Shown here piece by piece: positions 1 through 64,000 of a stretch of DNA of 64,000 nucleotides. Location of the stretch: positions 17,340,170 through 17,404,169 of the forward strand of contig OZ316895.1 in assembly GCA_973895155.1 (NCBI GenBank), given 5' to 3'. The notes under the pieces are model-generated. The model ran no database searches and was not told where the DNA came from. It worked only from the letters and a program-made list of their open reading frames with translations. A program made the translations under genes and the position numbers. Positions within the stretch are counted from its first letter, which is position 1. Each line of letters opens with the position of its first letter. The stretch comes from Marsupella aquatica (lineage: Eukaryota > Plantae > Marchantiophyta).

Positions 1-336
1 CACAACATCTTTTTTATTAATGACATCTTAGGCAGGACAACTTCTTTTCTCCTAACACAACATCTTAGGCGACTTGACATCTTTTTCTCTATGACATCTT
101 GGGTGACACGACATCTTGGGCGAGACTACATCATTTTTCTCAACAACTTCTTGGCCGACACAACATCCTTTGTCGCAACCACTTCTTGGCCGACACAACA
201 TCTCTTTTCTCAATGGCATCTTGGCCGACACGACATCTTTTTTCTAAATGACATCTTGGCCGACACAACATCTTTTTTCTAAATGACGTCTTGGCTGACA
301 CGACATCTTTTGTGCAACGCACGGGTATTGAGCTAG
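1..336 (+). mobile_element. Helitron-like 3' end with degenerate subterminal repeats
   Basis: Degenerate GACATCTT/GGCCGACACAACATC repeats over 1-310, then the hairpin GTGCAACGCAC (312-322) and CTAG (333-336) followed by T. This is the canonical Helitron 3' terminus. Confidence 0.7.
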
Positions 337-1191
337 TATACCATAATGCCCTCGAAACAATCTCTTTAGTGATTTTTTTTTTGTATGTTTGAGTGTATTA
401 ATTTTTCAAAAACCTCCCTCGGGATTCTGAGAAACACGATAAATGTAGGAAAGATAAAATCCAAATATGGTTTTATCATATAAAACAAAATCATAAATTC
501 TATCAAAGATCAGAAGATGTTTTTTTAACCTCTTTCATGTTTTTGGCCAAATTGTATAACAACCACTTATCACATGATCCTTTAACTTTAATTGTCTATT
601 TTAGAGATCCATTGTTTAGTCTCTAATATGTAACAATCACTCAAGTTTCTAGCTTCAATTTTCTATTTTAGAGATCCATTTTTTCTTGTCTAGTATATAA
701 TAATCCCTCAAGTTTTTAAGTAAATTAATGTTCGAGTTACAAGCATTGTGAGAATAATGTCTCTCAAAGTAGGGCTACCTTTCTCAACTTTTGGGGCATT
801 ATATCTCAGATGTCCAGATGCCCTCTAACCAGGACATTATACTATTCATTAAATCTTACATTTATCGTGGCATGTCACTTATTGAGGTTGCACTTATCGA
901 AGTCTGACTGTGATTTACGCACTGTATCATTCTATCCATCTAAATCTGCAGTGCCCTGTCGTCACGAGTCTATCACTGCCCATCCGCCCTTCATCCACTT
1001 GTAATCGCAGCAGCAGCAGCAGTAGAGAAACCTTGTAGCTGGACGCAGAAGATCTCAGCTGCACGAGGAGGAAAGAGGGAAGAGGAAAGGAGACCGGCGA
1101 AATGTGCTTTGCTGGGCCTGAGGATTAGCGGAGGAGACGAGGCTTTGCATTTCGGAGCAGAGCGACTCTGTTTTTGATTTCGTCGGAGCTC

Positions 1192-1233
1192 TTGTTATTG
1201 TTGCTCTTGTTATTGTTGCTGTTGTTGTTGTTG
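1192..1233 (+). repeat. Imperfect (TTG/GTT)n microsatellite in the 5' UTR
   Basis: Direct reading; it produces the spurious poly-Leu of ORF 1174..1458. Confidence 0.85.
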
Positions 1234-1236
1234 GAG

Positions 1237-2333
1237 ATGGCCGCGGTTTCAGCTACGATCGTGGGTGCTGCTCTCGGATCCGTTGCGTCGCGCCGGACGG
1301 CTGCAAGCCAGGTGGGGATCTCGACCGGAGGCCATAGCCAGTGCTCTTTGAGAGATTCGAGGCCTGTTCGGTGCCGTTCCCCAATTGTTTCCAGTTCAGG
1401 TGGGTTTCGGGTGGTGATTATCTACTGTTGTAGAAGAGTCTCTGGTTGGAGAGAATGAGCTCCACGAGAAGCTTTTCTGTGGTCTGCGTGGGAGTAATGC
1501 TTGATCTAGAATGTATGGCGTTGTCATCTGTGAAGACGTCTTTCTTGCTACCTGTCTGCAATCTGTGTTGGGCTGTGCGTGTTGTATTATAGAAATTGGT
1601 TTTCCGAGTGTAATTTATAACTGTGAAGACTGCCCCGGATATAGAAACTATGACAGGCCTTGGAAGCTTCAGAGGTAAAACTCAGGGCCTGTGTATTTCT
1701 CTCGAGACTGTGGTGGAAGTGTCGCAATGTTCGTGACGCTCAGATTTCTGGTTCTTTTTGCGAGCTCGATCTCGTAGTGTCAGGTCTTTGAAGGCTTCTG
1801 AGTCTTGTTTACATCTCTTCGTATTTTTTGTGTGGACTAACTTGGCGGCGTATATCTTCTTAGAGAGCTAGACTTGCATGAAGACCTCCAAGACTGGTTT
1901 AGAGTAATGAAATCTGGTAACAATGTTCACACTGTTACTTCAACGACGTGCCTTATCCTAAACAATTTCTGGCTTCGTTATGTCTTCAGCCAAGACTCCT
2001 CCCATCACAGTCCATGTGGGAGAAACGTCGTTCACAATGCCCTTCTCTCCTGGGGCTGCAAAAGGCTTGAACGAGGCAATCAACGGGCTCTTCCTAACTT
2101 TCAAGGAAAGGGAGACTGCGGCAAGACCACAGAGGTGGAAGAACATGGAATTCCGGGAGATTGGAGAGGATGGTGTGTTCTTTGAGGTCTTTTGCAATCC
2201 TAATGCCTACTCCAACGCATTTCAGGCCAAGGTGCTGATCACCATTAACGATGAGAAGATCAAGATTGCTTCTGAAGGGCAGCTGAGTGCTCTCAAAGCT
2301 GACATTGATGAGTATATTGCTCAACACGTATAG
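1237..2333 (+). CDS. Small plastid-targeted protein resembling a conserved cyanobacterial hypothetical protein (VFFEVFCNPNAY...AKVLIT motif); spliced
   Basis: Exon 1 (1237-1399) encodes an Ala/Ser/Arg-rich transit-peptide-like MAAVSAT... and ends at CAG|GTGGGT. The last exon (1990-2333, TTCAG|CC) encodes the conserved domain. Possible internal exons at ~1657-1674 and ~1866-1916 are uncertain. Confidence 0.75.
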
Positions 2334-2471
2334 GGGAGTCTGCTATTGGGATGGACCCCAAAGTTTTGCAGGGAAGGATTCTCTCAAAGCTGACATTGAT
2401 GAGAATATTGCTCAACACGTATAGGGGAGTCTGCTATTGGGATGGACCCCAAAGTTTTGCAGGGAAGGATT
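2290..2471 (+). repeat. 91-bp tandem duplication spanning the stop codon
   Basis: 2290-2380 and 2381-2471 are identical except GAGTAT/GAGAAT. Confidence 0.95.
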
Positions 2472-2834
2472 CCCTAAACTTTCGAAGAGAATTCCTGAGT
2501 TATTAGCTGGAGATTATTCAGTTTTAGGACCCAGACCACATATCCAGTCAGTCAATGATACAGACTCTTGGAAGTATTTCAGATAGCCAGAGGTGAAACG
2601 TTACGCTTAAAAACGCTTGAAGTAGTTTTCATATCACAGTTGTTATCCTCCAGTGGCATGCTAGGTGACTTGACGTTGGGTCCACTAGGAGCCTTCAATT
2701 CTTACGTGGTCTGATGAGAAATCAAGGGGCTGCAGTCTTACGGACTCCGACGTGGATTCGAAAACTGTCCTGATGAGAAAGTGGCCAATTAGCTCAATTC
2801 GGACTCAATGTTTTCGATATCGGATTCCGATTAT

Positions 2835-3180
2835 TGGATGGATGGTAAGACATGCTTATCACCCATCATATTTCCCAATTTAGAGGAAAGACACTGGAAT
2901 TTTGCCGAAAAGGTAATATTTTTAGCCATTGTCATGATCTGAACCGTCTTTGAGCAGTCCACTTCTTCAGACCCGCGAAGAAATTTTAATATGGCGAACT
3001 TAGGAGCATGGATGTTGGGTGGATGGTTACATATGCTTATCACCCGATCATATTTCCCTTCTTTGAAGGACGGACACAAGAATTTTGCACAAATGTAACA
3101 TTTATTGTCATGATCGCTACCCGTCTTTAAGTAGCCCACTGCTTCAGACCTGGAAAGGAATTTAAATGTGGAACTTAGCT
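2835..3180. repeat. Diverged ~180-bp tandem duplication inside minus-strand ORF 2831..3304
   Basis: ATGCTTATCACCC..ATCATATTTCCC, ATTGTCATGATC, CTTCAGACC and GAACTTAG each occur twice in the same order. Confidence 0.75.
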
Positions 3181-4091
3181 CGACCGGAATTCGCCGTTCA
3201 TGACTTCTCTCAAATCTGGTAAATGAAGTGGACCAATGCAGAGGAACTGGTCTTTCACTTCGAAGAGGCAAACTCACATTTGGTTTTGCGACTAGTCCGT
3301 CCATTACTTACTCCCCTCCTAGAACAGAAAATTCACTGCTCTTTGTTCAGATTCGTCAAAATCGAGAAAGTAGAAAATGCAGTTCCAACAACTGAGAATT
3401 AAGCGAGCCCTCGCGAGAGTTTTGTAACTGAATATTGGACACCTGGGTTGAAGCATAAACGAACCCGACTTTCAGAAGAGTTTTCCGAGATGTATTGGAG
3501 AAAAGTAATTGATACGGAGTACACGGTATGATCAGTCTGTTGTTGACAGGAAACAGTTGACATTAAAGTCAGTTCCCCAAATTCCGAAACGACTGCAATG
3601 CGGTCTGCCATCATATCTTTGCTGGTCTACCTAGAAGTAAATCGTACCGATCAAAGGTAGGTAGGTTATGTCTGGTCAAATATCGCTTCCAAGGGTCGGC
3701 AATACACTATGCCTCTCTTCTCAACTTATTTACAAGATGTGTGGACAAATGTTGACTTTCATCACAAATATAGATGAATCTTCCCACTATGAACTACTGC
3801 AGTCAGTGCTACTTTTTCTGACTTCCTCTCTAACTCACCTCAGTTGCAGTGTAATTCCTCCTTTGGGCACATACACGTTTGTCCGGCCTTAGTCGCTGTG
3901 CTTCTCGTTTGGCATACACTAAACATGTCAGCGCAAGATAGCAATCAATGCGTTTTCTTAGAGGTCACCAGGAATGAATCCTCTCTTTCCAAATAGAATC
4001 CGGAGAGTACTGTTTGCATATTCTCAATTGCTCCCGATTAATAGACTCGAAAATTCTGCTTTCGGGCTACAATCCGAGTCAATCTTGGAGC

Positions 4092-7000
4092 TTAAGACCA
4101 TAAAGTTGTGATAACGAGAAATACCAAAACTGCCAGTCCAAAACATGCCCCCACTAGAACGTTGAAAGCCTGCAACAAAATAAAAGAAACAAGAGGTGAT
4201 ATCTTCAGAGAAGCTACTGATTGTAATTACCTTACTTTTCCGAGACAAACTACTGGGCATGCTTCGGAACAAACGAGAAGATTTGGGCTGAACAAAAATA
4301 GTCCAAGAAAACTGTAACGATGTGGGACTACAGATTTTGAGAAGAGGAACAAAGAAAAGTTGACATAAACGGCTGTTAAGCACTCGAAACGATTGGAATA
4401 AGATCTCGCGTATGAACTTCCAAGGAAGAAATTTCTCAGGAAGAGGATAAGTCAGAGCTGAGCCAATTCGCGAAACACTGGTACTTACTGTTGCTCTCGA
4501 CTTGAAGTTGAAGCGTTGGGTGTACCAATCCAACCCTCGGTCAACCAATGGAGCTAAACTGAGTGCCCTGGATTAAGAAATGTGATCATGCTTAATTCTG
4601 TCCAAAGAAGAGACCAAATTCTGTCAAACTACGAAAACCACACAAAACAAACCAATGAATACACCCCCAGATGGCGGTCTGCTTATTTGACGAAACAACT
4701 ATTGTGAGCATACCCTGCTGCTCGTAAGAGCTTTGTCACTTGGCTGCCAGCCCACACTGCTGCAAACACTTTCAAAAACCTGCAAACCAAATAATACCGT
4801 GGACTTGAGGAATGCCTGGCTCTGGCTAATGACACAACTTCAATGACTTAATTACGACTAGTAGTTGCTAAACACAGGAAAGTATCACATTCATAGAGGC
4901 ATCATGAAACTCTGTCAGATCAGGACATTACCGTTGGGCTGCAGGACCAAAACCAAGACCACCCGCAGAAGGGGACACATAGAACCTGGAGACCACACAA
5001 GAACTGAATTTCATGCACAACGGAATCGGTTCTTTCCAGATTGACGGAGATTAAACTATTACTGAGCATATTAAAATAAAGCTTCACAGGAACCTCAATT
5101 TCTTTGTTACTTCAAGTCACAAAGAGGAGATACGCAGAAAAACTGCAGATTACGGCTTACATGAAATTACTAAAAAACCTAGTACTAAGAAGGTACCAAA
5201 TACTATCCTTACCAGACGAACAAGAACGCCCCAAGATAATAGACAGTGTTGAGTAGGCCGTACGAAAGTACTCCCGCAACTCCATACCTTCTCAGATTGT
5301 TGACCATCCTGGAGAGAAGAAACCAAAGAAAACATTCAATTTTCAGTTCCTAAACTCCTCAACAGTCAATTTGAAGGTCGTTCAATCTCCTCCTCTACAT
5401 ATTAAGGTGAAAGATGAGAAAATTACCTACATTATCACTTAAATGCAGTGACTAGAAAAAGTAATAAACATGGGAAAAGAATTCCTTGCCCACGTCGTAG
5501 TCCGAACTATAGTTAAAGGCAAGTAGCCTACGAGACCTAATGAAGCTTCATCAATTAAGCAACCAGTAAATTCTGATCCACATTAAAACAATTCAAATGT
5601 AGAGCAGATCCAGTTTATAAGGAATCATCACTCTGGATTAAGTTCCCAAGACAATGACTAAGGCGCTATTTCATCAGCAGAATGGGTTCCTGAGAAATAT
5701 ACTCTTCTCTTTGGGCAGATCTTCTTGCCACTGCATTTCTTAACCATTGAAACAGACCATCTGTACATCAGGGCACAAATATTCACAACGGGGTCAAGCA
5801 AGCACATGGTTTTTCCCAATCCCTATCGAATGTGACGTAGAGGGCAGAGACTAAAGTAAATCTAAACCAAGAAGGTGAATGATTGTCCGACTGACACTGT
5901 TGTGTCTTGTCATCCAAGACAGAGCCTCGATATTCAACTCTATTTTGACATTAAGCACTGTGCCCAAGGTACGCGGGACTGAAGGAAGGATTGAATGAAA
6001 TATACGGAGACACTGACGGAAGACCAGTTTTTGAAGGGAGAACAAATGATAGATACTACTAATTAAGTGCTCTCACAAACCAATTAAATAACCAACCGAG
6101 CAGACGACGGGCTCACACTTAACAATGTCCTGATTTCAACCGGTCTAAAAGAGAGTGAAAATTGGCGTGAGGCGCGTTTTGGAGTCCACGGACCCATATT
6201 GGCTAAGGGCTACTTACTACAAAGGATCAAGATTGTGAAAACGGAATAGACACATACAAAGCCTATAAAGCAAACGCAAGGTATTGCATTAAGTAACTGT
6301 TGCATTGCTGGTATGAAAGGGACAAAATACCTCTACTTGGGGGATGATCTTTCGTTGTTTGTTCACTTCCACCCTCGGCGCCGTCCTACAAAGCAAACCG
6401 AAAATCCATTTAGACTACGGCTGCCCATGATCTACTTGATGACATGCAATATCCATCAGCTTAACCTTGCTGGATGGTTGGGCATCGCTAGGCAGGGTAG
6501 TAGCAGGTAAAGCGAGCATGCCCTTTGTTATATCATTTCGTGTCACTTATAGTGGGCACTATCACAGACTGTACTCAAACCTAGCCCCAAGGACGTTCTG
6601 TAGACAAGTAGAACCTGGTCTCCTTTGGCATGCATACGGTCTACAAAGCCAAGCCCCTCACCTGCCGAACAGACGTTCCTTGTAATTGTATGAATGAATA
6701 CCCCTACTTGATAACCACTATGGTGACTTTGCGAGTCGGTACCTTACAGGCAAAAGACTCGGGCTGTCACCGACTGGCGCCCTGATCTTGAAAAGAGGCA
6801 TGACTGGCATCAGACTAGACCCCCATCTTGCTCTCGAAATAAACTGAACTAATGAGCAGCCATATTTACGATCAAGAGTCTTCGGTCTTAAGCCCATAAG
6901 TGACAGCGTCGGCCAGCCATGCAATCCAACCCCGTGAACCTGCATAATTAGACACCACGCCATACATTACTCGCCCCCCTTTCAATCTAATTTATCCATT

Positions 7001-7992
7001 TTGTGTCAATCTAAAGTTCTTCATTAACTCTTACCATTCCAAAAGAAGCAGCGGAGACTAATTTGCTACGGCATAGAGCTAAAACCTTACAATACCAGTC
7101 TGTCAACAGTATAAAAAAGTCTGAAATCGAGGCCAAAATCTAGTAAATGTACGCAGAATTGGATTCCAAATCTGTATTGGCAAACAAGATAGTACAAGGC
7201 AGAGAACAAAATTTAACGATCATTACACCTCCATAATGGAGTGTTTCAAGGTTCTTGCAGTTAGAGATCTTCTGGCCCGTTTCTGAATGCGGTTTATGAA
7301 GCAGTCTAGCGCAAGGACATGACCCCAGCAAATCATGGGTGCGTTACATAATGAGATCCTTTTCTGTGAACACTGTACCGTAAATGTTGAGATTACAAGT
7401 CAGGATCCCTTGCGAGTTGCACAATCGAGGCAACTCTTCAAAGGTCGAGTTGTGATTATAGATACTATGCCTCCAAAGCTAGGTTTTACTAAACCAGTGG
7501 TTACCACCGTACATCGGCAGTCTAACTTATGATCAAAATTCTTTGGTTTGACCCAAGGATCAAGGCCTTAACAAAGGGCAAGGTCTGAAGCAGAGGAGGT
7601 ACAACAGGCCGAGCTGCGGGATAGCTAGTTCAGTCACTAGACTTCCTGGAATTAGCACTCTTCCAAAAGGCAGCTTCAAAATGTAACGAGCAAGACTTCA
7701 AGCAGATCAAAGGACAGAAGGAAATCCTGCATTGATAAGAAAACCTGCTGGTCTCACGATGCTACCCTCGACTTGTGACAGACCACCTTATTTCCAACCG
7801 AGATCTCAAAAGCAATCTAGAAATCTAGGATACATAGGCCATCTCAGAGTTCGGTCAAAACCCATTTAGAAGGCACGAAATCCAAAACCGCTACGCAGAA
7901 TTCCGGAAAGAAATAGATACCTCTGAGCATAACACTGGTGAGGAGGCGCGTTGTTGTGAAGTCGAGGACAATGCTGTGGTGCACAACGCCAT
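4092..7992 (-). CDS. Conserved plastid membrane protein of unknown function (resembles Arabidopsis At2g38695-type proteins, from recall)
   Basis: GT-AG exons: 7992-7921 (MALCTTALSSTS.., transit-like), 6939-6743, 6385-6331, [unresolved], 5308-5213 (LRRYGVAGVLSYGLLNTVYYLGAFLFVW), 4985-4932 (FYVSPSAGGLGFGPAAQR), 4779-4714 (FLKVFAAVWAGSQVTKLLRAAG), 4567-4489 (ALSLAPLVDRGLDWYT), 4169-4092 (AFNVLVGACFGLAVLVFLVITTLWS*). Phases of the last five exons are consistent. Confidence 0.88.
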
Positions 7993-8657
7993 ATCTACAG
8001 ATAAAAAGGTAACGCACCAGAAAATTTACCAAAGTTCTCTCTCTTCTTTCCTTCCTTCCTCCTCTCCAACTTCGTTCCCGGATTACGCTCCTTCAGGTCA
8101 TCGCCAGTTCATTCAACAGCGAACACCCTGTGTATTCTCTCCAACTCACGAAGACCGATGTCATTGATTGAACTTCACTCCTGTGCGCCTTTCCTCCAAA
8201 ATTCTCACTTATCCATCGCTGACGGTTTCACCAGCGTCTGAATTGGAAGTAACAAATGGATACTTCCACCAATTTGACATGAGCCGACAAGAGTAGTACA
8301 AGCACAAAAATTTTGCCTTTCCGCATGAAATCGAGCTGTACAAGATTTCGGTCATGGCAAAGAGGAAAGTTTGTTTTACTGAATCGATGATTTCAAATTG
8401 ATGAGCGGATTTGAACATTTGTGGGTTTTGGGCGCGGTTCCAAGGGGGGCTTCCACGTGGTCGCCCTTGCCCTCAATCTTGTTAATTGAAAGTATTGCAC
8501 TCCATAAGAGGGATTTGCTTGATCAGACCCCAAAATGAGTTGCCTTACTTGATGAGATCCCTCAAGTTTTGGGTACATTGATTCAGGGTCAATCAAGGGT
8601 CTCGATTACTCAGGGGTCCTATCAAGTCTTGTTAATTGAAAGTATTGCACTCCATTA

Positions 8658-8816
8658 GAGGGATTTGCTTGATCAGACCCCAAAATGAGTTGCCTTACTG
8701 GATGAAATCCCTCGAGTTTTGGGTACATTGATTCAGGGTCAATCAAGGGTTTCGATTACTCAGGGGTCCTATCAAGCAACACATTTCATTTTGGGGTCTT
8801 ATCAAGCAAATCACTC
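8658..8816. mobile_element. MULE-like MITE (~159 bp) within a local duplication
   Basis: TIRs GAGGGATTTGCTTGATCAGACCCCAAAATGA / TCATTTTGGGGTCTTATCAAGCAAATCACTC. Near-TSD CACTCCATTA (8648-8657) / CAGTCCACTA (8817-8826). A partial tandem copy starts at ~8508. Confidence 0.7.
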
Positions 8817-11800
8817 CAGTCCACTAAGGTAGGCCACTGAAGATTTCGGTCATGGCAAAGAGGAAAGTTCTGAGCTTATGAAAAGAAGATCGATGATTTC
8901 ATATTGATGAGCGGATTTGAACATTTGTGGGTTTGGGCGTGGTACCAAGGGGAGCTTCCACGTGGTCGCCCTTGCCCTCAGTCTTGTTAATTTGAAAGTA
9001 TTGTAATCCACTAACGTAGGCTACTGGACTTTTATTCATCTCGATCAATAAGAGTGTTGTCTATACTAACTAGCCCTCTGCTATTTGCATGGCATAGAAG
9101 ATGACATAAAAAAAATGCAAGCAAAATAACAACTTAGTTGACACATCTTATGAGTTGTTGTGGCCATTTTGCTGTTGTGGTCATGTTGTTGTTATGTTTA
9201 TCCAGTCAATGTTCATGTGTTGCACAACTGTAAGTGCGACCATGTTTTTGTGAGGGCCATATGGTGGTTGCCTCCATGTTTTTGTTGCAAAAGTGATAGG
9301 GGTGAATGCAAGTCTCTCTTGCTCCCTGATTTAAAGAGAGTAACTATATAATGTGCTCTGCAGGCACATGATATTGGCACTTTAAGGCTCACACTGGTCT
9401 GCTCCACTTGTAATTTGCTCTCCTACTGTACATTACAAGAAAGTTGGATAAGTGTGCCATTTGGGGCCAACCAGGGTGCAAGCCCTGCCATATGGCCCTA
9501 CAACATTTCTGGCCACAGTTCTATTTTGCTTCTGACCCTCAATTCATGGGCATGCCATGAGAAAAACAAGTACAGAAAAGCACATTTCTGTCAATGCTCT
9601 GTTGAATAGATACCCAGTATAAACATGTTACAAGCTGCTTCAAGCACAAAATTTCATTTTGATGGCCCCAAACTGATCAGTTGGGGAGGAATATCTATCC
9701 ATCTGTTCTAGGTGTTGGTCATTTGTACGGAGGAGTTCCCCAAAATCACGGATAAGAGATATATGTATATAGTAATGCCCTCTATCCACAGCATTGTAGA
9801 CTATAATGTCCCCAAGGGTTTAGGCTCAAAGTTTGAGGGCTATTGTTGCCCATCATTTCCGGCACATGGAGTTAATACACTTTAATCCTTGAAAGATTTC
9901 TCACTCCTACTAGTTTTTATTATGTCTTTCCTTTCTACACAATATAATACACTCAATTTGAATGCTTCACTTCATGGTAAACATACAATTGCCCTTGAGC
10001 ATGTCATGTGTATTCTTCCATAAAGTTCACAAATATACAAAGAGAAAAATCTTGTACGGTTCCATATGTAGTCCCTGAACCAGGAAGGAGTCCATTCACT
10101 CTGTTCTGATCATGGGAGTGAGAGTACTAGTACACATGATGACATAAGTATACGATGTGATAGCTGCCATTATTGTCAGAGACTCAAGATACCATGTCAC
10201 CAGGAGTAGCATCATATGCTGTCACCCCACAATGGTGTTACTGATTGGCAGGGGGTTGATCTGGTCTTTTCTTAGGGAGACGTTGCAATCTTTGGAATGT
10301 GATCATTGTTGATATTACTAGTAGAACCATGTGACAATGGCTGCCCATGTACCTGGCCAAGGTAGCCGGGCTTAGGGAGGAGACATATGCTGTTCACTAC
10401 ACTGGGGACCTGTTCCACCTTATTTTGACCATTTCCTGCACACTTGTGTGGTCTGTTGTGTAGAGCAGAGGCCTTTTCTTCCAGTTTCTCCCCACAATGC
10501 ATTTTTAGATAACAAGAGTCCGGTGCACTACAGAGGGCTCATGCACACATTATACTTTGTAGTGCCGAGGCTGTTGGTTTTAGGGCCTCTAGTCAAACTG
10601 CTCTTCATGACCTTCTTATGTGGTTTACTCTAGAGCTTTCCCACAATTTTCAGTTTGTCGCCCTGAGTAGGCATAAGGTTTTAGTTTACAACAGTAGGGG
10701 GGCTCTAGCTTGGGGCTCTTGGGATTTTTGGCTCATTGGTCTCCCAAGGGTCCTTCCCTGGTTTGCTTCCCTTTACCCTGTCTCCTCTTTGGGATGTGCA
10801 TGCTGGATTGGCACCTTTCTTTTCTTGGCACTGATAATATATAACATCCTCAGGGTAAAATAATAATGTAATAACAATAATAAATAAATAAATTTATATA
10901 AAATCCTCAGTCTCACAGAGTGGGCCAGAAAGGAGAGCAAATGAATAATTTCCTTGACCAGCGAAAGCCTTACCCAAGTCACGGGAAAGTAACAAAGAAT
11001 TACATTGATAGTCCCGGCCTACTTTCCTCCTATCACAGTAGGCAGAGAAAGAGACAAGGACGCTCCTTCTTTCCAATCGTAGCCCCAATCGCGAAAAGAA
11101 ACGTCATCATGAAAGCTTCGATAAGGCAATGTTCCCAGGACCATCGATAATCCGAATCTTGCGGCCCACACGTCGTCAAGGACCGAGAAAATCTAGCAGC
11201 GTGGTAAAGAAAGGGGAGGAAAGGGAAGGAAATTCCGCAGTAACGATATCCTCCCCCTCCAAGAAGCACAATCGATATGATTGCAGCCAATGGGCGGGCC
11301 GGGCATGCTAAGGCCCAATGACCGCGCATGCTGTTAATGGGACGTAAGCCAATCCCAGCAAGCAGCATGTACCTACGGATATTGCTCTCCCTACTGCTCT
11401 CTATCCGGGATCTGGGACCGGTCTCGAGCTCGGTCCGTCAGGAACTAGCTATCCCACAGAGATTTTTCTGAGCCTCGGACCGGTCGCATTCTCAATACGG
11501 GGGATACGGGAGGGGAGGAGATCTAAATCCGGGCTGGTAACGAGGGGCGAGTTCTTCCGGCCTATCAAGCAAAAGGCGAGAGCAGGATCTCCGGAAAGAG
11601 ATCGAGCAGAAGGGGAGTGTGGAGAAGGAGCGGCGGGCATACTCTCCTGAGCATTTTGCTTTCAGATTCTGATTTGGCTCATGAATTTGCGGTGTTTCGA
11701 ACTCAGCTGGAGCAGAGGGAGAGAAAGAGCTGACCACCTTTCGTTGGGCTTCTACATGAGTTTCGGTGCTTCCAAATCAGCTGGAGCGAGAGAGAGTGAG

Positions 11801-12057
11801 AGTCCGTCACCGTTTGGTGGGCTCTGTACATTTTGCAGTGGCTTGTGTAGAAGAGTGAGAGAAAGGGGCCTTGTGGATTTTGCTGCATAGATTGCCTGGC
11901 AAGGCGACGGATCTGTGTGGCATGTGCCGAGCTTGGGCCAGTTTTGGGTGATGCTGGAATGGACTGGGCAGAGGTCTAATTGGTGAAGACCAGGGAGGAT
12001 TCGAGAGGGTTGGTCTGGTGCAATTTATTTGAGAGTGTGCTGCTGCAGTGAGACGAA

Positions 12058-15000
12058 ATGGCCATGGCAGCGCTGTCGGGGTTTCACGTGGTGATGAGTA
12101 AGAAGCAGCAGCTGTTTTCGGGGTGGAAGAACTGTTCTGATTTTCAAGAGGCCGTTTTAGTACTAGGAAGAGGGGGTGATGCATTAGGTGGTCAGTGCGG
12201 GAGACAAATATTGTGCATGGCACCAGCAGCATCACCAGCAGCGGTGATTTCATCCGGGAAGAAGGAAGGGGCAAGGAACAGCAGTGGAAAGAAGAAGGCG
12301 GGATCACCGAAAGGAGGGGCTTCGAAGGGCGGGGCCAGTAGAGGAGAGCCGGTGATGGCATTTAGAGATCAGGTCGCAGGGTGCGCTTTAGCCTCTGTCA
12401 CGCTTGAACGAGTTTCTTCCACAATAGGTGGAGCTGTCTTGGATGATGTGGTCACGTTGTCTTCCCTGGGACGAGAGTTGTCACCCGCTGGAGACTCAGC
12501 TTCTTCCTCGGAGCGCTCTCGCCTCGAGTTACAATGGACGGCGTTCCTCCGCGATAGGATCGATGCGGAACCCGAAGATTTCCTCTCATCTCTTCTCAGG
12601 AGAGGGCCAAAGAACGACGTAAGTGACGAAGACGAGAATGCAGCTTTAGCTTCTTCCAGCAGCAGTCAGCAGTTGCTGGGGGAGAAGAAAGTCGTGAGCT
12701 CTGGCAGGCCGAAAGCTCGTTTACGGCGTCTAGATGCGAGACGGAAGAGAATGTCCACTGCTGCGGAGCCGCCACCTCTAGGAGCATTTACTATATTTCC
12801 ACGTAAGAGGGCCGATGGCAAGAGTGATCACAAAAAGGTCGAAGGGGTGCAAGGCTATGTGTCGACTTACATGAGGGAAATCACCAAAATTGACAGACTG
12901 ACCGGCGACGAGGAAGTGATGCTCTCGAAAATAATCAGAATTGGCTACTTGATGAAAGAAGAAAGAAAGCAGTAAGCCTTTGTGACATCCTGGGCTATTC
13001 TCACTTACTTGTTGCTCTGCAATCCGAGAATTCAAGGAATCTGGATATTACTTTGTTACTTATTCCAAAAACTATTAATAAACAATCGAGTTGGTCACAA
13101 AAGTTTTATAGCTGGAGGAAATGACGAATTATCGTGTCTCAACGATCTGTGTGCTACGATTCATTGTTCGCCAAATATGTTCGAGGATGAATGCTTGTCA
13201 CTTTCAGCTTAAATTGCAGATTTGTATATAATGAAAAAAATTCATTGCACATCTGTGGCTGGAGGTCTTTCTCTGCTGATGCTTGTTTACTCTTCAGGTT
13301 AGAGAGACAAGTTGGACACGAGCTGACTAAACAGCAATGGGCCAATCATCTTCACTCGACAGTGGCAGAATTGGAGGCAAAGCTGCATGAAGCTGAGCTT
13401 GCTAGAGATCGAATGGTGATGGCGAATTTGAGACTGGTGGTATCGGTTGTGAAACAGTACAATTGTGAAGGACTCGAAGTCTCAGATCTCATTCAGGTTT
13501 GCTTTTTTGCCTTTCTAAGTTCCTCCGTGATTCATGTTTTTTCTTTTGCAGTTGTATGGTTGGTTGAATGGCTCCGAGCGTTTGTTGCTCTCATTCATAT
13601 GTCTACTGCGGGAATTTTATCTTGCCGAATTTTCCGTGATACGCCCATTTGGGAAAGCAGCAATGCCCCCGAGATCTTATCATGGTTTTTTTTCAACATG
13701 TCTTTTCAGGAAGGCTCCATTGGTCTTTTGAAGGGAGTTGAGAAGTTTGACCATACCAGAGGGTATAAGCTGTCTACATATGTTCATTGGTGGATCCGCC
13801 AGGTACGGAGATTGTAGATTCTCTGATAGCGGAGTTTTGCTCATTCTACATAAGATAGTCGTACTCATTTCATGCACTGTTTTGCCTCTTCTTTACTGAT
13901 TATTTTAAATACCCGTTCGTCGTCTAAGTGAACCTTGCTTGTTCTACAGGGAGTGACGAGGGCAATTGCGGACCACTCGAGGACTGTGAGGTTGCCTGTA
14001 CATGTTCACGATGCTCTGGGCCGCATCCGTAGAGCCAAAACTAGAATGCTTCTAGATGGCGACGACGCAACTGTCGAGGTGAGGATTCACTCATGGCCTT
14101 TTCTAAATTTGTGACTTGTAATGTGATGCTCTCTGGTGAATGCTAATGCGTTGTTGAAAGCACGATTTACTCACGTCCAGCTTATATATGATACAACCTT
14201 CCAAGTACCTATGTCGCAATGCTTTCTAGTTTTGTTATGTTTCTTATTTTATTGCCTGTGAAGCAATCTAATCTTGGTATCGGAAGACTACTTCCAGAGA
14301 TTTTTACCAACCACCTTGGAGCCAAGTCTTCGCCTTTATTTGTGTCATCTTTCTAATGAGACATTCTTGTATGCAGAGTCTTGGCGAGGTCCTCAACCTT
14401 ACTTCTAGCCAGATCTTGAATGCACTGAAGGTAATCTTGTCGACAATTTGTCAATTATTCATGTCCAGCTTTCTGTCAGCGTCAAGTTACCCTAGAGGTA
14501 ATCATTCTGCCCTAGCCTGAAATTTAAATGGTTGGTATGATGGCAGGTCCCCAAGAGACCGAAGTCGCTTGACATGCAAATTGGCTTTCAGAGAAATTTT
14601 CTCAGGGGCGACTGTGAGACGTTTCATAGCGTGAGTACCTTTTATCGTGTGATTCGCGTCCTTTCTTGGAGTGTAATTGGCCTGATAATGAATTATGCAA
14701 AGAGAAATTCTTGGAGTGGAAATGGCCGTCCACGTTGTAGTCAATCTCAACTAATGCTCACAAGTGGTGCCTGTTATTCTCTTGGCAGTTGGTTCCTGAT
14801 GAACATACTGAGAATCAGCCTTGGACCATGGTCGAGAGAGCACAACTGAAGGTACTTCGAAGCCCCATGCGACAATGTGGTCTGCAAATGCCGAAGCGAG
14901 TCTGAAATTATTTGTGGTCATAGACGGAGCAAAATTTAGCAGTTAGGGAAGAGATTTCAAAAGATTTTTCTCTGAGAATGATGGCTCGGTATGAAGTTTA

Positions 15001-15940
15001 GAACTACACAGGTGAATTCGGGAAGAACACTCGGAAGCCCTTAATATCTCAGGTACCGAGCAGTTGTATAGTATCGCTACTATCAATACAAAAAATGTAG
15101 TGTTACCTTGGGGATCACAATACATTCGTGGAATTTAACATCACGTAGGACCCAAAGGGAGGCACTTTCATTTTGAAATGCTTATAACCTGAGTGATCCG
15201 TACTGATGACAGTGAGCGACGTGTGACCAGCAGTCTTTTGAATTAGCTCGTCTTCCAGAAAGTCCAGTTCAATAGATATTACTTCTTACAAATGCTTGGA
15301 AAATTGGACATTGCAAAGTTTGAAGTTGCGCAGTCATGAAGTCTTTCTTAGATGCTCTTTTAGTCAACACAGTTGGAATTCTAATCTGACATCTCATGCC
15401 AACACAGGGGGACGTTGAGAAGATTCTTAATACACATTTAGGATCAAGGGAACGGGAAATTATCAAGATGCATTTTGGCGTCGATACACCAGATGGTTAT
15501 CCGATGTCTCTCGAGAACATTAGCCATAGGTCAGTCAGGCTTATCGATATGCCGTGATGTCTGAATTCAACGTGGTGTTCTTGTAGTCATAAAATTTAAG
15601 TAGCATATTCTTATCTTATCCGCTCTTTGCTTGTAACATAGGTACGACATTTTTTTGGAATAGCTTACCTGCTGCTGGCTTAAGTGAATTGTCTGAACGA
15701 TGCTGAATATGACCGTCAGCTATATCTGGCAGAAGTCCAGCTTCGCATTGGAGGTCTATATGAGTTTGTTTGTTCGTGATTGTGCTTGAGCAACACCGAA
15801 TTTGACACTGAGAGTCTTTGACATATACTTGCAGGTATGGAATATCAAGAGAGCGGGTGAGACAGTTGGAGCGAGCTGCCAAGCAAAAGTTGCAAACAAG
15901 CCGGAATGGTTTAGATAAGTATTGTCGCATGTTAATATAG
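12058..15940 (+). CDS. Nuclear-encoded plastid RNA polymerase sigma-70 factor, SIG1/SIGX-like
   Basis: Nine phase-consistent exons: 12058-12971, 13298-13496, 13710-13802, 13950-14078, 14377-14430, 14547-14630, 14789-14851, 15408-15529, 15835-15940. Sigma motifs: region 1.2 YMREI..L..EEV, 2.1 [10 protein letters not shown], 2.2 DLIQEG.IGL, 2.3/2.4 [35 protein letters not shown], 4.2 [10 protein letters not shown]. Long unconserved N-terminus. Confidence 0.93.
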
Positions 15941-17457
15941 CGCAACTGTATAGTTCTGCAAAGTGTAAAATAATTTGCCTCAACCTTGTTTTACACTCTG
16001 GGTTGAAATTGTAAATTTTCCAATATAATAGGTCAGTGGGTGCATCGTTGTGGATATGGACCGACTTTGAGGTTCAGGAGGTAACTATCGAGTGTTAATG
16101 CCATCAATGGGTTTGTGGGCCTTGGGACGGTGGCCTAATATGGAGTAGTCATCACTGGTACTTTCAGGGTTTAGGAAACCCGGAAAGGAGGGAATCTAGA
16201 AAGACAAATTTGTATTGATTTAGGTTACTATACTTATTTGCTGTCTGGAAGATAGCCTTGATTTGGCTGGACCACTCTGATCACGTATTGGAAGGAGGCC
16301 TTTCAATACATAGTTACTACCACACTTCACATCATTCTAATCATGTTACTATGTTTCACTTCATCCGTGAGTTTGGGAATGAGAAAGGTTGGAAGTTATC
16401 GATGGCTGAGTAGTCCAATTGGCTCGTAATAATTACTGGAATAATATGGTATGGGACTTTAGTTCTTTGCCTAGGTGGTTACTTTTGCCGCGTTTCACAT
16501 TCTATGAGAGGTGAGGATTGCATCTGTCGTTGTCGAAAACTCTCACAGGCTGTTTTCACAATGCAATGTGAGTTCTTTTCTCACTATTTAATAAATCTAC
16601 ACTGCTTCACACAGGAGGTAGGACTAAGTTTAAACAGGGTTGATGAGTCCACGATGTGCAGAAAGAAGCAGACACTTGGACTATCCTTGTCACCAATCGG
16701 TACTCTCTGTCTGGTTGTTTTTCAGTATTACTCGTCAGCTCGAGCCTCCTCTAGAAGATAGAAAAGTTGGGTATATAGATTAACATGTATTCTTGGTGTG
16801 AAGGATTCAGGCCAGTCGTTTTATTTAGCAAATGTTCTGATCTGGTCCTTGTGACAGCAAAAAACGCCTCGTTTTCACTGTAAATTCTTGGTGTGAAGGA
16901 TTCAGGCCAGGTCGTTGTATATACAAATGTTCTGATCTGGCCCTGGTGGCAGCGAAGGGCTCCTCTTTCCCACTCTAAATATTTGGTTTGATGCATGCCA
17001 AAAGACCATTAGAAAACTGATCAGGCCATTTCACATCTTGTGTTGTTTGGTGACATTTCCTTCCTCATGTCAAATTTCTATTTGTGACCCACCTATGTGA
17101 TTTAGTTCAAAGATTTACCAGGCTTTTCAGGGTCAATCCTCTTCCTGACCAACCTATGTGGTTTACTTCAAAGATTTACCAGGCTGTTCAGGTACCAGGC
17201 TGTTCAGGTTGACTCTCAGGAGAGTTTTGAGTATTAGTTTGCTATTGTGGGGGACTCTTGGTGGGATTCTGCTTTTTTGGCTCTTGTCTTATTGTGATTT
17301 TTCCCTTGTTTTATTCCCTTTTTGGGGCTCCTGAATATTTATTTATTTGAACTTTTAAGGGGAAATTTGTGAAACCCCACAGGAATTCTTCCCTTTATTG
17401 GGTCTCCTGAATTTTTATTTCTTAAAAACTTTTAAGGGGAAATTTGTGAAACCCCAT

Positions 17458-17698
17458 AGGAAAGGTACAGTCAGTCACCACATTTGACAAGAGCACCACA
17501 TTTGACAAGAGACCAAATAAAGGAAGAAACCAAAGAAACTCACACTGCCTAAACCCAAAAGACGCCCAGTTAGGAAACAAGATTCAGAAGACCTAGCCCA
17601 AAGAGGCATGGGTATGTTTTACTCAATTGAGTTGAGATTGATAGAGCTAGAGTTCAAATGTTGTGACTGACAAGTTCAAATGTGGTGACCCTTCCTAG
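17458..17698. mobile_element. Short MITE-like element
   Basis: GTCACCACATTTGA (left, twice) is inverted relative to TCAAATGTGGTGAC (right); outer TAGGAA/TTCCTA also match. Confidence 0.5.
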
Positions 17699-17969
17699 GT
17701 TATTTCTTTGTTTGTTTTCTTTCTTTTTGGCATTCTGATATATTTTTGTGCAAGAGTTTACTTCTCTCTTTATCATTAAAGAATTCTCTTCAAGATTTAA
17801 AGAAATAAATGAAATTGCTACCTCCCTATGTATTGGGCATTCCCACCATTGTTCAAAACCTCCCCTTCACGTGAAAGCTGAGTAAATTGAAAAGGAGTGT
17901 GAGCACCTGGGTCAAGTTTTGCCCTCCACCCCACTGGTCCGAGCATCCAAAAGCAATGTACAGTTCGAA

Positions 17970-18150
17970 TTTGTGTGCGACTATCTGCAGCTGTGGGATT
18001 GATGTGCCAAATGTGCGACTATCTGCAACTGTGGGATTGATGTGCTCATGTCCAATCTACAACTATCTCCAGCTGTGGGATTAATGTGCCAAAGTTCATG
18101 TCCAATTTGCAACTATCTCCAACTGTGGGATTGATGTGCCCATGTCCAAT
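17970..18150 (+). repeat. Minisatellite, ~4 copies of ACTATCT(G/C)CA(G/A)CTGTGGGATT(G/A)ATGTGC
   Basis: Direct reading. Confidence 0.8.
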
Positions 18151-18958
18151 CTTGGACGTTCAGTGAGAATGGAAGTCAGAAGTCTGTTCCCTCACCACAC
18201 TCCTTGTTGAGTGCAACAGTTTTGGGGGAGGAGTCCGTGTGGGGCCTAACTGCCAGGTTTGTGATACAATAGAATGGTAGGAGACCATTGCTGGCTATGC
18301 CAAGATTTTCATTTATTTTTAAATGGATAAAAGTTGACTTGTCAACAACAGAAGCGCTCTTCTAGGAATGCCACTCACGAAAAAGTCTTTCCACTAAAGC
18401 GTTCCAAAAAGTAAAGCGCGTTTCATGCAGCTATGGTGATGGTTACTAGTGTCAGAAAACAATAAACAGAAAATAGAAAAAAAAAATCTTAGAAGGATTG
18501 TGTAAGGAAAGCGGGAAGGAAAGTGACGATTATAGTACTGTAGGACGTCTTTTGAAACGAATAGCTAGTTATACACACAGAGAGAGGTGCCCAAACAGTG
18601 TTGAACGGACTTTGAGTCACCCTTCAAGGATAATTGGCAAGAATTCTATTTTTGTCGTTTTGTGAAATGTTGCCTATTCTGTTCACCCCAATTCCTGTTA
18701 TTAGCACTAATTCAGGTGAAGCAAATTGCAGGGCTACTCATGAATTAGCCTTAGCTAAATAAAAAATGTTTTTTGCTCAATGGAAAGAGATAGATGTCCC
18801 AGGTTCTACCATGCATGAAATAGTGTAGAAAAGCCCCATTGTCTTGACATATTTTCTCATGTCAATATCTTTTTCTCACCTTAACATCTATTTCTCACGT
18901 CAATATCTTTTTCTCACCTTAACAACTATTTCTCACCAAACAACATATTTTTCCTCAC

Positions 18959-19780
18959 TTATGGGTAGTAACACTAATTTTTTGCGCACACTAATTAGAT
19001 GCTATCACTAATTGTGAGGGGTGTAGTTCTTTGAAAACTGGATGTAGAGTGCAGACTCTTGTGAAAAAACCAGAGCTTTGCAGTTACAATTGGTTTGCAC
19101 AATGGAAAACGATAGTGTTTGCAGTTACATGTGGAAAACGATAGTGTTTGCAGTTACATGTGGTTTGCACTATGGGAATGCTTAGAAACACCATAAAATT
19201 TATCCATAGATGAGGGAGCCATTGGAAATGTGTTTAAGGTCATAGAGACTTAAACTTCCAAGTTAACTAGCAATGGCGCCCCCATAGTGGAATGTTTGGG
19301 CTAGATTCATAATTAGATAGTCATTTGAGATAAGTAGGAGATAAGTAATGAAGCCTAACATGAAAAGTATCCAAGATTGAAGTTGATCCAGGTGACTAGC
19401 TTCAATGACCATGAAAATAGATGCAATTTAGAACTAGGGGGGAATCAAGGTGAGCACTAATAAAAATGGAGATGAAAATCACTTTTTACTTAATCCAGAA
19501 TCCCACTTAAACACAGTATGACAACTTCTGGAAAGTGACAAGGGACAGAGGGAAGAGAACTGAATGAAGGTGAAGGCATTGTAGGGGCAAGAAGCATCAT
19601 CACTTACTTTTTGCAAAGTCTGTGGACTTATCCCAGAGTGCAAACCACATGTAACTGCAAAGCCCTGGTCTTCACACGAGTAAGAGTTCATCTACATCCA
19701 GTTTTCAAACAACTACACCTCTCACAATCACTGATAACATCTAATTAGTGTGAGAGGAAAATTAGTGTTACTACCAATAA
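18959..19780. mobile_element. Non-autonomous DNA transposon / fold-back element with ~150-200 bp TIRs
   Basis: Left arm GGTAGTAACACTAATTTT...CACACTAATTAGATG...GTGTAGTT..TTGAAAACTGGATGTAGA...GCTTTGCAGTTACA is mirrored at 19630-19780. Confidence 0.8.
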
Positions 19781-20128
19781 ATGGTGCAAACCATCTGTAA
19801 CTGCATTTCATTGGAATGCTTAAGAAACATTTTGAAGAGCTTTCCAATGAACCTAGGGTTGTCAGATATCATTAGTTTCAATGCCCTCCTTCAAGACAGT
19901 CTAGCCATTACGCCAACCAGAAACAATTTCAAAGTGTTCCCCTCTTCTCTCAATGAAAGGTTTTGTACTTACAATCCTTAGAACCCTTTTGGAAAGAGTC
20001 TAAGACTGGTCCTTTGACCAAATGTGATGGTGTGGTTTTGCCAAGAAGTTTTAAAAGAGCTTTCCATGGGGTCTGTGAAAATTAGCCCGAGTGCCCTTTT
20101 AGGCCATTTTCAAAGATTCACCTTGGCC

Positions 20129-20422
20129 CAATCCCCATTTTCCACTTGCACCCCCAACTTTAATCAAACCCTCTAGTAAAATCTAGAGGCTTTGCAATGA
20201 TCCCCAATTTTCACTTGCATCCCAACTTCAATTACACCCAAAGAGTCACACTCTAGAGACTTCAAAATCCCCATTTTCCACATGCACCCCAACCTTCAGT
20301 TAATTCCCACAGTCTAGAAAGATCAGAATCCCCTTTTTCCATTTGCACCCCAACTTCAATTACCTCCCACAGTCTAGAAAAATCAGAATCCCCTTTTTCC
20401 ATTTGCACCCCAACTTCAATTC
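20129..20422 (+). repeat. ~60-bp minisatellite (ATCCCC(A/T)TTTTCCA..TGCACCCCAACTTCAATT...TCTAGA), ~5 copies
   Basis: Direct reading. Confidence 0.8.
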
Positions 20423-23400
20423 CCCACCGGAGTCACTCTCTAGATGTTTACCCGTCTATTCAATTACGCCCCAATAATAACTAGACGCCTCTTGACAGGC
20501 CCTGAAGTATAGCAGTCGATGCAACTATATCCTTAAATTGAGATTGGTCACAATCCCCGTTCACACAGACCCCCAATCCCAATTATGCACCTAGAGCACA
20601 GTCTAGAAGCTTAAACCACACCTGCCCCTATAAAGGGCTACGGGTAACCCGTAGCTCTCATTCTAAAGAGTACAAGTTCAGAAATGGGTTTTGAGTTCCA
20701 CAAAAAGTGCTGAGTGCAAAATCTTTTTTTGGCAAGTACTTCACAAAAGGTGCTAGGTTTCCACCTTTTATGGTGAGTAGTGAGACATGGAATGAGGCTT
20801 TTATAGTGGCAGGTGTGGTTTAATTAACTCTAGACAGGCCATCAAGAGTAGCTATTAATGCAATTACTTACTGTACTTAAATTGGCCACGGATAGATTTT
20901 GCGAGGTTGTAGTGGTTGTGACAAAATGATGAAGGTTTTTGGGTTAATTAGGGTTTAAAAAAGCTGTTCAATTGGCTGAAAAGGTCGACACTCCTTGGTT
21001 CACGGTTGTCCTCTTTCGGTCGCGGTAACTGCCGTTCCACTCCATCGCCCTACGTCGCATCCATCGATCGATCTTTCGCCGTTCATCTAGCTCGCTCGCC
21101 ATGGATTCAGGACTGTAGTGCAGTAATTTAATGCCCGCAATGCGGAATCCCGGTTCTGCGTCCTAGAGTACGGCGATGGCGCTTTCCTGTCTGCTTTTTG
21201 TTGCTCCGTAGGTCTCGTCGACTCGTCCAGTCCGATGACCGTAGCTTGATTGACTAAATTCGACATCGGTCGAGATTCTGCAACTTTCCTTACTGCTGCT
21301 CATAATGATGACGACGACGTTAGGAGAGACGAAAATCACCAACATGAAGGGGTGCGTGTTTTTCTCACGCTCGTCGTCATGAGTGATGGCGATGGCGCTG
21401 TCCTTTCTGGCGTTGCGTTACGTTTCGGTCAGTTCGGTGATAATTATGTTCGGAGCATTTGGTCGTCTGTGCAGTACCCTATGCATGTGGTAAATTTGTG
21501 ATTTGACTGAATGGACCATAGTTACGGAGGGGACTGGAGAATCATTCTGCATCGACTACTCAGTAAGGCCGCGCGCACCAAGTCTGACGACTATAGCTGC
21601 ATGAGATTGTCTTCTACGCACACTTGGTGAATGCCGGGGCTTGACTGCCCGAGCTTTCCTCAGAGGATAGCTTACAAACAAATGATGAGTACCACCAATT
21701 GTGTCCGTTTCCAATTCCACCTCCAACCGTACCTGTGCCCCAGAGTCACGATCTAGAGTCTTCGCTCTAGATCGTAGACCCTTCTACTAGCATTCGATAG
21801 TGCTTTAATGAATAGATTTGAGGTCTCATCAATGGGAGAATTCAGTAGTACGAAAATGGTGCGTGGTGCAGCTGAGGCGATGGCTTGAGGATTGGGATGA
21901 ACGGGGAGCTTAAGTTGTTTCGCGCTCTTTCTTGGTTCTTTCAATGTTTGAATGAAGAATATCGTCCGAGGTCAAAGAACAACGATTGGACGAACGGCAG
22001 CAGCAATGAGGGTGCGGGGCGGTGCGAGACAAGCGAGGGTCGTTGTTGCGGTCAGTTCTCACACACAACAGCTGCAGGCGTCCGAGGTCAAATTTGATAC
22101 GCTAGCGCGCGCAATTTGCGGGAGTTTGGATTTTACACGGGTTCTTGAGAATGCTGTGATCTCCGGATTGATATGTTTTGTCGTCCACGTTTGTTAGAAT
22201 CTCTAGAAGCGTGGCGGGGGGAAAAACATCACTGTCCTAAAGAAACCACTAACATTCAAGGAACGACTATAGAATCAATTTGAGACGTCAAATTTGGGCA
22301 ATGGTGGTCAAAGCATCTGTGAGCAAGCAGGGAGGCTGGCTGGTAAAATTTAAAGAATTTTTTGTGTCTTGGAAAGAGTAACGCTCCTCTCTCATCCCCG
22401 CCATATCCTAGCAGTTGGCTTTCCGCAGTGTGACGGAATTTGATATTCATTCCGTTGATTGTGTTCAAACCGACCGAACGGAAGTTGAGGTGAGGAACTT
22501 TGCCGCGTCGGTATGGATTCAGGCGTTGTGCAACATTAATGTCACTCACTTGGATATGGACGGGCGACAGAGGAAAGGGGCGACATTGATTGAATGAATC
22601 GAGAAGATTGGAGTCCAATTCGGTGGGCATTATTGGTATTGGAGAGTGGGGGAATTGTCATCAGGACGGGTTTGTAAGGCAAACAAATGCATTGCGGGAA
22701 GGGATCGGAGCCCTTTGTGTGAGCCTAATATATGCGGCTGTCGATGATGTTCTGCAGGCTTGAGAGCAAGAAAAATCTGATAGTGGACATGGACTCCTAC
22801 CAGAAACATCGGTGATTCAAACCATCACCAATGCATTGCGTGTCGTCCAGGACACTTCGGGCGAGTGCCTTGCTTCTGGTCGGGTGGTGCTAGACGAGCA
22901 TTACCAAGGGAAGGCTTAGGCCTTGGTTGCAGACGGTGTGACTTTCCTCAGGGGACTTGGCATTTTAAGGTCGTTCATGCCCTTGTCGACTTTTATGGAA
23001 CTTCGTTGTTCCAACAGAGCTATTGGGGCCGGAAGGAAGCGTACCTGAGACGCGAGCTCTGCTTTCTTGTGTCCGAATCGGGAATCTGTGATTTTGGCCG
23101 GTCAAGTTTGTGACCTGAGCGTAAATCCGAATCGCAAGCGAGTACAATGAGCGATGATCAAGACTGCGTGGAGTCTTCTCCGGCGGAAAGGCGTGTTTAC
23201 GTGGAGCCGAAGAGAAAGGCGCGCGGGTGTGATTCTTAACACCTAGATGTTTCAGCATTCTCCATGTTTTGAAACCCGCAGTACGAAGTGTCTTCCAGAG
23301 TAGTTGTAGGGAATGGGTATCTTGTTTGTTGGAGATGACAATATCAAAGGCTCGCCCTTCGAAATGGGTGCTTCAGCCATTATTAGATCATGCAGTTAGC

Positions 23401-23839
23401 ATTGGTCGGTCGTCCTTTATGCAGTCGTTCTCTTGCCCCGGGTCTGAAATCCAGAGCATCCTACGTAATGGAGCACTCGAGTGCCCCACACAATTGTAAT
23501 TTCCTTTCCTATCTGAATTTCGCTCCTGTTAATTGGCTATGATTTACTGGTCTTAGCTGCCTAGCGTTCCTGGCTCTCACAGCTCTCAGCTGATCAAAAC
23601 ACTCGCCATATCTAAGACGATGAATTCTCGGTCAGGACCTTGAGCACAAATGCGGCATGATTGTTGAACGAAACTCCCATCATTGGCATGTGCGGTGAGG
23701 AGGGTACATTGCAAAAGTTTGGGAAGTTGGCTTCAGACTTACGTCAGGTTCCAACATGGACTTCATTCGAGTATAAGCTATTATTTTGCGTTCAGATTTG
23801 GGGCCAGAAAATCTAAATTGGAATTTGTGGGAAATTTAG

Positions 23840-26800
23840 ATATCAGCTGGAGGTACTGGACAGAGCTTTGGAAGAGAATACTATTATTTTCTTGGAGACC
23901 GGTTGCGGAAAAACCTTGATAGCTGTGTTATGGATTGAAGCTCTCAGTCATCTTATTCGCAAGCCAAGTAAAAAGATTGGTGTCTTCCTGGTTCCGAATG
24001 TAGCTCTTGTTGAACAGGTGAGCACTGGTCACAGCGATGTTTGTCCAAGGATCGGGTGCTTTTATTTGAAGATTCATGTGTCGTTTACTTGGATTCATGA
24101 TCGGTCCGCTCTGCTTGGGATGTTTCCTGGTTTGCTTTTCCCAATTAACGAGTGAATTTCCCTCATTTCTCTAACAATAAGTAGACTATCACAAACTGAA
24201 GTCATCACTGCTTAATGGGAATGCTGACAAGGAAAGTGACAAGACATGAAATACAGAATAGCTAACGATGCCACTGACAGGCTTGAGACAGGAGTTTGGC
24301 TGAATTGCCAGAAACGAAACGGAAAGTCAATCTACAGAACCTCGCAGAAAAACGTTAGTCAATAGAAATTCATCCACGGCGTCTATCATGCAAATGACAC
24401 CACCCGATAGTGGATGGGGTGAGCTTAAAATTATATATAGAATGATCTATACTGAACCCATCGGCCAAAGTATTGTATTACGTTTGTTTGGTTGTTCGAG
24501 TGGAACTGTTATTAGCGAATTAAATCCCCCAAAAGTAGGAAAGTGAAACAAAGGCTCGACACACCTGGGAACCGATAAGTCAACTGGTGCCAGGCGCATG
24601 ACACAGCGACTCACATTAGTGAAAACAATAACTAGGCCCAGTCGGATTAATTCCTAGTTTATTTAATGCATGGACTGTAGCTCTCATGTGGACAAAAACT
24701 GAAAGGCACGACGTGCAATCTTCGTAGACAGATCAAGCTTGGGGTGTAAGTTTCTGTAGGAATCCATCTTACGACTTTGTCAATTTGTGTAATCAGCAAG
24801 CTAAAGAGATTGAGGAACATACCAATTTGAAGATTGGTAAATTCTGGGGATCTATGGGAGGAGGTCACCGCTGGAGCTATGAATGGTGGCAAGAGCAGAT
24901 TTTGAAATACGAGGTAATTTTGCCCTCAGATAATTCGTCCGATTGCATGGCGAAGGCCTGGAATCCTTCGTGACAGTTTTGTTACATTTCGCCACATTCA
25001 GGTTTCCTGGTCTCAAGGTTTCAGGACGGATAAACTATGAACTTTGGTGCAATTGTGTACACACAGGTTATTGTCATGACTCCCCAGTTACTCTTCAACA
25101 ATCTGCACCACTGCTTTCTAAAGATGGAAATGATAGAGTTGCTTGTGTTTGATGAGTGCCATCATGCAGACAAGAAGCATCCTTATGCTAACATAATGAG
25201 GGTATGTGCAACCTGGGCCCCTTTATAGGATAATTCACATTGCTCGGCATGGTTTCCTCCTAAAAGCTTTGATCCGCTAAAATTTAACTTTTTAACGTGT
25301 CGCACTCTAAATAGGAAGATAACTGGTCCTTGCTGAAAACTTTTGACATGTATAAGAGTAGATGGACAGGTTTTTTGTATTTTATCTGCATGTTGAATCA
25401 TTTCGGTAGTCCCCACGTATCTTTCATGCTCATTGAGATTGTTGTCCTTTGTCAGGATTTTTATCATGAAAAGAACCATAGCCTCCCGAAAATCTTTGGA
25501 TTGACAGCTTCCCCAGTCAACGGGAAAGGTTAAGTTTTTTCCTTACCGAATCTTCAAGGCTGGGCACATCTCTTTCTATCTATGGCGTCCTCTGAGTAAT
25601 GACGTTGCTTTGAATCGAGTCGGAGCTTGATGCTAATTAGACAGCCATTTCAACGGATCGGGCATTTTTTTCTGGTGAAAAATTGCCATCATAACCAGCA
25701 CTTGTCCCAATGTTTAGAGATAAGATCTCCTGATGCTTTGAATTTGGTATCCACAGCGGCACTGCTTTACAGTCTGCAAAGTTGTAATAGTACATTCTAG
25801 AACCTTCCTTGGTATAATGATATTCTGTCTTAAAGACTGATCAGATGCAGCAGTCGTTGCTAGTTGAATTTGAAATCGCCTCTGTCACTCACAATCAATT
25901 CATTACTAATTTCAAACGGAGCATTGCCATCTGTTTGCTACTATTAGTCTGTTGAGTCTGGCCTCTCTAGAAGTCATATTCTTCGGACTTATTGGTTTAG
26001 AGTTTACCAAGCGAGAAGCTCATAGCCGGATCTCCTTCACCGGAAAGGGGATATCAATTAATCGAATGATGTCTTGAGCCACTCCATTGATCTTGGTCAA
26101 GCTAGTGTTCTTGATCTTCACAGACCTGACAAGTGTTTATGTGCCTGGGTTGAGCAGCCGGTAGAGGTGGTTTGCCACAAAAAATTGATGGTCAAATTCA
26201 CAACCTGGAGAACATGCTGCACGCCAGGGTACATCTCTTTTTAAATGTTTGTCTGATACCAAAATTCCAGTCTCGTCATCTTACCAGATAATGACACGAG
26301 TGCCAAATGATAAGGTTTTGGGAATCTGCTGGATCGGCAGATTGAACCTGCCAACAACTGGCGTTCTTTTGCTGTCATAGTTGTGCAATAATAACCATTT
26401 AGCTTGTCAGTCGCCTGTGTGCTAAGTAATTACGGAATTGATTACAGGTGTATACTGTGAAAGATCGGATGGAACTGGAAAGCTTGCTGCCAAACCCAAG
26501 TCAATACATCCGCAACTACCCGCCCTCATATGAGCTTCAGCATGTCAAGTATTGGTGTGGCTTACTAAGGGAGCTAAAATCCAAGGTAAACTAGTTTTTG
26601 AGCACAACTCATACAAATGTGTCCCGTTGAATTGCATCATGTTTATACCTGTGAAACTTGTTTCCATCTTTGATGATCCTTAATCTTCTTAGCATTTAGG
26701 GATATTGAACTGACGTGTTGTTCTCTCACGACCGCAGTACGTGAACTCATCCGATGTTGGTGCCACCGACGTCGAAAGTTTGAGGACCTCTGTGGATACG

Positions 26801-29800
26801 AGGATGGACAAGAAGGAAATGGATGATGTTTCTAAGGTGTATAACAAATTGGATTGGTGCATATATGAATTGGGCCTGTGGTGTACAATTGAGGTATAAC
26901 TCTGATTAGACCCAACACTCTTGCGATTTTGAACCTCAGCATCATACTAGTACTAGTCATATGCACTCAGTTGGCTTCACGCATGTACTTACTATAAAAT
27001 GCCAAATCTACCAGAAATCTTCCAACTGATAGGGTTGTGAAATAATCATGACAAGTCCAGCATTGTGGAGTCGACTCCGTGTCACCAAATCTTCGATTAT
27101 ACTATTGGGCTTAAGGAATCCGCTAAAATGAACCGGACATGTTTGTGCCGTAAATCTGGCCTTAGAAGCGGTGGAGTCTGATTGCCGGTTCACCATGGAC
27201 AAATCTCTAACATCTTTTATCGGCTGCAATCTAACTTAGATGTTAGGATCTGGCATATATACTCAATTGCACCCTTGGACATGTAGTCTGAGCCAGGCAC
27301 CGGAAGCAGAGGGTTTAATTTAGAAGGTCCAAAATGAAACCTTCCCTCTGTTAGACGTGTAGGAAACGTCTGCACGTATGCTGCAGAATCTGCATGCAAG
27401 ATAGGAGCAGCTAGAAATTGTGTTAAGAGGATACGAATGTGATATTACGGAACTCAAATGACCGGTTTTTATTCGCGAGTTCCCAATGATTCTTTACAAG
27501 AATTTTTACTCCAATGAAAGATCACCGAAAACATCTCGTATATCTTCCTAGTACAGTTTAGCCGAATTTTATTTCCAGTATGACACTTTGCGTCGTTAAA
27601 CGTGTGCCTGCTGGACTGTACGTTTCGATCACAGGCGGCAGAGATGCTTCTAAATAAAGAAGAGCTATGCCAGGGAGAAGAGAACATTGCCAGAGGCGCA
27701 AGGGGAGCATTTTTGAGGGATGCACTTTCCATGCTGAAGACAGCCGATTGGACAGGTTTGTTGTTAAATTCAGTTCAGACACGCATTGGCTTGAATAGCA
27801 TTGAGACTGTAGATTTGTCCTCACGATTCACCACGACAGACGATTTTCGAATTGATTGTGGGGAGCACAAGGGCTCTTGGTGCCGCTGATGCGAGTCATT
27901 TTCAATTACAACTACTTCACAGATAAAGGTGTCACAAGGGAGGACCCAGAAGATGGCCGATTCGATATAGATGAAACACTGCTATCACCAAAGTTGTCGT
28001 GTCTGGTGGACGTTATCAAGGAAAACAGGTTAGTTCAGTCTGCCCCACTTCTGCGTTCTGTGTGTTTCATCAATTGACTACTAGTTCTTGATTTTTCGAC
28101 AGAAAAACAAAAGCAAAAGATACTGTGAGATTTTGATCTTCTGCAAATTTCTCTTGTCATGCTTGAAGTCCTTTAATGCAAAGAAGTCTGCTGAACTCAC
28201 TCAATTGGAGGTGGCGTGAGAGGCAGTTGAAAAGAGTGTCTCCATCTGTTTCATGTCTAGATTGTTTCTTGTGAAGGTCATTAGAAATTGAAATAGAAAT
28301 TGGATGGTCGACCGTGAAGTCTCCCTCATTATTTTTAAACATTACACTGGACGTCAGCAAACGGGTGCTAATCCTTTATAGGTGTACTTTTGAGAAACAC
28401 TTGAAATGAGAGCAATTATAGTGTTTCTGACTTCGCAAAAACTGGGACAGGGAGAAATACACGAAAGGCATTGTCTTTGTGGATAGAATAGTGGCAACCG
28501 AGGCTATCTCAAGCCTCATTAATAGTCTGAAGTGCTTGTCCTTCATAAAATGCCTGCCGTTGGTGGGATCCCAATCCATGTCACAGAAGTCTCAACAGCA
28601 AGCTATCGAGAAGTTCCGATCAGATGAGGTAACATCTGCTATTTTGTTTGTTTAGATTCACTTCTTGCTTTTTTCCGTTAAATAGGGTCAGGTTGCTACT
28701 TGGTTGTGACTAATCTCCTGTGATGATCTGCAGGGTCCCTTCCCAAAGTGCCAAACCAGGCTCTCATGCATTGATTGCTGGCCTGAATTTGTTGTCTTAG
28801 ATCGTACTATGTTATCCTAGATCGTTTGCTGTTATTAGTGAGCCTAGTTTTCAGTCAGAGCGGTCCTCCGTTGTTTGGAGGTTTCCTGTGGGGATAGTGC
28901 ACTAGATTCCATCCCCGTGAGTATAAATTCTTGGAGAGACGTTGGATCACACAGTAGAGGTAGTAATGACATGTCCAATTCCTATTGTAGGTGAATATGC
29001 TGGTGGCCACAGAAATAGCAGAAGAAGGTCTTGACATACAAAGTTGTTTCATGGTGATTCGATTTGACGGTGTTCCCAAGACCGCCCGGAGTTCCATACA
29101 GTCTCGAGGCCGTGCTCGGCAAAAAGGATCAACTTATATAGTTCTTCTTGAAAGGTGACCCAATGTCAATAGTGACTGTTTGCGACCAGTTAAACGAAGA
29201 ACGCTAAAATTTGTTTTCTTTGTGCATCATGTTTTACTTCAACTTCAAGCTTTGCTGTAGCTGGAGTCTGAGACAAAGGTACTTGTTACGGAGTTTTCAA
29301 ATCCAGATGAAATTGTAGTCCAGCTTGCAGATTAGCTGAAATCATCATGCTTGCTAGACTGATCCAATGGTCCCTTTGCCGGCGCTTGTTATCTTTATGA
29401 CAACTGCCTTGTGGGTTAAGGAAAATAGAGAATGCACAGTTGGTTCTCTTAGTTTGTCTCGTGTGATCTGCACTCATCAAAGGGTACACCTGAGTGTGTG
29501 GCAGCTGACTATCAGTGTAGATTAATGAGCGTGATGTCTGCTATTAATGCAGCAGTAACGTAGCATTTTGTGGGTTGGGATCCCTGCATGATAGAATCCG
29601 TCGAACAACTGTGAGGAAGCAGAATGAACCAGCATGAAATAGTGAACATCGCTCGTCAAGGTCTTAACATACTGTTATGTTATATCCAGTGGCAATCAGC
29701 AGCAGGTCAATGATGTTATACAGTTGAAAGAACAGGAAAAGTTGATGTGGGAGTTCACGGAAAATCGGGGTGACAAGCAAATGGAATTAGAGGAGCCAGA

Positions 29801-32800
29801 AATGTTTGAGATGGAACTATTTGTAGTTGAGAGCACTGGCGCAAGGGTTACTACCGACTACAGTGTGCCACTGCTGTATCGTTATTGTTTGAGGTTACCA
29901 GGGGATGAGTAAGTTTCTTCTTGTCATTTGTCACTAGTATGATAACAACTGTAGATAGGACTGATTTTAAAAAATTGAATTCATAGCATGAAGTATTACG
30001 GATCTATCATGGTATGTATGCGGAAAGCACAGTATGGCTGGTGAAGCTTTTAATCTGTTACTGCTCAGCCACTGATATGCGGTGCTGCTTCTTACAGGTT
30101 CACGCCTTGTCATGGTGTGCAGGTTTTATCAGCCAGCTCCTGAGTTCTTCTACTCTGAAGTGTCTGCGGGAATAATCTGTGAAGTAAAACTTCCAGTAAC
30201 TGCTCCCTTTCGACATGTCGTGGGCCACCCATGCCAAACTGAAAAAATGGCAAGGAGGGTGGCTGCATTGGCAGCGTGTAAGCGTCTTCATGAAGAGGGT
30301 GCCCTCACAGACTATCTTCTACCTGCCTCCGAACTTGAGGAAGCAAACACAGGAACGGAAGATCCCACGAGACCGAACCTACAAGGTGTGGTTAGCATGT
30401 CGTAGCCGATAACTTAGAAATCAAAGTTTGAGCTCCTTAGTGACTGGCATTCCGACTGTTGCAGGCAGCTAACAATTCGTTCTGTAATCTGGTTCAAAGA
30501 ATGGCACATTCTGGACATGGTATTCCACGACTTTGTAATCTGCAGGTGTTATCAATTTGATCGATCTTGCTTAGAATTTGTACAACCTGTTTGTGATATG
30601 CTTTAACATTGAAATCCAGGTAGTCACTTGAAAATTCGTAGAACCTTTCGGGTAGTTGGATTGTAGTCAGTGGGTTTGGAAATGAAAGTCTTCGTTGAAG
30701 TTCAAACTCGGTCCTTGGCGTATTCTCTGCGGTTCAAGCAGAGATGTTCAGAAGGGATCGAAGGAAAGATTTTATAAGCCGCTGTCAAACTGCTTAAGCA
30801 CGGAAGTATTATTCTTCTATGGTCGCAAGAGAACATTCTCCTGATCTGAAGTGCATGAGGATTGGATCTTTAGCAGATTGGATCATGTTGTTTGAGTTCC
30901 CTGCCCTTTGTTCGCTTTTTCTTTACTAAGGTCCTAATGTCTGTCATCAACATGCAGATCCTACGGCCCAGATGGAGCTTCACTCTACTCTTGTACCAGA
31001 GGCTTTCCGAGGTCGATGGGCGAGTGCTTCTTCAAAAATTTCTTTGTTTGTTTTTGCCCTTCACGTTACAGCTGAGCCAAAAGATAGAGACTATGCAGAG
31101 TTTGCTCTCTTCCTGGAAGCAGACCTGGACAATAATACGAAGGGTACCGTAACTGAGCTATATCTAACGAAGGGACGAATAGTAAAAATTCAGCTGGTTT
31201 CCCGGGGGCAAGTTACGTTTGAAGTCGATCAGGTACTGTAAACATTCATTACCCATTCATGTATTTCAACCTTCATGGGTTGTAATTTATTATTAGAATT
31301 CCTTTTCCAAGTATATGCTCGAGAAGCAGGTGTGGTTCTTGCTTGTATCAATGCTGCAGAGACTAGGACTTAGGAACCCTTTTTCCAGACCAATTTTCAA
31401 CAATATCCATTCCTCTAAAGAGTGGGTTGGGCTCTTCTAAACTCGTGAAAATTATTGAGAAGATACTGACACTGAGGGGAACTCCCTAACCTTCCACCGG
31501 CGTCGAGCCTTGACCTTTGGAAAAGAACTGACGTGGACTCCTGCCCCACACATCTTGCAGGTCTTTTTTGTAATTATTGTGTTGTGGTACACTTTTTCCT
31601 AATGCAGTTACGGGATGCTATGAGGTTTCAAGAAAAAATCTTCAACATCACGTTGGGTCCAAAGACTGAACAGGACCCTCAACATCTTAGTGTGCCAACC
31701 TTACCAAACTGGGACCAAGGGGCCCTTTATCTCACCCTCCCACTGCTACTGTCTACCAGAAGCCCAGTTTCAATTGATTGGAAAACTGTGCGAACACTCT
31801 TGACGGAAGTTGTTCCGGGATCTCCTCTAGTGTCTCAAGCTGCAAGGGAGGATAGTATTGAGGATGAATCTTGTCCGTCTGACCACAAAAGCCAGTCAAA
31901 GACTTGTACTTTCTTTCACATGACAAATGGGCGTGTTCCCCTGGAGTCAGCGATAAATTCTTTAGTGGAAACGCCCCACAACGGTAGACAATATATTATA
32001 GAAGATGTGCTTTGGAACATGGATTGCCACAGTAGTTTTGGATATGATCACAGCGGTTTGGGGTACAGTCTTTCACAGACGCAGAAACCTTCGTCGTACC
32101 GAACCTACGTCGACTACTATAAGAAAAGGTAAGTCAGCGCAGTGATATTTCTGTTAAATTCAGGTGCGTCGACTGATTTCTATATTCGCTTGCTGTCAAG
32201 GAGTTGCTCTATCTCACATCATATTTGTAAACTGCAGGTATAAGCTGGACATATTGCATCCTAAACAATTCCTGTTGAAGGCAAAGCCATTGAAGAAGAT
32301 GCACAATCTTCTTGTTGACCGGACAAAGGCCGTACCTGACAAAGAGTCAGGTGATTCAATTCTATCTTTGCTGACAGGGAGATGATTTACAGGTTATTGT
32401 TTTTCAATCTGGATGGCTTGACAACTTGGCCATGGAAATGCCTTCATATCCAGGACTGATGAATGCCGGAAATCAAGGCTTTATAGTTCAACTTCACTTT
32501 TCCGTCACAAACGAGTTTTCATGGAAAGGGGAGTATGTTATAAACGTTTATATGAGCAGAAGCTCACAATAAATGGGACAGTTCCCGAAAGTACCACTGA
32601 TTATATTGTAAATTTTGAGAGTCTTAAATGGGACGACTGAAAGGAAGGGCAATTTCCTGGCTTTCATAACCGGCTTTAAAAATCCTATTTTTGTAATGCT
32701 TGCAGGCTCAGTTTCAAAACCAGAAAGCCCTGTGGAACTTCCGCCCGAATTGTGCTCCTTAAAAGTACTTGGGTTTTCTTCTCAAGTTGTGAACACACTG

Positions 32801-35800
32801 TGCTTGATCCCATCTTTCATGCATAGAGTTGAAAAATTCCTATTAGCAACTCAGTTGCAGAAAGAACTCGAGGAAGCTTTCAGTGAAGCAGCAAAGGTGT
32901 CTCCCAAGACGGTAGCTCGCTTCCCCCCTTAAACTCATGAGTTCAATTTTATGGCTATGAAGTCCTGGTAGTCTGCTACTATTGTTGGACCTGGTTGGCT
33001 TTTTGACTCAGATATTGTTGACGCTTTGTAGGTTCTTCAAGCGTTGACCACAGCTAGGTGCCTGGAAAGTTCGAGTCTGGAGAGACTTGAGTTCTTTGGT
33101 GATTCGTTTCTGAAGCTCGCAGTTAGCAAACGTCTCTTTCTGGTCCATGATAGAAAGCATGAAGGTGTACTCACTAAGATGCGCCAAAGTGTGATCTGTA
33201 ACTCATCTTTACACCGACGGGGTGTTGCCCATAAGTTGACAGTAAGTTCCTGTCCGTTGTCTAGATCACAGTGCTGGCCAAATTGTGAAAGAGTACCTTA
33301 CATGTTTAATATCGGGACCAATAAGTGAAGGAGAGGTTCTAGACGATAAATTCTAGTTTACAGTGTATTTGTAACGAGTCTCTGAGGAGTGAACTGTACA
33401 TCCTATGGGTATCCATTTAGGTACTTGATTGATTTTGCTCATTTTTTATATGTTTACGTACTGCGAGTGCTTGCTTGTGAACTAACTCTGGAAGATCGTA
33501 TATCTGGCTGTGATTCGGTAAGGTATGGCTTCTTCTTTTGTCTTGAATTGCTCATCTTTTCTCGGTGAAAGTTCCTCAATGGCAGGAGCATGTTTGGTCT
33601 AGCACTTTTGCGTTATCGCGATGCATTGATGATTTTTATCAGAATTTTCATGTCCCTGATTCTGTTTCATGAGACAGTCGACCTAAGTTGGAATTGTTGG
33701 GGATCTACTACAGATGTATATCAACGATGAGCTTTTTAACCCACTGCAATGGAGTGCACCGGGTCGGCCGGGTCGAGTGCATTGTGATGCAAGCAACCGA
33801 GCTGCGATACATGCCGTACAACTCATTGTAGATGCATCAAACCCCAATCAAGTCAAATGCAGTGAAGGGCATCGCTGGCTACAGAAAAAGGCAGTCGCTG
33901 ATGTGGTAGAGGCTTTCATTGGAGCACACTTGGTGGAGGGGGGTTCGGAGGCTGCCCTTGCTTTTATGGAATGGGTGGGAATCAGTGTATATTTTGACAA
34001 TAATCTAATCGCTGAAGCCAGTACTCGCTGTGCTGGTGACACTCGTTTTGTCCAAGGAAAAGATCTTAGTGAACTGGGGAAAATTTTGGGGTACTCATTT
34101 CAGAACAAAGCTATTCTAGTTGAGGCCCTGACACACCCATCGTTCCAAGTTCCTTCTGGAAGCTACCAGGTACGTCAATCTGTGCAATATCTATTTTCAT
34201 CTAGAAATTTAGTAAGCTCTTGCAAGCTGGAGACTTTGATTCCAGTAAGGAGAATAAGGAAGTGTTGGTACTCTCTTTTACAACCTACAGAGAAGTATTC
34301 TTTTTAAATCTCGGACGAATTTCGCGTGTACGTAATGAATGATTTACGTGACAGAGGCTGGAGTTTCTTGGCGATGCGGTACTGGACTACTTGATTACAC
34401 GTCATTTTTATGAAAAATTGCCGCACTTCCCACCTGGCGATCTCACGGACCTGCGATCAGCAACAGCGAGCAATGAATGCTTTGCTGATGTTGCAGTTCG
34501 GCATCACTTGGACAATTTTCTCCTCTATGAGAATGCAAGTCTTGCAGAGCAAATTAAGAAGTTTGTGCTGTTTATAAAAAATAAGGAGCATTTCTACGGA
34601 TGGGAAAGCAACAAAGGTCCAAAGGCAAGTTTAGCCAAATATTTGCGGGACTTGTCCCTTGTGCTGTCTCTCTTTTCCATGAAGGGAAGACCCTCTAAAG
34701 TTGTTCAGAAGTATACCTGTGCTTTTTATTATCTTTCATGTAAGGAATTCATTGCAAAATATTTTATTTCTAGCATATACACTCAAATTGGCTCACGAAA
34801 ACATTTCTGTACTCGTATCGCGGTTGAAAGGTTTTGTGAATTACTGGCAGGTTCTTGGTGATTTGGTGGAGTCCCTTGCTGGTGCAGTATTTGTTGACAC
34901 AGCATTCGATACCGAAAAAGTATGGTCTGTCTTTGAGCCTTTGCTGCAACCCATTGTAACTCCAGACAAACTTCGTCTGCACCCTGTGCGTGAACTGGTC
35001 GAACTGTGTAACATGAAAAAATTCAAATACGACTACCTGTCTACATCAAAACATACCCAAAGACTTGTGGAGTACGTAGTATACACAGGGAAAGAGACAA
35101 TTGTGGCACAGGCTGAGAAGCCAGACAAGAAGAGCGCAAAGCGACTAGCAGCGTATCAGATGTTGAGGAAACTGAAGGTTGTTTCCCGATCATGACATAT
35201 GTTCTTTGCTTGCGAATGCTGATTGCACAGGCCGACCTCGCTGTTACTCTTTTACGTTTTTCTTACAATCGTGGGTCGAAGTGCGTCGGGCATGGGTTAT
35301 ATGAATACCTGTCAACATCGTTAGCGTTGAGAAAGCGTTTCGGGAAGACCCGTTTTACCACTCTTGTTGCGCTCAGCAGTTGTCTGCTGAAATCGTGATT
35401 GAAGGGTTGTTTTCAATATCTGTACATTGGTGCCTTCGTTGTCCACAATTGGTGTTGATATAACTGTTTTGTAAGCCTGACGTCTTATTCTCTAATTCTC
35501 CTCGTACTGTATTGACTCTCAACTGGTACCACTACTGAATTCATAGTTTCCGGAAGCCCAATCATTTAGGTCCCATATGTTCTAAGGTCATTCAGTTGTT
35601 GAAACCTAGAGTTTTCTCTCACCATCTAGAAATGATTTTTGTTGTGTTTCGTCAGAATGAAGCCATAAGGAGAATATCTGAATTTCCCCGCCTATATCTC
35701 CTGGTGCACTTTGAAAGGACGAAATATTTGATAGTTGTTGATACTTCATGGAACTGTCAACTTGCAGGAACTGGGCTGGCAGCACCCATATCGTGCTCTA

Positions 35801-37572
35801 ACTGCAGCTTTGATTTCTCAAGGCGGAATGGATCCTCTTGGTCAAGTCATTGAAGTGTGTAACCTGGGCCATGTGGGAGATGAGTTGAAAAGTCCAGCAC
35901 ACAAATCCCGGTCAAGCTTGGAAATTTCAGAAGAGGATGTCGTGGTTTCAGTTATGCAGGGGACATTATTGACAGGAGGGTGTTTGGACCTATCACAAAA
36001 GAGGCAAACTGTACCTTTGTCGGAGGCTATGGAAATCGACTCGCAACAAATTTCACGTGAGATTGCTCGAGACATTTCACAAGAAATATCGCAAGAGAAC
36101 TTTCTTGACAGCTGCAGGGGAGGTGATCAACAGGACGATGCAGAGATGCACTCGGTTTCAAACTCAGTTGCTGCATCGGAGCTGTTGGAGATGAGTCGCA
36201 GTGCCTCAAGTGATTCTCTGGAATGTCTAACCACTTCTGATATTTCCAATACTATTGGTGCTGAACAGGGGGGGCCAACAGATCTCAGAGATTTGACCGG
36301 AAGTCTTCAATCAGATGTTGCTTGTCGAGAAGAGATTCACGTTGATGGATCATGTCAGATATCTAGCCACTATGAAGCTCCTTCCTGTAAGCCGTATTAT
36401 GGATACGTCACGGATGACACCATCAAATGTGAGGCTTCATTTGTCAAGCAACAGGACCCTTCGACAAGCATTACACCATTGGACACCAGCCGCTTCCAGC
36501 CTGCTGTTTACGGAGAGGGTACTGTTGATTCTACAGATGTGAGTAGTGATGTGCAGTTACTTATTGATGCACTGGTCCGCCATCCAGAAGTCCAGCAAGG
36601 CAATGTTGGTGCTGGTGTAGCAGCGACCAAGGGGAATTTGAAAGAGGAAATATATGAAGCAGCAGCTCAAAATGTGAACGGTGTGAAGGGATTTCTCAAT
36701 CAGGAGAACGCCATACCGTCTTTATCTCGTGAAAACAAATTTTCAGGTTTGTGTTTCGAATGAATATGCACAATGTCTTACGGTTTGATCAAGTGAATTA
36801 ATATCTCCTTCGGGGATATTGAATTTGCTTGTCTACCTAGCAGCTTACTAAGTCACAGGATGCTTAGTCCTAGCTGAATGAACTAGTTATATGAATGATC
36901 TGCGTAGCGAAGCTCTTGAATTGCAGTAGCCTCTAAAGTTTCGAATGACTTGTTACTTATAGCCCATCACCACCATAGATAAATTGTCGTCGATTTTGTG
37001 GTGAGCAGAGTCGTCTGTGCATGCAAATTCCTTCGATGAGAATGTTGGGAGGCCTAGAGAAGACCTACACAATCTATGTGCCAGATACAGATGGACCATG
37101 CCACAGTATGAGCCCTGTTCAGGTTATCCACAAGGACCTCCTCATGCACCCAGGTACTGCTGCCATGTTTCGGTTTCGGTGGTTGCTTTCCTGAGTCGTT
37201 TCAAGCACGGCTCGTATCTCATTGTTTGTTGGTGGATCCCTTCATGATATGGCTTGGCTTCAGCAGCCATTACGACTAACCTGATCGGCAATGCTGCAGA
37301 TAAGATCTGGGTATAAATCTATCTGAAGGACAAGTACCTGATTTTGTAATATTTTTCCTGCGTACAGATTTGCATATTTTGTGAGCATCAGCTGTTGGTT
37401 AATGAAAGCTGGGAGTTTGTACGACTATGACATTTGTGATATCGAATGCGAGGGCGAACCCATGAATAGCAAATCACGAGCTATGGATTCTGCTGCATCT
37501 TGTGCCAAAGCATGGCTTCAGGAGAATTTTGACTCTGGCAGGAGCCCTGTCCAGGCTACATGCTCCCAGTGA
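23840..37572 (+). CDS. DCL4: Dicer-like endoribonuclease with DCL4-type architecture (start codon exon not resolved)
   Basis: Spliced exons encode: DExD helicase ([36 protein letters not shown]); helicase-C ([21 protein letters not shown]); DUF283 ([44 protein letters not shown]); platform/PAZ ([25 protein letters not shown]); RNase IIIa ([18 protein letters not shown]); RNase IIIb ([21 protein letters not shown]); dsRBD1 ([19 protein letters not shown]); dsRBD2 ([29 protein letters not shown]). Two dsRBDs and [15 protein letters not shown] favour DCL4. Confidence 0.88.
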
Positions 37573-38167
37573 CTTAGTCAATGGGTCCACCATCTCATAG
37601 TTCTGCTTGTTTGAAACGAGAATAGGCCAATTTCATGTTGTACAACTGAAACAGGGCAAGCATACTTGCGTTTTAATACATCTTTGGCCAACAGCATAGC
37701 TAAAGCGTGCTGTTGGCCAAAGATCTATTGCAGTGTAAGTGGTGCTTGCATCATGGATAAGAACAGCTAGTGTCCTAATTGTTCTTATCCATGATGCAAG
37801 CACATGTCTTAGGTGACACGTTGAAATTGTTGAGACTCGTTGTCGTTCAGAGGTTGAAATTGTTGGAAATGGGTTCCACCCCCCGTAGCGGAAAAGTGGA
37901 AGACACTCCAGGATCAGCAATTGCTACTGATTTGATAGTCCAAAAAAAACAGAGTATTATTGCTGCCACCAAACTCCAGGCATGGGCTTGGTATTCTATC
38001 CCTACAGAGGGACATATGCCCTCTATGTTAGTCCCGCTGGGCTTGGTATTAGGATACTTCCATCCCAACATGAGATGTATGCCTTCTATATCAGTCTATT
38101 GAAAAGTGGACCCATACGTCATTTATCATGCAAAATGTATGTATATCCGTTTCATATTATGATATAG

Positions 38168-38530
38168 TCATTCATTTGCATTATACCACTGAAAGTTGTA
38201 GTCCTGTTGTCCAATGAGAAAGGAGTGTGGGAATTGAGAACTTGACAGAAATCAAACCTTTTTTTCTCATTTTTCCTGGAAGCTGCCCTGCATGTCTACC
38301 TAGGGTATACCTCCTATGACCACTACTAGGAGAGATGGACTAAGAAAATTGCCGTCATTCATTTGCATTATACCACTGAAAGTTGTAATCCTATTGTGCA
38401 ATGAGTTAGGTGTGAGAATTGATAAGTTGACTGAAATCAAACATTTTTTTATCAATTTGCCTGGAACTAGCCCTGCATGTATACCTAGGGTATACTTCCT
38501 ATGACCACTACTAGGAGAGATGGACTAAGA
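38168..38530 (+). repeat. ~186-bp tandem duplication downstream of the DCL gene
   Basis: GTCATTCATTTGCATTATACCACTGAAAGTTGTA...CTATGACCACTACTAGGAGAGATGGACTAAGAAA occurs twice. Confidence 0.9.
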
Positions 38531-40411
38531 AACTCACCAACGGAAAAGATATGTTACTAAACGATATCATTTGGTGAAAGATGTCAATGCGTGACTTGTG
38601 CTAATTAAAGATGTAGCTGAGAAAAATATCATGGTGCAAAAGATATCTTGAGTAAAAGACTTTGTTTTTTTGAAAGAAAATGTGGTCTAAGTAGAAGATG
38701 TCATGGCCCAAAAAAGAGGCGACAACCACCACCAAAGTATGACAAAGTGAGAATGGTTTTTTTCTTTGTCTTTTAATTTTTCTTTTCTTCCCTTTTAAAC
38801 CCTTTTCCATTGTTCCACCCTTGCTCATATGGTAGGCTGTAAGTCTTGTTCATCCCTCGGTTCATCCCAGCTTTCCTCCATATTGTAACACTCACAGATT
38901 TTTGCTTAGGAGGTTCATCCCAGCTTTCCTCCAATTTTATTGTAACATTCACAGATTTTTGCTCAGGAGGAGATGACCCGGGAGAAGCTCTATTTGTTAA
39001 TTACAGACCCCCATGGAAGCTCCTTCCAAATTCCTCAAAGCACATGCTGCCACATCAGCACTATTGGTCACAAACAAGAAGGGTTAGTTAAACAAAAAAA
39101 CAAGACTATGAGTATTGACAAGCAAAAAACAAGTAGCTAGACCTTGTAACTCTACAAACAATGAAAAACTGAAAAGTAATTTTTCAAATAAGCAAAGAAA
39201 GGGGTGGAAAGAAAATAACCTTTGGATGGATTGTGATTGATATATCAATGTTTTCCAGTAGATTATATGAATTTTCTATTTAATTAGCAATTTTTGGAAT
39301 AACCATGGGTAGAAAAAAACTCTTCAACTACTGTAACATTTACCAAGGTAACATCAGAACCCCTTTTGCTACTATGGACAAAAGAACACCAAGGGAACAT
39401 AAGAAACCATTCAATTACTATGGATAAAAGAATACCAAAGGAATGTAAGTAACCCTTCAACTTCTATAACACATTTTGCACGGACTCTATGGACATATAT
39501 AGGAGTACAAAGGGAACGTTGTACTCCTATGTCCTAAGGGACTACTACCATGAAAAATCTACTTTTTTTTACCTCATCTCCATATTCAAAGCTATTCTAG
39601 TATACAACTCTTCATGTGCTCTAACTTAGTTGTTGAATAACATCAAACTAAAATAACCAAGGGGTCCTTGAACTAATTTTGTTTTTTTCCTCCCTGGCTG
39701 TTTCTATTTATTCATTCATGTTGGAGGGGAGAAAGGGGGGGGAGGTAGGGAGAGGCAAGAAGCAAGGGAGGGAGCAGGAGGGTGAGGGAGAGAGAACAGG
39801 AGGACGAACACAACTTTCTCCTCAACCTTCACCTTTCATGAAACACTCCACAGCACCTGGGCCCGTGATGCCAGGGAGCCTCTGCCACCCATCTTGCGCA
39901 CGCCCCACCCTTCTGCACCCTCACCCTCCCCGACATGATCACTTTAGCAATAACAATATTGACCAAAATGACCATAATTTTAGCAACAACCATCGTCCAA
40001 CTGAAATGACAACACTTTTGCTGGCAACCACAACATGACGGCACACACCACACAACTGGACTGGCGACACTTTCTTGCCTCACTTGCACTTCTTTGCCTC
40101 ACCTTGAGACTCTTGGATTAACTGAAAGGGGATTCACTGCTTCTAGGGTAGGGAACAAGGTACATGCACTGACTATAGTATATGTCAGTACTTTGTTGAC
40201 ATACAAGTACATGGGAAGGGTATGCAATGTTTTTGACTCTTTTGCTCAGGAGGAGAAAAATTTATAATTGTTAATTTGGTTTTTCTTCTTTTTCTTTATT
40301 CATGTTGGAGGGAAGAAAAAAGGGGAAGAAGGGAGAGGCAAGGGAGCGAGGGAGGGAGTGGGAGGGTGAGTGAGAGAGAGCAGGAGAAGAAAAAAGGTGC
40401 AATGAACCAAC

Positions 40412-40780
40412 AGGCTTGGGTCAGTTGGCCAGGGGATTAGCCTAGAACCAAGAGGTCTCAGGTCAATCCCCCTTCCACACGCAAGGGGTGTGGAGGGTAT
40501 GTGTGTGTGGGTTGACAGGGTGTAGTGGTGAGAGTACTGATTTCTCCTCAGCCCCTGTTTGGGGCCTTGGTTTAAACCTCTCTCCCTCCAGGACCTGGTC
40601 TTGCATATATTGGTCCGTGTCAGATTGCGTGTTGAATCCCTGGGTATGACCCCCTTGTGGCCCCGCTTGTGGCTACCTTATATAGGCGCATACTTTGGAG
40701 TAGATTGTCTATCCTCTGTAGGACAGGTTTGCTCTTGGTTTCAAGGCCAAAAGGCTTTGGGAGGAGAAAAAGAAAAAATC
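40412..40780 (+). mobile_element. Putative tRNA-derived SINE inserted in the second copy of a local duplication
   Basis: A-box-like GGTCAGTTGG, B-box-like GGTCAATCCC and an A-rich tail. The flanks (40290-40400 and 40785-41050) match 39705-40100, which lacks this insert. Confidence 0.45.
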
Positions 40781-41929
40781 CCTCCATGAAATGCTCTATG
40801 ATTGCTCCTGGACCCCGTGATACCCTGGAGCTTGTGTCACCTGTCTTTGTGCTCCCCGCACCCTTGCCCTCCCCAGCAACATCACTTTTGCTATAGCAAC
40901 ATCAACCACAATGACAATATTTTCCAACAACAACCATCCAACCAAAATGATGACACCTTCATTGGCAACCACAACATGACTGCGCACACAACCGGCTTGG
41001 CCACACTTTCTTTCCTCAGTTACACTTCTTTGCCTCATCTTCACATTTTTATGCAATGCACTGACATTGCCGCACAGATGACAATATGGCTGCAACTACC
41101 ATCGTGCAAATGGGCACCATATGAAGTGAAGGGCAATTCAATTGGGCACCATATGAAATGAAGGGCAGTGCAATTGGGCACCCACATGAAATGAAGGACA
41201 ACCTGATAATATAAGTAAGTTTGGGGTAAGTAACTAGTTTAAAATGTTTGAGGAAGGATGTGCTTGATGGACCCCGCCAAAAATAGTTTCCTTAATCAAC
41301 GCCCACTGTCTAATTGTTTTTTACAACCTCAACCTCCTCTTACGAGCTGTATGAGATGTTCTTGTGGATGTTCTTTTAAAATGAGATTCTGGATACTACG
41401 ACCAAACTGGGTGAACTAACTCTATAGGCATTTGAACCACCAACTCTGCTCAGCTGAGCCGTGACTGCAGGGTTTTCTACCACAAATTGTGTCTCATCCA
41501 ACCACAGGCCAATGAATGGGGCTTCTTGTCGGGATAGTTGTTGGGACGGGCCACTCACTATCGCGCTGTCCAAAGTGTAAGATTAGGGAAATTGCAAAGT
41601 GAAAAACAATAACAGCCTGTAAGTACGTTGTCACTAAAGATGTTTCATTTTTAAGACTGCTGCTATTTTTATTGTATTTACAAATATGTCAGGGTTGTTG
41701 TATATGGTTCCCCTGGTTACATACGTTGGTGAACTTGTCATCCATATACAAAACCGTTGCATATTGTAAATACAGAAAAATGTGGCAATATTGTCAATTA
41801 GAATATCTTTAGCGACAAAAGCATATTTGTAACTACAAAAATAAATGTAAGTTGCATTATTGTCAATTAGACATCTTTAAAGGCAAAATACTTAAAAACA
41901 AAACCGGTAATGCCAAAGCAGGTATGGCT

Positions 41930-42100
41930 CTGTGGTAGCTCACTTGAGTAGGGACTCATAGGTCTCTCTTCGTGGTAACTCACTTGATTAGGGACTCATA
42001 GGTCTCGGGTTCAAATATTGTAATTGGTTTCTCTTCAAATGTTATGGTAGCTCACTTGAGTAGGGACTCATAGGCCTTGGGTTCAAATGTTGTAATTGGT
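41930..42100 (+). repeat. Three tandem tRNA/SINE-head-like units
   Basis: TGGTAGCTCACTTGAGTAGGGACTCATAGG x3 (A-box-like); two are followed by GGGTTCAAAT (B-box-like). Confidence 0.6.
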
Positions 42101-43511
42101 TATGGACCCCCATGAGAGGTCCCTTGCAAATTCTCTGCCACGAGGTTGCACCACATCAGCACAACTAGCCACAAACAGGAAAGATCATATTTTTACGGTA
42201 ACAAAAGCACCACATTCATGTTTGTGGCAAAAACAATGTAATTTTTGGGGCGCCCGGCCATAAGTATTAAGCGTAAAAACAACCAAAATACAAAGGAAGA
42301 GATGTCATTTAGTAAAATAAAGCTACCATTATGATGTCTGTCAATGACATATCAATGTTTTACATCAAAATGCTTGTATTTTATAATTGTTTGCAAGTTT
42401 GAAAAAACCAATCAATAGAAATGTACATATATAGTTAGAACTCTTTTGGCTCCCCCTTTGGCTCCACATTGTAAAACTAAATAATCAATCTCCTTAGTAC
42501 TTCATGAAATCTGTTAATGTTTGATTCATTGGAAAGCTCAAGATCAAGATTTAGAAACTCATGACCTCTTTAGTATTGTCTTGATAAAATCTCTCAATGT
42601 CACTCATTGGAAAGCTAGAGTAAAAGTAGAAACTCATCTCCTTAGTACTTGACAATGTTAGGTTCATTGGAAAGCTAGAGAAATTAGGATTCTCATGATC
42701 TTTCTAATTCTTGACAAATACTCTCAATGTCACACATCATAAAGCTAGAGAGAGATTGAAAATCTCATGATGTCTTTAGTACAGTGACAAAATCTGACAT
42801 GAAATTTGTCAATATTGGTTTCAATGTTGGAAAGCTAAAAGAATTCATGAACTCATGATCAAAATTATTATTGTCACACTCATTGGAAAGGCAGGGAATT
42901 CGAAAGTCATTTGGAACTTGACAAAATGTGTCTATCTGAGGCTCATTGGAAACCCTTTCTTGACTAAGAGATGCACAATCTCATCATTGTCACAAACTTA
43001 ACAATTGCAAATTGATTTCTTTGATTACGTCCCCATCACTTGTCCGCAACGCTTGCTTCCCGGCTTGAATTGTTTGCGTCCCTCCAATCTTTAATTGAAG
43101 CTCACTCTAAACATAGGTTGCCACTAAATGCAGTCTCCCCCTCACACCAAAGCTTTCTTAATTAAAAAAAACTACAAAACCTTCATGTGAAGTGTTGGCT
43201 CGTCCATTTTGTGCGTTCTTCTTACCGCAATGACAAGTGCGCTTTCACCAACAGTTGTGTGTTGTACTCTAGTTTGTCTTGTGACGGTGATACTCAACGT
43301 AACTCACAAATGATCAATGAGGAATGGTAGAAACACAATTTCTCCAATGTGTAAGCAAAAACCGTAAACAAATCCAATTCTTTCATATTCAACCTTCCAT
43401 TTAATAAACCAGAGAGATCACCTTAATTAGATCAACCTCCTATATTTTTTGAGCGTTCTCTTTTGTACGAACACACACCAAACCACTAGGAGACTCAAAA
43501 CCATTGGTTAT

Positions 43512-43855
43512 TGTTGAGCATAGACGACATTCGCAACGGCAAGCCCATGAACCATCCAATGCACAATAGTCGACACAGAGAGATATGTGGTTCACCTCCA
43601 CATGAGGCTACGTCCACGGGAACACACAAGAGCTTTACTGCACTCTAGACCGACCGGCCATACCAAGCATCCACAGCACAAGCTCTCCCTATCTCTCAAC
43701 TAGCTCCGTAACAATGAGCCTAAGTTCCATCAAGGTCTCGCATCAGCCCTGTCTATATGCACAATAGCACTACCGCTAACTTTAGCTAAGTCCTAACCCA
43801 AGTTAGCCTAACTGTGGTTAGCTCATGAGTCACAAGACTAGAGCAATATCTAACA
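43512..43855 (-). mobile_element. Ty1/Copia 3' LTR (344 bp)
   Basis: TGTT...AACA termini. On the minus strand the PPT AAGGGGGAG lies just upstream, and the GTGGACGTAG...GTGAACCAC motif common in plant Copia LTRs is present. Confidence 0.75.
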
Positions 43856-44070
43856 AACTCCCCCTTGACTCTTGTCTTGGGGACTGGACTAAATGCTACC
43901 ATATGGAATCCTCAACGGGAAGTTCTAAACAATCACCAACCAGGTCTCCCCCTAAAAACCACAAGGGTTAACTAAGGGTTAACTAGAACTAAGCCATAGC
44001 CAAACAGGAATGAGTAATCCATATACAAATAGTCATACATTGCTAAATAACTCTACTTGCGCTACAACTG

Positions 44071-45222
44071 CTAAACCTGCAAAGTAGCATGGTGTCTTGA
44101 GAAACTCTCCAAAGGAATCACTTTGGTAAAGGCATCAGCGGGATTGAGCTTTCCATCAATCTTGACTAGCTCAAAAGTTTTATCAGACACCGCTTGCTTG
44201 ATAAAATGGTACCTGATATCAATGTGCTTCACCCTGCTATTCATCACCTGGTTAGTAGCCAAGTGAAGAGCACTCTTACTATCACAGTTTAGAGTCATTT
44301 TGCCATGCTCTAAACCCATCTCCGCGATCAACTTGTCCAACCAAATTGCTTCCTTTGTTGCTTCTGTTGCTGCAACATACTCTGCTTCTATAGTAGACAG
44401 AGATATACACTTCTGCAAGGTAGATTTCCAACTGATACATCCTCCTCCAAGAGTAAATTCAAACCCAGTTGTAGACCTCCTTGTGTCCAGACATCCTCCA
44501 TAGTCAGAATCTACATAGCCAACTAACGTTCTATCTGATCTGACATCAAATAGTAATCCACAGTCCTGTGTTCCCTTCAACCTGAGAATCCACTTCACAG
44601 CTTTCCAATGTACCTTCCCTGGATTTGACATGAATCTGCTAACCTTGCCCATTGCTAGGGCCAAGTCAGGCCTAGTACAAGTCATCAAATACATCAGGCT
44701 GCCTACTGCCTTCTCATAAGGAATCTTAGCCATTAGACCTTTCTCCACAGCATCCGTAGGAGAGAAAACCGATGATAACTTGAAATGTGAAGCTAAAGGA
44801 ATACTCACTGGCTTACAATTTTCCATGTTGAATTATGCAAGTACTTTCCTCGCATAGTGGCCTTGACTCAAGCACAACTATCCAGTTTCAGAGTTCCTAA
44901 AAATCTCCATCCCTAAGATTCTCTTGGCCTTACCAAGATCCTTCATCCTAAATTCAACACTCAATTTTGCCTTGAGATTGTCAACCTCAGATTGATTTTT
45001 AGCCACAATCAGCATGTCATCCACATAGATCATCAGAATGATGAAACCAAATACATCATTCTTGACTGATTTTGTATACACACAAGGATCATACACCATC
45101 CTTGTAAAACCTCAAGCATGAAATCATCAAACCGCTTGTACGTTCCACTGTCTGGGAGACTGCTTCAATCCATACAAGGACTTGAGCAATCTGCAAACTA
45201 AGTTCTCTTGGCCCTTCTTCAT
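44071..45222 (-). pseudogene. Ty1/Copia RT-RNase H remnant with frameshifts, truncated by a Gypsy insertion at 45223
   Basis: LKSLYGLKQSPRQW, IYVDDMLI, MKDLGKAKRILGMEI, VGSLMYLMTCTRPDL, GYVDSDY, SLSTIEAEY, KHIDIRYHF, NPADAFTK. Confidence 0.93.
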
Positions 45223-47290
45223 AGTGGTGGCCCTCCCACCACATGCCCGTCTAAACTTGTTTCTCAGCCTTGAAACAAGTCAAACCTTGCACTAACACGG
45301 AATGTTGGGGCAAGTTCTCTCCGACTATACTCCTTGTCGTTAGCAACCCCTCCCATACAAAGCTGCACTTGCCCTCGTCAGCACAACCGTCGCTCAACGG
45401 TCCTTACTATCTGCACATGCAACCAACCAATCGATAAGAATCCATCTTGATCTCGGAACTCCCAAGACTATTGTCTTGCATCAAGCTCAACAGTCATTAG
45501 TAAGTAGGTCAGTGGATAGAGCCTCCCAGGCCCGCATGGCCTTGCCATAAGCTGAAACTAAGATCGACATCACTGTTCGTCTGGAACAGTCTATCTATTG
45601 GATGTCGCCCAAGCTTCCCCACTTTCTACCCGTCAATGGCTGACCGCCCTGCCTCCAAGACATGCCCATGGCCCAAACTCAGTTTGTCCCAAACTAGTAG
45701 TAACACGCCGGGACCATCCAATTTCTAGATCTTAGCCACGTCTCTGCGAAACCGGGTTCCGCTCAACCTCTCACCATGCATCGGGACCAGATCTCAACGG
45801 TAGCCCCCAGAGTCTACTTGGTTCTACCTCTCCAACATCAGATCCCCGTGGGAACCAAATGCCGTTTGGTCACTGTTTGACTTTGGATCGGCAAGAGGGA
45901 CGCCCCCCATTGCAAGCTTCAAAACCAAACCATCCAATTCAAAATCAGAGAGCACCATGAGGTATTTTTCTTCATTAGCTTTCCAACGAGCCCAAGAACT
46001 CCCCCAACGGAGATCCGGTCGTCGAGTTATGCTTGTTTCCGCTTCAAAACTCGAAACGACGTATCTTCGTCGATTGCGATCAGCCCGAGCTCAAACTTGA
46101 GAGGACCACTCCCCTCATATATGCTTCTGGGGACCTACCACCCCCAGACCAGCTTTGGTCCCCTATCTTTGGCCCCCTACCCGAGGGTCCGTGGGCCCTG
46201 CCACTTAGCTCGAGTCGTGGAACTTGACTACCTTAACACTTAGCTCCGGCGTCGCTGACTCCGACACCGAGCTCCCTTATGGTCCAGGCCCGGATAGGCC
46301 ATCCGGGGAGGACTTAGCATAGGGAGACTTGTGGGCCAAATGTTTAGGGACCAAAGCTGGTCTGGGGGTGGCAGGTCCCCAGAAGCATATATGAGGGGAG
46401 TGGTGTCTCCTTGGGGGCTAAGGGCAAGCCGAAGTCATGAGCCGCGGCGGTCGCGACACTAAGGGAAACCGCCAAACAGAAATGACGATATCTTCTCAAC
46501 GGGAAGTCCGTTGGAGGACTTCCGGGGTTTGTTGGAAAGCTCTTGAGTAGGGCTACGCCCTCCAGAACTCAGATGGGTTTGGGGGTGCTGTGAGTTCTTG
46601 TGGTTTGCGGGTGTTAGCAAACCCGCTTGCCAAATCCTGCCGAATAGCAGCCAAGCCGCGTTCAGCCTCCCAAGGGAGTTTGCATTGGGGAGGCAAGGCC
46701 AAGTAGGTGTGGAGGCTGAGTCCCAAGGGTGCTCGGTCCCTAGACCATCAGTGGGGCAAATCGGGAGCGGTTGCTAGGGTCGGGGCCGTTCTGGTCCCGG
46801 CGTGTTGGAACAAGCTTGGGACAAGCTTTAGGACAAGCTACGCTATTTGGGCCATGAGCATGTCTTGAGGTCAAGGCGGTCAGTTGGTGATGGATAGGTA
46901 TGAGGGGGACCCCGGGCCGTGCCCAAGGAAGGAGTTGTCCTGGACGGACAGTGGGCGTGGGTTCTGGTTCCGGCTTATGGCATCAGGAGGACCTATCATT
47001 GACCTATTTACCAACGTCTGTTGAGCTTGAGTTAGGATGCTAGACTGGGCAAGTTCTAGATCCGGAGGGGTTACTTACCAAGGTGCTTGGTTGTTTGTGT
47101 AGACAGTGAGGACCATTGAGTAGCGGTCGTGCAGGTGAGCAAGTGCGGCTTCGTATGGGAGTGGCCGCAGGTGGTGCTAGAGGCACGTGGATGCTTGCTC
47201 GAGGTATCCCGTGGAGGCATTCGAGCACCAAGGGCACTTAGGAGCAAGTGCCGGGATTGGTGAGGGCGTTGTGTGGCGAGGTCCACCACT
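45223..47290 (+). mobile_element. 5' LTR (~2.07 kb) of a chromovirus-type Ty3/Gypsy element; whole-length imperfect palindrome
   Basis: Begins exactly where Copia RT homology stops and is followed after 2 nt by the PBS. Termini AGTGGTGGCCCTC / GAGGTCCACCACT are inverted (12/13 match). Mirror-image blocks occur throughout. Confidence 0.72.
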
Positions 47291-47292
47291 TG

Positions 47293-47304
47293 TGGTATCA
47301 GAGC
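47293..47304 (+). promoter_or_regulatory. Primer binding site complementary to the 3' end of tRNA-iMet
   Basis: TGGTATCAGAGC. Confidence 0.9.
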
Positions 47305-49562
47305 GATTGCCAGCATAGACACCGGGCCGGGGTCGTGCTAAGTCAGAATCCAAAAATCTTAACGGATTTTTGTGGGGACTTAGTGCTTCAATGTGCTTGG
47401 CGGGTCGACTGCGGGCAGATTCGGTGGCTGGGAACATGGCGAAAAACACTCGTGCAAAGAGTGGCAAGTAGGCTCCCCCCACCAAGGGGAGAGCCCAAGT
47501 TCACGATGAACAGAAGGAGGACGGGTCGACTTCCCTAGACAAACATTACAAGCAGGATGAAGAACACGCAACGGCCGAACCGTCAACCGCTGCAGCAAAC
47601 AAGTCAAGTGCAGAGCGCCGTCAACTTAAAGGGAAGGAGGTGGCTGATCCTTCAGAGGATGGGTCGGATGACGATGACTCTGACGCAACCGCAAGCGACA
47701 ACAACATTGAAGCTGAGACAGAGGAAGAGGGTCAGGACCCAAAAGAGGAACTGATCCCAGCCTTGAGAGGGTTGAACGTGGAACCAAAAGATGATGCCGA
47801 GTCGGACATCATCGTGGATAATTTGACCAAGCAGAACCAGGATGATGCGGGTCATACCTCAGTCCCGGGAGGTCATGGTGCTCGCAAGACGTAGGGGGTG
47901 TCACCAAAATCCACAAAAGAACCTAAGGATAGGCGGCCCGCAAAGGAAAGACAGTTGGAGGACCGTTCTCATACAACCCGCAAGGGCCCGGCCGCTGACG
48001 ACGGTCTGGGTCCATTGACTCAAGACCAACGACTCATCTATGAGCAGTTGGAACACAACAAGGGGGCCCAGATTAAGTACTTACTTAGTCTGGGTAGTCA
48101 GAGTGCGTCACATCCCGAGGGGGGAAATGGTAGTTGGACGGAGTATGTTCCAGGTGAACCAGCTACCGACTCCTCCAACTTATGATAGGGCCTATGAACA
48201 AAGTGGACAAAAGTTCTTGAGTTGGCTCTCCACGATGGAGATTCATCTCCAAGCGTGCGTTGAGCGTTCCACTTGGGCTACCGCAGCCACTCCTTACCCG
48301 AAGGACTATGCCTTGACTTGGTACAAGTCATGGAAGAAGTTGCGAGAGGACTTCTCCGAGGGTTTTCACCGTGACAGCAAATAGCAAACAGATTTACTAT
48401 TACGAGTGTCACTTGCCTATCCAATGATTAATACGTGCAAACCATACTTTTCCTTGCTTAAACCGTTGGTATCGTATTACGGGGTCGTGGAGGGACGCTA
48501 TTTGGAGGATTTTCACACCTAAGGAGGAGTATGTTTGATTCCGCTCCCGGAAGTGTACTTTTTTATCAAGTCTACCGACTGGTCTCTCTGTTTTTGATCA
48601 AGTCCAAGGGACTGGTCCTACCATCTACAACTCATGCCCACCGGGTGAGTGCTGTCACCACCCCCCTCCTCTCTTGGGCAAGCATACAAACATTTACAAT
48701 AAGATTTGAACACTAGTGACAAGGGCAAATGTTTCCACAACGACACCGACCACACGCACTAGGGGAGGAAAACAAACAACACAAGCAACAACAAGTGACA
48801 CACAAAATATTGGAACCTCAAGCCAAATCCATATCTCTTGGTTTTTCCCGTAACACATGCAAGGACAACCCGGCCTCCTGCCGTCTGCCCAACTCCTGCC
48901 TCCCGGGGACAAGTGCTACGTTCTCCACCTCACTACTCTGGCTTGAACTTCTCCTAATCGGTGTGCTACTCACAAAAGCTACTCCAAGCACTACGCTGAG
49001 TTCCCCCCAACTACTTCGGGGCTCTCCCCCTAAATACCGAAAAAACCACACCAAAGCACCCCTCATGGGGTCACAACGATGGCGGCTTACCCTAGCGGCG
49101 CCGCTAAAACCCTGCACTAAGAAATCCCTAAGCTAAAAAGGCATGCAACACACACATGCTGCTAAAACCCCAAACCCTAAACTAACAATGGGGCCGACGG
49201 TGCCTTCGACGGTGCCCCAACATTACTTCGTGAACCGTGAAATTGCAAGGAACCCTACAATGGCCAAAACTAGGCGCCTCTCCACCTGCACTACTGAGTT
49301 CACCCCTGGATGGTCCCCCTCCTCCTGATCATGAATCACTCAACCGCTCTCGAAACGGACCTCAGACGACCAAGTTATGGCCGTTTCCGTATCCCGTAAA
49401 CACAACTTCGTCGGGCCATAACCTGCTCATCCTGGCTCCGTTTGAGGAGCGCCGCCCCTTGTTGGAATCAGCTCCGCGAGCTCTTTCCAACAAGCCCGTG
49501 AGTGACCCCTCAAAAATATTTGGAAAGTCCAGGGGCAGTACAACCACGTCCGTACGACCACT

Positions 49563-51344
49563 CTAATCCTCCTCATCTTCACTCACGGTGCCCTGGCTTG
49601 AGCCCCGTGAGTGGGCCTCCTCATCACTCTCCACTGGAGTGAGTGCCACTTCACTCCTCTTCTTCTTTACCGGGGTACTCCTTGTGCTAGTGCTCCCCTG
49701 CTTCCTCAAATTGGCCAAGGCCTGCCACGCCTTAATGTACCCCTCACCAATGGTGTCCTTCCATAAGGCCGCCTCTTCACCGGACCGCAACTCCAACGGT
49801 AAAACCTGCCCGGTGGCCATGGGAGTCCCAGGGGTGACAGATCGGGTGGCATCCCCGGGGTCCCCATGTTGACCTGAGCTTCTCATAAAGATTTACGTAC
49901 CTCCCTGAGCTTTTTCTCTAAGCTCTTGCTCTTCTCTTGACTCTTCTTGGCTGCATCCAACAGGGGTCCGTACTTCCCACTGACTTCCTTCACCACCATC
50001 TCAATGGCCTTGGAGATCAAATCCGGGGAAAGTGTGGAGCTAGATGTGCAGGGGTTCTTCCATTTCCCCAGACTCAAGGCTTCACTCCTCTTAGCCCTTG
50101 TCTCAAAGATCACCAATTGACTCCGTAGTGCTCCCACCTGGGCTCTTAACTCCACCATTTCTCCAGAATTCTGCTTCTCTTTGGCCAATGCTTGTTTCAA
50201 TACTCCAACCTCTTCCGCTTCCTTGGCCTTGGTGGACAAGGCTCCCTTCAAGTTGAAGATCTCTATGTGAGCTGCTTGGAGAAGCTTAACCTTCTCATGA
50301 ATGGCCTCCTCCTTGGCCTTGATCACCTCCTTCATAGACAGGGCACTCTGCTCCAAAGTCTCTACTCTAGCGGTGGCCTGCTTGAAAGAATCTCTCAATG
50401 CGTGGACTAGCTTGAGTCCCTCATGGACTCCCTCCCGAAATTCCCGTAACTCCGCCAGGTAGACATCAGGAATGTCATAGACCAGGGGCTCCTCCGGATT
50501 TCCCACCAGTGATTCAAGCCACTCCAATGTGGAGTCCTCATCCTGGTTTTCTTCCTCTCTATTATCATCCCCCACCGTCGACGCTGATCCCTCCGTTAGT
50601 TTTCCCAAGATGGTAGTGGCAATACTCCTGATTTCCATGGTAAGGGATGATCCAGAGTCTTCCTGTCCCGGGGAAACAATCCACCCTTCTGCTCTGGCCA
50701 GCAAAAATGACCCCATCAAATGTACAGCCCCACCGGATTTCACACTCCCGGGATCAGCGTCCAATGGCTTCTTCAACCCGTAGTACCACCATCCGTACAC
50801 ATGGGCTGGATAGTTCTTGATGTCCATAGCTACTACGAAATGTTCTCCATTCACCACCCCAGATTGCACGTTACCCAGGACCCGTTGATGAACCTTGGCC
50901 AGAAATCCCTTGTGCTCAGCATCCTTGACAGCGGAAAGAGGAATGGACGTAGTGGAGGTGGGATTAATCACCCAACCGGCCACCATTTGTCAACGTGAGC
51001 TCTCCCCTTATGTTCCGAGGTGTGAATGAGAATTGCTGGTTCTCCAGGAACAGAAGCTTAGCTAACTCCACATGGGGCACTACCCGTGGGAGACATTCAA
51101 AGTAGATTCCTTCCGTACATAACTCCATCCCGGCCTCAATGTTCCAACTCTTGTCCGAAGGGATTCTAATCTCTACTCTCATGAAGTCGGTGAGCCCGGT
51201 GGCCTGGAACATAGCTTTGCAATCTTCCATCACCTTGGCAGGGGTCTTGGGGTAAATTCGACGGAAAACCTTCCTCATAACCGATGCGGGACTTGTTGCC
51301 GGTCCAGTACTCATCGTAGCGTCCCTCTCTTCTCTCTCTTGCAA
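49563..51344 (-). pseudogene. Long ORF(s) inside the solo LTR: TE accessory protein with an acidic region and a coiled coil, probably one disrupted ORF
   Basis: Adjacent ORFs of 126, 367 and 107 aa in the same orientation, with a heptad-like region (LRDSFKQATARVETLEQSALSMKEVIKAKEE...). Confidence 0.6.
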
Positions 51345-51807
51345 TCAATGTCTCAACATAGTCACGGTAAGCAGCCTTGTATCTCCGAATGCGTGCCTCA
51401 CTAAACTCTGGTTGATCCAGCATCCATGCATCCAGAAATCCAATCCTCAATCACCAAATCCCGTTACCCATAGCAATGTCAATCCCCTGGCCCGAAACGG
51501 CCCCCGTATCCCAATCAATCAATTACTCTCAATTCCCCCAGAAGCCACTCCGTGCTGCTGCCGCTAATGCCCGGAAGAATCAGGCCACCAAGCCCCGCCA
51601 ATCTACCATGAGAGAGAGCTTCAAAAATAATTAGAAGGTGGAGAGAGCTTTCGGCAAGGTGTTGAGAGAGAGCTCAAGTTTTGCTTTCGACAAGGAGAGG
51701 GTCGTGCAAAAGAGGGAGAAAAGAAGGGAAGAAAAAAAACAAAAAAATTCCCCACGACACCTCCTTCGCCTTGCGCCCCGGTGCCCTCCTGCGCCTCACT
51801 CGCGGGA

Positions 51808-52304
51808 GCCCCATAAGGGGGAATTTTAATTCCCCCCCATCCCCGAGCGTACCCCGGCTCCGCCGCGCCATTTCCCCCCTTCGCGGGAGTCCCGGCTGCG
51901 CTCTCCTTTTTGGGGATTTAATTTTTCTCCCCCGGCAGCCTCTCTCACAGCCACCCCCGCTCACGGGCTCACGGGAGGGTTTAATACCCCCCTCCTTTAC
52001 TCCTCTTACTCCAATTACCCCTCGGCTGCGGCCCGGCTACCCTCTCCCCGACTTACCTTGGCTTGCCCCGGCTCGCCCTCTGCCAGCCTAGGGATTCCAC
52101 GTGGCGGCCCTAGGGCTGCCCCTTATGGGCCCCCAAGTGCTCGCCCTCTGCCAGGCCACTTTAAGGGGCATTTAACCCCCCTCCACGACCTTCCTGATCA
52201 CCGGCCTCCCACTACCCCGGCCTCCTCCTTAGTACTCGCGGTGCCCCATAAGGGGGAATTTTAATTCCCCCCCCATCCCCGAGCGTACCCCGGCTCCGCC
52301 GCGC
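51808..52304 (+). repeat. ~62-bp direct repeat with a GGGGGAATTTTAATTCCCCCC hairpin
   Basis: GCCCCATAAGGGGGAATTTTAATTCCCCCC(C)ATCCCCGAGCGTACCCCGGCTCCGCCGCGCC at ~51808 and ~52243. Confidence 0.9.
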
Positions 52305-55300
52305 CTCGCTTTTCCCTTATTCCGTAAAGGTTAGCACTCCTCCTAATCCTTATTTGGGGTCTCAACGAAAGAAAGAGGGAATCAGGGCCTAAAGGAAACA
52401 GGGGGTCCACTTAGACCGACCCTAGTTTCAAGGTCCCAACATCCTGGCTTACTGGGAAGCCTTAGGCCTCCAAACTATTAGGATATCCAAGAATGTAGAG
52501 ACCTCCGGGGCATAGCAACCGATAATGCCGGTCGTAACAAAAAAACAAAAAAACGGCTTATTTACAATGGTTATTTACACTCGGCAACACTCCGCGACCA
52601 TTATTCGTGATTTTGAGTGACGGGGACCCCGTCACAACGAGCAAAAAAATTCTTGTTACGAGCAAAAATTTACTGTTACGAGCAAACTAGACAATCTCAA
52701 AATATGTCATTAAAAGTCACAATTTTCAAAATAATTTAAAACATGACAATGTTTTGCTAGTGTAAGGCGATACTATTACTAGCTCCGGGCGCTAGCCAAA
52801 AAATATCGACTCACAAAAAAAATTTAATAATTTTTCACCAAAAAATTTCCAAAAAAAAAATTTCCAAAAAAAATTCCCCCAAAAACATTCCAAATTTTTT
52901 ACCACCCATTTGCTGTTACGAGTAACTATTTGCTGTTTGCTGTCACGGTGGTTATACCCACTTCTCCTTGCCGTTAACTTGGGAAAACCTGGTTGAGGGT
53001 CTCCGTGCTCATGTCACCACTAAGTACCCAGAGCGGCACGCTCAGAAATGTGTAACGGAGATGAGTTTCAAGGGTGATATCCAAAAGTTCATCACTTATT
53101 ACCAAAATCAGTTGGCGTGTATCCCGGCGGGACAAGAGACCCTGCATACACAGCTTCACAACTTTATCGTGAAGCTCTCGCCGTTGCTCAGGGAAAAATT
53201 GCAGGAAAAGCGTCATGAGTTCAAAACGCTTTCTGACGCCTTTGACAAGGCCACTACATTGGTGAATAACCGACCGGACTTGGCGAAGGTGGGTGGCAAG
53301 GGATCCAAGGGGGAAGCTGGGAAAGCAAAAGGTCCCGGGAATAAGCGGAAGCAACCTGAGGGGGCGGGGGCCGGTGGTTCAGATCCCCAGCCCCAGAACG
53401 GAGAAGCCAAGCAAAACCGGAAGGCCGGAAACTTTAAGAAAGGAGCCTCACCGGCACAAAAAGCAAAGAAGCAGGCAACCATGGAGCAAAGGCGGGCTGA
53501 AGGTTCGTGCTTCACATGTGGTGCCATGGGCCATCAAAGTAAGGATTGTTCCACGAAAGGTGGCAAACCAAACGGAGATGGTGGAGGGCAGAAGAGCATT
53601 AAGGTAAGTATCGCTCTAACCAAACCCTTAGTAGCTGACATGGTCCCTGTAGGGGATGTCCCTGACGGAGAGAGGGTGTTGTTGCGAGAGAAGATACCTA
53701 AAGTTAAGACAATGGATCCTGAAAAAACTGATTTTTGTGAATGTCACTTCTAACGGTAATCTGGGTGTTGCTTTGATGGATACAGGCGCGACCGCCTGCT
53801 TCATAAGTGGGCAGGTGGCAACTCGTCTTGGGGTGGACGTGCAAGAGTTGTTACAACCGTTAGTGTGCAAGTTCGCCAATGACATGAAGGGGATAGTGTC
53901 AAGAGTAGTGCATAGACTTCGGGTAGAGGTCATAGGCGAACAACAAAATTCTGTTAGTCAGGAGATGTTCTACGTTCTAGATGGTCTAGCCGTAGACTTC
54001 ATTTTGTCGGTAGGTTATCTCAAAAAGCACAATGTTACCTTGAAACTGGGGGGTGAGGTGCTCCATTTTCCCAATAAGGGCGGTGAGCCCATAGTTGTAC
54101 ACAAAATTACCGAAAATAAAGAAAGATTTCTTAAAGTAAGTAAAGTGTCGTGGATGTCTCCGTGTGTATCGACAAAGCAATGGTGGAAAGACTTCAAGGG
54201 TGGACATGAACGTTTCTTCTTTCATATCCACCCAACTAAGGAGGCGTCGCAGCCAAAGGTCAAGTCAGCTAAGGTCGGGCCCGACTGCGGTCGAATTCCC
54301 AAAATTTTAGAGGAATTTAACGACGTGCTCTCGCAGAAGCTACCTAAAGGTTTACCCCCGTAGAGAGAAGTGGATCACCAAGTTGAGTTGGAGCCGGGAT
54401 TGGCTCCTTAGGCTAAAGCTCCTTATCGTCTGAACCTGAATGAGCAAATGATGTTGAAGAATGCCTTGGAAGAGTTGATCGACCAAGGGTTCATTTGCCC
54501 TAGTAAGAGTCCTTACGGGGCGCCCGCGCTGTTTGTGTCCAAAAAGGATGGTACTTTGAGATTGTGCGCAGATTACCGGGCCCTCAATAAGCAGACGATA
54601 AAGAACAAGTACCCGTTACCTCATATGGATGACCTCTTTGATTGCCTCTCCAGGGCTAAGAAGTTTTCAAAGGTGGACTTGTGGTCTGGGTATTACCAGA
54701 TCCGCATGGCTAAGGGAGACGAGTATAAGACCGCGATGCGCACAAGGTTTAGATCCTATGAGTTTTTGGTTATGCCGTTTGGGTTGTGTAATGCAACCGC
54801 AACGTTCATGAAGATGATGAATATCATCTTTCATGACTTGTTGGACCAAGGAGTGGTCGTCTTTATTGACAACATCCTAATCTACTCAAAAACATTGGAG
54901 GAGCATGAGCAGTTGCTCAGAGAAGTGTTCTCTCGCCTTTGTAAGGCTCGTCTCTTTGCTAAACCTAGCAAATGCGAGTTTGCGATGAACGAGATTCAAT
55001 TCCTTGGCCATACCTTTACCCCGGAAGGGATTACGCCTAGTCAGGACAAGCTTAAGGAGATCAAAGAATGGGAGCGCCCGTCCAATGTAAGGCAAGTTAG
55101 AGCCTTCTTAGGATTTACGGGGTTCTATCGGAGATACATGAAGGACTATGCGAGGATCGCGAGGCCCCTCAATGTGCTAACGTTGAAAAACAAAGTGTTT
55201 GTGTGGACACAGGATTGCGAGTTAGCATTCCTAGAACTTAAGCGGTTAATGATAACGCCGTCGATTCTAAAGTTACCTGCGATGGGAAAGCCGTTTGCGA

Positions 55301-56119
55301 TTTGGACAGACGCAAGTGATTATGCCATCGGCGCCTATTTTCACCAAGATGGGTGTCCTATGGCCTTCGAGTCATGTAAGTTGGAAAATCACTGGATCAC
55401 GCCGGAAAGAGAAATGTATGCTGTGATCTACGCATTGAAGATGTGGGAGATTTACCTTAAGAACGATCCTAAAGTGGTAATCCACACAAATAGCTCGCCG
55501 GCCGAGTACTTCAGTTCTAAGCCAAGGCTGAACCCCAAGGAAATGCGCTGGCAGATGTTCTTGGCGGATTTTGATTTCAAAGTCCCACGTTCCAGGGAAG
55601 ACAAATACGGCAGCGGACGCGTTATCGCGTAAGGACCAACATCGTGTCAATGGGATCACAATGCTCAAATCCGAGTGGCCAAAGTTTCTGGCCGCAGCGT
55701 ATGGGGATGACAGGTTAGCTAAGGATTGGCAAAGCAATGGGGGTAGCCCGGGCAAGGTAAGGCACGTATTGTTGGGGTTGGATACGATGCATAATGTCCA
55801 GTTATGGCAATACAAGCAGAGGTGTGTGTACATACCAGAGTCTCTAAGGTTAGAGGTTTTGCAAAAGTACCATGACTCGCCCTAGGGAGGGCACGGAGGA
55901 CAAGCCGCCACGTATCGCAACATGTCGCGAGATGTGTATTGGCCGGACATGAAGCAATCGGTCCTTCAATGCGTGCAAAGTTGTTACTCGTGCCAAAAGA
56001 ACCGAATGGTCTATAGGGCAAAAGGAGGACTGCTGCAACCCTTACCAGTAGTTGTGGCTCCATGGGAGTCTATCTCCATGGACTTCATTGTTGGATTACC
56101 AAAGTCCCACGGCAGTAAC

Positions 56120-59100
56120 TGTGACACGGGTAACGTGTCACTTAACCAAACCCAGGTCGTAGATTAGGTCTTATACGGACATTCGGACCGTAGCCGTAGC
56201 GTAGGATAGCACGTATAGCCGTCTGTTGCCATTATGAATAGATTAGGAGTAGTTTAAGATGACCGAATGATTACAAGTTCAGGAAGAGGATTATTACGCG
56301 CGACCGAGGTACGGTGGCGGCAGCGGAGTAAAAATCAGTTAGAAGAATCACGCTTGGACCGAGGCGCCGACTTCAGCTCATTATCAATGACCAAAACAGC
56401 CTGGCCTTCTCACGCTCGGGCTCACCCTGGCACCTCCATAAGAGAGGAGCCGATGGTGCTGTGGGCCATTTGCTCTTTTCCACCTTTTTGGAATTTGCAG
56501 ACGTTGCCATCCACTTGCCTTTCTGATCGAATCAAGTTGACCTTTACAAGGAGATTATCGAGGGATAAGAGCGAAATGTGGCGAGATTTAGTCAGGACGA
56601 GCAAGGCCTCCACGAGAAAAAGGACCAGCCAGGTGGGAACGTGGACTCAACGAATTGGACTACAAGGTTAGTATGACCCTTACAGCCCTGGGATTCTGGA
56701 CCTTGTTTGGCGAGGTAGGTGCTAAGTTCTCCGAGACTTACTGGTACTCTTGTCCCGAGAAAGCCGCTTACAAACAAAGATACGCGAAGCTGGTGACCAA
56801 GGTAGCACTGGTTAATTGCGAAAGGACAGCCATCACCAGGGATTCCAGCTACAACGAGCTGCGAGACTATATACATCACCAAACTATATCTCAGCAAAGA
56901 AGGGCTTAGATTGGTAGCAGAGGCGATTCTTGAAGTCCCAGCAAAATTCTTTAAGCTGAAAGGCAGCCAGCGGCTTACTCAAGCGGAGTTTGAAAAGATT
57001 CCGGGGTACCTAGACCAGCAGAACGCAGCCAAAAAGCGTCAAGAAGACATCAACAGACAACGGGAAGCGGCGCGTAATCTTACGTTCCTTGGGGAAAGCT
57101 CCAACGCGCCTTCAACTAGGATATGGCTACCCCGATAGCACCAGTGCCTCAGCAGATGACCATCGGCGTACCGCCAAACCGGTCCCAAGTCCGTCCAGTG
57201 ATCAACATAGAGTGTTCTTCGGGTTCCGAGTGAGTTAGTCCGCAACTCGAACAACGTTCTCGTAAGCGACCAAGGACGACGATGGCCCCCGAATCAACAA
57301 CGCATACCAACGCCGCGCCTGCACCTGCCCGACAAACCCCCCGGCCAACCAGACCCAACGGCCCCCGGATAACCCAAAGTCCAACTTATTACAGGTAATC
57401 CGCGTCCCCAAAGTAGTCTGGATCGCGATCAAGAAACTCAAACACGCGGACTATCTCAAGGAGCATCAGTTGGAGCAGTTTGCTCACTTGCTATGAAGGC
57501 CGTGCGCTGTCGGGCCGAAGGAGATTTGTGAGTTCATCTCCAATTTCAACACTAACGCATTGACCACCAAGGTTTTGGGGCAGGCCTTATCACTCACGGA
57601 GCATTGGTTAACGCAAATCTTCTGCCTGCCAACCGGGCTAGTGCCGGTGGAACTCCAAATTTGGGATAAGGAGTATACACCGCGACACTTCAAACCCGAG
57701 GGTAAGACGGACAACGGATACAAGTAGGGGTCGTGCACCAACTTAATCTGCATGGAGCGTCTTAACTTCATACGGACTACCCTACACATGATTGAGCCAC
57801 GATCCGAGATTTCCCTCTGCATGATCGTGCAGGTGGAACAGTACAAGCGGCGGAACTGGGCCCAGTTCTTCTACCAAAGATTCTCAGGGGAGCTGAAGCG
57901 GGCTCAGGGTGGTATGGCTATTGGGGGGAAGACTTACTTGGGAAGTCATATCGCCATTATCCTCGCCTGGTACAAGGCCCAGCGAGAGGCCAGAGGAAAG
58001 AATATGGCCGCCTAAGCCCCGACTAATACTCCGCCACCTCCTCCTGTGGAAATTCCTCCGCCCCCTTCTCTCGAGCCTCCGCTACCCGTAGTACAACCAC
58101 CCCCAATCCCTCCACCACCTGAAGAAACCTTCCCCTCCCCAGCACAGACTACGGATGAGCTCGTTGCCCCGCCCGAGGAACCACCGGTACTCGAGAGGAT
58201 GGAGGACTACCAAGTAGCCCCAGGGACCATGGCCTATGACCTGGTCCAGAATTTTAGCCAGACTATGTCTGGGGAGCTGGAGACGTACATCGGACAACAA
58301 GTCTCGACGTACTTTCAACCAGCCTTCTTCATGTTAGAGCATCAACCACGGATCGTAAGCCACTTGGAAGAAGAACTCATGGCGAAGGAAATGAGATAGG
58401 GCGCCTCCAGATGCTGGTAGAGCACCTCGAGGAGGAGGCCACTACTCGCCGCGAGGAGTTAGTCTGCACCGTCGAACAGAGGGACGGACTAACCCAGGAG
58501 TTAAGCGGAGCGCAAGCAAATCTCAAGAAGCTGGACAACACCGTGCTTCAATTACGCTCAGAATCTTTGGCTCGGGTTACCAGCCTGACCGACCTCAACA
58601 AACAATTCCTGCAGGCAGCACAGCAGGTGGCTGGTCTCTCCGCCAAACGGGATAAATTGCTGGCGCAGGACCAGATCCATCGCGACTCCATTAACCAGCT
58701 CAACCTGGAGGTAGCACGGCTCCAGACCGAGGCCGATGAAGCTGCAAACGAGGCGGAGAAGGCGGTGCGGGACAACAAGGCCTTGCAGGACCGCGTTACC
58801 CTGCTCGTCCTCCAGCGGGGAAAACCTGGGCCCACCTCTGATCAAGGCGGCTCGAGGTCTCGCCCCGACAAGGGGACCAGCCCTGGTCCAACCACAGCAC
58901 ACACGTAAGGGGTGGTTAGCAAAGGGTGGAAGCAGGCGCCGCGCGAGGCAGTTAAGTCAGCGGCATCTTTCAGTTAGGTGTAACGATAGAATGGCTGTCA
59001 TTAGGCGCCGATTAGCGGCAGTAGGGAGAATTAGGGCCAGATCAGTTAGGATCAGCCAATGTAGGATGGAGTCTATCAACGGACTAGATTTTTGTCAAGT

Positions 59101-59878
59101 AGACTTGGCCGCTGCCATCCCGGTCGGCACCATTGTCGTCGACGGTCAACCAATCAGTGCGGGAGGTAGTTAGTCAGTAGGTAATATCCCGGAAGGTAGT
59201 ATCCTCCGGTTCCTTTCTGCAAACTATAGTATTTAGGCTTCCCCTTCCGCTATGGAAGGGGAGAAGGCATAGTTATCTCAGCAGAAGAAAGGTGAGGCAC
59301 GGGGAGTCCCGGCCTGAGCAGGGTCAGAGCGCACCAAGGAGTGAGAACCAGAGTCGAGCTTGCTGGGCAAGTGCGAGGCGGGGCCTCGTAGAGACTGGGC
59401 ATCGACTGCCGTTGGGCCTGCTGACCCCCTTTGAAGTCAAGTCAACCATGTAAACTGATGCTTCGCTGAGTAAATGTAGTCTTTTCCCTCCAATGTTTCT
59501 GCAAGTAACTGCTGTTGTGAGTATGCTTTGTTTGGGCAAAGGCACCATTTTAAGGGACGTACCAGGTGCGAACTAATGGTAGGGATTGCCACCCATTGTA
59601 TGTCACAAGGTTCTATCGCGTCAATGGCTTGAAAAGCCCCAAGCTGGGAGTTAGTCCGAGTCACTAACTGAGGGAGGATTCCAGCGGTGGAAAATAAAAG
59701 ATACCTATGACTAGTACGAATTACTTAAGTGTTATACTAGTAAGTATATCGGCTTAGCCCAACTTAGGGCTAATCGGGACCACTACACACCTCCTTGCCC
59801 GAACCCTCACCCCTACTGGTGGTCGAGGTCGCGCCATGGCGCTAAACTAGATTTAAGGCCCAGGTTAGGGACGTGACA
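56120..59878 (+). mobile_element. 3.76-kb LTR-like unit with internal ORFs, at the 5' end of a non-chromovirus (Tat/Athila-like) Gypsy inserted in the integrase
   Basis: Starts TGTGACACGGGTAACGTGTCAC exactly where integrase homology stops (LPKSHGSN|). Ends GTGACA, followed by the PBS-like TTTTTGGCGCTAGATGGAGGG (~59891) and then gag. Confidence 0.7.
56655..58908 (+). pseudogene. Disrupted accessory ORFs within the LTR (plant-transposon-protein-like region, Pro-rich linker, coiled coil)
   Basis: Consecutive segments broken by TAG/TGA/TAA: EICEFISNFNTNALTTKVLGQALSL..IFCLP, PPPPSLEPPLP, LVEHLEEE..LTQELSGAQANLKKLDNTVLQLRSE. Confidence 0.55.
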
Positions 59879-60184
59879 TATGACGACCGGTTTTTTGGCG
59901 CTAGATGGAGGGGGCACTCATTTTGCCTTACGAGTGGAGCTGTGTAGTGAGCTAATAACCTTTGATTTTGTACTTGACGTGTAGGAAGGGGCATGCCCCT
60001 TACCCGGTGACGTTCTGCGTATTTATAACAACCGGACGGAGCATCGAGTTTGGAAGAGAATACCGCATTCGACGGAGCGGGGAGCTCGGCTTCCCAAGCA
60101 GGATCGCATGTTGTGATGGGTACCCAAGCACCAACGGCGGGAGGAACTCCACCAGTTCCACTAGCCCCGTAGGTACCAGGTGCG

Positions 60185-61042
60185 TTGTGGCCCCCTACGG
60201 CTCAGAACGTGTGGCAACGATCCCGGTTTTACTATCGACCCTTTAAGGGACGACACACGGACGACCCCGATGAATGGATAGCTGAGTTTGAGGCCACGGC
60301 CAAGGCAAATGGCGAGGAAGCCATTAAGCTAACCATTCTTCCAGGCGTGCTACGAGGAGAAGCGCGCCCGTGGTATAACTTACAACCCCCTGGTTTCACA
60401 TGGGGCCAGTTCCAGACGGCGTTCTTGCAAGAATTTAGGCCCGTGGGGATCAAATCTCGGGCCCTGTCAAAAATCGGATGAATGCAGATGGGTAAGCATG
60501 ACTCACTTTGCAAATTTCTGCAGCGATTCCAGAAGGTTGCCGCCAAGATTCGGCCTAAGCCAGATGACTCTCTGCTGAGGAAATGGTTCATCAACACGCT
60601 ACCCCAAAGGATGGCGTTCTCAGTGCTAGAAAAGAAGACCACCACTCTACAACAAGCAATTGATAGCGCTGAATCCTTCAGGGAATTGCACTACGCCTCT
60701 CAGCTTAATAGGAGGACCAAGCATAAGAAGAGCAGGAGGTATCATACCTTCAGCGACTCCAACTCTAAGTACAACGAGAAGAAAAGGAAGAAGAAACAAC
60801 GACATAAGAAGAAGGGTCGGACAAGCTCTTCATTAGACTCTGATTCAGAGTCTAGTGATTCCCTGTCCAGTAGCCTGACGACAACTGGCTCATCCTCCAG
60901 CGAGACCGAGTCAGAGTCTCGTAACCACCGAAGAAAGAAGGGATCACGGTCAGATACGGGCAACATAAACCGCGAGCCAAGGTCGTCACCGCGGACCCCA
61001 AGGCCACTAAGGTAGAAAAGCTGAATGACATTACAGACCGGC
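60185..61042 (+). pseudogene. Retrotransposon gag (Retrotrans_gag-like), truncated by an insertion
   Basis: PFKGRHTDDPDEWIAEFE..LRGEARPWY..TWGQFQTAFLQEF; QMGKHDSLCKFLQRF..WFINTLP..TLQQAIDSA; Lys/Ser-rich tail; an internal TGA. Confidence 0.85.
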
Positions 61043-62226
61043 TGTAATGCAGTAGATTAGTTGGAAATGATGGAAAATTTATGAATTTTGAACTTTTTCT
61101 AACTCAAAGGTGTAATATAGCTACCTTTTGTAACAATTTAGATCAACTGAACACTTTACCTGATGTTATGCTTCATCGGAGGCTATTGCCTCTATTGGAC
61201 AAGGATCGCCATATAAATCCTTGCTCTTTGCATGCTACCAAGAAAGAAGACTGGACATCATTGGAGAAGCAATGCAGACTAGAAGATTCAAAAACCGGAC
61301 TCCAAAGCACTTCATAAAAAATGAGCTCTGTGTGCAATTACCATGATCAGCCAATCTTTGATATTTTAGTTAAATAGTTCTCATGGTCAGAAAAGTTTCA
61401 TACTTTTTCAGGAGGTAGTCATTACGCAGTAGAATCATCCTTGAAAGTTTCAGCTCAAGCCGACTTATAGCTAGGAAGTTAAAAATGTTTGAATCTGATA
61501 AGTTTTTGCTGCACCGCGATTACGTCTTTACGAGTTTACGCTTTTACGTGTATACGCGTTTATGCCTTCAACACTTAGAATTTTTTTTCGATTTTCTGTA
61601 GTTCTTTATTTCCGGTACTTTTTGGTATTTTATTGAAGTACCTAAACACCTCAGAAAAGTCTGAGATTTTACCAGCATGAAGACTATACCTAAGACAATA
61701 TTCTGGGAACGTTTCATCTTAAACTGATATTTGGTTTAGAAACTAAAATTAGGACAAAGCCACTATTCATTAGTTTTACCTTAATGTCACTTTTACAGTA
61801 GTTCACATTTGCAATACCTTTTGGTTAGTTTTATATACCAGGAACCCTCATGTGACCCTTAGGTACTACTGTAGCACACCTTTGTTATTTTTACTTTAGT
61901 TCAAGAACCCTTGAGGCATGAAAGGGCATATCCTTTCATTTTCTCTCTCCTTGGGTTTCTACCAGCCTATATAAAATAGAATTTATGTCATTTGAAATGT
62001 GAAAGAATTATGTAAGCACTATGTTGCAAATTTGCAGCATGACAAGGCTTCACTTTGTAGAGAGAAACTCTGTATTTGCATGAGTGATTAATACAAAGGA
62101 ATTCTTTCCCCTTCCTTGTGTTTGAATGTTGGAGATCAAACCAGAGAAGTAAAACCTTGTGAAATGGTGAAATCTTTTGAATGTATGAAGATAGATTCCT
62201 TAATTGGTGAAGGCTATACATTCCTA
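61043..62226 (+). mobile_element. Probable LTR fragment inserted in gag and cut by the CACTA element
   Basis: Abrupt switch to AT-rich sequence starting TGTAATG; TATA-like CTATATAAAA at ~61968. Confidence 0.45.
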
Positions 62227-64000
62227 CACTAGTAGAAAATGGGGCCTTTTATGACTATGACACATATGACTTATGTGCTCAAATGACAAAATGTGTAAAT
62301 GACATAACATAAATGACATTGAAATGACTGTCCAAAATGACGGGGTGCAAAAAATGACTAATACTTGCAATAGTGTCATTTAAACCAATGAGCCAAATGA
62401 CTTTGACTGCTATAATGACAACAATCATGAGTTGTAGTCATTTTGGACAGTCTTTATGAATGACACAATTAACAAAAACTCTGTCATATCAGTGTTTCAC
62501 ATATGGGAAGTCATTTCAGACGACGGTGACTAATGACTAATAAATCAAATATGCAAATATCAGTGTTTAAAAATGTTAGTAGTCATTCAAACCAAAAGTT
62601 ATAAATGACATGATAAACAACATATGACTATTTTGAGGTTTATGGTTTAGTATATGTTTAGGGTTTAGGGTATGATTAGCCGGCCATTAGGGATGCTACC
62701 CACTCCACATGGTGCGGGATGGGGTACTTGTACACCCTGAGCCACTAGTTATGCCACTTGGCCTCCACAACACATTTTAAAACACACATTTTGCATCATG
62801 GAAGGGCATCACCCAACTTTGGGCAAAACACTCCCAACTTGTATGACTTTGGAGTCATTTGCCCAAAGGGGTGCAAACCATTCTAATTTGGTCATTTGCA
62901 AGGGATCTTGAGTCATTTGTGCAGTTGACTAAAAGTTTTTGTCATTTGTGGAGTGCCGAGGGGTGTCATTTAAGCAAATGACACAAAAATAAGTCATTGA
63001 TGATGTCAATGCGGCAGTCAAGCATGCCATGGACAATATGACTCCTTGGCATCGTTGGGGGCTTATTCGCAATATACGTGATCGTAGCCGGCCATTAGGG
63101 ATGCTACCCACTCCACATGGTGCGGGATGGGGTACTTGTACACCCTGAGCCACTAGTTGTGCCACTTGGCCTCCACAACACTTTTTAAAATACACATTTT
63201 GCATCATGGAAGGGCATCACCCAACTTTGGGCAAAACACTCCCAAGTTGTATGACTTTGGAGTCATTTGCCCAAAGGGGTGCAAATCATTCTAATTTGGT
63301 CATTTGCAAGGGATCTTGAGTCATTTGTGCGTGTGACTAAAGGTTTTTGTCATTTGTGGAGTGCCGAGGGGTATCATTTAAGCAAATGACACAAAAATAA
63401 GTCATTGATGATGTCAATGCGGCAGTCAAGCATGCCATGGACAATATGACTCCTTGGGGTCGTTGGGGGCTTATTCGCAATATCTGTGATTGCAGCTGGC
63501 CATTAGGGATGCTACCCACTCCACATGGTGCAGGATGGGGTACTTGTACACCCTGAGCCACTAGTTATGCCACTTGGCCTCCACAACACTTTTTAAAATA
63601 CACATTTTGCATCATGGAATGGCATCACCCAACTTTGGGCAAAACACTCCCAAGTTGTATGACTTTGGAGTCATTTGCCCAAAGGGGTGCAAATCATTCT
63701 AATTTGGTCATTTGCAAGGGATCTTGAGTCATTTGTGCGTGTGACTAAAAGTTTTTGTCATTTGTGGAGTGTCGAGGGGTGTCATTTAAGCAAATGACAC
63801 AAAAATAAGTTATTGATGATGTCAATGCGGCAGTCAAGCATGCCATGGACAATATGACTCCTTGGGGTCGTTGGGGACTTATTCGCAATATCTGTGATTG
63901 CAGCTGGCCATTAGGGATGCTACCCACTCCACATGGTGCGGGATGGGGTACTTGTACACCCTGAGCCACTAGTTGTGCCACTTGGCCTCCACAACACTTT
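62227..64000 (+). mobile_element. CACTA (En/Spm) transposon left end
   Basis: CACTAGTAGAAAA terminus followed by dense ATGAC/GTCAT subterminal repeats. Confidence 0.8.
62678..64000. repeat. 408-bp tandem array (>3 copies, runs off the window)
   Basis: GGCCATTAGGGATGCTACCCACTCC recurs about every 408 bp; equivalent ORF stops fall at 62929, 63337 and 63745. Confidence 0.95.

Follow-up and report, generated by a model that had tools for sequence, protein, structure and literature searches.

Two LTR-like units of about 4 kb in a Marsupella aquatica contig that hold decayed coding frames in their putative U3 regions

Can the long terminal repeat (LTR) of a plant retrotransposon hold a protein-coding gene? 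The question is raised by two units, A and B, in contig OZ316895.1 of Marsupella aquatica (the window analysed here is a continuous stretch of 64 kb), each of which holds a long decayed protein-coding frame where LTRs normally code for nothing. Genes located in U3 would be missed, since reviews describe the extra ORFs of plant elements as internal and LTRs count as non-coding in surveys. LTR-LTR recombination is usually viewed as the host's means of disarming an element; a gene in U3 would outlive it and would be duplicated at each replication. A solo LTR of this kind is a natural minimal construct, a gene without gag-pol, and could provide a clean test of the function of plant extra ORFs. We hold with reasonable confidence that A is a solo LTR and B the 5' LTR of Ty3/gypsy retrotransposons whose U3 contains a real but decayed accessory gene; the structural part taken by itself, that both units are ORF-bearing LTRs, is held with good confidence.

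Unit A (48407..52636, minus strand) is a putative solo LTR of 4230 bp. It has the TG..CA termini of an LTR and is bordered by ACGAG on both sides (48402..48406 and 52637..52641, plus strand), a duplication of 5 bp where LTR elements show 4-6 bp, and it lacks a terminal direct repeat. Since one of the ACGAG copies fits the 20-bp tandem unit of the host element, ACGAG is regarded as the true target site duplication (TSD) of A. The 5' terminal hairpin of A (52617..52636, minus strand) folded at z -3.0, with 3 of 200 shuffles equally good. The unit was repetitive, as judged from contig cover, in all four sequencing runs. Cover over its 5' 0.8 kb was several-fold to tens-fold below that of the ORF (855-3432 versus 18.8-43.2K in run X1), which indicates that most A-like copies carry a different 5' part.

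Unit B (56120..59878, plus strand) is a putative 5' LTR of 3759 bp, with a 3' end possibly about 15 nt further on. Its start coincides with a break in the integrase of the host element. Contigs began at 56119-56120 with mixed letters upstream (agreement 0.41-0.60) in four of four runs, and empty-site contigs continued the host integrase (agreement 0.95-0.98) in three of them, which confirmed that the 5' end of B is an element end and an insertion boundary in many copies. The hairpin at this end (56120..56141, plus strand) folded at z -2.35, with 4 of 200 shuffles equally good. Across the 3' end of B the summed depth dropped 6 to 14-fold in all four runs (from 47.9K to 7.7K, 44.4K to 5.2K, 7.1K to 1.2K and 14.3K to 1.0K), and the bins of B's ORF were roughly as deep as its last bin. 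The lengths, the ends, the TSD of A and both terminal hairpins agree with what the earlier note had read from the letters.

The same note had B followed by a PBS-like motif and gag. Both are present: the motif (59896..59912, plus strand) begins with TGG and is the sole match in the window, with 0.01 expected, and the gag linked to B (60173..61015, plus strand; one internal stop) matched PF03732 above the cut-off (E 9e-7) and an Arc capsid at E 0.0026. The motif sits 17 nt from the assigned 3' end of B, not adjacent to it, and the gag is interrupted by another insertion near 61043. As both come after B, the ORF of B is placed after the 5' end and before the PBS. The motif is putatively of the tRNA-Asn type; no tRNA gene was found in support. 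The reverse transcriptase next door (54412-55632) was rejected as a means of placing A or B, as it belongs to the element into which they inserted, and the window contains no pol linked to either unit; the A/B lineage is therefore left unplaced by RT. The Met-type PBS at 47293 is likewise the host element's. A polypurine tract in front of the hairpin was looked for, and no high-agreement purine flank was seen among 24 of the 56 loose-end rows listed; none of the contigs spanned a full element with both LTRs, and an Rfam search of 46000-62000 gave no match. In the region as a whole, at least five insertions are nested.

Both units carry a sense coding signal beyond that of shuffled sequence. 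Each test used 300 shuffles, which served as the null for open-frame length and for the number of breaks. The longest open frame of A has 368 aa, a length that no shuffle reached (0/300), and the coding zone of A needs 4 breaks where the shuffles average 15.4 (0/300). The signal in B is weaker than in A: the longest open frame has 216 aa (reached in 3/300), with 10 breaks versus 17.2 over 56258-58908 (0/300) and 10 versus 15.0 over 56580-58908 (4/300). The same test gave no coding signal in the 3' 630-650 bp of either unit, nor in the 5' 1.2 kb of A. The sense ORF of about 2 kb reported earlier exists as a coding signal split over three open frames in A and at least five in B, and the coiled coil said to end it is present, followed by a tail of about 110 aa in A and 55 aa in B.

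The coding zone of A (minus strand) consists of a first piece of 126 aa (50964..51344), a main piece of 368 aa (49883..50989) and a last piece of 109 aa (49563..49892). The main piece comprises a domain without an assigned family, an acidic linker and a long coiled coil, with predicted helices at residues 175-367 and heptad windows at 175-298; the last piece has a basic PVKKKR motif, presumably NLS-like, and an acidic tail. In B (plus strand) the upstream pieces (56258..57138) are open for 137, 105 and 110 aa in different frames, and other copies differ from the window copy at the last stop and at one of the frame breaks. The middle piece (57383..58399), immediately preceded by a basic RKRPR motif, is a domain with two in-frame stops and codon-position GC of 0.56/0.40/0.64, followed by a proline-rich linker. 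The coiled-coil piece (58258..58908, 216 aa open, heptad windows at 45-161) gave weak SMC-type coiled-coil matches, far below the cut-off. The order of domain, linker, coiled coil and tail is common to both ORFs, and the predicted product of such an accessory gene is probably a nuclear coiled-coil protein.

Database searches did not connect these pieces to a known family. Searches of Pfam and NCBIfam assigned no family to the coding pieces of A or B. Word searches returned no homolog for the main piece of A against longer proteins, for its residues 1-190 against proteins of near length or for the middle domain of B against longer proteins. The domains PF03078, PF10536, PF04195 and PF20167, which are common though not universal in extra ORFs of plant OTA elements, gave no Pfam match, in a search whose sensitivity is lowered by the decay of these single copies. 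An Atlas lead to Transposase_28 (0.80) was weak. By eye, both domains may resemble the plant-transposon-protein/plant-mobile-domain pattern, a likeness that neither Pfam nor an A-B alignment supports. A full profile-library search with a 76-aa stretch of B gave two matches, both of them tandem-repeat proteins with scores summed over the repeats, and they were discarded as artefacts. No related locus was found in a metagenome scan with A or in a prokaryote genome scan with the coiled coil of B, and the three metagenome loci (and no viral loci) that fitted the pattern of LTR end plus PBS were unrelated.

Single-sequence folding of the main piece of A (mean pLDDT 51) was reliable only for long helices, with only weak coiled-coil matches in Foldseek, and that of the first piece reached a pLDDT of 37. 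For the first piece the Atlas suggested the C-terminal domain of D-Ala-D-Ala ligase (0.95; 178/256 features). This candidate was rejected: the likeness is confined to 41 residues of helix and strand (HHalign probability 20%), and its score of 7.6 bits, although it exceeded every one of the 1456 shuffles that were scored out of 2000, corresponds to E 2e-4, which is chance level for one family chosen from about 25,000. An ATP-grasp domain that could be aligned, with residues for binding ATP and metal, was not found in the first piece, and neither Pfam, BLASTP, PDB nor plasmid searches gave a match to it.

The two units share little at the level of long alignments, as had been noticed by eye. The best nucleotide match between them spans 20 nt (E 0.046), alignment of their last 660 nt does not exceed the shuffled level (55/200), and the proteins show no similarity (z 0.3 or lower). 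The short shared features described earlier were borne out. The 3' 16-mers are identical at 13 of 16 positions, and GTATTTAGG, a candidate TATA-like motif by its sequence, occurs once in each unit, at 49029..49037 (minus strand) in A and at 59229..59237 (plus strand) in B, with its end 622 and 641 bp short of the respective 3' ends; in B it is followed by a 9-bp hairpin (z -3.43). These two occurrences are the only ones in the 64 kb, where 0.30 were expected and 3 of 100 shuffles reached two, a modest support since the motif was selected post hoc. A TG-rich stretch also lies at a similar distance from the 3' end in both.

Whether A and B descend from one ancestor is a separate matter from whether their LTRs bear ORFs. 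They could belong to unrelated lineages that gained different genes separately, with end motifs that are generic integrase sites, a possibility that we regard with some doubt and that is compatible with ORF-bearing LTRs in both. It would account for the missing DNA and protein similarity; GTGACA ends are known also from rice Tekay elements (PMC3485330), and the extra ORFs of Ty3/gypsy elements form 314 groups (PMC6317226). Against it speak the co-occurrence of the 5' hairpin, the 9-mer at a matching distance and the TG-rich stretch, and the common order of parts in both ORFs.

The structural reading itself is challenged if the true LTRs are only short ones; the ORF would then be internal, like other extra ORFs, and the two units would have arisen by deletion or be non-autonomous and LARD-like. 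The poorly shared 5' part of A, a purine tract followed by TGGTGAC 269 bp from its 3' end that could mark a short LTR, the failure to see a paired giant LTR and the internal position described for plant extra ORFs are all in keeping with this, yet no direct repeat connects the ends of A or those of B, the depth steps only at the 3' end of B, and the PBS-like motif and gag stand after B's ORF. Moreover, single contigs were listed from the 3' end of A (48520-48583) through the ORF to 51712 in run X4 (depth about 6010-6330) and to 51044 in run X3 (about 1570-1700). In this A-like subfamily of high-depth contigs from two runs the ORF and the 3' end are covered at about 1:1, where contigs of equal depth are assumed to be one subfamily and depth does not equal copy number, and this speaks against a short LTR whose ORF is internal. 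We consider such an arrangement improbable. A still smaller chance is given to B being a mosaic of nested insertions: the surrounding nest and the offset of the PBS would fit, but cover is continuous over B without an inner step or TSD, and A has the matching layout between its TSD copies, which makes a mosaic very improbable.

If the units are LTRs, the ORF might be a captured passenger that decays without any role. The many stops and frameshifts, chiefly in B, and the lack of homologs in word and profile-library searches would agree with that. However, the host pol, with 4 breaks, is as broken as the ORF of A, also with 4, and two of B's stops occur at positions where all or nearly all of the depth differs from the window copy, so that they are private to it. 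Among the 12 indel rows listed of 105, the abundant copies differ in the coding zone of A by six indels, of which three are multiples of three, one pair is compensating and the remaining one is a frame change in the window copy, while all four indels in the 3' non-coding part are of frame-shifting sizes. With the common layout in two families that have no sequence similarity, these observations make a mere passenger unlikely and argue for an accessory gene that has since decayed. The proposal that such a gene sits inside the LTR and survives in solo LTRs holds as far as LTR-type repeats with an inner sense frame are concerned, the ORF of A lying between the TSD copies.

With an accessory gene in U3, each element would receive a copy at either end, and the gene would probably be read from its own promoter within the LTR to give the predicted nuclear coiled-coil regulator. 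Because the TATA-like motif comes only after the ORF, a 5' or solo copy would need an upstream U3 promoter. In A this may be formed by a GC-rich region (51798..52305, minus strand), a candidate promoter that holds a 73-bp duplication (51798-51869 and 52234-52305) and has low cover in other runs, and by a pyrimidine patch upstream of the coding zone (51677..51736, minus strand), a candidate start region for the ORF transcript. Such a transcript would use the poly(A) signal of the LTR itself. A second U3 promoter would be analogous to that of MMTV sag, which can use one (PMC9412291). There, as here, the gene is inside U3 and hence in both LTRs; MMTV encodes a retroviral membrane superantigen, in contrast to the predicted coiled-coil product of these roughly 4-kb Ty3/gypsy LTRs of a plant, and the likeness is one of arrangement, with no sequence link claimed. 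A precedent in plants for an accessory gene within U3 was not found in the literature searched.

The ORF may have originated as a sense extra ORF located downstream of pol and ahead of the 3' LTR, an arrangement known from several OTA and Tekay elements; if plus-strand priming shifted upstream of it, the ORF would have joined U3 and been duplicated by reverse transcription. Its product could be a dimeric factor, of chromatin or DNA-binding type, which aids escape from silencing or integration targeting and which solo LTRs, too, would supply in trans; a regulatory role of this kind is suggested tentatively. The fullest version, in which a Ty3/gypsy lineage moved an accessory gene of about 600-900 residues, from a family so far unrecognised, wholly into U3, so that it is present twice per element and the commoner solo LTRs act as stand-alone genes for a trans-acting anti-silencing or targeting factor, with A and B as old sister families, is speculative and rather doubtful.

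Among known plant elements, those of the OTA group (Athila with ORF-1/Transposase_32, Ogre with a plant mobile domain, Retand with TRP28) resemble the present units in having a large accessory ORF, often with an SMC-like coiled coil and a predicted nuclear role, and a 5-bp TSD, and tRNA-Asn primers are recorded for Athila (12%), TatII (15%) and Retand (4%); these sources describe the ORFs in the internal region (PMC6317226, PMC7264820, PMC11963269), and Retand LTRs measure 315-1194 bp against 4230 and 3759 bp here. Plant extra ORFs can be nuclear, coiled or DNA-binding, as PMC11963269 and PMC11728184 state. The Tekay elements Retrosat2, RIRE3 and RIRE8 have LTRs over 3 kb with a GTGACA 3' end, and the extra ORF of Tekay, ORF0, lies in sense orientation upstream of gag and has an NLS, helices and proline-rich parts; PMC3485330 and PMC11728184 do not count it as part of the LTR, whereas here the ORF precedes the PBS-like motif, and Tekay primers are mostly tRNA-Met, a type that in this region belongs to the host element. 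Ogre (1.9-6.5 kb) and Burro match in LTR length, but in the review long terminal repeats of this kind are regarded as non-coding and the extra ORFs as internal (PMC6431247). Phygy and Selgy use tRNA-Trp or tRNA-Ala primers, have no extra ORF and generate TSDs of 4 bp; given the long ORFs of both units and above all the 5-bp TSD of A, membership of A and B in these groups is unlikely.

The window comes from a land plant, as indicated by its intron-split sigma-factor and Dicer-like genes, and probably from a seed-free one such as a moss. The units A and B are embedded in a nest of insertions within the window. Their host, the Ty3/gypsy element C (47293-56119), comprises a Met-type PBS at 47293, a two-part gag, protease, RT, RNase H and integrase, and was plentiful in all four sequencing runs. 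The gag of element C is split by a small inverted-repeat element (48367-52950; approximately 350 bp once A is subtracted, bounded by CACCG and carrying subterminal repeats of 20 bp), and unit A (48407-52636, minus strand) is inserted within the latter; the empty site was represented in three of the four runs by contigs joining 48349 to 52960. The integrase of element C is broken off by unit B (56120-59878, plus strand), so that its pol extends to 56119. Since A lies inside an insertion in the gag of C and B in its integrase, the RT between the two units is part of element C and was ruled out as the RT of either. Upstream of element C, a Copia-type RT/RNase H remnant was read by eye on the minus strand (44071-45240). 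Nested inverted repeats with arms of 52, 36 and 72 nt (45626-46897), showing very high cover, probably represent a miniature inverted-repeat element in or adjoining the LTR of C.

Unit A has the anatomy of a solo LTR, with TG..CA termini flanked by a true 5-bp TSD and without a terminal direct repeat. Cover of its 5' 0.8 kb was far below that of the rest of the unit. A purine tract followed by TGGTGAC was found inside A (48675-48651, minus strand), at a distance of 269 bp from the 3' end of the unit; the region 43000-62500 contains 33 tracts of this kind. The 5' end of B is an element end: in all four runs (which represent no more than four samples, taken from two studies, the best run being possibly the source of the window itself) there are contigs that begin at 56119-56120, the sequence upstream being mixed; in three of the runs other contigs continue the uninterrupted integrase. 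Downstream of B come a PBS-like motif, unique in the window and 17 nt away from the stated end of B, possibly of the tRNA-Asn type, and then a gag scoring above the Pfam cut-off (Arc capsid match, E 0.0026), which places the ORF of B between the 5' end of the element and the PBS-like motif. No full-length element was seen among the run contigs, and no purine tract preceded the B hairpin among the 24 loose ends listed, of 56.

If only the 3' end belonged to the LTR, its depth would be expected to be no less than double that of the ORF. In B the ORF bins were about as deep as the last bin, and the depth fell 6 to 14-fold from the 3' end of B into gag in all four runs. In A, among the contigs listed, some of near-equal depth are found at the 3' end and across the ORF (approximately 6010–6330 in run X4 and 1570–1700 in run X3), and we read them as one abundant subfamily with the ORF and the 3' end at 1:1. 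These depths are a strong hint that the ORF is part of the repeat, short of proof since contig depth is no copy number and the reading is based on the contigs listed. A ratio of 1:1 is also compatible with a non-autonomous unit without paired ends. The feature described in the earlier note is real, and giant LTRs with an ORF inside, as first proposed there, are most likely the right structure for both units.

The four features said to be common to A and B, i.e. the 5' terminal hairpin, the similar 3' ends, the TATA-like 9-mer and the upstream ORF ending in a coiled coil, are all present in the sequence; no alignable similarity between the two units was found in DNA or protein. A strong hairpin directly follows the TATA-like motif of B (59238-59262; z -3.43), and none of that strength is present in A (z -1.37). 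The palindrome GCGCCATGGCGC in the 3' part of B (59831-59842) is both a repeat and a complement of the beginning of the PBS-like motif, which follows at a distance of 59 nt, and the two could pair in RNA.

In comparison with shuffles, the sense-strand coding signal was strong in A, moderate in B and absent from the last 630–650 bp of both. The reading frames are broken in both units, four breaks being needed in the coding zone of A (49563-51344) and four in the pol of element C. Six of the 12 indels listed (of 105) fall in the coding zone of A and either keep the frame or are located where the window copy shifts it, and none of the four in the non-coding 3' part of A is frame-keeping; of the remaining two, one lies in element C and the other at a place in B where frames overlap. 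At two stops of B the window copy is at odds with all or nearly all of the aligned depth. This pattern, from a small sample, suggests constraint on the ORFs. A second frame (51609-51170, minus strand), ahead of and overlapping the first piece of A, resembles a helical protein after several stops, and A and B may each contain a small upstream ORF besides the large one.

In both products a domain without an assigned family appears to be followed by a low-complexity linker, then by a long coiled coil and finally by a tail; both also have basic motifs that we take to be NLS-like. Protein, profile, family and structure searches found no homolog, family or fold, and gave a weak lead to Transposase_28 clusters (score 0.80). 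A resemblance to the D-Ala-D-Ala ligase C-terminal domain over 41 residues (51138-51260, minus strand) had a high Atlas score and was rejected, the alignment being at chance level.

In the scheme that we infer for every step of expression and function, the U3 ORF would precede the main promoter of the 5' LTR and, in the genomic RNA, would be located at the distal end, so that its expression would require its own promoter or splicing. In A, a GC-rich block that includes a 73-bp duplication and, in addition, a pyrimidine patch lie ahead of the ORF, with no clear counterpart in B. A TG-rich stretch lies 340–410 bp from the 3' end in A and B alike; according to the accessible text of PMC3601003, such a stretch is expected near a poly(A) site. 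The favoured arrangement, by analogy with the retroviral MMTV sag, would be a transcription unit internal to the LTR, and the product might be a nuclear regulator, as proposed for the extra ORFs of the plant Ty3/gypsy lineages Retand and Tekay. In the literature searched, outside subscription journals, no plant element was found whose LTR contains an ORF, and the sole paper retrieved that describes such an LTR is on MMTV. Extra ORFs of plant elements are placed in the internal region in the accessible parts of PMC6317226, PMC7264820, PMC6431247, PMC3485330, PMC3601003, PMC4408406, PMC11963269, PMC11728184, PMC545598, PMC7466625, PMC9412291 and bioRxiv 10.64898/2026.09.17.752431.

The gag after B is truncated by an LTR-like unit (61043-62228; TGTAATG..CCTACA, with TATATAAA). 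A CACTA-type end starts at 62227, and a 408-bp tandem repeat with copies 96–97 % identical (62678-64000) continues past the window edge. The window also contains two intron-split genes, encoding a sigma-70-type factor (12052-13817) and a Dicer-like protein with PAZ, RNase III and dsRBD (31476-35195).
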